A stretch of DNA of 60,111 nucleotides, the filler included, from Fonticula-like sp. SCN 57-25 (Eukaryota), in the NCBI GenBank assembly GCA_001724245.1. It is 10 parts of 10 records of this genome, joined end to end, with 100 filler letters (N's around TTAATTAATTAA, not from the genome) between each part and the next. Parts side by side here need not be neighbours in the genome. Positions count along the whole stretch, not along the records: positions 6,459 to 11,905 come from MEDX01000671.1; 9 more parts are not named here. One strand, 5' to 3'. The notes beneath the pieces were generated by a model, which saw nothing but the letters and a program-made list of their open reading frames with translations, was not told the DNA's origin and searched no databases. A program made the position numbers and the translations under genes. Positions 1-60,111 of the stretch are shown here, in pieces. How positions within the stretch are numbered: position 1 is the first letter of the stretch; each line of letters begins with the position of its first letter.

Positions 1-262
1 GGGGTCAACTGGTGGCGGGAAAGTGACGCTTGAAGCGAGTGGAACGGGCGTGGATGCGATTGGTGAACACGTGACTGATGTGGAGAGTGCGAGAAGGTGA
101 TTGGGTGATGGGGTGATTGGTGAAGTGACGGTGATTGGTGGGGAAGTGGAGAGGCCGAGAGTAGAAGGGGAGACACTCGTAACGGCGACCCAGCTGGCGG
201 CTATATTGGAACAAGGGTAAGTAAGTAAAGGGCAAAAAGAGGAGTGAAAGTGAAAGTGAATA

Positions 263-308
<46 letters not shown>

Positions 309-2303
309 TGATGGATAGATAGATAGATAAATATTGATGAAGTAGATAGATAGATAGATAGATAAAGTGAAATACACTGATAAAGTGACACAAACAGAAC
401 TAAAAATAAACCAATCCCATTCCCATTCCCTTTCCTCTTTCTCTTTCCCATTTCTCTTTCCTTTATACGCACTTTCCAAACAAGACACCGTGCCCAACTT
501 TCCCGCCATTTCCTCCCTCGAACACTCCGAAAACTGCACACCCATCGTCACCCCCCCCCCATCACAGCATTCATAATAAACGGCCCCACGTGGCCAGCAC
601 ACGCCCCATCTTCATCATGACCTGCCCCAAGCACGTGACCAACCTCATGAGCAAGTACAGTGTAAAATCCAATGTCTGTATTTTGGCGGGAAACGACGGT
701 TGTTCCAGAGGCTGTTTGGCCTGATAGTTGGGGGGTGGCGGTGAGGCGGCAAATGCTGGCGAGCCAGGCGAGGCCGACGGTCGTCGCTGAACTGCCGGCT
801 CTAAGGAAGGGTTAGAGAGGAAGTGGGGGAAAAAGAGGGAAGAAAAAGAGATAAAATGATATAGAATATGATATAGGATAATATGATACTGGATATGATA
901 CTGATACTGATACTGATACTGATACTGATACTGATATAATGATAATAAGATGATACTATCACATACTGACACAGTAGTGATGTGACACACATTGATAATA
1001 ATATAACTCATAATGTGACCAAAATGAAACTTTTTCTACTTTCATCACTCAATACACTTTTCAAATGTCATCATATCATACCACTATAAAAACACCCAAT
1101 ACCAACATACTTTCCTTCTCTTTCTTCTTCTATGCCCTTCTATACCCTTCTAAGCCCTTCAATTCCCTTCTCTTTCCCTCCCTTTTCGTACTGATAGCAA
1201 TTGGTGATGTCGATCCACAATGCCTCTGTCGACACCGGCGCCGCCGCCGCATACCTCGCCCCCCTCCACACTGAAAACCCCGACAGCCGATCCGCGATCG
1301 ACATCCCGCTCGCGCACGCCGTCCGGAACGTCGACCCGCACGACGTGTCAAAGACCCAGCTGCCGCTCGGCACGACGAGCGTCACGTTGAGATCGGATGA
1401 GAAGCGCTCATTCGCCCATGCGATGGCGCCGAGGACATCGGCCATGACATCGGAGGATGATTTGCCAGACATGTGATTGCAGTCGACAAAGACGCCGACG
1501 CGCGCAATTTGGGCAACGCTCAGGTCGGCGCGGCGAGCGCGAGCGCTGGAAGGCAAGGGATCGGCGTCGGGATCCGATGTCGCGCACGCCATGGCGGCGG
1601 CATCGTTGGGCGGGAGATCTGACCAATCAGATTCGCGGAAAACAGTCATGTCGGTGAAGCGGGCATGGAGGGGGTCAAACTCGGGCTGGATGCGGAAATA
1701 GTCGCCGCCGAGCACAAAGTAGCCGCTGACGACGAGAGAGGGCCAGACTTGGCGGACTGTGATGAAGGAAAGGCCGCTCGCGGGATCGCCGCCGTACGAT
1801 ACAATGCGGCCTGCGGGGCATCGAAGTGAGAAAAAAAAGGGGGTCAAATCAATAAAAATGAGCGATTTCATTCAAAAAATGACTTTTCTTCTTCTTTTTT
1901 CGTCTTTTTTCCCATTTTTATCGCTTTTTACTATCAAAAATCGTACCGGCATAAGGAGCCATAAAAACCGATCCCCGTGATCCATCAGTGCCGAGGTACT
2001 CTTGATCGCCGAAATTGTCAGTGGCGGTGTAGTGCATGACGACCATCTTGCCATCAACAACAAACGACAGCTCGAGATCAGACGGCAGATCACGCAGCGA
2101 TGACAGCGAAAGCGACGCGCGGCCATTCAGCCGATTACTCATGCTCACGACATCATACCGGGCGATCCGATCACGGGGTACTGTCCAATCCCATGAGCCA
2201 TTCAAAATCCAAAAAAAAAGATCTCGCGCATACCTGTCACTGACGACGCTGCAACAGCCGCCACGAGCGCCAGTAGCGCCCACAGGCAGTGATGCCGCGG
2301 CAT
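1..2303 (-). CDS. Secreted ADAM/reprolysin-like (M12B) metalloprotease, 3' partial
   Basis: Signal peptide MPRHHCLWALLALVAAVAASS; exons 2303-2234, 2180-1947, 1810-1192, 800-473, 200-<1; furin-like RARR; zinc motif HEVGHVLGAGHD, Met-turn IMNA, then FSECS. Apparent 1-nt frameshift in the C10 run at 551-560. Confidence 0.85.
263..364. repeat. (GATA)n microsatellite in intron
   Basis: Direct tandem atag/gata repeats. Confidence 0.95.
884..936. repeat. (TGATAC)n microsatellite in intron
   Basis: Tandem ctgata repeats. Confidence 0.9.
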
Positions 2304-2843
2304 CCCGATGGTCAACTGAAGAAAGTGGTCTCTAGGAGACGCAGCGCAGCTTCGGGCAATTTTTCCGAAGTATGTCAACAAGGGCGCACCAATCATGGAG
2401 CAGGATTCAGGGTAGACTACCCGTAAATGTGTCAAGGTAGATCAAAATCATCACCATGGATGGTATTTTTGGATGCTTGGCATTCTCGGCCTTCCCTTGG
2501 CGGCTTTTGGTCAACTTTGATAGTGTCGCCCAATAAACATATCCGTAGTATTATAGTGATATAATCTGTTATGTATAGTTGTTGACAGTGAATATGAAGC
2601 AGTATTTATCGTATTCATGTCATCAATATGGCGGGAAAATTCCTCTTTTGTTCACTTTTATTCATATCATACCAATACAACCCCACCAACAGGAAAACTA
2701 CTAATACACTAATACACTAATACATACCAAATAACAATACTACCAATCACACTAATACAATATCATATACCATACATTCATATATTCCACTTTTACCACT
2801 TTTTCCCGCCAACATTCCCGCCAATCACAACAACACACACGTC

Positions 2844-4790
2844 TTACTCCTCTCCGTCTCCACATGCCGCCTCAACGCCAACAAATTTTCCGCCTCAATA
2901 TTAAATACTCGCATATGAACACGTGTTGATATTGCCACTTGAGGAACACGACGCATATCATACAAGGCCACGTGGTTGAGTGAAGGCAAACTTAATAATG
3001 ATTTGATGGCGATTTCGCTGACATTATGACAGCCGTCCAGTTCAATAGAGGTTAGGAGGGGGCAATGGGAGGCGAGGTGGGAAATGCCGTCGTCGGTTAC
3101 CTTGAGGGGCAGTTAGTGGAAGTGCAAATTGAAACACAATTTGCACACACATAATGACGTACACAACTACACATATACACATTGTCATACATGAACCTAA
3201 TTATGTACATATATAATGTCATACATATGTACGTACATATGTACGTACATACACAATGTCATACACAATAACACACAAAACAATCTTAATCACACACACA
3301 CACACACACAATCATATATACTTAATACACACACTTACCATCCATATTCACAATCACACTCAATATACTTTCATATTTACCTTTCCATTACTCTTTCCCT
3401 TTCCTTTCCATTCACGTACATGTTCACAATAAGACAACACGACATGCCTCAACCCCCTCGCCGTCACCGCCATCGCCCTCACACTCTTATCAGTCAACCG
3501 AGTCACACACTCAAGGTCCACGTGGGTCAGTTTTGGAAGGCACTTGAGGAGCACTTCGAGGCCAGTGTCGGTCATTTCGTCGCAATCGGATGCTTCGAAT
3601 ATTTCGAGGTGGGGTGTGGCGGTGGCGAGGGCGAATAGGGAGCGATTAGTAAGTAGTGTGCAGCCTGATATCTTTAGATCTAGATAAAAGGTTAGTAATG
3701 GGAATGAAGAGATGAATGAGTAATATAATAAATATGGCATGAAACTTTCATTTCACCATACAACACATCATTGAATATCAAATAGATATACACAATAATA
3801 CTCATTTAATATCATGAATATGAACACATAATCAATACTACATACACACACAATCATACTTCATCATCATACACATCATCATCATACAATCATCATACAC
3901 ATCATCATACAATCATACACAATCATCATCATACATCATCATCATAAACAATCACTATACACATACACAATCATCATCATACCATCATACACAATCATCA
4001 TCATACAATCAACACACATCATATTCCATCCCCCTTATCTCCATTCGTACCTCTAATAGAAACCGGTTTCGCCGCACAAAACCTCTCAATTCCCCCATCC
4101 GTCACCCTCGCACACCTACTCAAATTGACACTCTTCAAGCACTTCATTCCACCAATCACAGCCAAGCAGTCATCCCTCACCGACCCACACCCAGCAAGAT
4201 CAAGTACCCTTAAATAAAAGCAGCCACGTGCGATCGCCTCGGCGCCGACACGTGACACGAGTGACGCGCTCCAGGCCAATGAGAGCTCTTCGAGTGCGGC
4301 CATGTGGCGCAGTGGCACCAATGCGGTTTCGTCGGCGCGGCTGAGGGCACTTAAGGAAAGGCGGCGGACACGTGGGCAGTGCGCGGCGAGAAGGGACATG
4401 CCACGTGCGGTCACGTGATATACGCGGCCGAAGGAAATGTCCTCGACGTTGGGGCAGGCGGAAAAGAGGGAAATTTCGCGGTCGCTGAGCTGTGGCAGGG
4501 CTGTGACATGGAAGGTGCGGAGATGGGCGCCGCTGCGGGCGGCGGCAAAGTGGGCGCGCGGGATGAGGGGGGGGGAAGGAGATGATGCGCCAGAGGGAGG
4601 CGTCGTAGGTGAGGGAGCGCCAGGTGCGGCTGACGGTGGCGATGCGCGCGAGATCACCGCGGGAGAGATGCGAGAGGATCTGGATTGATGTCTCGCGCGG
4701 CAAGAGGCCCACAATGTCAATGGCGGATTCGGAATCAAGATGATCCGACGGCAAAACATCAATGGAAAAGAGAGAGTCGTCGGCCGTCAT
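2844..4790 (-). CDS. F-box/LRR protein (FBXL type)
   Basis: F-box LLPRETSIQILSHLSRGDLARIATVSRTWR; Cys-containing LRRs (LDLAGCGSVRD, VNLSRCARVTDGG); exons 4790-4051, 3679-3420, 3100-2844; apparent frameshift near the G9 run 4567-4575. Confidence 0.88.
3850..4020. repeat. Degenerate (CATCATACA)n low-complexity repeat in intron
   Basis: Visible tandem catcatacac/aatcat units. Confidence 0.85.
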
Positions 4791-5470
4791 GGTCAACGTT
4801 GCGTTGCTTCCGCGATGATGCACGGGCGGGATGAGAGCATTGAGATCAAGAATGGCTAGATTCGCCCCCTGGATGCCCACACGCACACGGGCAAAGGGGA
4901 ATCTCGGGGATCACCGCGCGGGATCCCCAAAAAAGATACTAGCAAATTAAAAGTAAAATAACTAAAAATGTGCGTCCTAAAGAGAAGAAAGGCGCGGCAC
5001 TAGGCGTCCACTGGCGGCGCGGCGGTGATCATGCGGGTGCGGGCGACAGCGCAACGCGCACCAGGGCTGACGTAATCACTTCAAACATAATCTGGGGTTG
5101 AATCAGGGGATAGGGGTAAAATCATGATCCAAGTGCCATATCGAATCGCATTTGTAAGCCCATATGAATGGTCATATACAAGTATGAATTTCACGTGAAT
5201 TGTCATACATTGCATCATTACATATGCCACATTTCAATTACAGTATATTTACTTCTTTTATCAATTGTCCTATTCGTTACTTCATGGTCTTCATTGTCAT
5301 CATGTGAATCACATAACATAATCTTTATTGACATATTAATGGATACAAATTATCATATACACACCACTATATTAAACACTCTCAATATCAAATCACAATA
5401 TCACATTCAATATCACTCATATACTCACTCATATATCTTTCGTATTCATCCTTATTCATCCTTTTCTTGC

Positions 5471-6348
5471 TCATTCACCAATCAATGCCCTCGCCATTGG
5501 CACATTATAAGCGAAATCCCAAAACGCAACCGTCCCATCCACCGATGCTGACACAACACCCGTCGCGCCCACGTGGACACAATACACTCTACTTCCGTGC
5601 CCCGCAAGTGTATGCAATAGCCTTTTCCCATCCCATATCTTTATAGTAGCATCATATGACCCACTTGCTATACGACGCGCATCCGCATCAACACTGCGCA
5701 CAATATCCACGTGGCCGCGTAGCACACGATGATCACGTGATCTCGTGCATATAACTCTCACGTGACCATCACCTGATCCGGTGATGATCTGGCCGCCGTG
5801 GGCGCGGATGCTGGCAACGCCACGTGGGTGCGGAAAACGGGTAGGAGCGGCCACGTGGGTGTGAGGAAGGACGGCCACGTGGCGGTCACCACTTGCAGAA
5901 TAGATAAAAAATGTGTCTAAATCGAGTGCGTTTACGGCGGCGGTGTGGAGGTTAAGGACGCGGAGGAGGGATTGGCGGGAAAGTGACCACTCGCGGATAC
6001 TAAAAAAGGAAATGAGAAAAGTGGAAATGAGAAGGAAAAGATAAAGGAAAAGAGAGATAAAATGTGGATATGAGTTTGATAAAGTATGTATACAGATACA
6101 GATACAGATATAGATATAGATATAGATATAGATAATATTATAGATACAGATATAATATAGATTCAAATACAGATATAGATACAGATATGAACAATGTCAT
6201 GCAAATATCAAATATAATAATAATAAAGTGCGCACGTGAGGTCTGCTCCGCCCGTGACTAGTTTGTCACCAGCGTACTTTAGGCACGCAACGGCGCCAGA
6301 ATGTCCGCGCAGAGAGTAATATTTATAGTCATCATGACGGTCCCATAC
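5471..6348 (-). CDS. WD40-repeat protein, C-terminal part (FBXW/beta-TrCP-like)
   Basis: GH...WD repeats (LRGHVDIVRSVDADARRIASGSYDATIKIWD); exons 6348-6236, 5999-5471. Confidence 0.85.
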
Positions 6349-6358
6349 CTACAAAGAG

Positions 6359-6458
6359 NNNNNNNNNNNNNNNNNNNNNNNNNNNNNNNNNNNNNNNNNN
6401 NNTTAATTAATTAANNNNNNNNNNNNNNNNNNNNNNNNNNNNNNNNNNNNNNNNNNNN
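6359..6458. other. Artificial contig linker; identical linkers at 11906-12005, 18389-18488, 23810-23909, 29096-29195, 35104-35203, 40780-40879, 45882-45981, 51482-51581
   Basis: N44-TTAATTAATTAA-N44 with stops in all six frames; genes are truncated at each linker. Confidence 0.98.
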
Positions 6459-6561
6459 TACATTCTAATCCCGCCAATCCCAAAATCGTCTCTAATCTGA
6501 GACGATTCGCGTCACCCGAGGCCAAACAACAGCGACCCGGCCCGTGATCATCGCCGCCATC

Positions 6562-7821
6562 ATGAACACTGCGACGCTTCAGACTGTGATTGGCGTGCAC
6601 GTCTCTGCGGGCGACGACGTCAAGGAGGTGTACGTGCGCCTCCCGGTGTCGACAAAGACATCGACGGTGGACGTTGTGCGTACATTGGTGGCCAAGAATT
6701 TCGGGGATGAGGATCCCGCCAAGTTTGCCTTGTACGAGGCGGATTACGTCAAGCGTGCGTGCACTTTTTCGCCATTTTCATATCTATTCTCATATCATTT
6801 TGTGTCTAATTCATTTTTAATTTATAGTTGAGGAGAATGTCGAGTTTGTTGCAATTTCCGACTATGTCGCCAAGTCTGATGACGAGCTCATGTTCCTCAA
6901 GGGCGAAAAGATCACGCTGATCCGCAAGGAGTCCGCCGACGTGTGGTACGGCGAGTGCGAGGGGATCGAGGGGTCCTTTCCGGCGAACCGCGTCAAGCCG
7001 GCTGACAAGCCGCGGCTCGTCGACAACACCACCCGTACGTGACATGCGCCATGGAATGTGGCATGGGGATGGCGGGATGCGGGATGCCGGGGATGCCGCA
7101 TCGGCATCATATTGCTTCATATTGCATCATCATATTGCTCTACTTTACCTCTACTTTTCTCTGCTTTTCTCTGCTTTATTGTGTGCTGATCCATTTGCAG
7201 GTGTGTGCATCAGGGCGCTCAAGGATGGCGAGATCCCGCTGTTTGTGCAGTACAACTGGAAGTCGCACAAGGGGTCGTCCAATTTCACTTTTCTGCTCAA
7301 GGAAAAGGAGGTCGAAGTGCGCGAGAACGCCACAAAGGTACGTGCAATATGGGGCAGTTTGCATGTGCAATTTGGGAATGTTTGCGTGTGTGTTGTAGGG
7401 ATGTTTCGCGGGCATTTGGGCCTTTTGTCGTGTATTGTTGATTCCATAGCTTGCCAATGTGCAATATGAAGTGTAGTTTGCACATGTGCAATATGACACT
7501 CGGTTTGCACACGTGCAATATAAAGTTCAGTTTGCACTTTTATGTCATTTTTTTCTCTTTTTCCTCGTGTATTGTCCCTCTCTTGGCAAGTGATCTGCAT
7601 CATAATGCAAACTGCAATATCCATGCCAACTCGAATGCAAACTCACCCTCTTATAGGAAATGTACCTCAACTTGAGCGCCGCCAAGCTCCGCGGCCTTCT
7701 TGCGACCCTTGATCACCAGGAGAAGCGCCAGCTTGACGAGATCACGGCCAAGTATGAGAAGCAGATGGCCGGGTATAAGCTCGCATTGGTCGAGGCGCGC
7801 AAGCACGTGCAGGCGGCCTAA
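6562..7821 (+). CDS. RASSF-like protein: RA domain with an inserted SH3 domain, plus C-terminal SARAH-like coil
   Basis: Exons 6562-6754, 6828-7034 (SH3: AISDYVAKSDDELMFLKGEKI...WYGECEGIEGSFPANRV), 7201-7337, 7657-7821; RA motifs KFALYE...RALKDGEIPL...FLLKE; SARAH-like LSAAKLRGLLATLDHQEKRQLDEITAKY. Confidence 0.85.
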
Positions 7822-8203
7822 TGTATTCATATTATATTCACACGATCAATACACGGATCATTACGACATATGATGATAGATAGAGATATTGTGGCCATTT
7901 CTTATGATATGGTATGTGATCATGGTATGTGATATGATATGGCTATGGCACGTGATATAGTATGGATATAACAGTGGTATCTTGAGTGGGCCAAAGAGTA
8001 AAAGTTTTCGTCCATGTCACGTGATCATATGGTGTGACTTTAATTGCAAAAAACTATTGTTTTATTATATCCAAAAACGCATACTTACACTGATACCCCA
8101 AAGCAAAAAACTACCAACAATGCTACCAAAATATACTACCTACCATGACATCATCACAAAACATGACGTCACCACTGACACCATCATGACGTCATCACCC
8201 ACA

Positions 8204-9933
8204 TCACATGATGATTGCCGTGGCGTTGTCCGCGTCCATGACGACATCCTCATTCTCGCGCATCATCAGCGACACCATGCGCGTCCCAACCACCTCACAA
8301 TCAATCTGCATATGCTTGGCCACGTGCTCACCATCAGATGACGTAATCACTTTTCCTTGATTCTGCGGAATGAGCAGCGACAGCCGCGGCGAGCCGCCCG
8401 CGCCCTTTTCATTGGGCATCACGGGCATGGCGTGCGCGCAAAACATGTACGCAGTGTCGTCGCGCGGCTCAAACGGAACAGAGGCGGGCGAAGAGCCCAC
8501 GTGGACGGCGACGGATGTGATTGGCTCGTTTTTGGGGGAGGCGCGCAGCGATTGGTCGAGCCACGATCGCAGGTCGACCGGCTCGACGGGTGTGTGGCTG
8601 TCGGTCAGGTTGGCCGCCAGCGAAGCCGACGCCAAAGTAGCAGAAGCAGATGATGACGTAGACGATGACGTAATCACAGGCGACGCAACAGATGACGTAA
8701 TCACATTTGAGGCGGACGTCACTGCCGGGGGGGCCGAAAGGAGCGGCACGAGGGCGGACGTCGGCGGCGGCGACGCACTCGACGCCGCGCCGGAAATAGA
8801 AAGAATCGATCGACCGCCGCCGATCACGTCATTCTCGGCCAATGGGCGCTGCAGGATGGTCGGCGCGGCGATCACGAGCAGCGCGAGGCCCATGAGCGCG
8901 ACGATCTGGGACGCGCGCGCGAGGGGGCGGCGGCCGCCCTGGGGGGGGGGGGCGAGGGACCCCCCGGGCTGCATAGTGGCCGACGCGCCGCCGCTTTCGA
9001 GGACGGCCACGCGGCGGCGGAGCGATTCGTTTTCGCGGCGGAGCGCGTCGACTTGCTGCTCGAGGGTGGCGAGGTACTCTTTGTGGCGCTTGCGAGAGAG
9101 GCTCGCGGCTTCGCGGTTCTTGATCAGGCGTTTTTCGCGCTTGAAAGACATATTCTCTGTGGAAAGAGGGGTAAGTAAAAGGGAAAGTAAAGAAAAAGCG
9201 ATGAAAAAGTAAAGAAAAAGACATCAAAACAACAACAACAAACAAGAAACGATCATGATCACGAAGCCACTGATGCCACCGATGATCCCCACCATCTTAT
9301 CCCGCCATGACGCATCCCAAAAAGTCGTCTATAATAACGTACGCGGTGGCGACTGCTCGGGCTTGAGCATCATCCCGGCCTGCTGCTCGTCCATCGTGCC
9401 CATCATCGGTGCATGCTGCATGGGGATCACCGGGAACTCTGACTTCATCCCCGCGAGCGTCCTGTTGCCGCTCTCGGGCGACGATGCCGGCGAGTACTCG
9501 ATCTTTACGTAAGAGTCCGATCCCGCCGAGTCGCTGTCGGACCACGCGAACGTGGAGGGCGAGTCGGCCGATGGCGCGGCGGCATTCTTGTAGAGGGCCT
9601 CATCCGAAGCGGGCAAAAAGGGGTCGGTAGTGTCCGCAACATCGTCGCAAAAAACGGAACTGCTCAAAGGAGAGCTAAAAAAGTCATTTCCGTCGTTTTC
9701 GGGAGAGCGCGGGACCGAATATTCACTGCAGAGTGAGAACAGAGATGGGCAATCATCAGCAAAAGAGAAAAAAAAAAGGTGGCGAAAGAGGAGGAAATGT
9801 CGTACGCAGGAAACCCGCCAAACGAAACCTTTTAATAAAATAACGTTAATAACGGCAAGAAAAAAAAGAGCACGAAAAAGCAGCGCACCTCGTCCAGGTG
9901 GTGGAAAAGGGGATTCGCGAACCCGCTATCCAT
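8204..9933 (-). CDS. ATF6: ATF6-like ER-membrane bZIP transcription factor
   Basis: Exons 9933-9889, 9828-9806, 9659-9343, 9156-8204; bZIP KREKRLIKNREAASLSRKRHKEY, TM helix, S1P-like site RSIL, lumenal motifs RDDTAY, PRLSLLIP and MQIDCEV. Confidence 0.85.
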
Positions 9934-10208
9934 GCAGGGCCGTCCGGTCAGTCGACGCGAGATGCAGACGCAAATGACGCAAAGCTGGGGTGGAATCCGG
10001 GGCTGAATCCAGAGCTGATCAGGGGTGGAATCCGTGGTTTCAAAGTTATGAGTCTGGGGTGGAATCAGGGGTTCAGTGATTGCATGCATTCATTCAAAAA
10101 GCAAAATGTATCAAAACTGGCACTGTGCTGAGAAAGAGTGCATGTAAACGCCTTTCGCTCACTAACATAATATCACACATTCAATTATATAGTCCTAATT
10201 AATGTTCA

Positions 10209-11196
10209 CTACCTTGCTTCATCCCGCTTTGTCTCCTCCATCACGGCGATCGCAAACGCCCTTTTCTGCTCCTCTGTCAAGATCCGCCACTGCTCACTGC
10301 ACATTGCCGACAACTAACGCCCCCAACCCAGTCAGTATTCACCCACGGACAGGAACGAGCTGCTACGCGACGCACCTGCTGAAATGTCGCGGACGGGTAC
10401 AGCGACGACAGCTCCGCGTACTTGTTGCGGTAGAAAATATTGTACGCCGTGAGCGGCTTGCGCGGCCCTTTGGCGCGGCCGTTCCCCGACCGAGACCGCT
10501 CACGGCGCGCGGTCGCGGGAGCCGACGACGGTGCCGGCTGCATCACGGGCGTAGATGAGGACGCGTCGAGATCGGGATCGGAGTACCTGTTGGTGGCGGG
10601 TGAGGAGGACGAGGAAGGGAAAAGAGGGCGCGTACGATAGAGAGTCAAGCGGGGAATGATCAGATGCCGACACTCCGAGTGGCGAATTCTACATTAAAAA
10701 TGAACATTAAGAGGTTAAAAATACTGAAGCGCATGCAGCAATGATCAGCGGCGCATAAAAGTGCGTACATGGTGATTGGCAAAGGTGGTCTGAGATGATG
10801 ATGGCGATGCCGATGATGACGATGATGCATGACCCGACATGGCCAGAACGGGATCGAGCAACGGTGACGCGAATGAAACACCGCCCGAGAAGCCGACCTC
10901 GAGGCGGTGCGCGTCGGCGTCCCAGGTCTCCTCTGGATGCGCGGGGCGGAGGAGAATCACGCCCGCCTGGGCAAAGCAAATCACCCGCGCGCATTGATTA
11001 TTGCCAAGCACCTGGCGGGCGTCAGACATTTTCCACGTCATCGAGGGATGCGCACCTGCTGGACAAGCAGCGGCGGGATCGTGAGCGAGCCGTCGCCATC
11101 AAGGGACAGCTCTGTGCTTACCGAATTTTCTGCGGCGGGATGCAGGGTGAGACATTGGTTTAAACATCGGCGGCATGTACCAGAGAGGAACGACAT
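10209..11196 (-). CDS. HMG-box protein (C-terminal HMG box)
   Basis: PRKPLTAYNIFYRNKYAELSSLYPSATFQQ|LSAMCSEQWRILTEEQKRAF after splicing; multi-exon; start codon tentative. Confidence 0.75.
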
Positions 11197-12005
11197 GCCA
11201 GCGATCCCTAGTATTCAACACTCTACCGACCCAGTCGATGGTGATTTGTAAGAGGCCTCGTGTTGTTTGCCGGCCTGCCGACCACAACGAGCGACCCCAA
11301 GCGACTAATTAAATATCAAAAACAGATCGACGCGCCCACACGCTCTCGAAGCGCGCGTCGCGTCGACGCACCCACACGCACGGAAACCGCGACGCGTCGA
11401 CCCTTCCCTACCTCGATCCAAAAACGGCGGCAAATCGAGCGGTCACGGCCATCCGTCCCCGCCGCCAGCCACTCGCCGCTCGCCGCGTAACCGCGTACCA
11501 GCACGGTCAACGTCGCGGTGACAGCCCACGGTCAACCGCCGCCTCGCTTCACCACCCCTCGGGCACCCCCTAAAATCCCCGTCGCAGGTTCCGATCGGAA
11601 TCGCGTCGGCGCCAACCGAAACGTGTCTCGGTATCAAACCGCCCCTTTTAGTAGGCGGGCACTGCAGTCAGTTGCCCGTTTCAGTGATCTTTGCAGGCAA
11701 GGCGCGTGTTCACCTTGCTCCCTAACAAAGGACCAGTAATGGAATAGTCCCCGAGGTGCACTTCTATCGAGGAGGGGCTGCTTCGCCACCATCGGCTCTT
11801 CTGTTGTTTTGACACAATCGCCGACCCTGATCGGCCCAATCAGCGGGCGACGGCCGACGGGGGAGCCAAAAAAGGCAGGTGAGGGTGCGGAATCGCATGC
11901 GGGTTNNNNNNNNNNNNNNNNNNNNNNNNNNNNNNNNNNNNNNNNNNNNTTAATTAATTAANNNNNNNNNNNNNNNNNNNNNNNNNNNNNNNNNNNNNNN
12001 NNNNN

Positions 12006-12247
12006 AGGGATTCTTGCAGATCGCCGTGGTAAAAACGCGTCCCATCAAGGCTCATCATTTGGACCAGCTCATGGCGGCTCTTGGTGACGCATCGCCGACA
12101 GATTTCTATTTTGCCGTGCCTACATGCTTGTATGACACATTCCAGAAACAGCCGCTGCACACCGAGGACGGGAGCGAATACCAGGGCAACATTCCCGAGA
12201 ATGTTCGTCGCATTACTCAGTATGTTTTAAAGGTTGACTTGGCTTGA
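12006..12247 (+). CDS. C-terminal fragment of a Crinkler/RHS-type restriction-endonuclease-fold protein
   Basis: LQIAVVKTRPIKAHHL...FYFAVP..LYDTFQKQP...ITQYVLKV matches the CR-REase C-terminal pattern by eye. Confidence 0.6.
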
Positions 12248-12891
12248 AAGTGGCGTCATATTGGTTTGTACTTTGTTGTCGATATGCGCTCTTCGACGCA
12301 TTTTCCCCATACCAGTGCATGTTTAATGTATGACTCGGCCTGTATTCATAGTTCTACTACAGAAAGAAGAGAAAGAATTGATTGCGATAGCTTGCAATAC
12401 TACATATATACTTTGCCCGTGCCAAACACAAGGGCTGGATGTAAATATAGCAGATAGAACTCTGTAAGAGGAGGTACGAACACAGCAAGCCAGAGATGTA
12501 GAAAAGTGTGAGATAAAATGGAGAGGGCGAGAAGGCGATTTGGGACAAAAGCGGCCCATCGCGATTGTACAGCAGAGCAAGATTAAAGTATAGGAAAATA
12601 AAGAGAAATAATAGAGCAAGGCGAGCAAGATAAATAAAAGAAAGCAAAAGAAGGAACCAACGGCAGAGCAACCCACCCATCGTATGCACTCACATATAAA
12701 AATGTATTGATCGTATTCTTGGAGACGCGCCTGTTCAACTCTCTGGCAATAATAAACAGCCGCGCCGCCGCCAGCATCTACACATCATATGACCTTGACT
12801 CGAAACTAGAATATAATTTTTTCGGCGTGATCGTGATCGATACCCGCCGTTTCTTCATCATGTTTTCCTCGTGATCGTCATCATATCCGCT

Positions 12892-14792
12892 CTAAAAATC
12901 CCACTCTGCCGGAAGGTCTCCGCTCATTGACGCCATGAGCGGCGTGCACAGATCGAGCGAAAAACTCGCCGACCCCTGCAGGTCGAGCGGCAGCATCTGC
13001 GGCGACGTCGGGTAAAAGATGGGCGACGACACGAACGGCGCCGTCTGCTCAAACATCATCGATCGCCGCCCGCTCGACCCGCCCGACGTCCCATTCCGCG
13101 TGGCCGAACCGCTTCCGCTCCCGCCGCTGCCGTGCACGACGCTGTGGCCAGGGTAGCTGTGCCGGCGCGCAATCACAGACGAGTGGTGCGCGCTCGAAAA
13201 CATGCCGTCATCTTCGTCGTCTTCGTCAAAGCTGTCGTCTTCCGACTCTGAAAAGTAGGAAAGGCGGCGCGCCATGGCGAGCGAGGGCGCGTTCTGCTGC
13301 GCGCTGCGGCGGCCGCCATTGCCGACACCGACGCCGTCGTGCATCCCTTCAAGGGCGTCCATCGCGTCGCCAAAGGCAGAGGAAGAGGCGCCGCTGCCGG
13401 GGCGGCCGTCGGCGTCGCTCGAGTCGGCCAGCGACGCGTCGGCGCCGCTCAAGTCTTCGCGCGAAAGTGAACCGCCGCCAAGATGGCCGAGCGATGACGT
13501 CATGCCGTGGTGAGACGACGCGGCAGAGGCAGAGGCGGCATTCTCGGAAGAGGTGGAAGTGGCGGAAGCAGACGGCGGCGCGAGGCCAGCGGCGCCGGAA
13601 GCAGCGCCGGAAGCGGCGGCGGCGGCGGCGGCCGAAGTCGTCGGAGAAAGTCCCGATGACGTCGGCGAAGCGACCGTTGACGGCGCGGCGGACGCGACGG
13701 TCGAGCCGCCGTCGATCGAGTCTTTCCGCTTGTTCTTTTGGTGGTCGAATGTTTTCAAGTGGTAGCGGAGGCCGGCCATCGTCGTGTAGACCTTGTCACA
13801 GCCGTCCTGCGTGCAGGCAATGATGCGCTCCTCCTTCTTGCTAGGGGACTTTTCGGGGGTGTCCTTTCGTACAACGCCGTCGTCGGCGGACATGGTGCGC
13901 TGGCGCTTGAGGGGGGGGGCGCCGGTGGGGGGTTGGGAAGCGGCGACAGAGGCGGCGGGACCGGCAGAATTCTAGGAAAGAAGGGGTTAGTAAGGAAATT
14001 GGAAGAAAATGGGTACAAAACAAAGCATGAATGTACGAAAACACATCAAAAAACCAACATGAACCACAACCAAAAAATACAAAACCAACCCAAAATACAC
14101 CACAATACATCAATACACCAATACACCAATAAACCACTAATTCATACCTTGCGAATTCCAGGTTTGCTGGACGGCTTGTCAAAGATCTCAACGGGCCCAC
14201 TGTAGATCGAGTTGCGCCTCGCCTGCTGCTTGTTCTCGCAAGTACAGTCAATGTCGCACACCGGGCAAATATACGTCGCCTCTGCGTCGTGTAGGCTTGC
14301 AGGCGCGATCGTCGCGACGGAATACTCGCCGTTGATCATGCTCATGGGGTAGGACGCGGGCGAGTTTGCGTGAGAAGAGTGCAGGCTGGCGCTCCCCGAG
14401 TAGTCCTTGCTGTCTCCCGGATCGTCCGGCGAGAGATCCTCTTCCGTTGTCGACATTTGGCAGCACCGCGAGCACAAGTATGACGCCTCGGCAACGCCGC
14501 CGCTCGTGCCAGCGCACGCAGCGTGGCTCCACTCGACGCACCGCTCGCACACGACGACCGCCTCATCGGCGGCGCGGCCCACGCGGCACTGGCTGCATGC
14601 GGGATTCGACGCCTGCGCTAGAGTCGCCTTGCCGGAAGGGACCGAGGCAGTGCGCCGGAACGCGCCGGAAGCAGGCTTGGCCAGCGGCCGCGAGCCTTTT
14701 GAGGGAGATTGGCCCTGATGGAGCCACTGGTAGCCAGCAGCCGCACTGGCGCCCGAAACATCAGCGGATATCGTCCGCTTGATCGGGGCCAT
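12892..14792 (-). CDS. PHD-finger plus C2H2 zinc-finger protein
   Basis: PHD CSQC...CERCVEWSHAAC...YLCSRC; C2H2 CTQDGCDKVYTTMAGLRYHLKTFDH; intron 14147-13972. Confidence 0.8.
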
Positions 14793-15647
14793 CTAGCTGT
14801 ATATATCCGCGAAAAGTGCACACTGAAAAGCGGAAAGAGAATAAACGACGGTTAGGAAAGAGCCGCGGGATCAAGGGTGGGGGATGCGGCCATGGCGTAC
14901 CAAAAGCACTAGCCGACGCGTCACCAATGTGTAATACTCGTCGCAAGATCGCAGGCAAAAAAGACACGCTTTCTCCTCTGAAAAAAAAGGTGCAATGCGG
15001 AAAGAAAATATTTAAAACCGAAGCTACGGTAGCAGGCAGCCACGGGCCCACGCGGTGTGATCCGACAATGGGGTGACGGGGGTGAGATTGGTCAGATGCC
15101 ACACCTCACAGAGCGGGATCAAAGAAACCCAACGCCGCGCTAAACAACAATTGCGTAAATATAAATGCGTCGGTACAATGATATCTACGAAAATACACCG
15201 AAACCGTACCTCTATAAAATGGCGAAACTGGGCGAGCCGGTCTCGAGGCCGTCTGCAAACTGGGCGAACACACGAGGGTCGCGTAACAATCCCCCAAGCA
15301 GACACCCGAGCGCTGCGAAAAATTTTATATCGCCGCAAACGCTATTGCAGGCACACAAGACACAAAGTGCGCGTTCGGTTTCCGACGCACGAGCGCACCC
15401 GAGTATTCACGGGATCGCAGTCCGCTCCGGGAGGCACGCGTTTCCAACCAGTAGGCAATTTCGATGGGGGGTCCGATGCCACGCTACCCCGTCGCGAGGG
15501 GACGCGTAGGGGAGCGCAACGGGGGGCCCGTCGAGGCTACCCCCCGATCATCGCAAAGCCGCACTGGAGGTATGCCATTGGTTCACGCGTGTCAGCCAAT
15601 GACCAATCAGAAATCAGGGGACGCAACCGGACCATGCGTCACCGTTG

Positions 15648-15663
15648 AGTTTGCAGTTTGCGT
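15648..15663 (+). promoter_or_regulatory. Shared upstream motif AGTTTGCAGTTTGCGT
   Basis: Identical 16-mer at 48501-48516; both copies lie less than 70 nt before an ATG. Confidence 0.5.
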
Positions 15664-15713
15664 TACGGTAACGGTACGGTAACGATCAGGGCGTGCCAGG
15701 CAGGGGCATTCTG

Positions 15714-18388
15714 ATGATGGCGGGGGCTCGCGGAGAGGCACCGAAAGGTATGCATGGGCGGGAGGGCGCAGCTAGGGATCATTCCTTTTAATTCGGCTTT
15801 TATTGAATACATGCTAACTGATTGCGTTTGATATTCAGATGTGCTCTCGAAGCAGGTCAGTGTGCGCGAGCTAAAGAGCACACTGACGTCAACGGACTTG
15901 CATACCTCTACCTCATCGTCCACGAGTATCGATGTCGAGCTCGATGACATTCGCGGGATCGTAAAGAACCGCATGATGCAGCTCGGCGGCAAGCCTGCGT
16001 CGTCTGTACCGTCCTCCTCCTCTGACAAGCACGCGAATTCCAATCCCGTCGCAAAGCCGAATGGGCAGCCGGCGCCCAAGATGACGTCGGCCAGCGGGTC
16101 CGCATTGAAATCCAACGCGGATGCGCCCGCGGCGCCAAAGCCCTTTTCACAGAGCAAGCAGCCGTCCACCGTGCAAGACACGAAACCACTCCAAAAACCG
16201 TCTCAAGCGACGCCGATCGCCCCAGCAAAGACGGCCGCTCCGCAAGGCCCTCGCGCTTCGCCGCCAAAGCAGACTCAGGCGGCCCCGGCTCGCCCCGTGG
16301 TTCGCTCTGGCCCGTCGCAGGACGCACTTTCGCCCGTCGGCAGCACGCCGAGCGCCGAGGACACGCTCGGCGACGCGCTTCGCCGACTGCGGCACGTCTC
16401 AGGCGCGTCGCGGCCAACCGACCTTGTCGCGGCAGAGCGCGCGGCCGCCAACGCCTCCTCTTCCGAGCCGACACCAAGCACCACTTTAAACGCTGCGCCG
16501 CCAAGCACCGCCGCCAAGCAAGCAGCGTTCGCGGCCAAGCAGCCATCAAGCAACGCTGTCAAGCCGCAGCCACCGAGCAGCGCTATCAAGCCGCCGCTTT
16601 CGACAAGCACGCCTACCAAGCCTCAGATCGCGGTGGTGCCGAGCTCTCCTATCAAGCAGACTGCTCCAACTTCCCCTATTAGACAGACAGCATCAACTTC
16701 TGCCAAGTCGACGTCGCCAGTCAAGACTTTTTCGTCTCCTGCCAAGACTCCGTCGCCCGTCAAGACCCTTCCGACCCCGCCCGTCAAGCAGGCATCGGTC
16801 CCTCAGTCGCCCCGGCGCATGTCCGCCCCCGAAAAGGTCTCACCCGGAGACGTTTTCTCCACTTCTGCGCCAAAAAACAAGACGCCGACGTCTTCCCTTC
16901 CGCCGCCGACGGCCAGAAAGTCCTCTTCTCCCCTTCCGACGCCCCCCGTCAAGCCCGCAAATCTCACTCTGCCGCCCGACCCCACCGCGGCCGTCACCGT
17001 GAGCAGCGTGAGCGTTCGTCACGTGACCATCGACGCACCCGTCAAGCAGGCAAAGTCAACGACGGCGTCGCCAGAACCCGCCGCGGCGTCGCACCGCTCA
17101 CATCGCCGTGTTTCTTCGGCGACAACAGCCGAGCTTCTCGCCGCCAAGGCCGACGAACATGATCATCATGATCATCATGATGATGAACATGATGATGACG
17201 TTGATGGCCATGAGGAAGAAAGCGACAATGAAGCTGATGGCGCGCTTGATGACAGCGCCGCGCCCGCCCGCGCCGGTTTTGAGCGCCGTCGGCGGTACCG
17301 CGCGGCTTCCGTGAGTCACCATGGCGACGACGCGCCGACCGACGCGGCTCGCAGGAAGCGGTCGAACGAGACAAGTGCGACAATGGTCGAAGGAAGGCGG
17401 GCCAGAAATAAGAGCGCAGCGCCGCGATTGGTCGGCGGCAAGGAGATGCCGCGAATGGGAGGCCGCGTTCAGGGTGCGATCGGATTTTGATTGGTGCATT
17501 TTTGGCTAACGACTTTTCGCAGCGCTTGAGAGTGTCTCTAAAAAGGGGTCACGTGGGATTGATATTGTGGAAGGCAGCGTGTATATTGTAGAGGACGCGA
17601 GCTCGGATGATGTGCTGACTGTGCGCAATGCCGAGGGCGCAAGTGGAACTGTCCCGCGAGCGGCCGTCGCCGTCTTCCGTCAAGTGCGTTGGTTTTTGAT
17701 AGTGCCTATTGATGATGCCCAACTGTGCCTATTGATGCTTATTGACGATGCCTATTGATGATGCCTATGTGCCTATCCTTCCAATTGACTCTATATCTTT
17801 GACTATACTAACCTTTCCTTTATTTAGCCGACTCCCCTTCAGCCTATCACGCGCGGCGACACGCCATCCATTGAAGTGTCCGACAGCAGCGACAGCCCCT
17901 CTGGCTTCCTCATGGTCGTACGCTGACACACCCCTTTCCATATACGATATTCACCTTCCTTTTTAGACGATGCCCCGATCGCCTCGCGCGCGTCCCGTTT
18001 CGCCCTCGCCCGGCCAGCCGCGCAGCGTCACGCCCGTTATGATGCCGACCCCAATGGCCTCTGACGACATGCGCACATGGGGCAAGCTTGTCGGCGAAAC
18101 CGTCGCGGGCACAGTCAGCAAAGAAGAGCGTTCCCGCCAAGAGTCCATCTTTGAGCTGCTCGCCACGGAAGAGGATTTCGTGCATGACGCGACGATCGTT
18201 TTGCACGTTTTTTATTGGCCGCTCATGAAGGAAAAGTTGGTCGCGCGGGATGCGGTAAAGTCGGTGTTTTCGAATTGGGATCAGATTGTCGAGTTTGCGA
18301 CGGCGTTTCAGGGGGTGTTGAGGAAGGAGTATTCAAAGCAAAATAACAAGATTGATATGATTGGAGACGTGCTTTGTGCAAACGTGCG
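15714..18388 (+). CDS. Pro/Ser-rich protein with SH3-like and DH (RhoGEF) domains, 3' partial
   Basis: Long low-complexity exon; SH3-like VQALES...GTVPRAAV; DH start RQESIFELLATEEDFVHD...VFSNWDQI. Confidence 0.8.
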
Positions 18389-18488
18389 NNNNNNNNNNNN
18401 NNNNNNNNNNNNNNNNNNNNNNNNNNNNNNNNTTAATTAATTAANNNNNNNNNNNNNNNNNNNNNNNNNNNNNNNNNNNNNNNNNNNN

Positions 18489-20240
18489 GTGCACATAGTC
18501 ACGTGTGTCACTGGGTGCATCATATTGGATGATGTACTCTAGGTCGGGTAGGTCGAGGCCACGTGCTGCTACGTCAGTGCATAACAAAATAGAAGGGGTT
18601 GAAGAGGAAGAGAATTCGGAAAAGGTTTTGACGCGATCGGATTGAGGCATGTCGCCGTGAAGACGGAAAACGGAAATGTTGCCGAGAAGTGCGCTTGTTC
18701 CAGTATGGGAAAGTGTCATTTTCATGGCTGGTTTTTCCTTGGATTTGGAAAGTTTGTTTTGCTGTGCGCGCGCAAAGGCAGCGTCAGCGTCATATGAACC
18801 ATATTCGTCGTCGTCGTCGCTGTCGAGTGCGCCGCGGCCGCTCTTGTCTTGATCGGCCTGAAGCTCACGAAGCACTTGCTCGACCATTTCTGCTTCGCTG
18901 CTGCGCTTTTTTGGCGCGGAAAAATCGTTTTTTTCGTTCGATTTTTCGTTCAATTTTTCCTTTTCTTGAGCTTCGGCGGCGTCGGGCCATGTAAACAGCG
19001 CATGATGAAAATCGACCGAGTCGCACGTGGCGAAAAAGACTGCGCCTTTCGAGCCGCTTTTCTTGCCGCGAATGGCCGCGATGAGTGTCATGAGGCGCAG
19101 TTTTAGCGGGACGAGCGTGTATTGCTGCTTGAGCTGGCGGGGGGCGGCGACCTTTGTAGAGTTGTCGGCGGCGTCGTCGTCGGCGGAGGTGTCGGGGCGC
19201 AGCGCGCTCGTGCGGACAAGCGCGGGGTCACTTAAAAGTTGGGCGGCGACGCGCTGAACGTTGGCGCCGAGCGTGGCAGAGCACAAAATAATTTGCTGGC
19301 GGGCGGCGCTTGTGAGCTGCGCGTCGAGCGCGGACGGGCGGCGGTGGTCGCGAAGCAGCGCGGCGATCTCGAGCACGTCCTTTTCAAAGCCCATGTCGAG
19401 CAGGCGATCCGCTTCGTCGAGGACAAACCACGAGCAGGAAGAGTGCAGAAAGCTCTGCGTGTGCGCGAGGTGGTCCTTGAGGCGGCCGGGGGTGGCCACG
19501 AGGATGGTGACGCCTTTGCGGAGGCGCGCTTTCTCAGACTGGCGTTTTTCGCCGCCAGTGACGCATCCGGGGACGATCCAGACGGCGGCGCGGCAGAGCC
19601 ACTCGAGGACGGCGTAGGTTTGCGCGGCGAGCTCGCGCGTGGGGGAGAGGATGACGGCGAGCGTGCCGTGCGAGCGGTCGATGCGGGGGGTGAGGGCGGC
19701 GATGCGCTGGACGATCGGGAGGAGGAAGGCGAGCGTCTTGCCGCTGCCGGTTTCGGCTTGGAGAAGGGCATCGCGGCCGGAAAGTAGCACAGGGAGAGCT
19801 GAAAAAAGTGAATAAGAAAAAGCGCAAAAATAAAGGAAAATAGTGTAAAAATGCGTACCAGAGACCTGGATCTCGGTCGGGCTGGTCATCTTTTGTGCCT
19901 CGAGCGCGGCAACGAGTTTGGCATCGACATTGAGAGACGCAAACGATGCGCCGCCGACAGTCGCATTCGTCGCCTTTGAGGGGCGCACAGTGTTTTCGCC
20001 CTTTGCTGCGCGGGTGACTTCCGGGTTGTGCGTAAAGAGCGACGACACGAAAGGGCGATTCAGCGCCGCCGTCGGATCCTCCGTCCCAAGCAACATTGCA
20101 TCCTGCGAAATCTTTTTCATCGTTTTGCCATCAACGCGTGCGCGCTTTGCGGGCGTTTCCTGCTTGGCAACAGACGCAGCGGGCGCCTCAGCGGGGCGCT
20201 TCCGCGCAAAGTTTAATACCATGCCGCCATCGTCCTCCAT
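18489..20240 (-). CDS. DDX31: DEAD-box RNA helicase DDX31/Dbp7, 3' partial
   Basis: AETGSGKT, PTRELA, GGEKRQSEKARLRKG, DEAD, SAT, LHG, TDVAARGLD; 60-nt in-frame intron 19858-19799. Confidence 0.92.
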
Positions 20241-20521
20241 GCTGCTGCAGTCAGCACTCGCCACGCGATCTGACCACGTGGGCGTCAATATCGATTGCAT
20301 TCATTGCAGGATAGAAACTGGATAGAAACACCAAAAAGTATGATACTATGTATGAATACGTCTAATAATTGACATATTGTGACACTATTAAGGTCCAATT
20401 TCTATGGTAAAATTGTTCTTGGTATGCGTACAAACATCAATATATTGTCTCTTTATTCACTCTTCATATCAATCATCATCCATATGTTGTACATGTAACA
20501 TATCAGTACATCAGTAAATGT

Positions 20522-21907
20522 CTATATCAACCCCACTCCTCTCTTCAAGCTATTCGAATACAAATCAAACTCATCCGACTCTAGCGCCGACCTCTGCCTA
20601 TCATGCTGCATCGCCCTCGCCGCGAGCATCTTGCACGCCCTCGCCACCAGCACCTCCTTATCCGCCCTATTAATAGCATTCCTGAGCCGCTCCTCCATAT
20701 CTTTTAGCTGCGACTGAAGCGACCTCACGTACGCGTCGCCGTCGAGCAAGCTGTCTGACTTTCCGAGGTCGTTTATGGCGCGGATGAGCGCGTCACGTGC
20801 GGCGTCGACGTCGCCGCCGCCGGCGAGCTCGTGCGACTCGCTGAGCGAGACGGCCGCGCGCCGCCGGTTGAGCTGCCGGTCCACAAAGAGGTTGCGCTTG
20901 CGGCCGGGCGGCGGCCGCGCGACGCGCGCGACGACAATGTGCGTCGAGAGCGCGCACGTTTTTTTGCGCGCGAGGTTGTAGTACTGCAGCTCGAGCGCGA
21001 GGACGCGCTGCCGACCCGGCGCGTCGACGGCGGGCAGCGACACTGTGACGAGGACGTTGCGCGTTTCTTCGCAGTAAATGTCGCCGAGGCTGAGCTCGAC
21101 GGAGCGGCCGGGGAGGGAGCCGAGGCGGCTGTACGGCTTGTCGGGGACGCTCGTGAGGACAATGTCGTTGGAGGGCGCGCGAAAGACGAGCTTGAGGTCG
21201 CGCGCAAAGACGGTTTTGAGGCCGGCGAGGCACTCGGCAAAGGATTCTGGGATCGAGTCGGGCGTCTCGATGAAGCAGTAGAGGCCCTGGCCGTCGGTTG
21301 CTATTTGCTGGAGGAGCTCTTCGCTGTGGTCCGCGCCAAAGCCAAAGGAGAAAATAGAGTACGGGCCGTTCATGCGGGCGAGCTTGCGGCGAACGTCGTT
21401 GAGGATTGTGGGTGGGTGGCGCGGGCCAATGTTGGCCTGGCCGTCGGTGCAGAGGAGGATCGAGCAGGCGCTGTTGCGGCGGATGCGCGTCTCGGCAAGA
21501 TCGAGCGAGAGCATCAGGCCGCCGTGGAGGTTGGTCATGCCGCTCGAGGTGACGAGAGAGATTTTTTCAAGTGCCATTTCGCGGCTGGTGGAGATGAGGG
21601 AAAGGGGGAGGACGACCGTGCTTACGTGGTTGTAGGTGACAAGGGCGATCTGGTCGTCGGGCGACATGTGCTCGATGAGAAAGCAGATCGCTTCCTTGGT
21701 GAGGCTCAGCTTGTCGCCCGCCATGCTCGCGGACACGTCAATGCACACGATAACGTCGATAGGGTAGCGCTCCTTTTCGCCCACGTCGGCCTCTTGAGGC
21801 GCGCAGATGCACGCCGTCGCCGCAAATGTCTCCACGGCGCCGATGCCGACTTCATCGTACTCGGCGGCTCCAAGAAGCAGCAGCTCATTGCAGTATCGAC
21901 CGCCCAT
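20522..21907 (-). CDS. von Willebrand factor A domain protein
   Basis: MIDAS DVSASM, TDG, FGFGADH; intronless. Confidence 0.85.
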   Translation of the reverse strand: MGGRYCNELLLLGAAEYDEVGIGAVETFAATACICAPQEADVGEKERYPIDVIVCIDVSASMAGDKLSLTKEAICFLIEHMSPDDQIALVTYNHVSTVVLPLSLISTSREMALEKISLVTSSGMTNLHGGLMLSLDLAETRIRRNSACSILLCTDGQANIGPRHPPTILNDVRRKLARMNGPYSIFSFGFGADHSEELLQQIATDGQGLYCFIETPDSIPESFAECLAGLKTVFARDLKLVFRAPSNDIVLTSVPDKPYSRLGSLPGRSVELSLGDIYCEETRNVLVTVSLPAVDAPGRQRVLALELQYYNLARKKTCALSTHIVVARVARPPPGRKRNLFVDRQLNRRRAAVSLSESHELAGGGDVDAARDALIRAINDLGKSDSLLDGDAYVRSLQSQLKDMEERLRNAINRADKEVLVARACKMLAARAMQHDRQRSALESDEFDLYSNSLKRGVGLI

Positions 21908-22206
21908 TCTCGGTTAGCGAAAGAGGGCCCGCAGCATCAGCGAAGTAGTCATTCTCGGAGCAACGTCCGCCGCGGTTAAAACGCGTCGCATGATGCTTGC
22001 ACGCCGCACGCAACGATGACGCCAAACGATGACACACGAATCAGCAGAAATCAGACAGAATCAGCAGAATCAGAATGAATAAGGCCAAAATCAGCGAAAT
22101 CAGAAGGAATCAGCGCGACTGGTCCAAACAACAAGCACAGCGAAGTGAAACCGGGCAAACCCGCGCGTGGGCCGATTCCCCGCACGAATCGCGTTTTCCA
22201 CGGACC

Positions 22207-23809
22207 ATGACGCAGTACGCCACAGCGCTGTACAATTATGCGGCACGATATAACGACGAGCTTTCTCTATTTGAGAATGAGGTGCGCCATTTGTCTTTCT
22301 TTTTCGCTGTGCTGACAGCGTGCAGCGCGTGGAGGTTCTAGAACAAACTGCGGATTGGGACGGCTGGTGCAAGGCCATCCCGCTCGATCGCCAATGCGAC
22401 CCGGGAATAGTGCCGCGGAACTACCTGCAGTTTGACGGCGAGGCGGAGCCCGAGCCCGAGGCCTTTGACGAGTCTGCCTACTACTACGATCCCTTTGACG
22501 ACTATGACGAGTTTGATGCCGAGTTTGAGGCCGAGTTTGGCGAGGAGGGCGTCGTCTTCCAGCCTGTTCCCACTGGCATCTCTAACGAGGGCGAGGTCGG
22601 CGCCGCATCATCAGAAGAAGGAAAAGTACGAAAGGCAAAGAAGCCAAAGAAGCTCAAGCCCAAGGTCAAGGACCGGACGAATGTCGGCGATGCGACGGCC
22701 GTGACCCGTACGCGATCCCTTTGTTGACCATCATTGTCTAACATGCTTTTTTTTCAGCAACGCTCAAGGTGAAAAAGTCAAAGAAAAAGTCGTCGGTCGA
22801 TCTGCTTGCCGATTCGGGCGACACCAAGAAAAAGTCCCGGAAAGAGTCATCTGCTGATTCCGGCGACGCGTCGCCTCGCCCGCAGACACCCTCCTCTGAC
22901 GCGCCGCCCTCCAGCGAGCCCAAGGAAAAGGAGAAAAAAATGAAAAAATCGCGCGCGCTCTCTGTTGAAGACCTGACACTCGCCGATCCGTCGTCGATCC
23001 CCGCCAAGCCGCTGAAGTCGCGCAGCGCGAGCGTGACGATCTCGCGCAGCGCCTCCAGCGAAATCGCCGCCCTTTCCCTCTCGCAAGCCGCTGACGACAC
23101 CGCCGCCGCCGCCGAGCCCGTTGTCGGCTCGCCCGGCTCCTCTTCCTCTGGCACGTCGCTCACCTCGCGCTTCAAGTTCCGCACGCTGACACGGCGGCGC
23201 GGCACGGACGCCGCCGACGAGCGCGCCGAGTCGCCGTCGCCCGTGACGCCCGAAGGCTCAGCGTCGGAAGGCGCGCTTGACAAGCCGCCCAAGGCGTTCT
23301 TTGGCACGTGGGGCTCCAAAAAGAGCACGCCAAAGGGAAAGATTCCGACGTTTGACCAGCCGCCGCGGCCAATCACGGTCATGGTGCCGTCGGGCGTCGA
23401 CCCTTCCGCGTCGTCGCCCTCGTCGCTGTCCGTCGCAATGTCAAACAGCTCAGTGTCGACGATGGACGACGGCGCGTCGGCTGCCTCGTCGGCCGGCCCG
23501 TCGGCCTCTTCTTCAATTGTCATGTTTACGCCGACAAACATGCAGCCGCCCGTGGACCGCGCGTGGTACAACAAGATTGAGGACCCGCTAGAGCGTGAGA
23601 GCAGGCTGATGCGCATGACAAAGGCGCAAAAGAGCTTTCAGGCGGCGGCGCACGAGCTGCGCGATACAGAGCAGGACTATATTGACGACCTCGATGTGAT
23701 TCTCGTGTCGTTCAAGGCGCGCATGCGCGACCAAAAGATTATCAGGCAGGACAAGATTGATATCTTGTTTAGCAATATTGAGGATCTCAAGAGTGTGAGT
23801 CAGTGGTTC
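22207..23809 (+). CDS. SH3 plus DH (RhoGEF) protein, 3' partial
   Basis: ALYNYAARYNDELSL...GWC...GIVPRNYL; DH ELRDTEQDYIDDL...LFSNIEDL. Confidence 0.85.
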
Positions 23810-23909
23810 NNNNNNNNNNNNNNNNNNNNNNNNNNNNNNNNNNNNNNNNNNNNTTAATTAATTAANNNNNNNNNNNNNNNNNNNNNNNNNNNNNNNNNNN
23901 NNNNNNNNN

Positions 23910-25202
23910 CCATACTTGAAGTATACGCACGTGTGGGTCTTGTTGTTGTACCCTTGGTGGTGAATTGGTGCCAGGGTCGGCGAGGCGCGCCGGGACCGCG
24001 GAGATACCGGCACTTGATACGACATCATGCCAGTCGGCGAGCCCGGCATGCTGCGAGGCGACTCTGGGCTTATCATGATTGGCACATCCGAGAGCGACAA
24101 GGGCGACGGCGGGCCGTGGTACTGCAGTCCCATGTCGCTGCTGCTCGCCAGAACAAGCTGGGGCGCGAGGTACGGCGAGTTCACGTAGGAAGACGGAGGC
24201 GAGCCAGGGCTCGGCGGCTTGAATTGCATCGCAAACATCGGCACTGGAAAGACGCCGTTTGGGCCCATAACGTACTGCACGGGCACGGGAGTCATGAATT
24301 CGGGTGCGTACGCCTGCAGCAGAAGAGGAGCCTGAGAGCTGGCGCGCGGCCGGGGAGGGCGCGCCAGCATGACGACGAGAGTTGCTCCATTCTCTGGACG
24401 CTGCGTTCCATGGCACTCCTTCACAGCCGCAACTGCGTGCTCACGCTGTTCAAAATGGACAAAAGAAATGTCCGACCGCGTTCGCCGCACCGAGCTGATG
24501 GGGCCAAAGCGGGAGAATAGGCGATGCAGGGCCTCGTCGGGTTCGTCCGGTCCAACGCCGCGAACAAAAACGGATTTGACCGAAGCCATAACCTGGTCGT
24601 CCTCACATGGCCAGTCCACCTGCACCGCCTTTCCGTCAAACTTGACCGCGTTTCCTTTCAGCGTCTCGAAAGCAGCAAGGGCGCTCTCCGGGCTGCCGTA
24701 CTCGGCGAACGCGAATCCACGATTTCTTGTCGAATTGGCATGCTCGATAGAGACAACAACGTCCACCAAGTCCACAGTGATTTCCGAGAGAACCTCAAGA
24801 AGCTTCGCCTTGTTGATGTCCCGCTGAAGCGAGAAAAGAAAGATCCGCTGCTCGCCAAGCCCCGTTAGAATCGCCAAAAACACATCACCAAAGTTCCTCC
24901 GGAACCGATCTTGATATTATACAGACAACTACTATCATACCTTCTGACCCTGAGGCTGCGTCTCCATTGCTTGAACGATTCCGGCGGGCACCTCCGGCGG
25001 ATTTTACAACCTTCACAGCGAGGCTGCTCTTGTCGCCGCTGAAAATAAGCCCCAGTCGTAGCGACGGCTTCCTTTTTTGGATGATCCGACCATTGTTTTG
25101 TTTGTGATCGTCCCAAAAAGGAAAGTACTCATCGTTGTCCGAACTTGCCGCTGATCTTGCTGCAATATTTGCCTCATTATGTACCCGATAGCTCGGCAAC
25201 AA
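23910..25202 (-). CDS. Multi-RRM RNA-binding protein (hnRNP R/Q, RBM46/47-like), ends uncertain
   Basis: NRGFAFAEY RNP1, VDW...VMASVKSVFVR linker, second RRM ending MLARPP. Confidence 0.75.
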
Positions 25203-25675
25203 AATTATTTATAAATCATAAGGGCCTTCCATCGATCGACTGCAATAAATGATATGGTCATTCCGGCATATGCANCAAGTGCGCCTACCTAGGTACCTTC
25301 TGTCGCCAAGCGCGGGTCTCTTCGATCATTAGCTAGAATATGATTGCTCGGACGAGGCCGCTGTGGCGTTATTCATACATTTCTTGAACTGCCAGAGCGC
25401 AAGGGCTTGCCCCGGATGATATTGCCTCTGCTCGCGCGCCCGTCCACTGTTTGGATAATCGAACGCACCTTTCGGTTCAAAAGAGGTTGCAACACCAGAG
25501 TTTCCGATCACCCACTTTTTGTTCCCCCCCGATCAAGACGAGGTGGCCTGTTTATGTCAACCCCTCGTGCCGTGTGTCATCAGTATCGAGCATCACCACT
25601 GACACCGGATCAGCTGTCGGAGGGGCGGGAGCGCGTTTCAACACGACCCGCTAGCAGCTGTTGACGACCGGGCCC

Positions 25676-27121
25676 ATGCTGATGGGCTCGTCGGCGACGC
25701 TCGCCTTGGGCGGCATATCTGTTCGTTCGCTACAGGGTGGGCACCTGGACCTCTTGGGTCTTCAGCGGGCGACGTTGTCCGATGTGGTGCCGTCATCTCG
25801 CCAGGACAAATTGGCGTTCCAGGCGAGCAATCCGCTCGCATTGCGGCCTTCATCGCTGCTTTCCCTGTCATCATGGTCAGTTTCCGTCAAGAAGAAGAGC
25901 TCGACGCAGTGGTCGGGAATGCGGGTTCCGGGCCTCGTCAATCTTGGCAACACGTGCTTTATGAACAGCATCTTTCAGGCGCTCGCAGCCATGCCGGGGT
26001 TCAGCGATTTTGTGCGTACGGAATCTTCTCTTTATGACAAGCCTATTCTGTCCAAGCTTCACAGCCTTCTTTCCAAGCTGAATGTGTACTCGCCGCCGTC
26101 GTCGGAGGTGGCCGTAATCAATCCGGTCGCGCTCGTTCGGGCACTCTGCGGGGGTCAATTGCCGCAGTCGCAGCAGGATGCGCACGAGTTTCTTAACCAC
26201 ATTGCGAGCACGCTATCCGACGAACTTTCTGCCGCGTCCCAGCGGTCAGGAGGGGCGCTGCTCTCGCTCTCATTCCTCTCATCCGCGTCAATGCTCGATG
26301 CCGCTTCGGACAAGCTGTCAAGTTTTGTGGTGCAGCGCGGAGGGATTACGAGCGAGAGTGCGTCGGTGCCGGTTGCAGTGCAGTCGCCAATGGAGGGCCT
26401 CATGACATCACGCATTAGCTGTGAGTCATGCGGCTACACAACGCCGGCTCGATGCGAGGCGTCGCACATTCTTTCCCTCTCGCTGCCGCGGCACTCTGCT
26501 TCGCCGCTTTCGGGAGGCTTATCAATGGGCCGCCTGCTTGACAGCCACTTTGTGCGGGAAAAAATTGACTCTTATCACTGCCCGCGCTGCACCCTTCTCT
26601 CGGCCGAGGCGCGGCTGTCGCGGTCTTCTGCCGCCAGTGTCGAGGGTTCCCCCACCCAAGATCAGCTGGAGCGCGTACGCGCTGCGCTCAAGGCTCATGA
26701 CGACGCGAGCGACCTTCAGGCACAGCTTCCCAAGGTGCACCGCCGCGCCACGCGCCAGGCGCACTTTTCGCGCGTGCCAAAGTCGCTCTGCATTCATCTC
26801 AGTCGCGTGCACTTTGACGGCGGGCAGTTATGGAAGAACGAAGCCGCTGTGGTGCCAGCGGACCCCCTCAACATGGCGCCGTTTGTCCGCGTGGGGATGC
26901 CCGCGCCGAACCCCAAACTGTACCAGCTTGTCGCCCTCGTGGTGCACCTGGGGAACGAGGCGAGTGGTCACTTTGTAACATATCGGCGACTGGGCACCAA
27001 GGACCAGAACAGCAAGGATCAGCATGTTTGGCTCCGCATTTCGGACGAAATGGTCCGCTCGGTCACGCAAAAGGAGGTTTTCGGCTCGGAGGCGTACTTG
27101 CTATTTTATGAACGAATTTAG
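25676..27121 (+). CDS. Ubiquitin-specific protease (C19; USP30/Ubp16-like)
   Basis: Cys box GLVNLGNTCFMNS, QQDAHEF, His box HLGNEASGHFVTYRR, ISDE, YLLFYER. Confidence 0.9.
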   Translation: MLMGSSATLALGGISVRSLQGGHLDLLGLQRATLSDVVPSSRQDKLAFQASNPLALRPSSLLSLSSWSVSVKKKSSTQWSGMRVPGLVNLGNTCFMNSIFQALAAMPGFSDFVRTESSLYDKPILSKLHSLLSKLNVYSPPSSEVAVINPVALVRALCGGQLPQSQQDAHEFLNHIASTLSDELSAASQRSGGALLSLSFLSSASMLDAASDKLSSFVVQRGGITSESASVPVAVQSPMEGLMTSRISCESCGYTTPARCEASHILSLSLPRHSASPLSGGLSMGRLLDSHFVREKIDSYHCPRCTLLSAEARLSRSSAASVEGSPTQDQLERVRAALKAHDDASDLQAQLPKVHRRATRQAHFSRVPKSLCIHLSRVHFDGGQLWKNEAAVVPADPLNMAPFVRVGMPAPNPKLYQLVALVVHLGNEASGHFVTYRRLGTKDQNSKDQHVWLRISDEMVRSVTQKEVFGSEAYLLFYERI

Positions 27122-27317
27122 AATGGCCGCCGCAGCTCTGTTTCGCTCTCTTTGTTCCCTGCTTGGGGAACATGTGTTGCTTGTTATTTGTAGTACGTGT
27201 ACATTTGGTAACTGTAATTTAACGCTCTTTATAAATTGCAACTCATCATCATTAACAACACAACGCTTTCCCAATAACATGTAAACGGTGTCCAACACTA
27301 AAAGCTACACATCAGCA

Positions 27318-28122
27318 TTACGTGAGGTTCGTAGTCGAAAGAGGCTCCGAGCTGGCCTGCTCCTTGCCCTATTCGAGGATGAAAGTTAGTCTCGCGCGGT
27401 GGTCAATGCGGACAGAGTCGTACCGTCGCAACGGAGGGGAATTCCAGCTCGGACGAGGGCGGCGAGGCAACGTCGGTCAAATACGAAGGCTCTGCTTCCG
27501 CCACGTACATGTCGTCCCCAAGCGCAGCAAGTTCGGCGTCCAGGTCAGACTCGTCGAGATAGTCCGGCACGCCGTACGATCTGCTCATCATTTCCTGGAT
27601 CTCATTCGCCTGATCCATCAGGTCTTCGAGCTCGTCCTGCGCACGCTCGATCTTGCTAACATTCATCTTCTTATACTCCTTCTTGAGCTGCGTGCTCGCC
27701 TCGCGCATCGATTCAACCGTGATCGCCACATTGCGGAGGTTGTCTGCAGCCATGTTGGCCTGCTCCATGTTGAAGCTCTGCTGCATGAGCTGATCGCGCT
27801 GGGACTCGTACATGCGCTTCTGCTTCAGAATGTTCAACGCGCGCTGCTGGAGCGAGTTTTTGGCGCCACCAGGAGGCATCTTTCCTAGCTGCTCCTTGAT
27901 TTTGCGCAAGTCATTCTCCAAAAGACGAATCTTTTGATCAATTTGGTTTGCGCGATCATCGGTCTGATGGCGGAAAAGGGTCAGCGCGGATCGAAGAGGA
28001 AACGTCAAGGAAAGAGGTACCTTTGCAATAGCGTCGGATAAAGTAGGCTTCGGAGGCTTCTTTGAGCCACCGCTCGAACCACCGCTACTCCCGCCGCCCG
28101 AGGTTCCAAAAATGCGCTGCAT
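27318..28122 (-). CDS. CHMP5: ESCRT-III CHMP5/Vps60
   Basis: MQRIFG...PTLSDAI; LKQKRMYESQRDQLMQQSFNMEQ; SRSYGVP...DLDAEL; two short introns. Confidence 0.92.
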
Positions 28123-28217
28123 CGTTTGCAAACAATTGGTGTTGACGTCGACTGGGGCCAACTCGAGCACGACGGTGATATCCCAACCCCCTGGTCGGTC
28201 ACAAACCGACCACTGAA

Positions 28218-29095
28218 ATGATGACTGGAATGATGACAGCCGGCGCAGCAGCAGCAGCTGCGATGACGGCGGCGGTGGCGGTAGCGCGCCTCAACCGGCT
28301 CCTACAAGGTACCAAGTTTCTCGAGCACCCATTTTTTGTAGATATCCCGATTGAGGTCAAGGACGACTTGAAATCGCTTGCTGATCGGTTCGCCATCCTG
28401 AGCCGCCATACCTTTGACAGCACAGACGAGGGAGCCATGATGCAGCTGTTCTGCTCGTACCTGAATGATATCTGGGTTTTGGAGTCCCCGCCCCTTTAAC
28501 ACTCTAGAAGTTGTCGAGATTCTCTTGGAAGGTTCAGTAGACGATGTTGCCAGTGCTTTGACTGAACAGGGGGTGAAGAACTCGTCCCGAGTAGCTCAAA
28601 AGCTCGTCAATCTCCTCAATGCCTGTCACATGGCATTTGGAACCAACTTTTATATGGATACGTCTACAATTGTGACATTTGATGTTGAGCTTGCAAAAGC
28701 GCTCCATTGTGTGATAGGAGCCGGCATCATTAAAACTCCTGGGTCCTATCGTACGATTGCAGTTCAAGCAGCTCAGTCAACAGTAGCATATGCGCTTCCT
28801 GCTCAAATATCAGTTCGTATGGACACGCTATTTGAGTGGGTCAGGAGCCGCGTGGACGAGGCAAATTCGAAAACCGATGCCGTGGATCGAGCAGATTTTA
28901 TGTTCCGCGTTGGTGCAGTGTTCTTTTCCGAGTTCCTTCTGATCCATCCCTTTGCCAATGGCAACGGGCGTACTGCGCGACTGCTCCTAAGCTTTTTTTT
29001 ATTGAACATTACTACAGTTCCCCTTTCGCTCTCCGTATCCAGTCCTAGTCACACTCCGCGCGACATTTACATCTCGACGCTCGAGGCGCGCAACG
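28218..29095 (+). CDS. Fic/DOC-domain protein with an apparent frameshift, 3' partial
   Basis: HPFANGNGRTARLL at 28945; two overlapping ORFs switch frame near 28486-28495. Confidence 0.8.
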
Positions 29096-29195
29096 NNNNN
29101 NNNNNNNNNNNNNNNNNNNNNNNNNNNNNNNNNNNNNNNTTAATTAATTAANNNNNNNNNNNNNNNNNNNNNNNNNNNNNNNNNNNNNNNNNNNN

Positions 29196-29776
29196 GCGAC
29201 ATGGGCGCCGTCGCGACTGCCAAGCTGCGCAAGTCGGAGCTTGAGGTTGCCGAGCTGACCATCTCGCTTACGCGCGAGCGCGAGCAGGGCGCGCAGACAG
29301 AGTCGTCGCGCCTGGCGCTCGAGAAGCGCGTGCAGGAGCTGCTGACCAAGATTGCCGAGCTCGAGTTTATGGCTGCGCGCCAGGCGCCGATGCGCGCCGC
29401 CGCCGTCGCGGCCGCCACGGGCACCGTCGAGAACGACTACCGCAACTACGCCGAGGAGCTCGAGGTCGCGCTCCGCGAAAAGGCCAACGCCGACAAGGCG
29501 CTGCGCAATGCCAAGCGCCAGGTGTCGGACGTGCAGTTCCAGCTGGCCGACGACCAGAAGAGGAGGCAGGCGGTCGAGGACGAGCTGCAGCGCGCTCAGC
29601 AGGTGTCCCGCAATCTGCGCGACCAGGTCGAGGAGCTCGAGGCGCAGCTCACACACGTCGAGCTCGCCAAGAGGCGCGCCGAGCGGGAGGTCGAGATCGA
29701 GCGCGAGCGCGCCGCAAAGGCTGAGCGCGAGAGCGCCCGCGTAAAGACGCGCCTCGGGGCCGCCATCCTCGTGTAA
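29196..29776 (+). CDS. Coiled-coil protein C-terminus (myosin-tail-like), 5' partial
   Basis: Heptad-rich E/K/R/L sequence with host codon bias. Confidence 0.65.
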
Positions 29777-30037
29777 AATGTTTACCTCTTTCTTTTGTTT
29801 TGATTGGTCGCCTGAGGAGATCTTTCCTGTTGTTCGATGTCGTTTACTTTTCGTGTGCCGCTCGTCGTCGGATATTATAACTACCACGCCGTGCCCTTTG
29901 TCATTCCCAATACAACCCATTCTAATCACAATTGATGCACTTTAAGGAACACGTTCAACTGAAAATGGCACATGTATGGAGATACTTACTGCTTTTATTG
30001 TTAAAAATCGAATTCTTTTCTGTTGCAATCACAAAGT

Positions 30038-31426
30038 CTACTTGAGGTCGAGGAGGAGCGCCTTGGGGTTCTCGACGTACGTCTTCCAGGCGTTGGAGAA
30101 GCGCGCCATGGTCGCGCCGTCGATGACGCGGTGGTCTGCGCTCCACGAAACCTGCATGATGTGGGCCGGGAAGACCTGCCCGTTCTTGTCGAACCGGGGC
30201 AGCTTTTCAATCTTGCCGACGGCGCCAATGCAGACCTCTGGGCTCACAATGATCGGGGCCATGTACGTCCCGCCGACGGTGCCAATGTTGGACAGCGTAA
30301 AGGTGCCGCCCGAGAGGTCGCCGGGGCCGAGGCGGCCCTCCTTGCCGCTGACCTGTAGCCGCTGGAGCTCCGAGGCAATGTCCATGATGCTCAGGTCCTG
30401 CACGTTCTTGATGTTGGGCACGACGAGCCCGTTGGGGGTGTCCATGGCAACGCCAATGTTGTGCGCGCCCTTGTAAATAAGCTCGGTCTCGTCCGCCGTC
30501 AGCGAGCTGTTGAGCACGGGGAACTGCTTGAGCGCCAGCGACGCGGCCTTGATAAAGATCGGCATGTACGTCAGCTTGACGCCGCGGGCCTCGGCGGCGC
30601 CCTTGAGCGACGCGCGAAGGTCAACAAGCGCATTCAGCGTCACCTCGTCGGCGTAGCCAAAGTGCGGGATGCGGCGCCACGACTCATTCATCGTCTTGAC
30701 CATCGCCTTCTGGAAGCCGCGGATCGGGCGGCGCTCATCGCCGGCAACGACGCGGACGGCAGGGGCAGCGGCAGCGGCGGCGGGCGCAGCAGCAGCGGCC
30801 GGGGCGGCGGGCGAAGGGCCCTGCTCAATGAAGCGCAGAACGTCCTCCTTGAGCACGCGGCCGTCCTTGCCGGTGCCGGCCACGCGGCGCAGATCGACGC
30901 CGTGCTCCTTGGCCACGCGGCGGACAGCGGGCGTCGCAAAGGTGGCAAGGTGATCGGCAACGGCGGCGGGCGCGGCGCGCGCGGCGGCAGCAGCAGGAGC
31001 AGCGGCGGCGGAAGGAGCGGACGCGGCGGCGGGGGTGGATTCCGGCGCGGCATCGCCGCCCTCGACGTCAATGTCCATGAGGGGCTGGCCGACGGCGGCG
31101 GTATCGCCGACCGTGTAGTAGAGCTTCTTGACGACGCCCGTGAAGGGGCTCGTGATGTCGACCTTGGCCTTGTCGCTCTCGACAGTGCAGACCTGGTCAA
31201 AGAGCGTGACGCGATCGCCCTCCTTGACACGCCACTCGCGCACATCAACCGCGACAATGCCCTCACCAATGTCGGCAAGCTTGAAGACCTCAACACGGAG
31301 GGCCGCGGCGCTCACGCGGAACGCCCGCGAAGAGTGAACGGGCATCTAAAGACATTGCGTTAGAAGCGATTTCAAGCAAGAAATGAAGGCGAGACATACA
31401 CGCCCAACACGCTGAAGCAGCATCAT
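30038..31426 (-). CDS. DBT: Branched-chain 2-oxoacid dehydrogenase E2
   Basis: [10 protein letters not shown], lipoyl site ESDKA, ATPAVRR E3-binding domain, [10 protein letters not shown]; intron 31399-31346. Confidence 0.93.
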
Positions 31427-31601
31427 TCTCGAGCAGCGACCTCCCAGCGACCGCCTGCCACGCCGTGTGTGAGAAACTTTACACTTTCTGGATCGCGATC
31501 TGAAGTTGATCGCGATTGGTGTGTGATCGCGATTGAAAGCGATGCGAGATCCTGATCGGTCACATGAACGCGAAACACAAGCAAGCAAGGCCTACCCCGC
31601 A

Positions 31602-33036
31602 ATGCGCTCCGCGGTGATTGCGTTCGCGCTTGCTGCGCTCGTCGCAGGCAGCTTTGCCGCGTTCAATGAGCGCGCCTACATTGGCGACCGCTACTACGCG
31701 CGCGTGTTTGGTCCTTTCAAGACGGACCGCATGGCGCAGCTCGCCGAGATCATTGACTTTCACTTTGACGCCCACCGCAACAAGCACGAGGTGGACGTCC
31801 TCGTGAACGATGCCGCCATGGCTCGCCTTCACGATGCCGGCTTCCGCGCGATCCGTCTTCAGAACGAGGCGCTCGAGTACAACCGCTACCTCAAGTCTTC
31901 GTCGCCAGCCAACAACCGCATGCTCGAGTACCACGACTATGAGGAGCTCACCGATCTCCTCCACGAGCTCAACGAGCAGTACCCCAACATCACCAGCGTC
32001 TTCACCGTCGGCCAGAGCGTCCAGGGCCGCGAGCTTTGGGGCATTGAGATCTCGGACTTTGTCGGCACCAAGGAGCAGGGCGAGCCCGAGTTCAAGTACA
32101 TTGGCAACATGCACGGCGATGAGAGTGCGCCGATCACGATGTGTTTCTTTCCAAACTGACCCGCTCGTAGCTGTTGGCCGCGAGATGCTCATCAACCTCA
32201 TCATCCACCTCCTCGAGAACTATGGTACTGATGACCGCATCACCAACATCATTGACTCGACCCGCATCTTTATCATCCCCTCGATGAACCCCGACGGCTT
32301 TGAGCGCGGCATCCGCGCCAACCTCAACGGCTACGATCTCAACCGCGACTTCCCGTACGCCGCGTGGTGCAATGAACGTATGAATGCTGACCAGAANACA
32401 TTTGACTTATGCCGCAATTTTAGCAACTTTGTGCTTTCGGCCAACATGCACGGCGGCTCTGTCTGCGCCAACTACCCCTTCGACGGCTTTGAGCAGCAGT
32501 CGCGCTGCCAGCGCGAGGCCTCGGTGACCCCCGACGACGACGTCGCGATCGACCTTGCGCTGACCTACTCAATCAACAACCCCGAGATGTACAACAGCAA
32601 CTCGTTTGATAACGGCATCACGAACGGCGCCGAGTGGTACTGCCTGTACGGCGGCATGCAGGACTGGAACTACGTGTGGATGGGCGACGTCGAGCTCACC
32701 ATGGAGCTGTCCAACGTCAAGAACCCCGCCGCCAGCCAGCTCGCCGGCTTCTGGGAGGACAACCGCGAGAGCCTCCTCGCCTACCTCGAGAAGGTGCACA
32801 TGGGCGTCAAGGGCCGCATCACCAGCGCCGCCACCGGCGAGCCCATCGTCGCCGAGATCACCGTCAAGGGCCGCGAGGACTTTGTCGCCTACTCGGAGGA
32901 GACGTTCGGCGACTACTTCCGCCTCCTCCTCCCCGGCACGTACACCGTCATCGTTACGGCGCCGGGCTACAGCTCCGCCTCCCAGACGGTCACCGTCTAC
33001 GAGGGCGAGCCCACCGTCCTCGACATCAAGCTCTAA
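31602..33036 (+). CDS. Secreted M14B carboxypeptidase (CPD/CPE-like)
   Basis: Signal peptide; [34 protein letters not shown]; sequence apparently missing at N 32397. Confidence 0.9.
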
Positions 33037-33155
33037 GCTAGGTGGACTGTGACGCCACAGTGGAATGCGCAGATTCATGTGCAAGTCAATATATTATACA
33101 GCGAAATATGCGCGAAACACAACTCAAAATGGCAAATATGTACACTAAAAATGGT

Positions 33156-33917
33156 CTACTTGTCGGCGAGCTCGTCGAGCATGGCCTTTTCCCACTGCGC
33201 GTACTCGTCCTCCTTGACGACCGTCGTCGCGGCGGCGGCCACGGGGATCATTGCGTGCACGCCGTCCACCGTCGACAGCTTTGCGCGCTTCCGCGGGCTC
33301 GTGTCGTCGGCATCCTTTACCTCGCGCCCGGCCGCCTCCGCCTCCTTGATCGCCGCCTCGGCGTGGAGCGTCACCGCCGCACAGGCCGATGCAAACTCGC
33401 GCGCGGAACACCGCGCCAGCTCGCACAGCTGCGCCTTGTCGAGCCGCGTACGGAAGCGCTGCCCGCAGACGTACAGCACCGCAACGGTGAACATTGACCG
33501 CGCAGCATCATCTGCGGTGCGCCCTGTGCGAATGAGGCCGGCGCGCACATCAGCTAGAACGCGCTCGGCGACTGGTAAAAGCGGAAGGGATCCGAAACGA
33601 ACACACAGTTCCTTGAGCGATAACTCATTCGGTTTAACATTCAGCGCGGCGCGGAGACGCTCGACACCCGCGAGGTACGGCTTCTTTGACACGGCCGCGA
33701 GCCGAAGCAGCGTCGACGCGTCAGCATGCACGCCGGCCTCAATGCATGCAAGCTGCACGCATGCGATCGGTTTCGCGATCTCGGCTGGCCCAAGGCGCAC
33801 ACCGCGCACGTCGGCGAGACGTTGAAGCTCGCCCGCGCGGTCTACAACGCGCGGCGCGTCGTGCGCGGACAGCTGAAGCTCCCGCACAGCATCGCGCACC
33901 CGCGTCGCCACCGCCAT
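33156..33917 (-). CDS. ORC6: Origin recognition complex subunit 6
   Basis: TFIIB-like helical pattern, LKELCVRFG, C-terminal EYAQWEKAML. Confidence 0.8.
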   Translation of the reverse strand: MAVATRVRDAVRELQLSAHDAPRVVDRAGELQRLADVRGVRLGPAEIAKPIACVQLACIEAGVHADASTLLRLAAVSKKPYLAGVERLRAALNVKPNELSLKELCVRFGSLPLLPVAERVLADVRAGLIRTGRTADDAARSMFTVAVLYVCGQRFRTRLDKAQLCELARCSAREFASACAAVTLHAEAAIKEAEAAGREVKDADDTSPRKRAKLSTVDGVHAMIPVAAAATTVVKEDEYAQWEKAMLDELADK

Positions 33918-33981
33918 TCAAACACTCAAAACCGTTATGGCCATGTGGATTGCAAACAGATTGCAAACTGCAACTTGAGCC

Positions 33982-35103
33982 ATGCTGGCGGCACGAAAGC
34001 TGGCGGGCGGTAAGCGCCGCGAGGATGCGGACGATGGCGCCCAGCGTCCAAATACGACTCTGCCGCAGGCGGAGGACATTTACGTGTTTAGTGCGCTCAC
34101 CATTCCATTTGCTTTGCGTTGATGCTAAACATTGCCTTTTTGCAGAGGAGCCCGAGTCGACGAAGAAGCGCTCGGCGGGCAAGTCCGATGGCGGGGCCAC
34201 CAAGCGCCCCAAGCCGGCGGCCCCGGCCGTTGGCCCCGACGGCGAGCCTTTGAGCCGTGGCCAGCAGCGCAAGATCTCGACGCAGGAGCGCCGGTCGTCA
34301 AAGAAGGGCAGCGAGGTTGTTGAGAATCTGCGCTCGCGGTGGGAGAAGCTCCGCATTAAGCACATGGACAAGGAGGAGCGCCGCGTGCTGATTGACGAGG
34401 CGATGGCGGCTGTTTCTGGCCGCGTTCACGACATTATTTTTAAGCACGACGCGTCGCGTGTTGTGCAGTCGTGCCTCAAGTACGGCACGACGGAGCAGCG
34501 CGCGGCCATCTGCGCCGAGCTCAAGGACCACTACGTGCAGCTGGCCCGCAGCCCGTACGGCAAGTACCTTGTTGCCAAGGTGCTCAAGTTCTGCCCTGCG
34601 GCGCGCCCCGACGTTGTTGCCGGCTTCCGCGGCCACTGCGTCGCTCTTTTGCGCCACGCCGAGTCGTCTGGCCTCGTTGATGAGACCTTTACGCTGTATG
34701 CGCGTGCCCCCGAGCGCGCTGCAATGCTTCGCGAGTTTGGCGGCGCCGAGTTTTCTCTGTTCAAGGACGCTGACGCCGAGTCTGTTGAGACGCTGGTGGG
34801 CTTCCTTGAGCGCAACCCGTCCAAGCGCACGACCGTGATCAACAACCTGCGCGACAACCTGCAGGACCTCCTCAACAAGGGCTCTGGCCGTCTCCAGATG
34901 GTGCACGCTCTCCTGCACGATTACCTGCTCGGGATTGCCAACCCCAAGGAGCGCGACGACTTTCACGCCGACGTGTGCGAGCACATTGCCGAGCTCATCC
35001 ACACGCGCAAGGGCGCCGAGGTCGCCATGGCGTGCCTCCTGCACGGCTCGGCCAAGGACCGCAAGGTCATGCTCAGGGCCATGAAGGAAGCCGCCGCCAA
35101 GAT
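33982..35103 (+). CDS. PUM3: Pumilio homolog 3 / Puf6, 3' partial
   Basis: WEKLR, FKHDASRVVQSCLKYG, HTRKGAEVAM...AKDRKVMLRAMK. Confidence 0.9.
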
Positions 35104-35259
35104 NNNNNNNNNNNNNNNNNNNNNNNNNNNNNNNNNNNNNNNNNNNNTTAATTAATTAANNNNNNNNNNNNNNNNNNNNNNNNNNNNNNNNNNNNNNNNN
35201 NNNTATGTCCCATATTACCCCATCATCTTCACCCATATAACCCCACAATTTTTACTTAC

Positions 35260-36517
35260 CTTTTTGCAATTGGAAAGGTCGATGCACATCAACTGCCTAC
35301 ACGCCTTACTAAGCATAATCACGCCGCCTTCCGTCAATTCCCAACACGAATTCATATCAAGCACTTGAACACGTGACGCGAAGGTTGCAATGTACTTTAG
35401 GGCGCCGTCGCTCACGTGCCAGCAGTTGCGGAGCGAAAGGGAGCGAAGGGATTGGCCGGCAAAGCGGCAGACTTCTTGAACGGCTGTTTGGTCACGTGAT
35501 AGTGAGAGTGAGTGGAAATGCTAAAAATAGATTAGAAGCGAACCGGCGTCGGTGACGTCCTTGTTGACGACGGAGAGGTCGATGGAGGACTGGAAGCGGT
35601 CGGTGGTGATGAGGGCGCGCCAGGGTTTGCTGACGCGGCGGCAGACAAGCAAGTCCCTGAAGGGGAAAAGTGGCAAAAGGGATGAAAAGAGGAAAGAAAA
35701 TGGGGTAAAAGGGACGAAAAATGAAGAAAAATGGATGAAAAATGAAGAAAATGGGATGAAAATGACACAAGAATGGAACAAGAATGGAATGGAATGCAGA
35801 CAAAAAGTGATCAAATAATAAAGAAATTTGAACAAATTCAACACAATATAAACAAAAAGAAGGCAAATTCACACAATTATAACCAAGAATAAAACATTAT
35901 TCAAACGTGTTAATACTTGTTTTTCTTCCTCCTCTTCAACCGCACCTGATATTGAGGAAGGAAAGAATGTGTTGGATGATGTTTGGCTGCAGCAGATCAA
36001 ACGGCCCGTTCACCTCCGCCGCCTGCGGCTCCGCCTTTGACACCTGGCTCAGTTTTGACCCGTTGGCCGCGGCCGGCGCGGCATCCGATGACGCGGCATC
36101 ACCGGGATCCGTCTTTGACCGCGAGATGTCGGTGAGATGCACATCGGTCCACACGGCGATGCTCGCGCGGCGGCGGCGCGTGCCTTGACCGCGCAGGGTG
36201 GCTACAACGGGGTTGCCGCTCAGGGATGTCGCGCGATCCTCGGTGATGGCCGCGGCGGTGTCGGATTTGGCATCAGCATTGGGATTGGAATCAGTCTTGG
36301 CATCAGCTTTGGAATCTGCCTTGGAATCTGCCTTGGCATCGGCCTTGGCATCCGCATCACCGCCTTCCACTTTAACGGGAACTTGCTCGGCTGATGCTGG
36401 CGATGCCGGCCTCCCGCTCGACTTTGCCGGCGCCATGGCGCGATGCTGACCGTCGTCGTCGGCATTCACCGCCTCATTCGAAGGCACGGGATCCTCGGCC
36501 TCGGGACCCGGCATCAT
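35260..36517 (-). CDS. F-box/LRR protein, 3' partial
   Basis: F-box LQPNIIQHILSFLNI|RDLLVCRRVSKPWR; LRRs LSLRNCWHVSD, IDLSNCKK. Confidence 0.82.
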
Positions 36518-37081
36518 CAACAGATGTCGCGGTCGGCGCGGGCGCGGTCAAAGAAAGGCTCGGTCTCTGCGAAAACCCGCCGGGGCGAGGAAGAGATGGC
36601 GCTAGAGAAAGAGCGCACGCCAATGACCTCCTCGAGCAGATCCCCTCGACAGGTCAGCAGCCCCACTACCAGAAAATACGCGCCAGAAAAGAGCGAGCGC
36701 AGAGGCGGATATCTGTCAATTGGTTCACTCACGCGCGGACTTAAAGTATGCACAGATCGAACGCGCAGCAGGTGATCGCCAATGTCGACCGTAAACACAA
36801 CACGGCAATGGTGATGATGCACCGCTGTGGTCGGCGCGCAACAAAAAAAACTAACCCGCCGCTTCGGGTAGATATCAAATCGTCCCCTCGAAACGGTCGG
36901 GGGGGATGAAATGTGGCACTTTTGGAACAAATTTGCTTGATTCGTCTCACTTTGAAGCAATGCTGTGAATGTCTCTCATATTGCCCATATATTACAAATA
37001 ATGATACAGAGACGATAATGTAAGTAAAAAGCGTTTTTTTCCCGCGCGTTTCATGTTCACTTCGGCCGCTCCTCCCCTGGC

Positions 37082-40000
37082 ATGCTGTCGCTGCGAGTGC
37101 GGGCCGCTGCCCTCGCGCCATCCCGCCGCGCGCACCTCGCCATCGCCGTGACTCCGTCTAAGAATGACTGGGAAACGCCCGGGGACGAGCTTCGTTCAAG
37201 GTACGATGCCGTCATTGTCGGCGGCGGCCACAATGGCCTTGTAGCGGTACGGCCCTTGATGCCCTGCATCCTGCCCGCTAATGTGCGTCACAGGCGTGCT
37301 ACCTTGCCAAGGCCGGCAAGTCCGTCTGCGTCCTCGAGCGCCGTCACGTCATTGGCGGCGCCGCCGTCACCGAAGAGATCGTCCCCGGCTACAAATTCAG
37401 CCGCGCCTCTTACCTCCTGAGCCTCTTTCGCCAGAGCATCATTGACGAGCTCGATCTCAAGCAGGTCGGATTCCGCGTTCATCTCCGTGATCCCTCCTCC
37501 TTTACTCCCCTTCGCGATGGCAGCGGCTACTTACTTTTAGGCTCTGATGCGGCCCTCAATCACGCCGAGATCAGCAAGTTTTCCCGCAAGGATGCCGACG
37601 CCTACGCATCCTACGAGACGATGCTGGGCCGCATCGCCGCCGCGATGGACCCGCTGCTCGACAGCGCGCCGCCTTCCCTGTCGGGCTCGCTCGCCTCGCA
37701 GGTGCGCGCGGGGATCCCGCTCGCGCGATTCGCCTCGCAGCTCGGTCGCGACATTCCAGATGCGCTGCGGATCATGACGGCGCCGGCCGCGCAGATCCTG
37801 AACGAGCACTTTGAGAGCGACGTGCTCAAGGCGACATTGGCGACGGACGCAGTGATTGGTGCATTTGTCGGGCCAGAGACACCGGGCAGCGCGTACGCAG
37901 AGGAGCGGAAAGGGACAAGGAAACGGACAAGGATAGGGGCAAGGGATAGAGAAGGAGTAGGGGATAGTGGGTATTGAATCTCATTCCCGCCATCATTCAA
38001 TGACGTAATGATGTATGCTGATGATGTCATATGTGTTAATGGTGTGAATATGCCTTGTACATTGACCATGTATCATGTGTATCATGTATCATTACCATGT
38101 CACAAGTACCATACCCATGTATGATCATCATGGATTGTATCATGTATCATTACCATGTACCATATATCATACTCATGTATCATGTATCATGTATCATAGC
38201 ATCATTCTTCTATCTTTCTCACTCCCTTCCTCTCTTTTAGTTATGTCCTCTTCCATCACGTGATGGGCAACCTCGAAGGCCGCCGCGGCGCCTGGGGCTA
38301 CGTCCAAGGCGGCATGGGCGCCCTTTCACTCGGCATGGGCGCCCTTTCACTCGCCCTCGCCCGCAGAGCAAAGTCACTCGGTGTCCACGTGGCCATCAAT
38401 GCCCCTGTCAGCCGCATCCATCTCGACAATAATCACGTGACTGCTGTTGAATTATCCTCTAGTGGTAATGTCTCTAGTGGTAGTGTGTCTGGTCGTTCGA
38501 TAGAGACAAAGTTGGCCATGTCGAATGCGACGCCTCACGTGACCTTTAAAGAGTTGCTTGATGCTGATAGGGTGGATAGTTTGAAAGGGTTAAATAGGGC
38601 GATTGGGGCGATTGATTATGGGTCTGCTACGATGAAGATTAATGTGGCTGTGAGGGGGTTGCCGGTGTTTAGGGCGCTTTCAGGGGGGGGGATGTATAGG
38701 GGGGCATATGAGGGGATGGCGAAAGGTACGAAGAAAATATAATGGGTAGTATGGGTATGAGTATGAGTATGATGTGTAGTATGAGTATGAGTATCATGAG
38801 TATGAGTATCATGAGTATGAGTATGAGTATGAGTATTGGTATGAGTATGAATATGAGTATGAGTATGAATATGGGTATGAGTATGAGAATGAGTATGAGT
38901 ATGAGTATCATTGATGAGTATCAGTATCATTGATGAGTATCATTGATGACCATAAGTATCATTGATGAGTATGAGTATCATTGATGAGTGTTATGGTGAT
39001 GAACATGATCATGAATAATGATCATTGACTATCATGATGAGTATCATTGAGTATCATGAGTATTATGAGTATCATGTATCATTGAGTATCATTGAGTATC
39101 AATTGACACATGTTACATATATTATATGATATTCCTCTCTCTTCATCTACTAACCCTCCTTCTCTTCCCTTAGGTACTCCCCCTAATCACCCCCTTCCAC
39201 ACCACCAATGCACAACACACTTTGAAGAACACGTGGACGAAATCCAATCTGCCTATGTAGACGCACTATCTGGATGCCCCTCAAGTAAACCTGTTATTGA
39301 AATGTGTGTGCCTTCTGTATTGGATAGGACAATTGCACCTGAGGGTGACCACGTGGTCAATCTGTTTGTGCAGTATGCGCCGTATAGGCTGGCCAATGGG
39401 AGGTCGTGGGATGACGAGAAGGAGGCATACGCCGATAAGGGTACAAAGGGAGAAAGGGAATGGGAACTGGTCACGTGAGAGTATGTGTCACGTGATAGTA
39501 GTCATGTGATAATAGTCATGTTTATGTTTATTATTGTTCATGTCATGGTGCATGTGCTTATGGTGTCATTTTATGACACTTTTATGTCACTTTATGACAC
39601 TTTTATGTCACTTTATGACACTTTTATGTCACTTTTATGTCACTTTTCACATGTCCCATATGATCATAACATACTACATTCACCATATTCACCCATCTTA
39701 CCCTGTTTCTTCTCTTTTTTCATAGTCTTTTCCATAATTGACTCTTATGCCCCCGGCTTCTCCGCTTCGGTCGTCGGCCGCGACATTCTCAGCCCACTCG
39801 ACCTCGAACGCACTTTTGGACTCACTGGCGGCGTACGATTGTTGCTATTTATAGTATGTTATACTAACCATATGCAATCTGCAAACATATCTACCATCAT
39901 ATCATATCTACAATGTGCCATCATATCATGCATATCTACATACGTATCTACTATCTACAATCATATCATACATATCTACTATCTACAACCATATCTACCA

Positions 40001-40295
40001 TCATATCTACATTCATATCTACAATTATATCTACCATCATATCTACTCTTCTATCTGCTCTACTCTACTACCCACACTAACATATATGCAATCTGCAAAC
40101 TGACTCTAGAACATCTTTCACGGCAGCATGGGCGTCAGTCAGCTCCACGCCCTCCGCCCACACAACACCCTCGCTGGTCACGTGACACCCATAAAAGGCC
40201 TTGCCCTATGTGGCAGTGGGTGTCACCCAGGGGGGGGTGTCATGGGGGCGGCGGGAAGGAATGCGGCAAGGGCGGTCATCGCAGAGGGGTGGTAA
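37082..40295 (+). CDS. PYROXD2: PYROXD2 (phytoene desaturase-like FAD oxidoreductase)
   Basis: [59 protein letters not shown]; several long low-complexity introns. Confidence 0.92.
38750..38910. repeat. (ATGAGT)n microsatellite in intron
   Basis: Tandem atgagt units. Confidence 0.92.
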
Positions 40296-40586
40296 TTGGT
40301 CATGTGATCATGTGGTCATGTGATCATGTGGTCATGTGATCATAGCGGATACTGTATGGTCATACTGTACTATACTGTATGGTCATGGTGTGTTTCATAC
40401 TGTGTACTATACTGTGTTCAATATATGCCCATAGGGTACTCACATGACCCATATTGCCCCATATTATACCATATTATACCATATTGACTCATTACTATGC
40501 CATAATAAACACCTATATTATATAACCTGCAATACATACTCTTCTCTTCCTTCTTCTCTTTCTTCATTTTTGCTCCTTCTTTCCCT

Positions 40587-40779
40587 TTAAACCCGTAGTG
40601 CCTGCACCTTTCCGTCGTACGCCAGTGACACCCAATCCGACTGCGCCGCCGACCACACCAAATAGTTCACCTCCGAGTCCGCCTTGTACTCCAAAATGGG
40701 CTCCTGCATGGTCGCCTTCATCTGGCTAATGTCCCACACGAGCGCGCGGCCGTCGTCGCCCGCCGTGCAAATGTGGCAG
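40587..40779 (-). CDS. DCAF7: DCAF7/WDR68 C-terminus, 5' partial
   Basis: CHICTAGDDGRALVWD...PILEYKA..EVN...W...DW...QALRV*. Confidence 0.85.
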
Positions 40780-40879
40780 NNNNNNNNNNNNNNNNNNNNN
40801 NNNNNNNNNNNNNNNNNNNNNNNTTAATTAATTAANNNNNNNNNNNNNNNNNNNNNNNNNNNNNNNNNNNNNNNNNNNN

Positions 40880-41681
40880 TGACGCCGCGCGCCGCGAGGG
40901 CGTGACGATCACGGGCATCCTCACGACGCACCATCACGCCGACCATGCTGGCGGGAACGAGGAGCTTGTGAGCGATCTTGCTCTCAAGCGCGTCATCGGC
41001 GGCGACGACCGCTGCGATGCCGTCACGGAGGTTGTCGGCGATGGCGCCGTGATCGAGGTGCGTCCTTGTATCACCCCAATGGTTCACTAAAGCAAATCCC
41101 AGCTTGGCCAAACGCGGATCCGGTGCCTGGCGACGCCATGCCACACGAGCAGCAGCATCTCGTACTACATTGACGGCACTGGCTCGCACGATCCCATTGT
41201 CTTTACTGGTGACACGCTCTTTGTCGCGGGGTGCGGTCGCTTCTTTGAGGGCACTGCCGAGCAGATGCTGAACAACATGCGGCGCGTGTACGGCTCGCTG
41301 CCGCCGGCCACGCGCGTCTACCCCGGCCACGAGTACACCGTTGCCAACCTTCACGTGCGCAATATTGGTCGGTTTAGTATCCATATTGAGCTATTATTTT
41401 ACAGTTTGCCGCGCATGTCGAGCCTGAGAATGCCGACATTCGCCAGGCGCTCTCCAACGCGATCGCTCAGCGCAAAAGGAAAGAAGCCACAGTGCCGTCG
41501 TCGCTGCAAACAGAGGCGAAGATTAACCCCTTTATGCGCCTCGAGTACGAATAGGCTTTGTTGTTTTGCGGGGCTAACAGTACTTAGATCGTCCGAGGCG
41601 ATCCGCAAGGCGACCAACAAGGAGCTTCCGGTGGAGATCATGCAGGCGCTTCGCGCTATGAAGAACGAGTTTAAGCTGTAA
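40880..41681 (+). CDS. HAGH: Hydroxyacylglutathione hydrolase (glyoxalase II), 5' partial
   Basis: THHHADHAGGN, TPCHT, FTGDTLFVAGCGRFFEG, GHEYT, NPFMR. Confidence 0.92.
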
Positions 41682-41833
41682 GTAAACGCAATGAAATAAT
41701 GTAACGCATATGTCAGAATACATGTATAGCTTTATAGCAATGCATAGACAGTGCATAGAGAGCATATAAACGCTTTGCTATGATTGCCTGATTCTGTCTG
41801 ATTTCGCCTGATCGGCCCCGAGTGCTGACGACG

Positions 41834-42282
41834 ATGAACAATGGTGCGCAGCTGATGATTCCGCGTGCTGAGCCTACCTCTGGTGTCGCAGCAGCAGCAA
41901 TGGCGGCGGCCATTCGCGAGGACATGACAGCCGAGCAGTTGCTAGTACGATTGCGCTACTCTTTGTTCCAGTGCTGACATGCCCCCGCAGATGGACCAGC
42001 TGCGCGGCAAGCAGCAGGAAACGCTGCACGCGGCAAAGTTGTTAAGCGAGCATCAGCCCAATGGTACGCCGCGTTTCTCTTTGTAACAACGCTAACGCAT
42101 TAATAGAGCGGATGTGGCTCTGCCTTGGTGATCTCTTTGTCAAGCTCCCACAGCCGACGGCCGGCGCGCTGATCCGCAGCGATCTGGATCAGCTCGGCCT
42201 CGAGGCGGCCAACATTGCGCGGTCCATCGAGAGCAAGCGCCAGACTCTTCGCCAGCTTTCTGCCTCGCCCTCTATGAGGTAG
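41834..42282 (+). CDS. PDRG1: PDRG1-like prefoldin subunit
   Basis: Coil-beta hairpin-coil with WLCLGDLFVKLP; two short introns. Confidence 0.65.
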
Positions 42283-42381
42283 CCCTTTTTGTGTACACTA
42301 TAATGTAAAACAGCCCTGTCATAGTCTGCTATTCTATTGAACATGCCATCCACTAAAGGCCTCGTGGCGCACGATCCCTGC

Positions 42382-43888
42382 CTAGTGATCACCCGCGCCG
42401 GGGCAGTCGTGGATGGTGGGCTGGAGCGTGTTGTCCGCGTCCCCCTCGGACTGCATCTGGCGCGCGACGTCCTCGGCCCCCTCGAGGGCGCGGAGCACGT
42501 TGCCACCGAGGATCTTGCCAATGTCCTCGTCGCTGTAGTTGCGGCGGAGGAGCTCGGCCACGAGCACCGGGTACGTGGAAACATCGCCGAGGTCCTTGGG
42601 GAGCGACGTGACGCCGTCATAGTCGGCGCCGAGACCAATGTAGTCGATGCCAGCGACGTCGCGGATGTGGTCAATGTGATCGGCGAGATCAGCAGACGTG
42701 CAGTTGGCGTTCGACTCGACGCAGCACACAAACTTGGTCGCAAAGTTGACCATCACGACACCGCCATTCTCGGCAACGCGAACAAGCACATCATCGGGCT
42801 ACGTGCACAGTCAGCAATTGATACAGAAAGGCGGAGAAAAATGGGAGAATATGCGAAAATACAACAAAAAAGTGGACAGGAAAACACGTACCACATTGCG
42901 CGCATGATCGCAGACGCTAAAGGCAGAGCTGTGGCTAAAGATGATGGGCGCGCGGGCAACGTCCAGGACGTCGTGCATGGCCTTGGCGGACACGTGGGAG
43001 ATGTCAACAAACATGCCGATGCGGTTCATCTCGAGGACGACGCTGCGGCCAAAGTCGGTCAGGCCGTTGTGCTCGCCTTCAAGCGTGCTCGAGTCGACCC
43101 TGGAAAAGTGTTAAGAGAAAAAAAAACAAAATATGAGGGCGGTGTACCAGGACGTGTGGCAGTTGTGGCTATAAAACGGGTTAGTATGCGAGCGGAACCG
43201 AAAGAGGCGAGCGTACGTGAGCGTCATGTAGCGAGCGCCAAGGTCATACATCTGAAAGAAAGCCTTAGTATTCAACAAGACTCGATCATACTACTGTACC
43301 ATGCGAAGGGTGGCGAGCGAGTTGTCGATCGAGTGGCCGCCCTCCATGCCCATCAGCGAGGCGATGCGGCCGTTGGCGTAGGCAGCGCGCACATCGGCGG
43401 CGGTGTACGCAATTTGGAACGTCTAGGAATATACTCAGCTTTCGCCATTCTGACCAACAATGCGTACATCAGAGTACTGGGCGACAAAGCGCTTGGTAAC
43501 GTCGATCTGGTCCATGGTCTGGCGGACGTGGTCGGACCACGCGTTGTAGTTGGTGTTGCACGGGACGTAGACGCTCCAGAACTGGCCACCAACGCCGCCC
43601 TCAATAAGGCGCGGGATGTCCGTGTGGAGCGACGGCTGCGGCGCATAGAGGTCCACATTGTCGAGCTGATTGCGGTACTGGATCAGCAGCTGCCACGGCA
43701 GATCATTGTGGCCGTCTATCAAAAAGTTGTCGGCGACGAGCCGGCGCGCACGCGACATGACATCCTCGCTGCACGCGTGTCAGGACACGTTTCATAGTTA
43801 ATAGAGGGGCGTACTGGACAGTAATGGGGCGGGAGAGGACCCCGGCGGAGACCGCCAGCACCGCCAGCAACACACCCGCGGCACGCAT
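42382..43888 (-). CDS. Membrane dipeptidase (M19)
   Basis: Signal peptide; [49 protein letters not shown]. Confidence 0.92.
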
Positions 43889-43947
43889 TTCCTTGTTTGG
43901 CGTTAGGTGTGGAGGGTGATCCGATTTAGTCCCCNAGGGTCGACGCG

Positions 43948-45402
43948 ATGATGCCGCCCGGCGGCCACGGGCGATGGCGGCCGGCGCGCGTGGTTACGCA
44001 GTCCCTGTTGCTCTCCATGTTGATGATCGTTATCATGGTTGGGCTACTGAGTCCGTCGAACGAGGTCGTGGTAACACGCGATGTTGTTTTTGCGAGCCCT
44101 GGACCGGCGGGGACGCTCGGGCCAAGCCCTACGGCCACTTCCGGCCCGCCCAAGTCTGCCACGCCGCTAAAGTGCGGCATGTCGGTAGAAGGCCTTGATG
44201 AAGAGACGATCGAGGCGCTTGTATTTCTAGAGACGGCCATGATCGAGCGTCAGGATCGGTTCTTGACCAACCCGCAAAGCCCGGAATCCAAGTTTGTTAT
44301 GTTTCACTGCGATGGGCGGCACCGATCGCGTGGCGGGCTGGGCGATCGCATGGTGGGCCTGATGGACGCGTTTGCCTTTGCGGTTGTACTTGAGCGCGCC
44401 TTGATAATCAGCTGGGATCAGTACACCCCGCTGTCGCGGTACCTTCGCCCAAATGTACTGTGGTGGGATTCGACGTTCTTTGACCAGGGCGCCTTTGATG
44501 GCGAAGAGGACATCTTTGACTGCTACGACGTCTGCACTCTCGGCCTGTGGCACGAATCGATAGAGTTTTCCGGCCGTCTTCTTCACATTGAGAGCAACTT
44601 GCCGTTCGCCGGCGCGATCTATGACAACCCGCATCCGAACAATGCAAAGTACCGCATGGATCTGCTGAATGGCAAGCACGGCCTCGTGTTCCGCTTCATG
44701 TTTCACCTGCTCTTCAAGCTCTCCCCCGAGATGCACGACGTGTTTGCGCCGTTCGCGCGCGTTCTTCACCCGCCCGATCGCACACACACTGTTATTGGCG
44801 TGCACGTCCGAACGGGCGGCATGGGCGCGTGGCAGGACCCGTCCTTTGGCAACGAGGAGCTGTACGACGTGTACAAGCAGTACGCCGTGATGCTGTACAA
44901 CACCGTACCCGGTCTGAACGCGCGGCCGCTGCGCTTCATGGTCATTACCGATTCGGCCGAGCTGCTCGAGGAGGCGCGCTTCGCCGATCGCACGATCATG
45001 TCGTCCGACTCGACCGGCCTCCCAATCACGCACATTGACCGTCCCGGGCCCGACACGTTTGAGTGGTCCGCCCGCGCGTTCTTGGATGTGTTCCTGCTCG
45101 CCAGCGCCGACGCGCTCGTCATCTCGCGCAGCGGCTTTAGCGAGCACGCGTCCGCGCTCTCGTGCGCGCCGACGGTCGCCATGCTCACGCCCATGAACCC
45201 GAGCCGCGAGTTTGCGGGTGACGAGGGGCGCGTTCTTACAAGGGGGCTCTGCACGCCGCTTCCCGACAGGGAGGAGGGGCACCTGTCCAACTTGGACCCA
45301 GGGCAGTACGGCGACAGCCTCATGACGTTCAAGGAGGCGAAAGAGGCGGCTCAGGCGGGCAGGAATGTGTTTGCCCCGGGGGCGCTAAAGTACGTGGGCT
45401 AG
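43948..45402 (+). CDS. Type II membrane fucosyltransferase-like glycosyltransferase (GT11/23/37-like)
   Basis: N-terminal TM; GGLGDR, IGVHVRTG, DVFLL...SGFS motifs; intronless. Confidence 0.7.
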   Translation: MMPPGGHGRWRPARVVTQSLLLSMLMIVIMVGLLSPSNEVVVTRDVVFASPGPAGTLGPSPTATSGPPKSATPLKCGMSVEGLDEETIEALVFLETAMIERQDRFLTNPQSPESKFVMFHCDGRHRSRGGLGDRMVGLMDAFAFAVVLERALIISWDQYTPLSRYLRPNVLWWDSTFFDQGAFDGEEDIFDCYDVCTLGLWHESIEFSGRLLHIESNLPFAGAIYDNPHPNNAKYRMDLLNGKHGLVFRFMFHLLFKLSPEMHDVFAPFARVLHPPDRTHTVIGVHVRTGGMGAWQDPSFGNEELYDVYKQYAVMLYNTVPGLNARPLRFMVITDSAELLEEARFADRTIMSSDSTGLPITHIDRPGPDTFEWSARAFLDVFLLASADALVISRSGFSEHASALSCAPTVAMLTPMNPSREFAGDEGRVLTRGLCTPLPDREEGHLSNLDPGQYGDSLMTFKEAKEAAQAGRNVFAPGALKYVG

Positions 45403-45761
45403 TGTGACGCGATCGTAGCTCGATCTCGCATTGTTGTATTTCTAGATGTACATACGTTTCTTGTTTTCCTGTCAGTTCTGGTGCATTGAATAAACAGTTT
45501 GCAGTACCCCGTGCATCACTCTGCTTTTGCTCACACTAGCCAAAGCTGCTTAAACGGCGCCATGGGCACTTATACCCGCAATACTAGCCCACGAAATCTG
45601 CCCCGGAATCTGCCTAGACTAGACCGCCGAGGCCAGAACAGCGCCATCCGAGTGCGGAACAGCGCCGACCAATCACGTTGTAGGACATTGATCGCGTCAC
45701 ATGATCCGAATGACGTTACATGCAAGCGGGAGCCCAGTTCTTCCTTTCCTCGGCGACCACC

Positions 45762-45881
45762 ATGCAGCGCGCTGTTGTCGGCATCCTGCTGATCGCCCTC
45801 GCGGCTCCCGCGTTCGCCGCGTTCAGCAACCACTATTCCTACTATCCCGGCGATGCGTCCTGCCAGGGCCTCCCGGCGACC
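45762..45881 (+). CDS. Secreted protein, N-terminal fragment
   Basis: MQRAVVGILLIALAAPAFA signal peptide. Confidence 0.55.
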
Positions 45882-45981
45882 NNNNNNNNNNNNNNNNNNN
45901 NNNNNNNNNNNNNNNNNNNNNNNNNTTAATTAATTAANNNNNNNNNNNNNNNNNNNNNNNNNNNNNNNNNNNNNNNNNNNN

Positions 45982-46653
45982 CGGCAAGTCGTCTTTCTAT
46001 GAACGGCACCTGAAGGCAGCTGGATATGTCCACGTGAATCAGGATACATTAAAGTCACGTGATCAGTGTGTGGCTGCGGTCAGACGTGCTATTTCGGCCG
46101 GGAAAAGCGCAGTCGTCGGTACGAAGAAATATTATTATTGTTATTGTGATATTGTTGTGTGATTATAGAGGGTTTTGTGTTGTTAATGTATGGTTATTGT
46201 GTCATTTTTGTGTCATTTTTGGTTACTTTTCATTCATTTTTGGTCATTTTTCATTCATTTTTGTGTCATTTTGTGTCATTTTTCATTCATTTTTCACTCA
46301 TTTTCTCCACTTTTTCTCACTTTTCCCACTCTTCCCCACTCCTCTCAGATAATACAAACCCGAGTGAAGATCTGCGCGCCCTCTACATCTCCCTCGCCCG
46401 CTCCCTCAACATCCCCACTCGCTGCTTCCATTTCCAAGCCACTGAAGACCAAGCACGCCACATGAACATTTACCGTGAACTTGTATCAAATGGTGTGCGT
46501 AAGCGTGTGCCTGCATTGGCGTATGCGAGTTACAAGTCGAGATTTCAGAGGCCGCAGGTGTCGGAAGGGTTTAAAGAGATAAAGATGATTAATTTTGTGC
46601 CAGAGTTTAAGACAGAGGGGGAAAAGAAGCTTTTTATGCAATACTTGCTGTAA
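45982..46653 (+). CDS. PNKP: PNKP kinase domain, 5' partial
   Basis: GKSSF...YVHVNQDTL...V|DNTNP...P.VSEGF. Confidence 0.88.
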
Positions 46654-47040
46654 TAACATTGAATAATATGGAATAATATGCGTAATATCAGGGTCATATC
46701 ATTTATGGAATAAGGTAAATATAAGGATAATATGGTGAGAATATGTATGGAATACTCTATAGAAGATAGTATGGTCATATCATTAGGATACTCTATTGAC
46801 TATCAGAGGCAATATCATACATACAAAACATGATCTTGTTATCAACTAGTCCATAATGGGTAATCTTATCATAGCAGATAGAGGTGTGCTATTCTATATC
46901 ATAGGCAATATCACTGTGATATTCTTTTTAATATCTATGGAATATCATTTATCACTGTGATACTCTATGGAATATCATATATCACTGTGATACTCTATGG
47001 AATATCAATTATTGTGATACACTTTTCCCAATAAAGCGCT

Positions 47041-48385
47041 TCAACTGCTGTCACAGCCATGTGACATNAGCTTGCTTACCGCCTCACTAACAGCACGACA
47101 AACCGCCCTCGTGACGTCATCAGTCGACGCCTCCCCCCCAATGTCACGTGTCCTTACACCACTTTCAAGAACACGTGACACAGATTGTTCGATTAAACGC
47201 GCCTTTTCGGGCTCGTTAAACGCATCGAGCAGCATGGCGCCCGACAGGATGGCGGCCACGGGGTTGGCGACGCCCTTGCCTTCAATGTCGGGGGCGCTGC
47301 CGTGGACGGGCTCGCCCATAAAGTGGCGGTCGCCGGTGTTGAGGCTGGGGACGAGGCCGAGGCTGCCGACGAGGGCGGCGGCGGCGTCACTAGAAAAAGG
47401 GTGAGTAGGGCTAAAAGGGAAGGAAAGGGGGAGGAAAGGGAAGAAAAGGGGCTGAAAAGTAACAAAAAGTGGCTCAAAAGTAACTGAAAAAACACCAAAA
47501 AGTAACAAAAAGTCATCAAAAAGTATCAAAAAGTCATCAAAAAGTCATCAAAAAGTATCAAGAATGCAACTTGTGCATCAACAACAATACCCTCACTCTA
47601 ATTACACTCAAATTTTCACTCAAGTATGACCATAAAACATCCACTACGTACGAGATGATGTCGCCGTAGAGGTTGGGCGCGACGACGACGTCAAAGTGGG
47701 TCGGCTCGCGGAACAGCCTGTAGATCATTGCGTCGACGAGCTGCTCCTCTGTGCGGACATCCGGAAACTGCTTGGCGACATCGAGCGCCGACTCTCTAAA
47801 CAGCCCGTCGGTGACGCTGAGCACGTTTGCCTTGTGCACGATCGTGACGAGGCTCGGACGACCGAGCTTTTGGGCGCGCTGCTGGGCGATCGTGTAGGCG
47901 GTGCGGGCGATGCGCGTGGATGCGCGCTCGGTGATGACGCGCGTGGCGGTTGCGCGCTTGGAGCCGTCCGCCGCCTTGCCCATTTCTTCCTGCTTGACGT
48001 AGAGGCACTCTGTGTTTTCGCGGATCGTCACCATGTCGAAGCGCTTGGCGGCATCCCGCACGGGGCGCACGTTGGCGTACAGATCAAGCTCCTTGCGGAG
48101 GCGGACGATCGGCGACGAGTAGCCTTCAACGCGGTGCGAGGGGGAGCTCACGGCGCCGAAAAAGCTGCCGTGGCACTGCGTCTTGAGCGTGCTAACGGTC
48201 ACGTCGGGGAGCGCAGTGCCCGTGCGCTGGAACAGCTCAAAGCCGGCCTCGAGCGGGATGTAGTCAAAGGGGGCATTCGCGGCCTTGAGCACGGCGATCG
48301 CAGCAGGGACGACTTCCTTGCCAATGCCGTCGCCGGGAATGACGCCAATAACATAGCGGCCGCCCTTGGTTGCCGCGCGCTGCAT
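47041..48385 (-). CDS. LYS12: Homoisocitrate dehydrogenase (beta-decarboxylating dehydrogenase family)
   Basis: [59 protein letters not shown]. Confidence 0.82.
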
Positions 48386-48537
48386 GATGGCCGAAAGATC
48401 AACGCAGAGCTCCGCTGGATCCCCGCAAAACCCGGCGCAAAACCGGACCGAAGCGATGAAAAATACGTGAAAATTCGATCGTACGTCACGTGATTTGATC
48501 AGTTTGCAGTTTGCGTAGCACACGTGGAGGAGCAAGG

Positions 48538-50820
48538 ATGTCGCGGCCGGTGGACGTGCATCGGTGCCGCTTCTTTGAGGTGCAGCCTGCGGCCATCAAT
48601 GCGATCGCGTGGAGCAGCTCGTCTCAGCGGGCGGCCGTTTCGCGGTCGGATAATGATATTGAAATATGGGCGCGGAATCCGGAATGGCATGTTGAGCGGG
48701 TGCGGTTTTCCTCAGGATTGTTGGGAATCGCGACTTGTCAGTTGAGGCGCTTGCCTTTGCTCCGGACGGCCGTTTGTTTAGCGCCGGCCATCATGCCTCG
48801 ATAGTAGAATGGGATCTTGTTGCCTCGCGGCCTCGCGTCACCGTCGATTCCTTTGGCGGCGCCGTGTGGTGCATGGCTGTGAGCCACAGCGGCTCGCATC
48901 TCGCCGTCGGCTGCGAGGACGGCTCCGTCCGCGTCTTTGACATTAGCGACGGCGGCCTTTCCTACCAGCGCACGCTCGAGATGCAGCCCGGCCGCGTTCT
49001 GAGCCTCGCCTGGCATCGCTCTGATCGCGTCCTTGTCGCCGGCACGGCCAAGGGCCATCTCCGCAAGTACAACGTCACGAGCGGCCGCCTCGTGCAGCGC
49101 ATCAACGTCGACTCTGCCGCCCGCCAAGAGTCTGCGCTCGTTTGGTCCGTCGTCGTTCTCGCCGACGGCACGGTCGTGACGGGCGACTCGCTCGGCCACG
49201 TCCAGTTTTGGGACGGCGAGCTCGGCACGCTTCTCCAGAACGTCGCGACGCACGAGGCCGACGTGCTCTGCCTCGCCGCGGCGGACGACGGCAGCGTCGT
49301 GTTTGCCTCTGGCATTGACAGCAAGGTCGTCCAGCTGACGCCGCTCTACGAGGGCGGCGAAAAAGATGCGGCTGTCGGCGCGCCGGCCCGCCGCGTGTCG
49401 CGCTGGCTCATCACTGCCGCCAACCGCGCGCACACGCACGACGTCCGCGCGCTCGCCCTCTGCGGCTCGGACCTCCTCCTCTCTGGCGGCGTCGACACGC
49501 AGCTCATCACATACACGCTGTCGCACTTTCGCAAGCCGACCGGCGCCGTCCGCATCAACCCCTTGCGGTCGGCGACGTCGCTCGTGTCCGTCTCTAATGC
49601 GCGCCGCATCGTGTGCCTTCAGTACCCGCACCAGCTTCAGCTCTTCCGCGTCGGCAGCGCGCTCGCCGGCGACGCCTCAATGGGCGAATCTGACGCTGTA
49701 GAAGTGCTCGACAGCACGCCGCGTCGCAAGCTGGCCGAGATTTCGCTCAAGGGCGGCCGCAAGATTGTGTGCGGCGCGATTGCCCCGAGCGGCGACTGGG
49801 CCGTGGCTGGCGACGGCGTTCGTCTGCGCCTTTTCCGCATTCACCACGACGCGCCCGGCGACGGCGTCCGCGTCGAGCGCGTCCCGCACGCCATTGACGG
49901 CCTCGACGCCACCGTCAAGGTCGCCTTTTCGCCCGACGGCGGCCGCCTTGTCGCTGCCACTGCGACGCGCGCGCTTCTCGTCGTCGACCTTGCCTCGATG
50001 GCGGTTCTGCGGACAGTCGAGCGCCCGGACGGCGACGCCCTGCGGTCGCTCGAAGTGTCGGCCGACGGCCAGTGGTTCGCCGCCGGCGATGTAAAAAACA
50101 ATATCCATGTATATTCGCTCGAGGGCCACGCGTCGTGCGCGCTGCCCGTCTTTGATGTCCCCCACGTGGCCATTGCGTTCCACCCCGTTGGGCATCACCT
50201 GCTTGCTGTCGTGTGCCTTCAAAACCGTCTGTACTTGTTTGACGTTGAGGAGCGGCGGCTGACAGAGACGTCGCGCGACGCGAGCGTGCGGCTGCAGAAT
50301 GCCGTGGCGCGCACGCACGGCGACAAGCAAGTGATTGGCGTGACGTTTAACCCGGCGGATGCGGCGTGTGTGCTCGCGTATGGGCTGTCGTTTATCTGCA
50401 AGGTGGATTTGAGGCGCGCGGTGGATAGGGTGGAGGTGGTGAAGAAGAGGAGCAGCAAGAAGAAGAGGGCGGAGGAGGAGGAGGGGAGTGAGGAGGAGGA
50501 GGGGACGGAGGCAAAGGAAAAGTCGACGGGAGTCACAACTGTGCGCAAAATTGTGGTTTTTGGGTGGTTTTTGGTGCATTTTGTGTACTTTTAGGGCAAA
50601 ATTTGCTCTTCTTGATGTCCAATTAGACCTTTTTATGTGCACTTTGCCATATTTTTGCCTCTTCGTCTCTTACTGACACGCGGTGTAGATTGTGCGCTAC
50701 CAGCCGCTGCTGTTTGTTGGCTTCACTGGACCCGACGAGATGGTTGCCGTCGAGCGGCCGTGGCTCATGGTGCTGCAGAACCTGCCGCCGCGCCTCGCCC
50801 GCCACCGGTTCGGCAGCTAG
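48538..50820 (+). CDS. UTP4: U3 snoRNP protein UTP4 (WD40)
   Basis: [20 protein letters not shown]-terminal VERPW..V...LPP; frame anomaly at 48700-48716. Confidence 0.9.
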
Positions 50821-50905
50821 TTTATATATGAAATGTTTCACTTTTACTATTGTTTTCAATACATTTCGCTTGACAAAACGAGTTCAATATACAGTGCCGG
50901 CCGCT

Positions 50906-51333
50906 CTACCGGAGATAGTGCACGCGGTCGGCGGCCACAAAGATCTCCTTGGTGGAGACGAGCATCAGCCCGAGCGGGCCGCGCTCGCAATCGGCGCAGC
51001 AAATGTACTTGTGATCGCCGACGGCGTGAAGAAAGCCAATGTTGTCAAAGAGCCACATGTCGGGCACGTGCCAGAACGCGCTCACGTCCTCGACATCGGT
51101 GCTCCCGGCGGGCGCCATCGTCGGCGGGATCGTGATCTGGGCCGTGATCGTGAGCAAAAGGATGCGGATCAAAGCCCACGTACCGTCCGCGTGTCCATCG
51201 TGCCCGTATTAACCGGCAGGATTTTACATGTGCAGTAGATACAAACGAGCGCCTTGGCGTTCTTGCCATCCTCGAGCGTAAGCGCCACGCCCTCGTCCGC
51301 GAGCGTCCCCCGGGGCACACCTTCGGTCGCCAT
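50906..51333 (-). CDS. RABIF: MSS4/RABIF
   Basis: CIYCTCKIL, W.V.DMWLFDNIGF, KYICCADCERGPLG. Confidence 0.9.
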
Positions 51334-51581
51334 GTCGTGGTCAGCAGTTTGGGGCTGAATCCACCGCTGATTATTAATAGTCCGCCCCGGACAATTTTGG
51401 CGCGCATTTTCAGATTTTCGAGCGGGAAACCTGCCATGGTGGATGCCGAGTGGAAGCCCGTGACGCGGTATGCACCATTCCNNNNNNNNNNNNNNNNNNN
51501 NNNNNNNNNNNNNNNNNNNNNNNNNTTAATTAATTAANNNNNNNNNNNNNNNNNNNNNNNNNNNNNNNNNNNNNNNNNNNN

Positions 51582-54500
51582 TTTCTCCTTCTCCAGGCAT
51601 ACAATGCGCCACCACTGCATCGCCTGGAGGACAGTCGGCCGACCGAACATGGCCTCCGTCATGGAGAAGAGCGTCTCGAGGTCGTCCGTCGAGAGGCTGC
51701 GGACGTTGAACGAGCCGCCGACCTCGCTGTCCTCCGCCAGCAGCTCCATGGCGCCGCAATGCGCGAGCAGGCCCTCAAAGGTCTCGATAGAGAGACCGCC
51801 AACTTGCGATGGCACGCTGCCACTGACGCACCACGCAGCCATGTCGACGAAGCCCATGAGCAGGCTGCGCATGTCGCGGGCGCGTGAGATGCGCTCAGAG
51901 GCGCTCAAGCCGCGCTCGTCGACCGCACCCCACCAACGGTGTACAACGCGTACAGCGTCCGCCGCGCCCTCCTCACCGAGCTCCCGCAGACGACTCTCCA
52001 CCGACGGCGAGAAGGTGCGTCGAGCATTCGAGACCGACTGCTTGTCCGCACCTGCCATGAGCGCCGGCGTGAGAGTCGTGCTGTGCTCGTGCGCGTTCTT
52101 GGCAATGTCGACGAACACCTGCGCGTCGTGGCCCAGCCACTTCTCCTTCCTCTCCACGCAGCGGAGGAGCGCGAAGCGGATGCGCTTCAACAGATGCGGC
52201 GCGTCCTCGACCCCGAGTCGCACCACCACGCCGTCGCTGTCGGTCGTCGGCCACCACACCTTGGCCACCTTGCCGTCGCCATCGAGCACCCCATCGCTCT
52301 TGAGCTTGTTGATAATGCGGGCGGATCGGACATTTCCGCGCACCACCCCAAGGGGAATGTGCCGCTCGGTGCCGCCTTCCGTCTGCATAACGGGGATGCC
52401 CATCTCTCTCGCCATCGTGAAAAGGTCCGGATGCCTCAGGGGCGCCAGTTCCGCGGCAATCTCCTGCGTCTCGACGCGCAGCTTTTGCGTGAACATGGCG
52501 GCCCCGCCGTCCGGCGCTCTCACTAGGCAAGAGTGATGCTCCCCGTCAAAGGCCTCAATGAGGATGCGCGGGAATGGGCGCGATGCCCTGGCAAACGCTG
52601 CCATCAGCGCCGCCCGCAAGCGCTCCACAATGTCCCCGACGACCTTCGCCCGCACGCCCGCCCCCGTGAAGAAGAGGCCAACTTCAACGGACATCGTCCT
52701 CGTGGTGTCGGACACGACAAAGGCAAGCATGTGCTGGGCGAGCGGACGCAAAATCGGTCGAGCCGCAGCCAAGAGGGCGCGAATGTCAGACTCCGAGACT
52801 CCCGCGTCTGGTGCGGTGCGCCGCGGCACGTGCGCAGCGAACGCGAGCGGAGCGTGGTTGGCAATAATGTCTGTACGTGCACGTTAATATCTTTTTGTTT
52901 GTTTGATATTTGAATACGCACCGTGTGCGCGCGATAGATAGGCTTTGCCTTGCTTAATGTCGTCGCCCAACGTGATGCTGAGCTCGCGCAGGGATTCCCG
53001 CTCATACCGATACACGGCAACAAGCTCGCAAGGACACGACTGTACACCAATGACGGCAGCGCTTGCTTCCGGTGCATGCTGAAGGGCAACGGCAGCGCGC
53101 ATCAAAAGCGCGGGCGGCACGTCGCAAGTGGCCGACGTAACGTCGACCACCTCGCAAACGACGGCTTCGTGATTCTCGCCAATCAGCGTGTACGGCATGC
53201 TGACGCCGTCGACAATGGTTTTACGGTGCATCTGGGGCGCGGCTCCGAGGAACAGCGCAACAGTTGAGAGCGTTTCGCATCTTCCAACATATGGTACTAT
53301 GCCCTCCTTCTGTGCGCCGCTAACCTGGGCTTTGCTCCCAAGCCCAAAGAAAGCTTCGAGGTGGCCAATGCTTCTACACGTTTTTCTTTAGAGCTGAAGA
53401 CATACATCATTTGGCGTACGATGCTGCGACGTCCGCGCATGCGGTTTCGGTGTGCTCGCGCAATCTATCAAGGTCCAGGCCTGGAGATTTCCATAACACA
53501 TTGTCGTGTGCGTATTCTCTTGCTTTCGTGATCACCTTATCAACCTTTTCCTTTTGTAGCTCCAAGGCCGCCAAAACACGCAGCTGCCGCGCTTGCTCAT
53601 CTTCTCCTTTTGCTATTTCTTTTTTCTCTATTTTCTTTTCGAGTGTCTCCTTGTGCACGAGCAGCCCCCCGATGACGCGTGCCACGAGCTCGTCGGCTGG
53701 GGAGCTGCCTGCATCGAGCTCTTTGAGGGCGCTATCAATGTCGGTCAATAGAGCCTTGTTCTCCACTTCCACCGGTACCTGTCCAAAGTCCACATCACCA
53801 ACCTCAGTCCCATCGGGCAGCGTACAGACGCCGTCGTGAACGATGCGCGCGTCATACTTAATCGCCATGGCGGCCTCTGTAGGGAAACGCTCTGCAACCA
53901 TTTGCACGGCATCAAGGTCAATGCCAGCTTTCACGGCCTTTCTGCCATTGAGGCGCTTGAGGGAGGACTCCGAGGGAATGCACAGATTAGTGTTGCGCAT
54001 CGACTTGCGACGATCGTGCTCACCAATGCTGGCGCCTCTCTGCCCACCAATCAGCCGAATGGCCTTCCCGCCGCACACATTTTTGACGGACTGCCAAAAC
54101 TTTTTTGATAAGGAACTGTAGGTCGGCGGACTACTCTCAACCAGAAACTGGCAGTTTTCAATGAAAAGCACAGCAAAAATGCCGGATAATTTTTGGCGAC
54201 AAAGAGCGAGTAGAAAGAGATAAAGAGGGTTCTTGTCCGTGGTCGCGCCCACGTCTTTTTTAAGCTGCTCCGCCAGCGCAAACCCTTGGCCTAGCTGGGC
54301 AAAGCAGCTGGCCAGCTCGCGCTCCTGCTGGGACGAAGTGTCCGACGCCTCGAGAGCGGAAAAAAAAGTGCTGATCGCCGCAAGCCGTTCGGCAGGCGAG
54401 GCGGCAGCGAGCGCATCCATCACCGCTTGCGATGGAGAGCTAGGGCCAGCGGAACGGGTTCCGGCGTTCGTCACCGCATACAGCAAACCCGTAGCCGTCG

Positions 54501-55293
54501 TCGTATTCGGCAGGCCAAGCTGGAGGCGGAGGCGGTTGACCTGTTGGCGGACCGCGACCGGCGTGAAGGACATGCCCGCGCGCTTCGAGAGCTTGTCGGC
54601 AACAGCGCTGTACATGCTCTCTTGGCGAGGGAGGCAGAATGCGTCTTTGTCCTGGACCAGCAGCACCACAAGGAGGCGAATGGTCTCCGCGTTCCACTTT
54701 TGGCCTTGCTGAGGGACCGGCTCCTCCTCCTCCGATTCAGAATCCGACGAGGAATCGGAACCATCCTCGCTGCCACTATCAGCCTCGGAATCGTCACTGT
54801 CACCGCCAGTCTCAGAGTCATCCTCTCCGCTGATGCTTTCGTCCTGTTCAATAGATAAACCGGGCGTGTCGGTCCTCAGCATGAAGAGGCGAGGCGCAGA
54901 CACCTTGCCTCTTTGCTTTCGCAAGCGGTGGGCCTCCGCAGCAGCGTCCGCCATCGTCTTAAAAGGGCCGGCTCGAGCACCGTCAGACCAGACGAAGAAG
55001 TGCTCGGAGTCGGCGCGCCAGCGACCACCGGCTGCTGGCAAAGCAGCAAGTACGGCGACTCTGTTCACCAGCGGCTCCAGCTTCTTCCCAGCGCGCCAAA
55101 CGACGACACGTCCAGTAGGGCACGTCCCGCCGCGCTCCTCGCCGCGAGCAACGAGAGCAACACTACCTACGCTGCGAACTGACTCAAAAGCGATCGGCGA
55201 TTCAACTATGCCACGCATGTGCACCGCATCTTCGCCCATGACGGCTTTGGCCACCTCGAGAATCGAGGACGCCGCCCCGCTGCTGGCACTCAT
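51582..55293 (-). mobile_element. P-element-superfamily-like DDE transposase gene (3 exons, more than 1200 aa, 3' partial) with N-terminal Myb/SANT-like domain
   Basis: Exons 55293-53420, 53373-52922, 52870-<51582 splice in frame; KYD (53851), AFDGE (52545), DAPHLLKRIR (52203), DKQSV..A...FS..V, STDDLETLFS (51675). Confidence 0.75.
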
Positions 55294-55647
55294 CGCTCGT
55301 CAGAAGTGCAGAAGCGAATACTACGAGAAGAACGCGTTAGCAAGATGGCGGGATTACGATCAGACAAGCACTAACCTGCGGGATGATTTCCGAAGGATGC
55401 GGATGATTTCACAATGTCGGTGGATGATTTGCTCACAAGTGGTGTCAAACAATTCGAATTTGTCGGCTGCGCGCCAATGCGAACGATTCCCGCCGATTTG
55501 GCGCCTTTTGAAAGCAGGAGGGGGCTTTAAATGAAGTTACCTCAAAAATGAGGTTCAAAGTGGTATTTACAATCAATGTCACTTGGATCCGACAAACCAA
55601 TCATAGGTGATCTACCCGTGGGAGTGTCAGTGAAGCGTGATTAAAAA

Positions 55648-57080
55648 ATGGTGCACGGAGCTAGCGCTGTGGAGCAGCTGTCGCTTGCCGCGACGGGCGT
55701 CCGCCAAGAGTCGGACACGATGGGCAAGGTGCGCTTCATATGAAATATTGCTTTTCACGCTCACTTTTTGCCTGTTTTAGATTGATGTCCCTGCCGATCG
55801 CTACTGGGGCGCTCAGACGCAGCGCTCGCTTCACCACTTTGCCATTGGCGAGGACCACTTTACGCGCCCTCTCCTGCGCGCGCTCGGCATCCTCAAGAAG
55901 GCGGCTGCCCTTTCGAACGCCGAGCTCGGCCTCCTGCCCGCCGACAAGCGCGACCTGATCGTCCGCGCCGCCGATGACGTGGTCGAGGGCCGCCTCGACA
56001 GCCACTTTCCTCTGTACGTGTGGCAGACCGGCAGCGGCACGCAGACCAACATGAACGCCAATGAGGTCATTTCGAACCGCGCTATTGAGCTGAGCGGCGG
56101 CGTCGTCGGGTCCAAGAAGCCGATCCACCCCAACGATGACGGTACGGCCTAGGGGGATGATCGGCAGTGGAAGCTGACGATGATCGCGATAGTCAACAAG
56201 AGCCAGTCGTCGAACGACACGTTCCCCACGGCCATGCACATCGCCGCCGCGGAGGAGACCGTCAAGCTCCTGATCCCCGCCATCACCGAGCTCCGCAACG
56301 CGCTCGACGCCAAGGCCAAGGGTGCGTTATTATTTGGATCCTTGTGTTGTTGCTTTTTTGATACTTGTTGATGTATTTTGTATTGTTTTTGGTGCTTTTT
56401 TGAGCCAAATGTGCTACTTTTTGTGCAAAGTATGCTGATTTTTTTTATGACTTGTGCTCCATTTTTGTATCATATCACTCATTTTGCTTACTTTTCCCTC
56501 CATTTTGACTCATTTCTTCCCAGAATTCGCGTCCATTGTCAAGATTGGCCGCACTCACCTGCAGGACGCGACCCCTCTCACTCTCGGCCAAGAGTTCTCC
56601 GGCTACGTCGCCCAGCTCGACCTCTCCCTCGCGACCATCAACGCCGCCCTTCCCCACGTCTACGAGCTCGCCCTCGGCGGCACAGGTCCGTTTTTGTTGA
56701 CTTTTTCGAATGTTTTTTGAGTGGTTTTTGAGTGGTTTGTGAATGTTTTTTGGGCATTTTTTGCTTGTTCTTAGTGTTTTTACGTCTAATTTTCGTCTTT
56801 TCATGCGTATTTTACTCACAATTTCACCATAGCTGTTGGCACTGGCCTTAATGCGCACCCCCGCTTCGCTGCCGTCGGCGCCTCCCACATTGCCACCCTC
56901 ACCGGCCTCCCCTTTGTGTCCGCCCCCAACAAGTTCGCCTCCCTCGCCGGCCACGAGGCCCTCCTCGCCCTCCACGGCGGCTTCAAGACGCTCGCCGGCG
57001 CCCTCAACAAGATCGCCAACGACATCCGCTGGCTCGCGAGCGGCCCCCGCTGCGGCCTCGGCGAGATCAGCATCCCCGAA

Positions 57081-57121
<41 letters not shown>

Positions 57122-57545
57122 GACGCAGAGCGAAGCGCTGACGATGGTGTGCGCGCAGGTCATGGGCAATGACGTTGCGGTGAATGTCGGCGGCATGTCG
57201 GGCAACTTTGAGCTGAACGTGTTCAAGCCGCTCATCATTCGCAATGTGCTGCACTCGGCGAGGCTCATGGCCGACGCGGCGCGCAGCTTCCGCGAATTCT
57301 GCGTCGAGGGAATCACGGCGAACAAGGAGCGCATTGATGACCATCTGCACAATTCGCTGATGCTGGTGACGGCGCTGAACCTGCACTTGGGGTATGACAC
57401 GTGCGCGATGATTGCAAAGAAGGCGCACAAGGAGGGGAAGACGCTCAAGCAGGTGGCGGTGGAGACGGGGTCGCTCACGGCGGAGCAGTTTGACGAGTGG
57501 GTCAGGCCGGAGAAGATGATCGGGCCGTCGGCAGAGGGGAACTGA
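55648..57545 (+). CDS. FH: Fumarate hydratase class II
   Basis: [50 protein letters not shown]. Confidence 0.96.
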
Positions 57546-57843
57546 GACGGTGATTAGTTGAGAGTGGACTTGGAGTGTCATGTATGGCACGAATTTATCA
57601 ATAAACATGGGTCAAACATGGAGAATATGAATTGTCATATCAACATGGCAAGTATCAGCATAGGCATCAAAATGGCATTGGTCATATCTTTTTGCCTTGA
57701 ACATCATTGGACATGGCAATAATATGGTAAATATCCATGTCAGTGTCAAGTGTAGCAAATTGATACCATATGTGTGTTACTGGGCATAATTTTCATTGAC
57801 AAATCTACAAGCTAGAACAACAGCGACGGCGCTGATTACTAAT

Positions 57844-58750
57844 TTAAAACTTTATGCACGGCCCGACGGGCTCGACAAACCGCGACGGCACGTCGGCGAG
57901 CCACAAGTTGTCCTCGGTAAAGTTGGCGACTTCCCTGGGAAAGTACACGCCGGCGGGCATGTCGGCCCACGGCCAGTCCTTGGGCTGCGCGTCGCACACA
58001 AACTGATCCCTATTGACCATATTAGCCCATGTTATTTCTCATGATCTGGTCGGTGTCGTACCTGGGGATGGAGCCGAGGATGCGGACGTTGGCGCACGAG
58101 TGGTAGTTGCTAAAGCAGCTGACGCCGTCGTTGCAGTTGCTGCAGAGCGGGTCGTACGTGCAGTTGGACTGGCCGTTGCCTTCAAGCTTGTCGGTCATCG
58201 GGTTGAGCAGCTGCAGCGCGCAGCGCTCGCAGTACACGTCGGGGATCTCGACGGTGATGTACGTCTTGGTGTACGTCGACTCGACGCCGTAGACGGGCTC
58301 ATTCAGGTCTGTGGCCACGTGGAAGTTAGAGAGGGCGCCATGTGGGGAGGAGCGTACCGTTGTGCGGGATGTGATCGAGCAGCACGCACGACTCGTAGAC
58401 GGTGTCGTCCGACTCGGCAGAGAGGGCGATGCGGAAGGGAGCGCCCTTGTGCGCAATGCTCTCCTCAAACACAACTGGTCGCGTGTCAGCGAAGGAAAAG
58501 AGAAGGAGAATGAGAGCGCACGCGTCATCGGGCCGGGGTAGATCTCCATCAGATCGCCGCTGAAATCACCGCTCTCAGTGCCACAGGGGCCGGTCTACAT
58601 GGTATGAGTAACAGAGTTCGAAAAGGGATGGCGCCATACCTTGATGCCGGTGGAGGGGTTGCGCGGGGCGGGGCACGTCCAACGCGCATGTGCGCTCGCA
58701 TGGCCAACAAAGGCGCACGCCAAGATCGCCAAGATCGCCAAGCGCCCCAT
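57844..58750 (-). CDS. Secreted LPMO-like (histidine-brace) copper protein
   Basis: 5 exons; signal peptide ending ASA|H (mature His1: HARWTCPAPR), GPCG, ESIAHKGAPFRIALS, CERCALQL, YHSCANV. Confidence 0.72.
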
Positions 58751-58846
58751 GCCGAGGAGAAGGTGCTGAAGCAGATGATAGGGGTTGCAATCGAGTCCAC
58801 GTGGACGACATCGTGAGTCAGCACTTCCTTATCACCCCACGTGGCC

Positions 58847-59681
58847 ATGGGTGGTGCGTCGTCCAAAGCGCCGGCCGCAGGTAGGGCCGCGGCCAATGCC
58901 GCCAGCAGTGGCGCGAGTGCGGGTCGCGCCGCCGCACAGGCGACCGTTCGTGCAACTCCTCCTCCTCCGCCGCCGACCCCCGCTGCTCCGCGCGTACGAG
59001 ATTTGAATGTCGCCGCCGAGGTGGTCCGCAAGGACAATCAGCTGTTGCAGAACCTGTCGCAGCTCGACATGAGCATCAAGCCGCAGCACCATGTTGTCAA
59101 GCTGGTACGGCGCTATTCCCGCCTTTTGGAGCCTTTTGTGTCGCTTTCATGATGCCCGCACTGTTCCTTTGTCTTTGGTGTCGAGGTCGACAGCGCATCT
59201 TGTTCGATGCTTATGTTGTTTGAATGTTCAAAAGACATACTTGAGCTTGATATTACGACTATGCCCTCAATTCTATGTCTGTTACTTTCATTGTGCAATG
59301 TGCCGGTCTGATGCTGATCCGTGCGATAGAACGCGACGATCAAGCAGACCCTAGATGAGCGCCGCCGCCGCGAGAATGCGCAGGACGACCCCTTCGAGCA
59401 CCCGTCCGTGTCGCTCGCCGCCAACGGGCAGAACCACGTGGTGTCGAACGATGTACGCCGACGCACATTTCCTTTAGATGATAACTGACATGGTTTGTGG
59501 CAAGCTTGTTGCGATGTTGACGGCGCATCATATTCATGGCGTGTCGGCGTCGACGCTCGCAAAGGATTACCGCATCGACGAAAAGGTCGCGCGCAACTTG
59601 ATGCGCGACTATGCGGTCTACAGTGTTCGCGAGGATGATCAGGGCAAGCTGCACGCCTCGTGGCCGACGCCCAAAAAGTGA
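58847..59681 (+). CDS. NDUFAF4: NDUFAF4-like complex I assembly factor
   Basis: MGG start, KDNQLLQNL, SASTLAKDYRIDEKVARNLMRDY. Confidence 0.6.
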
Positions 59682-59973
59682 AAACCATCAATGTAACATC
59701 AATTATTCGCCGTATTTCAATGGGCCCACATGCCCACTTACCATCCTTTCATGCATTATTAATACATATTATGCCCTTATCATTGTTTTTATTGCGCGTT
59801 TGCCCCGATGATGCCGCCAAATGTGCCAGAGTCAATGCCCAAATGGATCGATCACGTGACAAAATCACGTGACAATCCTAGTCAGCACCAGCGGTGATCC
59901 ACGCGGAGCGTTGCGGCGTGCGCGCAGTGTCCAGCTTTTTCTCTTCTTTCTCTGCTTCTCCACGTTTTGCGCC

Positions 59974-60111
59974 ATGGTGGTGTTTCACGACGAGATTGAG
60001 ATTGAGGATTTCGAGTTTAATGAGGAGACGCGAAAGTACTACTACCCGTGCCCATGCGGCGACAACTTTGAGATCAGCGAGGACGAGCTGGCCGATGGTG
60101 AAGATGTCGCG
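59974..60111 (+). CDS. DPH3: DPH3/KTI11 zinc ribbon, 3' partial
   Basis: [12 protein letters not shown]....[14 protein letters not shown]. Confidence 0.92.

Follow-up and report, generated by a model that had tools for sequence, protein, structure and literature searches.

Over-representation of CACGTG, carried by two 8-bp palindromes, in exons and non-coding DNA of Fonticula-like sp. SCN 57-25

Related systems

Codons can double as a DNA-level signal, as they do in the exonic transcription-factor sites or exonic enhancers called 'duons', and exonic splice signals can be under selection at synonymous sites. In E. coli, Dcm/Vsr very-short-patch repair raises the frequency of CCWGG. In the point centromere of budding yeast, CDEI (RTCACRTG) lies beside AT-rich CDEII, each chromosome having one CDEI, 78-86 bp of >90% AT and a CDEIII.

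Class-B E-boxes/G-boxes are the sites of the bHLH-ZIP factors Myc/Max, USF, MITF/TFE, SREBP and, in yeast, Cbf1 and Pho4, and of the plant G-box bZIPs. According to what PMC8431614 describes of them, class-B factors are symmetric dimers on symmetric sites, a 5′ T divides the flank classes, and homotypic clusters raise binding. In the data described in PMC4242493, CCACGTGG is the top 8-mer for Myc-Max; TCACGTGA weakens binding of Myc-Max, Max and Pho4 4-5 fold and leaves that of Cbf1 unaffected. HIP1 of cyanobacteria (GCGATCGC), palindromic over 8 bp and with a CpG-type core at its centre, exceeds expectation 15-300x according to PMC5861425, both inside ORFs, in all frames, and between them.

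The sites reported here share with class-B E-boxes/G-boxes the core, the C- and T-flank classes and the symmetry, and their homotypic clusters and closeness to start codons are found here as well. They differ in being far denser in coding exons (17 sites in 2.8 kb of exons on the first contig), in leaving a footprint of His-Val and rare codons, and in their ties to the 3′ parts of genes and to introns that are AT-rich and poor in CpG, their binder being putative. Palindromy over 8 bp, the CpG-type core and a many-fold excess in all frames, inside and between ORFs, are common to these sites and HIP1; unlike HIP1, they occur in a eukaryote, are clustered instead of chromosome-wide, reach a lower fold (16-17x) and consist of two words, both known transcription-factor optima. 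As in 'duons', codons also act as a DNA-level signal, but to our knowledge a single motif family at such density and with such an amino-acid bias has not been described there.

CACGTG is over-represented

The window, i.e., the whole stretch of 60,111 nucleotides that was analysed, consists of 10 joined contigs from a bioreactor metagenome, possibly from more than one organism, and about 57 kb of DNA was examined. It holds 66 exact CACGTG where 19.35 ± 4.34 are expected, a number reached in none of 100 shuffles, and CACGTG is the first-ranking hexamer once GC-only words are set aside. The eukaryotic contig at 1-6358 (contig 1) has 20 sites (3.15 per kb), compared to 1.55 expected at uniform composition and to 1.56 ± 1.18 when dinucleotides are preserved, the highest of 500 such shuffles giving 6. 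All 20 positions listed in the original prediction, which had put the expectation at about 1.5, are exact matches. Logan contigs from other runs confirm the sequence of this contig, being identical to it over 2366-4563, 4580-6200, 4011-4556 and 5202-5646.

The distribution is uneven. The 5.9-kb contig at 29196-35103, the introns of which differ from those of the other contigs, contains no CACGTG, as had been predicted for this short-intron contig. Density also shifts sharply inside a single contig, from 0 sites in 35499-38256 to 12 in the remainder. One-mismatch relatives of CACGTG are not enriched (0.4-1.7x), and near AT-rich islands all ten one-off neighbours pooled amount to 54 against 69.8 expected. 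The fold excess is greatest in non-coding DNA (7 versus 0.68 in AT islands and 22 versus 4.94 in other non-coding or unscored DNA, compared to 36 versus 13.25 in coding DNA), in a split that is based on crude gene models.

Two octamers carry the excess

Behind the CACGTG excess stand CCACGTGG and TCACGTGA, perfect palindromes of 8 bp, each present 17 times in the window against approximately 1.0-1.4 expected; a 6th-order model still expects fewer, namely 8.0 and 8.7. YCACGTGR occurs 36 times (4.19 expected), with C/C flanks in 17 cases, T/T in 17 and mixed C/T in only two hybrids. Over-representation of the octamers is 16-17x window-wide and 34-41x near AT islands. The equally palindromic GCACGTGC and ACACGTGT show no enrichment, with 3 and 1 sites respectively, and in the window there is neither palindromy past 8 bp nor an excess of palindromes in general. 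Some adjacent sites have 10-12 bp in common, which suggests local micro-duplication and not independent selection.

The octamers are candidate sites of bHLH-ZIP or G-box homodimers and would be under DNA-level selection even in exons, a reading to which we give an even chance. It agrees with the proposal of a Cbf1/USF/Myc-type bHLH site in the original prediction, which is favoured by the two known flank classes and by the three promoters described below; binding by a protein, and selection over mutational drive, are what we infer from this. The factors would be symmetric class-B bHLH-ZIP dimers, Myc/Max or Pho4-like for the C-flank class and USF/MITF-TFE/Cbf1-like for the T-flank class, or alternatively G-box-type bZIPs. 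One bZIP gene is encoded in the window (8207-9220).

Alternatively, as for HIP1, processes acting on the DNA itself, for instance methylation or sequence-specific mismatch repair, might spread or keep the octamers, or the palindrome might have a structural role in chromatin; coding sequence would then tolerate them, and gene regulation would not be involved. The perfect palindromes and their fold excess would fit this, as would their presence in three frames and in non-coding DNA with a footprint at the amino-acid level; besides, mixed flanks are nearly absent, so that perfect self-complementarity looks selected or generated. Such a drive is nevertheless unlikely. Sites are strongly clustered and HIP1-type genome-wide hyper-abundance was not found in the 57 kb, as the count beyond 400 bp from islands is at baseline (15 versus 11.25) and one 5.9-kb contig is empty; GCACGTGC and ACACGTGT have remained rare in spite of their palindromy, and the words that are enriched match known transcription-factor optima and occur in promoters. 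Dcm/Vsr repair is comparable in that a palindrome with a methylatable C becomes over-represented by a DNA-level process. Vsr-type repair would predict that the T-variants are depleted; near islands they stand at 0.82x (CATGTG 5 versus 6.09 and CACATG 5 versus 6.11), which is no clear depletion. We know of no enzymes of this type in Fonticula-like sp. SCN 57-25.

Site clusters on contig 1

The densest cluster lies in the 3′ part of an FBXW7/Cdc4-like WD40 gene (5474-6358, minus strand; Pfam WD40, 8.2e-21), whose best solved relatives are FBXW7 and FBXW1A/11. The gene part consists of a last exon (5474-6001), an AT-rich intron (~6002-6235) and an upstream exon that leaves the contig end. Seven sites in about 310 bp of this exon, in several frames, had been predicted and were recovered within 306 bp of this minus-strand exon (5570-5881; at 5570, 5708, 5734, 5759, 5821, 5852 and 5876). 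They correspond to CCACGTGG from 5569, 5707, 5820, 5851 and 5875 and to TCACGTGA from 5733 and 5758, and are read as His-Val (five), Pro-Arg-Gly (one) and Ser-Arg-Asp (one), the GHV at 5708 being common to this exon and human FBXW7. Another CACGTG spans the putative exon/intron junction (6233-6238; minus strand CAC/GTGCGC, with the slash at the predicted junction), and the AT-rich intergenic island that separates the stop of the WD40 gene from the start of the F-box gene holds a TCACGTGA copy (5192-5197).

The neighbouring F-box/LRR (FBXL-like) gene (2828-4791, minus strand; Pfam F-box-like, 1.7e-13, and LRR_6; ATG near 4791) has exons at ~4022-4791, 3432-3680 and 2828-3112 and AT-rich introns at ~3681-4040 and 3113-3425, as judged by predicted splice sites. 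One LRR exon contains five sites (4225-4417; at 4225, 4249, 4369, 4402 and 4412), four of which fall on NCA-CGT-G codons (Ala-Arg-Gly, Ser-Arg-Val, Pro-Arg-Val) and one on His-Val; three more (2920-3524; at 2920, 2969 and 3519) are found in two 3′ LRR exons. The Reprolysin-like M12 metallopeptidase gene (1-2303, minus strand; Pfam Reprolysin_5, 1.5e-11; signal-peptide-like start ~2303) carries sites at 587 and 632 in its HExxH exon (551-811) and one further 3′, at 68.

Footprint on codons and amino acids

An amino-acid-preserving synonymous shuffle, a check of the kind that had been named in advance, leaves the excess in place: contig-1 exons (2.8 kb) have 17 CACGTG against 3.98, a count reached in 0 of 2000 shuffles, and coding sequence window-wide, with its crude gene models, has 36 against 19.0 ± 3.3. 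His-Val is over-used, with 13 dipeptides versus 3.2 in contig-1 exons and 28 versus 9.4 (~3x) in island-near coding sequence, the latter likewise counted on crude gene models. Rare NCA-CGT-G codon pairs number 9 versus 1.7, and the share of CGT codons within CACGTG sites is 6/25 near islands and 3/71 far from them. Sites in coding sequence occupy all three reading frames, and non-coding DNA carries them too. The survival under synonymous shuffling, the His-Val over-use and the rare codon pairs thus support that part of the original prediction in which exons carry an additional code at the DNA level. In the AT-drifted parts of genes, pressure for the DNA word would override codon preference (CAC-GTG, NCA-CGT-G) and partly the choice of amino acids (His-Val). 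Exonic selection would need to be unusually strong to maintain seven sites within 306 bp and to raise His-Val 3-4x, which counts against the reading as dimeric factor sites.

The words could also be a by-product of preferred CAC and GTG codons in His-Val-rich repeat proteins (WD40, LRR), or of two organisms' contigs being mixed. At least 19 of the 66 sites are in WD40 or LRR exons, two of the four His-Val in a PYROXD2-like exon and the WD40 GHV recur in distant homologues, the association with islands within contigs is marginal, and the contig with different introns has no site. Neither synonymous nor codon-order shuffles, however, reproduce the counts, frame-1 sites use rare codons and take up a larger share of the CGT codons near islands than far from them, enrichment is higher in non-coding than in coding DNA, and density jumps inside single genes and contigs. 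By the shuffles and the coding/non-coding comparison this explanation is already largely refuted, and we consider it extremely improbable.

Other loci and promoters

The other clusters that had been named exist as well, except that a coordinate of 46011 was wrong, the true sites being 46031 and 46056. A PYROXD2-like gene (37090-40290, plus strand) contains nine sites in its 3′ exons and one intron (38257-40184) and none in the first ~800 bp of its coding sequence. Three sites lie in another LRR (FBXL-like) exon (35370-35498, minus strand). Of six at 7510-8503, an SH3-domain gene contains two (one intronic, the other in its last exon), the AT-rich spacer separating two convergent genes another two, and the 3′ end of the bZIP gene the remaining two. 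Many clusters are in 3′ exons and between convergent genes, rather than upstream of promoters, which likewise counts against the reading as dimeric factor sites.

Three promoters have same-type site pairs, located 3-135 bp upstream of start codons, while most sites in the window are intragenic. Two sites (48487-48526) lie in a divergent promoter of ~150 bp that is shared by a homoisocitrate-dehydrogenase-like gene (ATG 48385, minus strand) and a WD40 gene (ATG 48538, plus strand). Two CCACGTGG (58798-58843) occupy a ~96-bp spacer between divergent putative start codons at 58750 (minus strand) and 58847 (plus strand). A CSL-zinc-finger (DPH3-like) gene with its ATG at 59974 is preceded, at 102-122 bp, by two TCACGTGA, 13 bp apart (59852-59872). 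In strains ~3% diverged, 4 of 4 sites are kept, a comparison with no statistical power.

If the octamers are sites of dimeric factors, this GC-rich, intron-rich protist would employ them as a very common cis element, in same-type pairs just upstream of start codons and in same-type dense clusters in AT-drifted gene parts, i.e., long AT-rich, CpG-poor introns and low-GC3 exons, often in 3′ halves. A signal at the RNA level, with CACGUG octamers acting as exonic splicing enhancers for small exons between long introns or folding the transcript by mutual pairing, is by comparison very unlikely. Sites do concentrate, in any frame, in exons between long AT-rich introns, synonymous sites are known to come under selection for exonic splice signals, and hairpins are predicted for adjacent same-type octamers (z -2.7, -1.6 and -3.4). 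However, hairpins follow trivially from palindromes, a different-type pair has z +1.07, and the sites of the PYROXD2-like gene do not pair across introns. An RNA-binding protein would have no reason to favour a perfect 8-nt palindrome. Palindromic sites give no strand readout, and besides exons and introns they are found in short divergent promoters and intergenic islands, parts of which may be transcribed.

AT-rich islands and CpG

The window contains 37 AT islands of 103-478 bp and 25-42% GC (about 33%), most of which are spliceosomal introns. The nine on contig 1 (225-472, 828-1147, 1841-1956, 2525-2810, 2892-3026, 3125-3424, 3658-4041, 5096-5488 and 6001-6237) are mostly microsatellite-rich GT..AG introns; others are intergenic, and 2892-3026 is a low-GC part of a coding exon. 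The window shares TCACGTGA beside AT-rich DNA with the CDEI-CDEII-CDEIII point centromere, but 37 such islands in 60 kb, many with splice signals, do not fit that architecture; centromere-related marking, one of the roles first proposed, is unsupported.

At 1-400 bp from an island, 43 CACGTG occur versus 6.33 expected with dinucleotides controlled, and density is 2.2 per kb in the flanks, with a peak at 51-400 bp, versus 0.47 per kb far from islands. Circular shifts of the sites inside their contigs put 44.1 ± 4.0 near or in islands; 51 of the 66 are observed there, a number reached in 535 of 10000 permutations (p about 0.05). As this within-contig test is marginal, the association is mostly one between island-rich and island-poor contigs or regions; the predicted tie to AT-rich islands is real, but weaker than had been stated.

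Islands have a CpG o/e of 0.49 and a TpG/CpA of 1.48, compared to 1.23 and about 1.07 elsewhere, and CpG o/e climbs from 1.03 beside islands to 1.25-1.31 farther off. It is 0.59-1.17 in site-rich and 1.16-1.42 in site-free exons, and dense clusters occur in low-GC3, CpG-poorer exons adjoining long AT-rich, CpG-depleted introns. These values would suit a survivor effect, in which methylated islands and their flanks lose CpG by deamination while bound or unmethylated CACGTG persists and seems enriched. The original prediction had likewise considered protected CpGs, and islands indeed keep 7 CACGTG versus 0.76 expected in spite of their low CpG o/e. Survival cannot, however, lift density above that of undecayed DNA, nor give a ~7-fold flank excess at CpG o/e ≥1.03, and the methylation it presupposes is deduced from composition; as the sole explanation it is highly doubtful.

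At the edges of AT-rich DNA that may be methylated, a bound dimeric factor might keep DNA open, shield CpGs, or act as a barrier or in polymerase pausing. It is improbable, though conceivable, that this amounts to a eukaryotic iterated-palindrome system tied to chromatin domains, in which a dimeric factor on CCACGTGG/TCACGTGA along AT-drifted, probably CpG-methylated gene parts would shield CpGs and mark or insulate exons between long AT-rich introns. If so, the demand for these words would have recoded genes and put His-Val and Xaa-Arg-Gly/Val/Asp into proteins; among DNA codes superimposed on coding sequence, only that of cyanobacterial HIP1 has been described as equally strong to date. At 40298-40343, a 16-bp repeat of TCATGTGA/TCATGTGG resembles a deaminated derivative of the word, which would suit a survivor effect.

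Over-representation of CACGTG

The hexamer CACGTG, the core of class-B E-boxes and G-boxes, occurs 66 times in the window, against an expectation of 19.35 ± 4.34 and with 66 reached in none of 100 shuffles, and it scores highest among the window's hexamers once words of the GCCGCC type are set aside. The first contig (1–6358) contains 20 sites, where dinucleotide shuffles give 1.56 ± 1.18 and a maximum of 6 in 500 shuffles; every one of the 20 positions originally predicted there is an exact CACGTG. As had been claimed, seven sites fall within 306 bp of a single WD40 exon, the last one of a minus-strand gene resembling FBXW7/Cdc4; they read His-Val five times and Pro-Arg-Gly and Ser-Arg-Asp once each. 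Literature searches on CACGTG over-representation in coding regions or palindromes, and on Capsaspora, Myc and CACGTG, yielded no account of such a pattern, article supplements aside.

Logan contigs from the probable source run and from two other runs are identical to the site-bearing stretches, with 0 differences, and the four sites of the PYROXD2-like exon are all kept in another assembly, at the near-identical locus L001. As both reproduce the site-bearing DNA, the excess is not an assembly artefact. L001 shows 59 mismatches in approximately 1.8 kb and, like the proteins P0121 and P0122, stems from a near-identical strain; the retention of 4/4 sites in all three therefore has no power as a conservation test. 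The remaining 79 loci of the PYROXD2 search, homologues approximately 35–43% identical, were left out.

Genes and Origin of the Contigs

The material studied comprises 57 kb of one metagenome bin in ten short contigs, with spacers of the form N...TTAATTAATTAA...N between them (60,111 bases in all), and its gene models are partly crude. Every contig carries eukaryotic genes; among those identified are WD40, F-box/LRR, reprolysin-like peptidase, bZIP, DEAD-box helicase, USP, RhoGEF, VWA, fumarase and 2-oxoacid dehydrogenase E2 genes. Exons are rich in GC and CpG. Many introns and spacers are AT-rich islands of 100–480 bp that abound in microsatellites; as read from the sequence, they begin and end with GT..AG and have branch sites resembling CTAAC.

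Contig sequence is carried by 14 DNA sequencing runs, from bioreactor, wastewater, aquatic, soil and fungus metagenomes; the sequencing-run search listed no RNA runs. An exact 40-mer from the WD40 exon was absent from the assembled genome contigs searched. With the PYROXD2-like exon as query, no close relative was found in protein collections, the matches being distant relatives of 41–46% identity and the two near-identical strain variants P0121 and P0122. Among named organisms, the nucleariid Lithocolla globosa best matches the homoisocitrate-dehydrogenase-like (LYS12) exon (64%); Sphaeroforma, chytrids, Naegleria and Capsaspora come next at 57–64%, which does not amount to a placement. The fumarase fragment matched bacterial clusters exclusively in the protein atlas, which gave no placement either. 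The source is treated here as an unplaced protist, possibly an opisthokont. The contig at 29196–35103 is unlike the others: it has short GC-rich introns, CTGAC-like branch sites, a GC3 of approximately 0.85 and, as originally noticed, not a single CACGTG. It may come from another organism in the bin, and the ten contigs may thus not all belong to one organism.

The first contig carries two SCF substrate-receptor genes head to tail, the FBXW7-like WD40 gene (5474–6358) and an F-box/LRR gene (2828–4791), and a second FBXL-like LRR exon with three sites lies in a different contig (35221–35520). Of the 66 sites, no fewer than 19 fall in LRR or WD40 exons. At 4555–4580, a run of approximately ten G divides the F-box frame from the LRR frame of one gene, just where the assembly of one sequencing run, X1, is interrupted between two Logan contigs (2366–4563 and 4580–6200); the apparent frameshift is probably a homopolymer length error. 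There seems to be a comparable one-base frame change near 48695–48705, in the WD40 gene starting at 48538.

Two Palindromic Octamers

The bases flanking the sites are not independent of each other. Complementary bases occupy positions −1 and +1 at 38 of the 66 sites (19.2 expected from the marginals), with the pairs C/C and T/T occurring 17 times each and mixed C/T pairs just twice. Accordingly, the octamers CCACGTGG and TCACGTGA are each present 17 times, against approximately 1.0–1.4 expected from first- and second-order models and, given their 7-mers, against 8.0 and 8.7, respectively; YCACGTGR occurs 36 times (4.19 expected). The other palindromic flanks are rare (GCACGTGC three times, ACACGTGT once). 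No palindromy extends beyond 8 bp around the sites, and the window has no general excess of palindromes. Adjacent sites are often of the same type, as at 5734/5759, 5821/5852/5876, 39472/39489, 58798/58838 and 59853/59866.

Both octamers are known flank classes of class-B E-boxes. CCACGTGG is described as the top Myc-Max 8-mer, while TCACGTGA is described as weakening the binding of Myc-Max, Max and Pho4 4–5 fold, leaving Cbf1 unaffected (PMC4242493). A 5′ T is reported to tell Pho4 and Cbf1 apart, and likewise Myc and Max, USF to prefer a GT flank, and SREBP to bind TCACGTGA; symmetric sites are bound by symmetric dimers of class-B factors, and binding is stronger at homotypic clusters, according to the same account (PMC8431614).

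Footprint on Codons and Proteins

In 64 crude coding segments (37.7 kb) picked by codon log-odds, 36 sites were counted, against 19.0 ± 3.3 in protein-keeping synonymous shuffles (maximum 32 in 1000) and 11.3 when the order of codons is shuffled. The hand-checked exons of the first contig (2,799 bp) have 17 sites, against 3.98 ± 1.65 (17 reached in 0 of 2000 synonymous shuffles) and 1.66, respectively. The original prediction had proposed a DNA-level code superimposed on exons. Since both shuffled sets fall short, the coding excess persists when the amino acids are preserved (36 against 19.0 and 17 against 3.98). The sites are distributed over the three frames as 22/9/5 (13.7/1.7/3.6 expected), and the largest relative excess is in the frame NCA-CGT-G, which requires two codons that are rare here. 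The excess acts on the DNA level, not on the protein level, and bends the protein too. That it is a by-product of His-Val-rich repeat proteins, of codon preference or of mixed organisms is very improbable, being largely excluded by the shuffle results and by the excess in non-coding DNA.

His-Val occurs 13 times in the exons of the first contig (3.2 expected) and Val-His twice. In coding DNA at most 400 bp from an AT-rich island, there are 28 His-Val (9.4 expected), of which 16 are encoded by CAC-GTG, against 8.3 expected from codon usage; farther away, 17 are found and 17.1 expected. Likewise, 6 of 25 CGT codons near islands lie inside CA-CGT-G, versus 3 of 71 far from them. Some His-Val dipeptides are old, to judge from the PYROXD2 exon, where HHVMG does not vary across 16 homologues and PHVTF is frequent among them; the two others in this exon are lineage-specific substitutions without indels. 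The idea that CACGTG is a transposon footprint inserted as His-Val was rejected for this exon, as all four His-Val align without indels. Human FBXW7 also has the GHV found at 5708 in the WD40 exon. Among the solved WD40 repeats compared, Thr/Ser precedes the hydrophobic residue in D-x-T/S-[LIV]-K/R-[VIL]-W, and two repeats of this WD40 gene, outside the aligned part, are instead read by us as D-R-H-V-A-V and D-G-H-V-R-V.

Placement in Promoters and Genes

Relative to first-order expectation, the excess is highest in the AT-rich islands (7 sites against 0.68), followed by other non-coding or unscored DNA (22 against 4.94) and then by coding segments (36 against 13.25). Three promoters contain pairs of sites. 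One is the divergent spacer of approximately 150 bp between the homoisocitrate-dehydrogenase-like gene (ATG at 48385) and the WD40 gene (ATG at 48538), with sites at 48487 and 48521. Secondly, two CCACGTGG lie in a divergent spacer of approximately 96 bp between putative starts at 58750 and 58847. Thirdly, two TCACGTGA are located 102–122 bp upstream of a CSL-zinc-finger gene. Other clusters have no obvious gene downstream. The PYROXD2-like gene (37090–40290), which converges on its neighbour, has nine sites in its 3′ exons and one intron, and a convergent gene pair has two sites in its spacer and two more in the 3′ end of each gene.

The octamer classes and their symmetry, the pairs and clusters of one type, the sites in promoters and the greater fold excess outside coding DNA suggest that the octamers are transcription-factor sites, a prediction with about an even chance of being right; it presupposes that selection on sites within exons is unusually strong. 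A role of the octamers at the RNA level would fit the link of the sites to exons between long introns, but leaves a palindrome with palindromic flanks, as well as the promoter and spacer sites, unexplained, and is distinctly unlikely. RNA hairpins predicted for the clusters were discarded as a trivial outcome of the palindromes themselves.

AT-Rich Islands and Base Composition

Islands were defined by 60-bp windows below 42% GC over at least 100 bp (n = 37, 8.2 kb in total). Site density is 1.75–2.73/kb at 1–400 bp from an island and 0.35–0.72/kb beyond. Compared to dinucleotide shuffles, there are 43 CACGTG near islands (6.33 expected), including 13 CCACGTGG (0.39) and 12 TCACGTGA (0.29), versus 15 far from them (11.25). 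CACGTG is the hexamer that best discriminates near from far (43 versus 15, p = 2.4e-8), and TCACGTG is divided 35 versus 5. The originally predicted association with islands is thus borne out by density and by near/far counts, but only marginally by rotation of the sites within contigs: 51 of 66 lie near or in islands, where rotation gives 44.1 ± 4.0 and reaches 51 in 535 of 10000 permutations. The link is therefore mainly one between island-rich stretches (the first contig, 35204–40779, 6459–8500 and 45982–48600) and island-poor ones. Several islands lack a nearby site, and sites are strongly clumped within contigs, with none in 35499–38256 and 12 in the rest of the same contig.

This clustering bears on the possibility of a drive or structural palindrome like HIP1, the highly iterated 8-bp palindrome of cyanobacteria, which is described as 15–300x over-represented and as conserved both inside ORFs and between them (PMC5861425). 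Such an explanation agrees with the perfect 8-bp symmetry, with sites occurring in every frame and with the bias left in proteins. It is nevertheless unlikely, as the excess is clustered, regions far from islands do not rise above baseline, flanks that are just as palindromic are without enrichment, and deaminated variants (0.82x) show no clear depletion, with all ten one-off neighbours at 54 against 69.8.

CpG observed/expected (o/e) is 0.49 in islands, with TpG/CpA at 1.48, and 1.23 in the rest of the window; it amounts to 1.03–1.04 within 100 bp of islands and 1.25–1.31 beyond 200 bp. Site-bearing exons have a GC3 of 0.49–0.70 (0.49–0.65 in eight shorter ones, 0.70 in LYS12 exon 2) and a CpG o/e of 0.59–1.17, except for three long ORFs (bZIP, DEAD-box and large WD40) with 1–3 sites each; exons without sites have 0.66–0.85 and 1.16–1.42. 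In the PYROXD2-like gene, exons 2, 3 and 4 combine GC3 values of 0.79, 0.60 and 0.49 with 0, 4 and 2 sites. Taken together, the coding segments whose GC3 is below 0.6 have 12 sites in 3.2 kb (3.7/kb), all others 0.56–0.79/kb; across all 64 segments, the rank correlation of GC3 with sites is null (rho 0.01). The composition looks like that left by CpG methylation and deamination in the 3′-ward, intron-rich parts of genes. GC3 and CpG o/e drop steeply from 5′ to 3′ within genes at 37300–40288 (PYROXD2-like) and 47071–48385, in both of which the first long AT-rich intron coincides with the drop; in the homoisocitrate-dehydrogenase-like gene, GC3 falls from 0.84 to 0.70.

The proposal that the sites are CpGs protected from decay accounts for the 7 sites inside islands against 0.76, but not for the flanks, where density exceeds that of undecayed DNA; mere survival is accordingly improbable. 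Decay of CGCGCG, CACGCG and CGCGTG to CACGTG was rejected as a source, as it yields too little (at most approximately 0.2/kb by our estimate). The explanations are not mutually exclusive. The factor-site and survival readings would come together if a bound factor shielded its own CpG and worked along the edges of AT-rich, methylated DNA. Barrier or general-regulatory roles are known for USF and Cbf1.

No convincing terminal inverted repeats surround the islands. Long introns (e.g., 225–472, 3658–4041, 38734–39152 and 39489–39738) are strand-asymmetric, the 5′ part of the transcript being nearly C-free and the 3′ part nearly G-free; they contain differing micro- and minisatellites, and their 3′ parts are rich in CACTTT(T).

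Significance

E-boxes are textbook promoter elements. Here, in an unsampled eukaryotic lineage, one motif family reaches approximately 3 sites/kb over whole genes, withstands codon-preserving shuffles and visibly biases protein sequence. If the sites are bound, they would offer an unusually clean natural case for measuring the constraint of a DNA-binding code on coding sequence, and would make it possible to ask if the chromatin around AT-rich, CpG-depleted introns is organised by E-box factors. If unbound, they would represent the first eukaryotic example of an iterated palindrome of the HIP1 kind. In practice, when gene finders and codon models are trained on genomes of this type, they need to allow for codon pairs imposed by the motif.

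Other Recurring Words and Duplications

A second promoter-type word, an E2F-like site and a CCAAT-like box fused into one, (G)ATTGGCGGGAAAGTGAC, recurs at 13–31, 497–516, 680–693, 2628–2647, 2802–2826 and 5965–5991, and also at 6466–6480 and 37980–37995. The window contains 14 copies of GGCGGGAA (2.96 expected); the first contig has seven, which lie in introns, in spacers and at the start of one exon. The CRE-like words TGACGTCA and TGACGTAA are present in approximately ten copies at 8140–8830, across the spacer and the 3′ coding portion of a bZIP gene; GACGTC occurs 30 times window-wide, against about 18–21 expected. Directly after the PYROXD2-like stop codon, at 40298–40343, the 16-bp unit GGTCATGTGATCATGT is present in three copies; TCATGTGA and TCATGTGG correspond to the two octamers with CpG turned into TpG.

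Short tandem duplication seems to be frequent in this genome and may have multiplied neighbouring octamers. Within a conserved exon (38310–38330 and 38456–38490, compared to L001, P0121 and P0122), strains differ by in-frame tandem duplications and indels, namely a duplication of 21 bp through which GMGALSL appears twice, and a Ser/Gly-rich insertion of approximately 30 bp.

What the first reader, a model, noticed from the sequence alone, without database searches (positions are those of the whole stretch)
6755..7200. SH3 domain inserted as a symmetric cassette exon inside the RA domain of a RASSF-like protein
Seen: exon 2 (6828-7034, 207 nt = 69 codons) encodes a complete SH3 domain and is flanked by two phase-1 introns. 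Skipping it gives KFALYEADYVK-R-VCIRALKDGEIPL, which restores a contiguous RA domain aligning by eye with animal C-RASSF (KFALFE...VYLRKL.DDEQPL), followed by a SARAH-like helix. Known: RA+SARAH proteins link Ras to Hippo/MST kinases, and phase 1-1 modules are the signature of exon shuffling. Inference: a domain-within-domain insertion, possibly an alternative-splicing switch, in a unicellular Hippo-pathway adaptor.
Basis: partly seen in the sequence, partly recalled or inferred. Interest (0 to 1): 0.8.

Follow-up and report, generated by a model that had tools for sequence, protein, structure and literature searches.

The report
SH3 domain nested inside RASSF-like RA domain
A small four-exon gene encodes a Ras-association domain split by a complete SH3 domain and followed by a RASSF-type dimerisation helix, a layout shared by its relatives in amoebae allied to fungi and most likely built in permanently, not switched by splicing.

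Summary
The gene at 6562-7821 (+) has four exons. Exon 2 (6828-7034, 207 nt, phase 1-1) is a complete SH3 domain (Pfam E 1.6e-10). Exons 1 and 3 match the two collinear halves of Pfam RA (profile 6-53 and 62-91). Exon 4 is a RASSF-type SARAH helix: a family profile hits RASSF5 SARAH structures at E 2.8e-5.

The nested architecture is real and conserved. Five of five full-length transcript-derived relatives (56-57% identical) carry RA-N/SH3/RA-C/SARAH, and three genomic relatives are collinear with it. A near-identical metagenome contig differs in exon 2 at five sites, all synonymous.

The splicing-switch idea has no support. No SH3-less form was found. In three of three relatives with genomic cover the SH3 is itself split by a further intron. 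No RNA data here cover exon 2; one RNA contig confirms only intron 3.

The one named relative is labelled Nuclearia (Holomycota), so the holozoan setting is doubtful and the Hippo link is untested.

Both structure models were low-confidence over the RA halves.

Verdict: a new variant of a known kind, a RASSF-like adaptor with a constitutive nested SH3. Interest is moderate.

The parts
6562..6754 (+). Exon 1: start codon plus the N-terminal half of the RA domain (strands 1-2, helix 1, strand 3). It ends in phase 1.
   Evidence: Translation. Pfam RA profile 6-53/93, 19.3 bits. 79% identical to P0005. A family N-half profile hits only two PDB chains, both RA domains: RASSF5 3ddc_B (E 0.73) and afadin 6amb_B (E 1.2).
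6755..6827 (+). Intron 1 (73 nt, GTGCGT..TAG, phase 1).
   Evidence: The position is kept in 6 of 6 genomic read-through relatives, which turn into unrelated sequence right after the exon 1 homologue.
6828..7034 (+). Exon 2: a complete SH3 domain with short linkers (207 nt, phase 1-1).
   Evidence: Pfam SH3_1 E 1.6e-10, SH3_9 E 2e-10. Best solved relative is the PRMT2 SH3, 1x2p_A, E 1e-12. 5 of 5 differences from L001 are synonymous third-position changes. 26 of 69 positions are invariant across 6 family members.
7035..7200 (+). Intron 2 (166 nt, GTACGT..CAG, phase 1).
   Evidence: P0021 reads through an equivalent acceptor directly before the same VCIRALKD start of the RA C-half.
7201..7337 (+). 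Exon 3: the C-terminal half of the RA domain.
   Evidence: Pfam RA profile 62-91/93, E 0.12. The only PDB hit is 3ec8_A, E 0.1. 24 of 46 positions are invariant in the family.
7338..7656 (+). Intron 3 (319 nt, GTACGT..TAG, phase 0). It holds two short tandem repeats.
   Evidence: A contig of run X1 joins 7337|7657. Repeats at 7342-7390 and 7457-7537. This intron is absent in the relative P0021.
7657..7821 (+). Exon 4: the SARAH-type C-terminal helix and the stop codon.
   Evidence: Pfam Nore1-SARAH 15.2 bits, E 0.019. A profile of 7 family C-termini hits RASSF5 SARAH chains 4oh8_B (E 2.8e-5), 4lgd_E (8.1e-5) and 2ymy_A (0.0075) as its top 3 of 6 PDB hits. 7 of 7 members match Nore1-SARAH at E <= 1.

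Best explanation
This is a 233-residue RASSF-like adaptor in which a whole SH3 domain is a permanent insertion in the hairpin between strands 3 and 4 of the Ras-association (RA) domain. A RASSF-type SARAH dimerisation helix follows directly. Shown here: the exon structure, the SH3, the two collinear RA halves, the RASSF-type SARAH, conservation of the nested layout across the family, and purifying selection on exon 2. Inferred: the RA domain binds a GTP-loaded Ras-family GTPase through strand 2 and helix 1, the edge of the sheet opposite the strand 3-4 hairpin (recalled from solved Ras-RA complexes). If so, the SH3 projects away from that surface and adds a second, independent docking site. 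The SARAH helix would dimerise, either with itself or with another SARAH protein. The protein would then be a three-way adaptor: GTPase, SH3 ligand and SARAH partner. The SH3 probably entered through a phase-1 intron in an ancestor of this clade. It is spliced in constitutively.
For: Gene model and phases. Intron 3 splicing. Domains in the window: (SH3 40.8 bits; RA halves at profile 6-53 and 62-91; SARAH 15.2 bits). Spacing: without exon 2, 9 residues would span the 8 unmatched RA profile positions 54-61 (from the coordinates). Orthologues: RA is above Pfam's cut-off of 21 bits in 5 of 5 full-length relatives. These are P0006 22.1, and P0017 25.8, P0018 24.3, P0019 30.8 and P0020 28.9, the last four each with 2 matched stretches. 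All 5 carry the SH3 between the halves, and the window protein is 55.6-57.1% identical to each over 224-227 positions. Genomic relatives are collinear. P0016 has RA-N, then SH3, then RA-C read out of frame. P0021 has SH3, RA-C and SARAH. P0015 has RA-N and SH3. Selection: L001 is 99.4% identical to the window, and its 5 exon 2 differences are all synonymous. SARAH type; only RASSF5 chains are hit, no MST chain. RA type; the few PDB hits are RA domains, RASSF5 first for the N-half. Secondary structure in both AlphaFold models runs strand, strand, helix, strand, [SH3], strand, strand, long helix, and the SH3 and the helix are confident.
Against: No RNA evidence covers exon 2 in this organism; the one spliced contig spans only 7278-7851. 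Each RA half of the window is below Pfam's cut-off on its own (19.3 and 13.4 against 21). No single family member reaches the Nore1-SARAH cut-off; the best whole-protein score is 18.2 against 21. PDB hits for the RA halves are weak (E 0.1 to 1.2), and exon 1 alone gave only two unrelated weak hits. Both AlphaFold models have pLDDT mostly under 60 across the RA halves, so the three-dimensional nesting is not shown. Several canonical SH3 ligand-contact aromatics are replaced (alignment; the canonical positions are recalled), so a classical PxxP ligand is uncertain. A paper reports that Fonticula alba and yeast lack a Hippo kinase with a SARAH domain (PMC7035326, passages). If that holds for this organism, the classical RASSF partner is missing. 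No binding was tested.
Confidence: 0.7

Rival explanations
1. Exon 2 is a cassette exon. Regulated skipping switches the protein between a plain RA+SARAH adaptor (164 aa) and an SH3-bearing form (233 aa).
For: Exon 2 is symmetric (phase 1-1), and skipping keeps the frame and a normal-length RA hairpin. In this lineage the SH3 is a single exon, unlike in 3 relatives, so one skipping event would be enough.
Against: 5 of 5 transcript-derived orthologues include the SH3. None of the 8 hits in the length range 127-405 aa lacks it. The SH3 is conserved about as well as the RA halves: 26/69 invariant positions against 27/64 and 24/46. Its polymorphisms are all synonymous. The splice sites flanking exon 2 look like those of the confirmed intron 3. 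Transcriptome assemblies report mainly the major isoform, so a minor skipped form is not excluded.
Confidence: 0.1
2. The protein is not a true RASSF relative. An RA domain with an SH3 acquired a generic C-terminal coiled coil, and the likeness to SARAH is convergent.
For: Single-sequence Nore1-SARAH scores lie below Pfam's cut-off. Short amphipathic helices give spurious hits, such as T7_gp14. The RA halves are not specifically RASSF-like at significant E-values. The exon 1 search of 1.84 billion representatives found no animal RASSF.
Against: The top 3 of 6 PDB hits of the family C-terminal profile are all RASSF5 SARAH, at E 2.8e-5, 8.1e-5 and 0.0075. The alignment spans 38-43 residues and includes a shared KYDK motif. 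7 of 7 members hit Nore1-SARAH. The domain order, RA followed directly by SARAH, is that of the classical RASSFs. The best PDB hit of the N-half profile is the RASSF5 RA domain.
Confidence: 0.15
3. Exon 2 is not part of this gene's mature mRNA in this organism. It would be a decaying pseudo-exon or a gene-model artefact.
For: There is no direct RNA cover of exon 2.
Against: The frame is open, the SH3 score is full-length, and the splice signals are canonical. 5 of 5 differences from L001 are synonymous. Homologous SH3 sequence lies at the same place in every informative relative.
Confidence: 0.03

Closest known systems
Classical (C-terminal) RASSF proteins: RASSF1-6 of vertebrates, dRASSF, RASSF5/NORE1
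   Same: An RA domain is followed directly by a C-terminal SARAH helix. The family's SARAH profile hits RASSF5 SARAH structures, and the N-half profile's best PDB hit is the RASSF5 RA domain.
   Different: The RA domain is interrupted by a whole SH3. There is no C1 or other N-terminal region, and the protein begins with the RA domain. The family comes from amoebae allied to Nuclearia and not from animals. Ras and MST/Hippo binding are untested.
N-terminal RASSF proteins (RASSF7-10, Meru)
   Same: The RA domain lies at the very N-terminus, followed by coiled-coil sequence (architecture recalled, not tested here).
   Different: Those proteins lack a SARAH domain (recalled). Here the C-terminal helix matches RASSF5 SARAH, and an SH3 is nested in the RA.
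SH3 domain of PRMT2, and the SH3 domains of GRB2 and intersectin
   Same: These are the best solved sequence relatives of exon 2: 1x2p_A E 1e-12, GRB2 6e-12, intersectin-2 1.1e-11. The alignment with PRMT2 shows the same departure from the canonical tyrosines.
   Different: Those SH3 domains stand as separate modules in a chain and are not inserted in a loop of another domain.
Fungal Ste50/Ubc2-type adaptors (SAM + RA, with C-terminal SH3 domains in basidiomycetes)
   Same: They combine RA and SH3 in one small Ras-pathway adaptor on the fungal side of the opisthokonts (recalled, not tested here).
   Different: The domains are arranged in series, not nested. There is a SAM domain and no SARAH. 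No sequence relation was found here.

Membership tests
Classical RASSF (RA + SARAH) | A Ras-association (RA) domain recognised by the Pfam RA model | tested here: met
   5 of 5 full-length orthologues score above the 21-bit cut-off: 22.1, 25.8, 24.3, 30.8 and 28.9. The window's two halves score 19.3 and 13.4 bits at collinear profile positions. Each is below the cut-off alone, and the joined protein could not be handed to the tool.
Classical RASSF (RA + SARAH) | A SARAH helix directly C-terminal to the RA domain | tested here: met
   The family profile against PDB gives RASSF5 SARAH at E 2.8e-5, 8.1e-5 and 0.0075 as its top 3 hits. Nore1-SARAH is hit in 7 of 7 members at E <= 1, best 2.7e-4. 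Caveat: no single sequence reaches Pfam's 21-bit cut-off; the best whole-protein score is 18.2.
Classical RASSF (RA + SARAH) | A contiguous RA domain | tested here: not met
   69 codons encoding an SH3 lie between RA profile positions 53 and 62. The same holds in all 5 full-length orthologues.
Classical RASSF (RA + SARAH) | Binds GTP-bound Ras-family GTPases | not testable with these tools
Classical RASSF (RA + SARAH) | SARAH-mediated pairing with an MST/Hippo kinase | not tested
PMC7035326 (passages) reports no Hippo in Fonticula alba, a member of the same broad group.
SH3 domain | A full-length match to the SH3 models above their cut-offs | tested here: met
   SH3_1 40.8 bits (cut-off 22.9), SH3_9 40.8 (30) and SH3_2 33.1 (21.8), all covering the whole profiles. 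244 PDB sequences match at E <= 0.001.
SH3 domain | The canonical proline-peptide contact residues (ALYDY tyrosines, the WW tryptophan, the P and Y of the ..FP.NYV motif; positions recalled) | tested here: inconclusive
   The alignments show that the tryptophan and the FP proline are kept. The first ALYDY tyrosine is S in the window and A in relatives. The second is Y in the window and H or N in relatives. The NYV tyrosine is R, L or K.
Cassette (alternatively skipped) exon | A symmetric exon whose removal keeps the frame | tested here: met
   Phase 1-1. The skipped CDS gives 164 aa without a stop.
Cassette (alternatively skipped) exon | Both the included and the skipped mRNA are observed | not testable with these tools
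   Only one run was listed, and its single contig covers only 7278-7851. Among relatives only the included form was seen, in 5 of 5.
Exon-shuffled module | The domain coincides with one exon flanked by introns of the same phase | tested here: inconclusive
   This is met in the window. In 3 of 3 relatives with genomic cover, a further intron splits the SH3 after its tryptophan. Flanking intron 1 is conserved in 6 of 6 relatives.

The most novel reading that the evidence does not exclude
RASSF-type RA-SARAH adaptors predate the split between the animal and fungal lineages, and survive in nucleariid-like amoebae in a form where an SH3 is nested in the RA hairpin. Because both ends of the SH3 are anchored in the RA sheet, ligand binding to the SH3 and GTPase binding to the RA could be mechanically coupled. 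The protein would then act as a coincidence detector feeding a SARAH dimer, possibly in organisms that lack a SARAH-bearing Hippo kinase. In this lineage, loss of the intron inside the SH3 has also made the module a single symmetric exon that could be skipped.
Probability: 0.2. Interest if true: 0.7.

Novelty: new variant of a known kind. Interest (0 to 1): 0.5.

Why it matters
RASSF proteins link Ras to the Hippo/MST kinases in animals. In the papers I could search, nothing describes them outside animals and their closest relatives. A conserved RA-SARAH protein on the fungal side of the opisthokonts would push the origin of this adaptor back to the common ancestor of animals and fungi. It would also raise the question of what its SARAH helix pairs with where a SARAH-bearing Hippo kinase is reported missing. 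A whole SH3 tolerated in a hairpin of a ubiquitin-like domain is also a clean natural case of domain-in-domain insertion at intron positions, useful for studying how new adaptor architectures arise and whether nested domains talk to each other. It remains a domain-architecture finding without functional data, so its weight is moderate.

Tried and rejected
1. RNA evidence for exon 2: the look-up of sequencing runs listed one run and no holder on record as RNA. Its single 260-nt contig covers 7278-7851 only. Nothing can be said about inclusion or skipping of exon 2 in this organism.

2. Complex prediction on the two RA halves of P0017 (residues 1-63 and 133-179): no verdict, score 0.30 against a mark of 0.34. 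The controls were not run and my alignment was not used.

3. Two AlphaFold2 runs on 9-row alignments, with P0017 and then P0019 first: mean pLDDT 60.8 and 60.5. The SH3 and the C-terminal helix are confident, and the RA halves are mostly under 60. I ran no fold search on such models.

4. Word-index searches: the SH3 exon at 'longer' lengths scored none of 23 candidates. Exon 1 at 'longer' scored 1 of 26.

5. The protein-atlas search with P0019: no usable hit.

6. Exon 1 alone against PDB: two unrelated weak hits.

7. A 16-row alignment with the genomic read-through relatives showed the intron positions. It put intron-derived residues into real columns, so I did not use it for folding.

9. Rfam and tRNA scans of the window: nothing. 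Antisense ORFs over the gene: no Pfam family.

10. Literature searches found no paper on a RASSF in nucleariids or on an SH3 nested in an RA domain. The 2012 Cell Reports paper on the premetazoan origin of Hippo signalling was not held under the DOI or under a PMC id that I recalled. I asked for no supplementary files. The component tables of PMC7035326 may list RASSF or SARAH proteins that I did not see.

11. The joined (spliced) window protein could not be given to Pfam, the structure tools or the searches. It was analysed only inside scripts.

Full report
**1. What is in the sequence**

Reading 5500-8500 and translating the pieces gives a four-exon gene on the + strand.
- Exon 1 is 6562-6754.
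- Intron 1 is 6755-6827 (73 nt, GTGCGT..TAG).
- Exon 2 is 6828-7034 (207 nt).
- Intron 2 is 7035-7200 (166 nt, GTACGT..CAG).
- Exon 3 is 7201-7337.
- Intron 3 is 7338-7656 (319 nt, GTACGT..TAG).
- Exon 4 is 7657-7821 and ends in TAA.

Exon 2 is entered and left in phase 1. The joined CDS is 702 nt (233 aa). Leaving out exon 2 gives 164 aa. Neither has an internal stop. An in-frame stop lies upstream of the ATG at 6493-6495.

The window carries an artificial joint at 6360-6459: runs of N around TTAATTAATTAA. The contig that holds the gene therefore starts at 6460. A metagenome contig, L001, matches window 6459-8631 at 99.4% identity and extends 469 nt further upstream. That stretch is AT-rich sequence in which I saw no coding-like stretch by eye, so the ATG at 6562 is the likely start.

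**2. Domains**

Pfam on the four exon translations:
- Exon 2 is a full-length SH3: SH3_1 at 40.8 bits against a cut-off of 22.9, E 1.6e-10.
- Exon 1 matches RA profile positions 6-53 of 93 (19.3 bits).
- Exon 3 matches RA positions 62-91 (13.4 bits, E 0.12).
- Exon 4 matches Nore1-SARAH (15.2 bits, E 0.019).

The two RA hits are collinear. From their coordinates, the skipped form would leave 9 residues for the 8 unmatched profile positions 54-61. The SH3 exon, with its own short linkers, therefore sits exactly in what would otherwise be a normal-length turn.

The best solved relatives of the SH3 are PRMT2 (E 1e-12), GRB2 and intersectin. Exon 3 alone has a single PDB hit, 3ec8_A (E 0.1). By recall this entry is an RA-domain structure (RADIL); the table names it only as FLJ10324.

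**3. Relatives, and the key result**

A full HMMER search of 1.84 billion representatives with exon 1 gave 10 proteins at E <= 0.001.
- Six belong to this family: P0005, P0006, P0007, P0009, P0010 and P0012.
- Two (P0008, P0011) are unrelated by Pfam.
- Two long proteins (P0013, P0014) I did not examine.

A word-index search with P0006 gave 8 hits among 336 candidates. Five of the relatives found in all are full-length, intron-free sequences: P0006, P0018 and P0020 from JGI contigs of 906-3116 nt, and P0017 and P0019 from EukProt transcriptomes.

All five have the same order: RA N-half, SH3, RA C-half, SARAH-like helix. Pfam RA is above its cut-off in all five, with two matched stretches in four of them. 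The spliced window protein, joined inside a script, is 55.6-57.1% identical to each over 224-227 positions. Invariant positions across the six sequences are 27/64 in exon 1, 26/69 in exon 2, 24/46 in exon 3 and 15/54 in exon 4. The SH3 is thus about as conserved as the RA halves.

**4. Genomic relatives and introns**

Several hits are prokaryote-style read-through ORFs on genomic contigs, and they reveal intron positions.
- After the exon 1 homologue, 6 of 6 such relatives run into unrelated sequence at the same point: P0005, P0007, P0009, P0010/P0015, P0012/P0016 and P0022. Intron 1 is therefore old.
- P0021 reads into the same VCIRALKD start of the RA C-half, which is consistent with intron 2 at the same place. 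It has no intron 3.
- In 3 of 3 relatives that cover the SH3 in genomic DNA (P0010/P0015, P0012/P0016, P0021), the reading frame leaves the SH3 right after its conserved tryptophan. That indicates an extra intron inside the SH3, which the window lacks.
- In P0016 the RA N-half (residues 48-107), the SH3 (from 161) and the RA C-half (318-346, best matched by a non-coding frame of the window's exon 3) are collinear on one contig.

The nested layout holds in every informative relative: 5 transcripts and 3 genomic records. 'One SH3, one exon' is particular to the window's lineage.

**5. Selection on exon 2**

L001 differs from the window at 12 bases and one single-base indel. Four substitutions and the indel lie in intron 1, five lie in exon 2, three lie downstream of the gene, and none lies in exons 1, 3 or 4 or in introns 2 and 3. 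All five exon 2 changes are third-position and synonymous. This fits a translated exon under purifying selection and argues against a dead or spurious exon.

**6. RNA evidence**

One public run was listed, with no holder on record as RNA. Its single matching contig (260 nt) joins 7337 to 7657. This confirms intron 3 and shows the locus is transcribed, but it covers only 7278-7851. There is no evidence either way on exon 2 in this organism.

Among relatives only the SH3-containing mRNA was seen (5 of 5), and no SH3-less protein appeared among the 8 hits, which searched lengths of 127-405 aa. That is weak evidence against a switch, because assemblies favour the major isoform.

**7. Is the C-terminal helix a SARAH, and is the protein RASSF-like?**

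A profile of seven family C-termini (alignment A2) gave 6 PDB hits at E <= 10. The top three are all RASSF5 SARAH chains: 4oh8_B (E 2.8e-5), 4lgd_E (8.1e-5) and 2ymy_A (0.0075). They align over 38-43 residues with a shared KYDK motif.

All 7 members hit Pfam Nore1-SARAH at E <= 1 (best 2.7e-4), and only 1 of 7 hits Mst1_SARAH. No single sequence reaches Pfam's 21-bit cut-off; the best whole-protein score is 18.2.

A profile of seven N-halves (A5) gave only two PDB hits. Both are RA domains, with RASSF5 first (3ddc_B, E 0.73; afadin 6amb_B, E 1.2).

Taken together, RA followed directly by a RASSF-type SARAH justifies the label 'RASSF-like'. Orthology with animal RASSFs is not shown.

**8. Structure**

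Two AlphaFold2 runs on shallow alignments gave mean pLDDT of 60.8 and 60.5. The SH3 scores about 80-90 and the long C-terminal helix about 70-89. The RA halves are mostly under 60.

The secondary-structure order is what a ubiquitin-like RA with an insertion between strands 3 and 4 predicts: strand, strand, helix, strand, [SH3], strand, strand, helix. The three-dimensional nesting is not demonstrated. A complex prediction of the two RA halves gave no verdict (listed under what was tried).

**9. Whose gene is it?**

No genome is held for the window. The neighbouring genes are ordinary eukaryotic ones: WD40, bZIP, a DEAD-box helicase, UCH, VWA, the E2 of a 2-oxoacid dehydrogenase, a carboxypeptidase and an isocitrate/isopropylmalate dehydrogenase.

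The only named relative is a EukProt record labelled Nuclearia (P0017). Nuclearia belongs to Rotosphaerida within Opisthokonta, the amoebae that a preprint abstract calls the deepest branch of Holomycota. At about 57% identity the window's organism is a relative, not that species. Its GC per 2-kb window is 0.42-0.65, compared with the 44% reported for the N. thermophila genome (abstract).

One paper states that Fonticula alba and yeast lack Hippo (kinase plus SARAH), while Amoebozoa, Apusozoa and a chytrid have it (PMC7035326, passages only). Whether this organism has such a kinase could not be tested.

**10. How it most likely works**

Shown: a conserved, selected, nested RA(SH3)-SARAH architecture.

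Inferred from established knowledge of RA and SARAH domains (recalled from solved Ras-RA complexes and SARAH dimers such as those hit):
- The RA binds a GTP-loaded Ras-family GTPase through strand 2 and helix 1.
- The strand 3-4 hairpin lies at the opposite edge of the sheet, so the SH3 need not block that surface and can add a second docking site.
- The SARAH helix forms a homo- or heterodimer.

The protein would be a compact three-way adaptor. The SH3 keeps its tryptophan and the FP proline but has lost several canonical tyrosines (positions recalled), as has the PRMT2 SH3. Its ligand may therefore be atypical. I put 0.7 on a constitutive nested adaptor, 0.1 on a splicing switch, 0.15 on a non-RASSF origin for the helix, and 0.03 on an exon 2 artefact.

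**11. Novelty**

Eight full-text searches found no paper on a RASSF in nucleariids or on an SH3 nested in an RA domain. The Atlas search gave no usable hit. The key 2012 paper on premetazoan Hippo origins was not held, and I asked for no supplements, so a prior mention cannot be ruled out.

I rate this a new variant of a known kind: a RASSF-like adaptor with a nested SH3, conserved in a poorly sampled protist clade. Interest is moderate (0.5). It is a clean, well-supported architectural novelty with evolutionary implications, but it has no functional data, and its most exciting element, the splicing switch, is unsupported.

Noticed in passing
window 6360-6459: Runs of N around TTAATTAATTAA. 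This looks like an artificial six-frame-stop linker joining two contigs. L001 carries 469 nt of real upstream sequence that is found nowhere in the window, so the WD40 gene at 5474-6196 (-) need not be a true neighbour.
   Followed up: partly
window 6772-7003 against L001: 10 of the 13 differences between the window and L001 (9 substitutions and the 1-nt indel) fall in about 230 nt spanning the 3' part of intron 1 and exon 2. The other roughly 1,940 aligned bases hold 3. This is a locally divergent haplotype patch over the SH3 exon; the cause is unknown (strain mixture, gene conversion or assembly chimera).
   Followed up: partly
whole window, e.g. 5570-5881, 38257-39494: The palindrome CACGTG occurs 66 times against 19.35 +/- 4.34 expected, and 0 of 100 shuffles reach 66. 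It is clustered in AT-rich intergenic stretches. It may be a common promoter element of this genome.
   Followed up: no
window 7342-7390 and 7457-7537 (intron 3): Two short tandem arrays, 23 nt x 2.1 and 27 nt x 3.0, share a GTGCAATATG..GTTTGCA core. The relative P0021 has no intron at this site.
   Followed up: no
window 7833 (3' UTR): The RNA contig of run X1 has 5 extra bases (AAACG) after 7833 and is otherwise identical over 255 aligned bases. This is a strain or allele difference.
   Followed up: no
window 6090-6188 and 7905-7969: AT-rich microsatellite-like arrays flank the gene: (ATATAG)n x 16.7 upstream of the linker and a 12-nt unit x 5.5 just after the stop codon.
   Followed up: no
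window 8207-9223 (-): The downstream neighbour on the opposite strand is a bZIP transcription factor (bZIP_1 E 2.5e-13), convergent with the RASSF-like gene.
   Followed up: no
P0010/P0015, P0012/P0016, P0021 (relatives): Intron gain or loss within the family. An intron inside the SH3, after the conserved W, is present in three relatives and absent in the window. Intron 3 is present in the window and absent in P0021.
   Followed up: partly

Follow-up and report, generated by a model that had tools for sequence, protein, structure and literature searches.

Architecture of the PYROXD2 locus

The analysis covered one 60-kb window (60,111 nt, filler included), made up of ten parts of ten records of Fonticula-like sp. 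SCN 57-25 (GCA_001724245.1), and all statistics given here come from it. Gene models were built from homology, Pfam checks and reading in place of an ab initio gene finder; the finder, together with its junction scorer, was too noisy, partly because codon usage shifts along exons. The exon model of PYROXD2 is supported by tblastn with six homologues. The following features lie between positions 37294 and 40589.

37294–37892, + strand: exon A (homology, codon table); third positions C-rich (C at 10–11 of 15), changing to G at least equal to C over the last ~280 nt
37893–38240, + strand: intron 1 (GTACGC...AG), 348 nt; skew reverses near 38052
38241–38725, + strand: exon B (homology, codon table); CACGTG at 38257, 38386, 38434 and 38536
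38726–39173, + strand: intron 2, 448 nt; skew reverses near 39096
39174–39440, + strand: exon C; starts with C/A-ending codons (third-position G at 0–1 of 15) and ends with G-ending codons (8 of 15)
39441–39725, + strand: intron 3, 285 nt; RNA fold z = −3.9
39726–39832, + strand: exon D, 107 nt; C-rich all along, with no switch (35 in-frame codons, third-position C 21, G 1)
39833–40109, + strand: intron 4, 277 nt; G-poor all along, skew to −1.00, an exception to the two-armed pattern
40110–40295, + strand: last exon, stop TAA at 40293–40295; third-position C 11 and G 2 at its start, C 2 and G 9 at its end; CACGTG at 40179
40296–40586, no strand: island between convergent stops; left half G-rich, (TGGTCATGTGATCATG)n; right half C-rich and pyrimidine-rich
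40587–40589, − strand: stop of a WD-repeat gene, convergent with PYROXD2; the stops are 295 bp apart

Intron 1 runs from its 5′ splice site through a purine/G-rich tract and (CATGTAT)n arrays to a pyrimidine tract. C-free (GTATGA)n arrays fill the first part of intron 2 and are followed by GTATCA-type units, CTAAC 24 nt before the end, and AG. Intron 3 opens with TCACGTGA/TCATGTGA units, continues as an 11/21/32-bp periodic array and closes with a pyrimidine tail, while the (CATATCTAC)n arrays of intron 4 are flanked on both sides by a direct repeat of the branch-site region. The AATAAA of PYROXD2 (about 40503) falls in the C-rich half of the island that separates the convergent stops.

Two local features of the coding sequence were also recorded. 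Exon B contains a polymorphic 21-bp in-frame tandem duplication at 38310–38353, and exon C begins with about six extra Pro/His/Thr-rich codons that have no match in the homologues.

G/C skew alternates around long AT-rich islands

Measured on the + strand in 100-nt windows, GC skew across PYROXD2 swings from +0.39/+0.45 at 37850–37999 to −0.59 at 38150–38249, and from +0.6 to +0.94 at 38550–38899 to −0.76 at 39100–39199. It returns to +0.54 at 39400–39499 and drops to −0.65 at 39650–39749 and −1.00 at 39950–40049, before reaching +0.48 at 40250–40349 and −0.77 at 40500–40599.

The same pattern is found throughout the window. AT-rich islands were called where GC was below 45% in a 60-nt smooth; 73 of the 77 islands had N-free 100-nt flanks and were used for the flank skew test. 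At islands of at least 200 bp, the + strand shows G>C in the left flank in 19 of 22 cases and C>G in the right flank in 18 of 22 (mean flank difference 0.54, Wilcoxon p=2.6e-5). Islands of 100–199 bp show it weakly (mean difference 0.18, p=0.018, n=18), and below 100 bp it is absent (mean difference −0.05, p=0.42, n=33); the flank difference rises with island length (Spearman 0.61, p=1e-8). Two islands, 27093–27313 and 29789–30036 (GC 0.39–0.40), are nearly without skew. A preliminary description of this DNA had claimed that the + strand is G-rich before and C-rich after long AT-rich islands. This is borne out both at PYROXD2 and window-wide, and its distinction between long and short introns stands as well, with no skew around short islands, our proxy for short introns. 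The further cases it named, namely the last exons of the PNKP-like and fumarase genes, the 3′ end of the UTP4-like gene and the minus-strand ADAM and FBXL genes, show the pattern too.

201–4050, − strand: ADAM-like and FBXL-like genes, which show this layout when read in sense
201–472, 801–1191, 3101–3419 and 3680–4050, − strand: introns of this region
2521–2811, − strand: tandem intergenic island of this region
46119–46348, + strand: intron of a PNKP-like gene
46349–46650, + strand: last exon of the PNKP-like gene, followed by a convergent 3′ island
47391–47651, − strand: intron of an isocitrate/isopropylmalate dehydrogenase family gene (Pfam Iso_dh), within 46119–47651
56833–57600, + strand: last exon of fumarase; third-position G 7 and C 46 in the first 60 codons, G 44 and C 11 in the last 60

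Within 46119–47651, arrays with an 11-bp period change gradually from G-containing to C-containing units. Read in the sense direction, the last ~150–250 nt of an exon and the start of the AT-rich spacer that follows (long intron or 3′UTR) are almost C-free, and G is nearly missing from the closing stretch of a long intron and from the ~120 nt that open the exon after it. This layout is its own reverse complement and therefore appears as a mirror image on the + strand for either gene orientation. The analysis thus confirms a sign-alternating G/C strand asymmetry along transcripts, tied to long AT-rich introns and 3′ regions.

Several other origins were considered. An assembly artefact is ruled out, as skewed exons retain open frames and homology and a related metagenome locus, L001, has the same layout. 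Replication had been offered as an alternative in the preliminary description; replication-associated skew forms kilobase to megabase domains with one sign per arm, and the switch of sign every 150–650 bp seen here does not fit that scale. The islands do not form one mobile-element or repeat family, since comparison of the 28 islands of at least 150 bp gave just 18 weak low-complexity HSPs, the best at 51 bits. Introns derived from introners or MITEs occur in many near-identical copies with terminal inverted repeats. The introns here resemble them in being long, repeat-rich and lineage-specific in appearance, but these 28 islands share no common element family, and the comparison of intron arms revealed no terminal inverted repeats. 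A search for true inverted repeats around islands and around CACGTG likewise found none, and the arms of islands are not sequence-specific complements.

Skew blocks at gene 3′ ends

The G>C block is present in the last exons of the PYROXD2, PNKP-like, fumarase, VWA and WD genes, where it covers the final ~200 nt of the coding region and continues to AATAAA; the short 3′UTR of fumarase is C-poor up to this signal. In tandem intergenic islands, the strong positive sense skew of the 3′UTR half (+0.53 to +0.87 in three islands) reverses at AATAAA, and the promoter side is only mildly C>G (3/3). The skew of the two halves does not co-vary among six convergent 3′ islands, which indicates that each half goes with its own gene. 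All genes of the window are tightly packed, with spacers of about 100–700 bp, leaving no sparse class for comparison within it; four tightly packed genes (UCH, Snf7, myosin tail and E2) lack the block.

Codon usage flips within single exons

The preliminary description had noted that exon 38241–38725 of PYROXD2 passes from C-ending to G/T-ending codons. Counting supports this: third positions are C 38 and G 7 in the first 60 codons and C 0, G 32, T 20 and A 5 in the last 57. Gene finders that rely on a single codon table break down in these exons; our own codon model truncated the PYROXD2 exon at the switch. Of the 20 curated exons of at least 50 codons, 19 have higher third-position skew in their last third than in their first, and long exons show a single switch close to the 3′ end.

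Fourfold-degenerate sites carry the skew, so that it is neither confined to the polypyrimidine tract nor absent from synonymous positions. In curated exons, the counts at these sites are G 192/C 90 over the final 120 nt ahead of long islands and G 24/C 168 over the initial 120 nt beyond them (odds ratio 14.9, p=2e-35). The curated exons were picked after the pattern had been seen; the island flank test, a periodicity-based third-position test and the CACGTG node tests described below are among those free of exon selection. The periodicity-based test points in the same direction (G 195/C 65 at 0–120 nt in the left flank, G 57/C 136 at 0–60 nt in the right flank), with 6–12 windows per bin passing the filter and p<0.05 in only some bins.

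All site classes are affected in order of constraint, from fourfold sites to position 1 and then position 2, and near exon ends Arg and Leu codons switch family from CGN/CTN to AGR/TTR. G, not T, is the main replacement of C at fourfold sites. Plain C-to-T deamination is therefore an inadequate description by itself; in equilibrium with a GC-favouring force it could fit. The bulk of block-bearing genes is C-rich (fourfold C 355/G 106 at sites farther than 400 nt from the exon's 3′ end), compared with C 1223/G 926 in 13 control ORFs. G is further depleted after long introns, at 24 of 269 fourfold sites in the first 120 nt versus 106 of 541 in the bulk, and GC3 drops beside islands in the PYROXD2 codon table. 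On these counts, the usual choice of codons gives way to a strong strand bias associated with long AT-rich introns and 3′ regions. We found no description of an intra-exon codon switch of this kind in the main texts of open-access papers and preprints.

The splicing-related codon bias known near exon ends in animals consists of small shifts to enhancer words at both ends. Codon choice likewise varies here with distance to the intron, but one base is nearly gone, the sign is opposite at the two ends, and the effect occurs only beside long AT-rich introns.

Intron arms, splice signals and folding

Among 16 curated introns, G exceeds C in the first third of 15 and C exceeds G in the last third of 15. 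The purine/G-rich tract starts right at the 5′ splice site, or at the stop codon in 3′ regions. A T>A bias in the sense direction does not flip (16/16 last thirds, 11/16 first thirds). Three of 13 long introns have one arm only: PYROXD2 intron 4 and an intron of the WD gene are C-rich throughout without a G-rich arm, and FBXL intron B is G-rich almost throughout without a C-rich arm. The islands are filled by TRF arrays, many with periods of 10–11, 21 or 32 bp.

Donors read GT[AG]CG in 14 of 16 introns, the others being PYROXD2 intron 3 (GTACAA) and the second fumarase intron (GTCCGT). CTAAC lies 15–33 nt before the 3′ end in five introns, and AG-free tails ahead of the acceptor span 18–257 nt; six of the 16 introns have tails of at least 170 nt. 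Exons do not avoid the donor word GTRCG: 18 exons carry 5 copies in their final 150 nt (1.9 per kb) versus 17 in the remainder (2.0 per kb), and control ORFs contain 39 sense and 43 antisense copies.

Pairing of intron ends, another alternative raised in the preliminary description, gains no support in its sequence-specific form. Complementarity between cognate arms does not exceed that between non-cognate arms (16.1 vs 16.6; duplex −115.2 vs −115.4 kcal/mol). Folding against shuffles gave a mean z of −0.83; only three introns fall below −3 (z −3.4 to −3.9), and 13 of 16 differ from shuffles by no more than about 2.3 sd. Between 60% and 79% of predicted pairs reach from one half to the other in 7 of 16 introns; shuffled sequences give about 31%.

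CACGTG marks the opposite nodes

A palindrome, CACGTG, occurs 66 times where 19.4 are expected, a 3.4-fold enrichment (never above 33 in 100 shuffles). It adds to the earlier observations and is located inside exons at C-to-G nodes, the opposite of island nodes. Right-minus-left skew around it averages +0.206 and is positive at 46 of 58 sites (p=2.9e-5), compared with 2000 random draws that average 0.042 and peak at 0.144, and the skew profile is symmetric. CACGTG, the top hexamer at C-to-G nodes, shares ranks 1–3 of 1511 hexamers with CCACGT and TCACGT. His-Val is in excess (32 observed vs 18.3 expected), with 21 of the 32 written as CACGTG, and CACGTG density per contig tracks the number of long islands.

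Variation between copies

The window differs by many indels in its island arrays from near-identical metagenome contigs and from L001. The metagenome contigs, short and of low depth, supply a few variants and indels. L001 is the only close one among 80 related metagenome loci (99% protein identity; the others reach at most 53%, too distant to polarise substitutions) and shows few exon differences from the window.

Discussion

The signs along this locus point, tentatively, to a cause linked to transcripts rather than centred on breaks, with GC-skew blocks placed at exon-to-spacer junctions; we regard this reading as the likeliest of those considered, though no more than possible. Co-oriented positive skew blocks would sit on each junction between an exon and an AT-rich spacer, over a C-rich sense baseline. 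By analogy, they may be of the same kind as the terminal GC skew of close-packed human genes, a feature that accompanies R-loops formed during transcription and the pausing or termination of polymerase. Exclusion of G before and just past 3′ splice sites would contribute, and slippage of repeat units that are already skewed could boost the skew within spacers. The blocks might persist because RNA processing is under selection, or might arise as the exposed non-template strand loses C; we make no choice between the two.

The transcript-linked reading is favoured by the flip at poly(A) signals and the weak promoter sides of tandem islands (three cases only), by the gene-specific appearance of convergent-island halves (six cases only), and by the T>A bias, which follows the transcript and does not flip. 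The landmarks belong to RNA, the purine/G-rich tract beginning at the 5′ splice site or stop codon. Block-bearing genes have a C-rich bulk, unlike control ORFs, and the signal lies in composition and not in sequence, as arms are not complementary and GTRCG is not avoided. Tight gene packing likewise characterises the human genes for which Ginno et al. (2013, PMC3787257) report terminal GC skew and R-loops, linked to termination. The block resembles the skew presented there in being a co-oriented sense G>C block at gene 3′ ends that begins before the poly(A) signal in packed tandem or convergent genes. Compared with that account, the present block is C-free and not merely skewed, recodes ~200 nt of coding sequence, and also stands at 5′ splice sites of long introns, where a G-free block follows.

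Some observations fit the transcript-linked reading poorly. An R-loop-type model gives no reason for the extra G depletion after long introns, nor does it foresee G-free 3′ halves of introns, and we found no precedent in the literature for the positive skew that long introns show at their 5′ splice sites. The three one-armed introns depart from it, it does not account for the CACGTG enrichment at C-to-G nodes, and the exon set was curated by the analyst.

The preliminary description had instead viewed the islands as recurrent double-strand break sites whose resected 3′ single-stranded tails lose C, a model we consider unlikely. Deamination and translesion synthesis (C>T, C>G) would leave the island-pointing strand C-poor, and repair would expand the central tandem repeats. 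The polarity does fit C loss on the strand with its 3′ end at the island, as that description stated. The increase with island length (rho 0.61), the involvement of every site class in order of constraint, and the presence of skew in 3′ intergenic islands are consistent with this model, as are the replacement of fourfold C mostly by G, expected of REV1-type C>G, and the indel polymorphism of arrays between near-identical copies. A precedent exists in human meiotic break hotspots, for which the mutation data presented by Hinch et al. (2023, PMC7615360) include strand-asymmetric C>N flanks, with C>G as a REV1 signature, together with insertion and tandem-repeat instability. The hotspots in that account have reverse-complement classes (C>N vs G>N) on the two sides of the centre; here, 19 of 22 long islands have mirrored composition and the promoter sides of 3 of 3 tandem islands do not. 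The central instability of the hotspots is matched by our islands, filled with indel-polymorphic TRF arrays. However, that evidence concerns mutations over ±2 kb, whereas ours is composition over ±0.2–0.3 kb with weak promoter sides. The break model is also at odds with the almost unskewed promoter sides of tandem islands and the flip at AATAAA (3/3), the independence of convergent-island halves, the unmirrored A/T asymmetry and the two to three one-sided introns. In addition, GC3 falls beside islands, where biased gene conversion near breaks would raise it.

RNA bridging is less probable still. A G/U-rich 5′ arm (exon end and intron start) would pair with a C/U/A-rich 3′ arm and draw the splice sites of long introns together, as zipper stems do in long yeast introns and (AC)m-(GT)n repeats do in fish. 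The restriction to long introns, the purine tract past the 5′ splice site with its pyrimidine counterpart ahead of the acceptor, the half-to-half pairs in 7 of 16 introns and the three stable folds would suit it. Bridging works in teleosts, according to the intron-repeat results of Lin et al. (2016, PMC4691745). Like those introns, ours carry simple repeats of complementary composition at opposite ends, with half-to-half predicted pairs in about half. Unlike the teleost introns presented there, cognate pairing is no better than non-cognate and fold stability is mostly ordinary. The skew here also extends into exons and 3′UTRs, while the fish repeats, in the co-occurrence results of that paper, occur together across introns, not exons. 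Moreover, the same C-poor block precedes 3′UTRs that have no partner arm, and 3 of 13 long introns miss one arm.

We consider it improbable that a bound factor or chromatin sets the pattern. A dimeric CACGTG-binding factor, or positioned nucleosomes between nucleosome-free AT islands, would act as a barrier with strand-asymmetric repair or lagging-strand synthesis on either side. The enrichment, rank and symmetric profile of CACGTG agree with this, as do the His-Val excess, by which the motif is favoured even at the protein level, its per-contig link to long islands and the array periods of 10–11, 21 or 32 bp. Known barrier effects, though, reach tens of bases, and 200–300 would be needed; long exons show one switch near the 3′ end, not one per nucleosome, and CACGTG could be a passenger of the node.

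Exclusion of cryptic splice sites, in which C-free zones bar GTRCG donors and CTAAC branch words and G-free zones bar GT/AG to leave one usable donor, branch region and acceptor, is very improbable: the GT[AG]CG donors, CTAAC positions and long AG-free tails accord with it, but GTRCG is not avoided in exons, 3′UTRs lose C in the same way, and loss of one base at hundreds of synonymous sites far exceeds what motif avoidance needs.

Codon usage is usually seen as a property of a gene or genome. Here it flips inside single exons, depending on which side, ahead or behind, the long AT-rich intron or 3′ region is found. The locus thus offers a natural system in which to weigh a strand-specific force against translational and protein-level constraint, the candidate forces being R-loop or pausing biology, long-intron splicing and break repair. 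On a bolder view, which we hold to be doubtful, the islands would be permanent sites of DNA breakage or single-strand exposure, whose C>G/C>T repair imprint overrides codons and alters protein ~200 nt to each side, with CACGTG-bound sites where neighbouring tracts meet. If that were true, intron length and position would set local mutation, and codon usage would be a readout of break and repair geometry.

Gene model and contig structure

The DNA of the window is eukaryotic; its exons are rich in GC, and its introns and 3′ regions are AT-rich (~31% GC). The sequence is also present in metagenome runs. Nine joiners, each 44 N + TTAATTAATTAA + 44 N, are six-frame stop linkers, so the window is a set of ~10 separate contigs of 5–8.5 kb whose adjacency across the N blocks is artificial. 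Single Ns occur at 25275, 32397, 43935 and 47068. The region under study, 37890–40590, lies wholly inside one contig (35204–40779). The 203-residue translation of 37282–37890 matched PYROXD2 proteins (best named matches 53–63% identical), and local tblastn with six homologues placed the exons.

Joiners and PYROXD2 gene model
6359–6458, 11906–12005, 18389–18488, 23810–23909, 29096–29195, 35104–35203, 40780–40879, 45882–45981, 51482–51581: joiners (N blocks)
37294–37892, 38241–38725, 39174–39440, 39726–39832, 40110–40295, + strand: exons A to E
37893–38240, 38726–39173, 39441–39725, 39833–40109, + strand: introns 1 to 4, GT..AG

A minus-strand WD-repeat gene ends at 40587–40589, so that 40296–40586 separates two convergent stop codons. 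PYROXD2 carries a perfect tandem duplication of 21 bp, in frame (38310–38353; GMGALSL twice), that is missing from L001, a related metagenome locus with 99% protein identity, and from some metagenome contigs, and is thus polymorphic. About 16 codons around intron 2 (38695–38725, 39174–39190), Gly/Met/Arg-rich before it and Pro/His/Thr-rich after, have no counterpart in PYROXD2 homologues; they are either intron-edge sequence absorbed into exons or protein reshaped by composition. At the (GTATGA)n array (38738–38923) the contig depths add up to 1342 vs ~10–40 elsewhere, so this repeat is common in the sample, elsewhere in the genome or in other organisms. Reading frames shift in homopolymers of two otherwise open and homologous exons, at a G run in the minus-strand ADAM-like exon (~573–589) and a C run (sense) in FBXL-like exon 1 (~4556–4579), probably through assembly length errors in the runs.

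Strand skew flanks long AT-rich islands

Across 37890–40590, + strand GC skew swings several times between ~+0.9 and −1.0 (100-nt windows). Among evaluable AT-rich islands of the window (GC <45% after 60-nt smoothing) of at least 200 bp, the left flank is G-rich in 19/22 and the right flank C-rich in 18/22, with a mean flank difference of 0.54 (p=2.6e-5). This confirms the G-rich approach and C-rich exit of the preliminary description. The skew is also tied to long islands, as had been proposed: the difference is 0.18 at 100–199 bp (n=18) and −0.05 below 100 bp (n=33), and effect size follows island length (rho 0.61). In the flanks C is replaced by G (G 0.37, C 0.20) while A and T each remain level, and the skew fades by 150–200 bp from the islands.

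Codon usage switches within exons

The skew extends to synonymous sites. PYROXD2 exon 38241–38725 starts with C-ending and finishes with G/T-ending codons, as first described: third positions are C 38 / G 7 in the first 60 codons and C 0 / G 32 / T 20 in the last 57. The gradient recurs in exons A, C and E; the 107-nt exon D is C-rich throughout. Similar gradients were found in Pfam-confirmed ORFs, bearing out the earlier claim for the minus-strand ADAM-like gene, the UTP4-like WD gene and fumarase, and also in a zinc-finger gene, VWA and an isocitrate/isopropylmalate dehydrogenase family gene (Pfam Iso_dh); UCH, Snf7, myosin tail and E2 ORFs of the window lack it.

In curated exons, which were hand-picked, counts at 4-fold sites go from G 192 / C 90 over the 120 nt leading up to long islands to G 24 / C 168 over the 120 nt that follow such islands (odds ratio 14.9, p=2e-35), and third-position skew climbs along 19/20. 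The unselected tests were island-based and periodicity-based, the latter low-powered. From 13 control ORFs to exon ends, C in NNY codons falls from 71% to 35% (last 60 nt) and CGN among Arg codons from 92% to 30%; after long introns, G in NNR codons falls from 77% to 41–50%. Codon position 1 is shifted strongly and position 2 weakly. Non-C bases keep proportions like those of controls; only C is lacking: 4-fold sites mostly have G in its place, 2-fold sites T. No codon-usage switch inside exons was found described in the literature searched (main texts of open-access papers and preprints), nor in the accessible parts of Ginno 2013, Lin 2016 and Hinch 2023.

Introns and 3′UTRs share an ordered composition

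In transcript sense, 14/16 curated introns have the donor GT[AG]CG (position +4 C, +5 G) instead of the usual GTRAGT, which suggests that the U1 5′ end may be unlike the common one.

Example 5′ splice sites and periodic arrays
37893, 38726, 39833, 46119, + strand: GT[AG]CG donors
4050, 3419, 1191, 47651, − strand: GT[AG]CG donors
35675–35762, 39564–39647, 46197–46340, 47414–47561, 50553–50574, 56702–56752, 9184–9229: periodic arrays

A purine/G-rich tract follows donors (first 60 nt 65–87% purine in 8/16), then C-free arrays, among them (GTATGA)n, ATG/GT-rich units and T5-tract 11-mers; the 3′ part runs through G-poor arrays, a pyrimidine tract and sometimes CTAAC to AG. The AG-free tails before the acceptor are long because G is lacking there. 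G exceeds C in the first third of 15/16 introns (mean +0.58) and C exceeds G in the last third of 15/16 (mean −0.51); the flip falls anywhere between the island's 5′ and 3′ ends. Exceptions are PYROXD2 intron 4 and WD-gene intron 6000–6277, C-rich throughout, and FBXL intron B, G-rich almost throughout. 3′UTRs start like introns and are nearly C-free as far as AATAAA; divergent promoters are not AT-rich islands.

Numerous arrays in introns repeat every 10–11 bp or at multiples of this (21, 32), with T5 tracts of the sense strand as their basis; the interval is the helical repeat of DNA, like that of intrinsically bent DNA. Units of arrays 46197–46340 and 47414–47561 drift from G-containing to C-containing. 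At 40296–40590 and 7822–8206 the 3′ regions of convergent genes overlap: the PYROXD2 AATAAA (~40503) lies inside the other gene's 3′ side, and that of the minus-strand bZIP gene (~8056–8074) lies near the skew flip (~8036).

CACGTG marks C-rich-to-G-rich turns

CACGTG occurs 66 times vs 19.4 expected (3.4-fold; no shuffle above 33), mostly as CCACGTGG or TCACGTGA (34/66), for example at the following sites.

38257, 38386, 38434, 38536, 39230, 39350, 39472, 39489, 40179: CACGTG

Within exons, the motif lies at points where C-richness of the + strand gives way to G-richness. Right-minus-left skew averages +0.206 and is positive at 46/58 sites (p=2.9e-5), vs a mean step of 0.042 at random GC-rich positions (maximum ≤0.144 in 2000 draws); the mean profile is −0.2 at −200 nt, crosses 0 at CACGTG and is +0.2 between +75 and +200 nt. 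Among 42 palindromic hexamers CACGTG comes first, and among 1511 hexamers ranks 1–3 go to its sub-words. It drives an excess of the His-Val dipeptide (1.75-fold): 21 of 37 copies in coding segments encode His-Val, and 21/32 His-Val pairs use it. It is denser in contigs that have more long AT-rich islands, and no palindromic arms flanking CACGTG were found. Arrays of decayed copies (TCATGTGA) stand at the edges of islands (39487–39521, 40297–40343), and CRE-like palindromes (ATGACGTCAT, TGACGTCA, ATGACGT) also repeat at such edges (8162–8197, 47105–47125, 37995–38010), one site adjoining the bZIP gene (8207–9223, −).

Origin of the skew

In three tandem intergenic islands, sense skew is strongly positive up to AATAAA and mildly negative or flat beyond; the two halves of six convergent islands do not co-vary; the sense-strand T>A bias does not flip across introns; and bulk 4-fold sites of affected genes are C-rich (355 C / 106 G vs 1223 / 926 in controls). 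Taken together, these four observations suggest a link to genes and transcripts. Directly downstream of long introns G drops further (24/269 4-fold sites vs 106/541 in bulk), which counts against a pure positive block on a C-rich baseline.

Breaks at the islands followed by resection and C deamination on 3′ single-stranded tails, the initial proposal, rank second and seem rather unlikely. The accessible text of Hinch 2023 (PMC7615360) makes them plausible, reporting strand-asymmetric C>N and C>G mutagenesis and repeat instability at human break hotspots; island arrays here are indel-rich between near-identical copies.

RNA bridging of introns, the suggested end-pairing, is more doubtful still. 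Predicted pairs cross intron halves at 60–79% in 7/16 introns vs ~31% in shuffles, and three of 16 folds reach z of −3.4 to −3.9, but mean z is −0.83 and cognate arms (300 nt on each flank of the flip point; 20 islands, with 3 dropped because of N or window ends) are no more complementary than non-cognate ones (Smith-Waterman 16.1 vs 16.6, sd 7.2; duplex energy −115.2 vs −115.4 kcal/mol). Bridging is therefore possible in some introns, not the rule. The arms resemble the (AC)m-(GT)n bridging introns in the available part of Lin 2016 (PMC4691745) in composition only.

A DNA asymmetry centred on CACGTG or chromatin is improbable; the association of CACGTG with skew hints at a DNA-level component. 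Exclusion of cryptic signals is very improbable, GTRCG occurring as often on the sense as on the antisense strand and no less often in the final 150 nt of exons than in the rest. A mobile element was rejected, the 28 islands having no shared family.

We rank a transcript-linked origin first, tentatively and at short of even chances. The 3′ component resembles the terminal GC skew that Ginno 2013 (PMC3787257), in the portion available, associates with R-loops and termination in packed human genes. Under a transcript-linked origin, GC-skew blocks would sit at exon-to-spacer junctions, either maintained through selection on RNA processing or produced by C loss from the non-template strand, and repeat slippage may amplify them.
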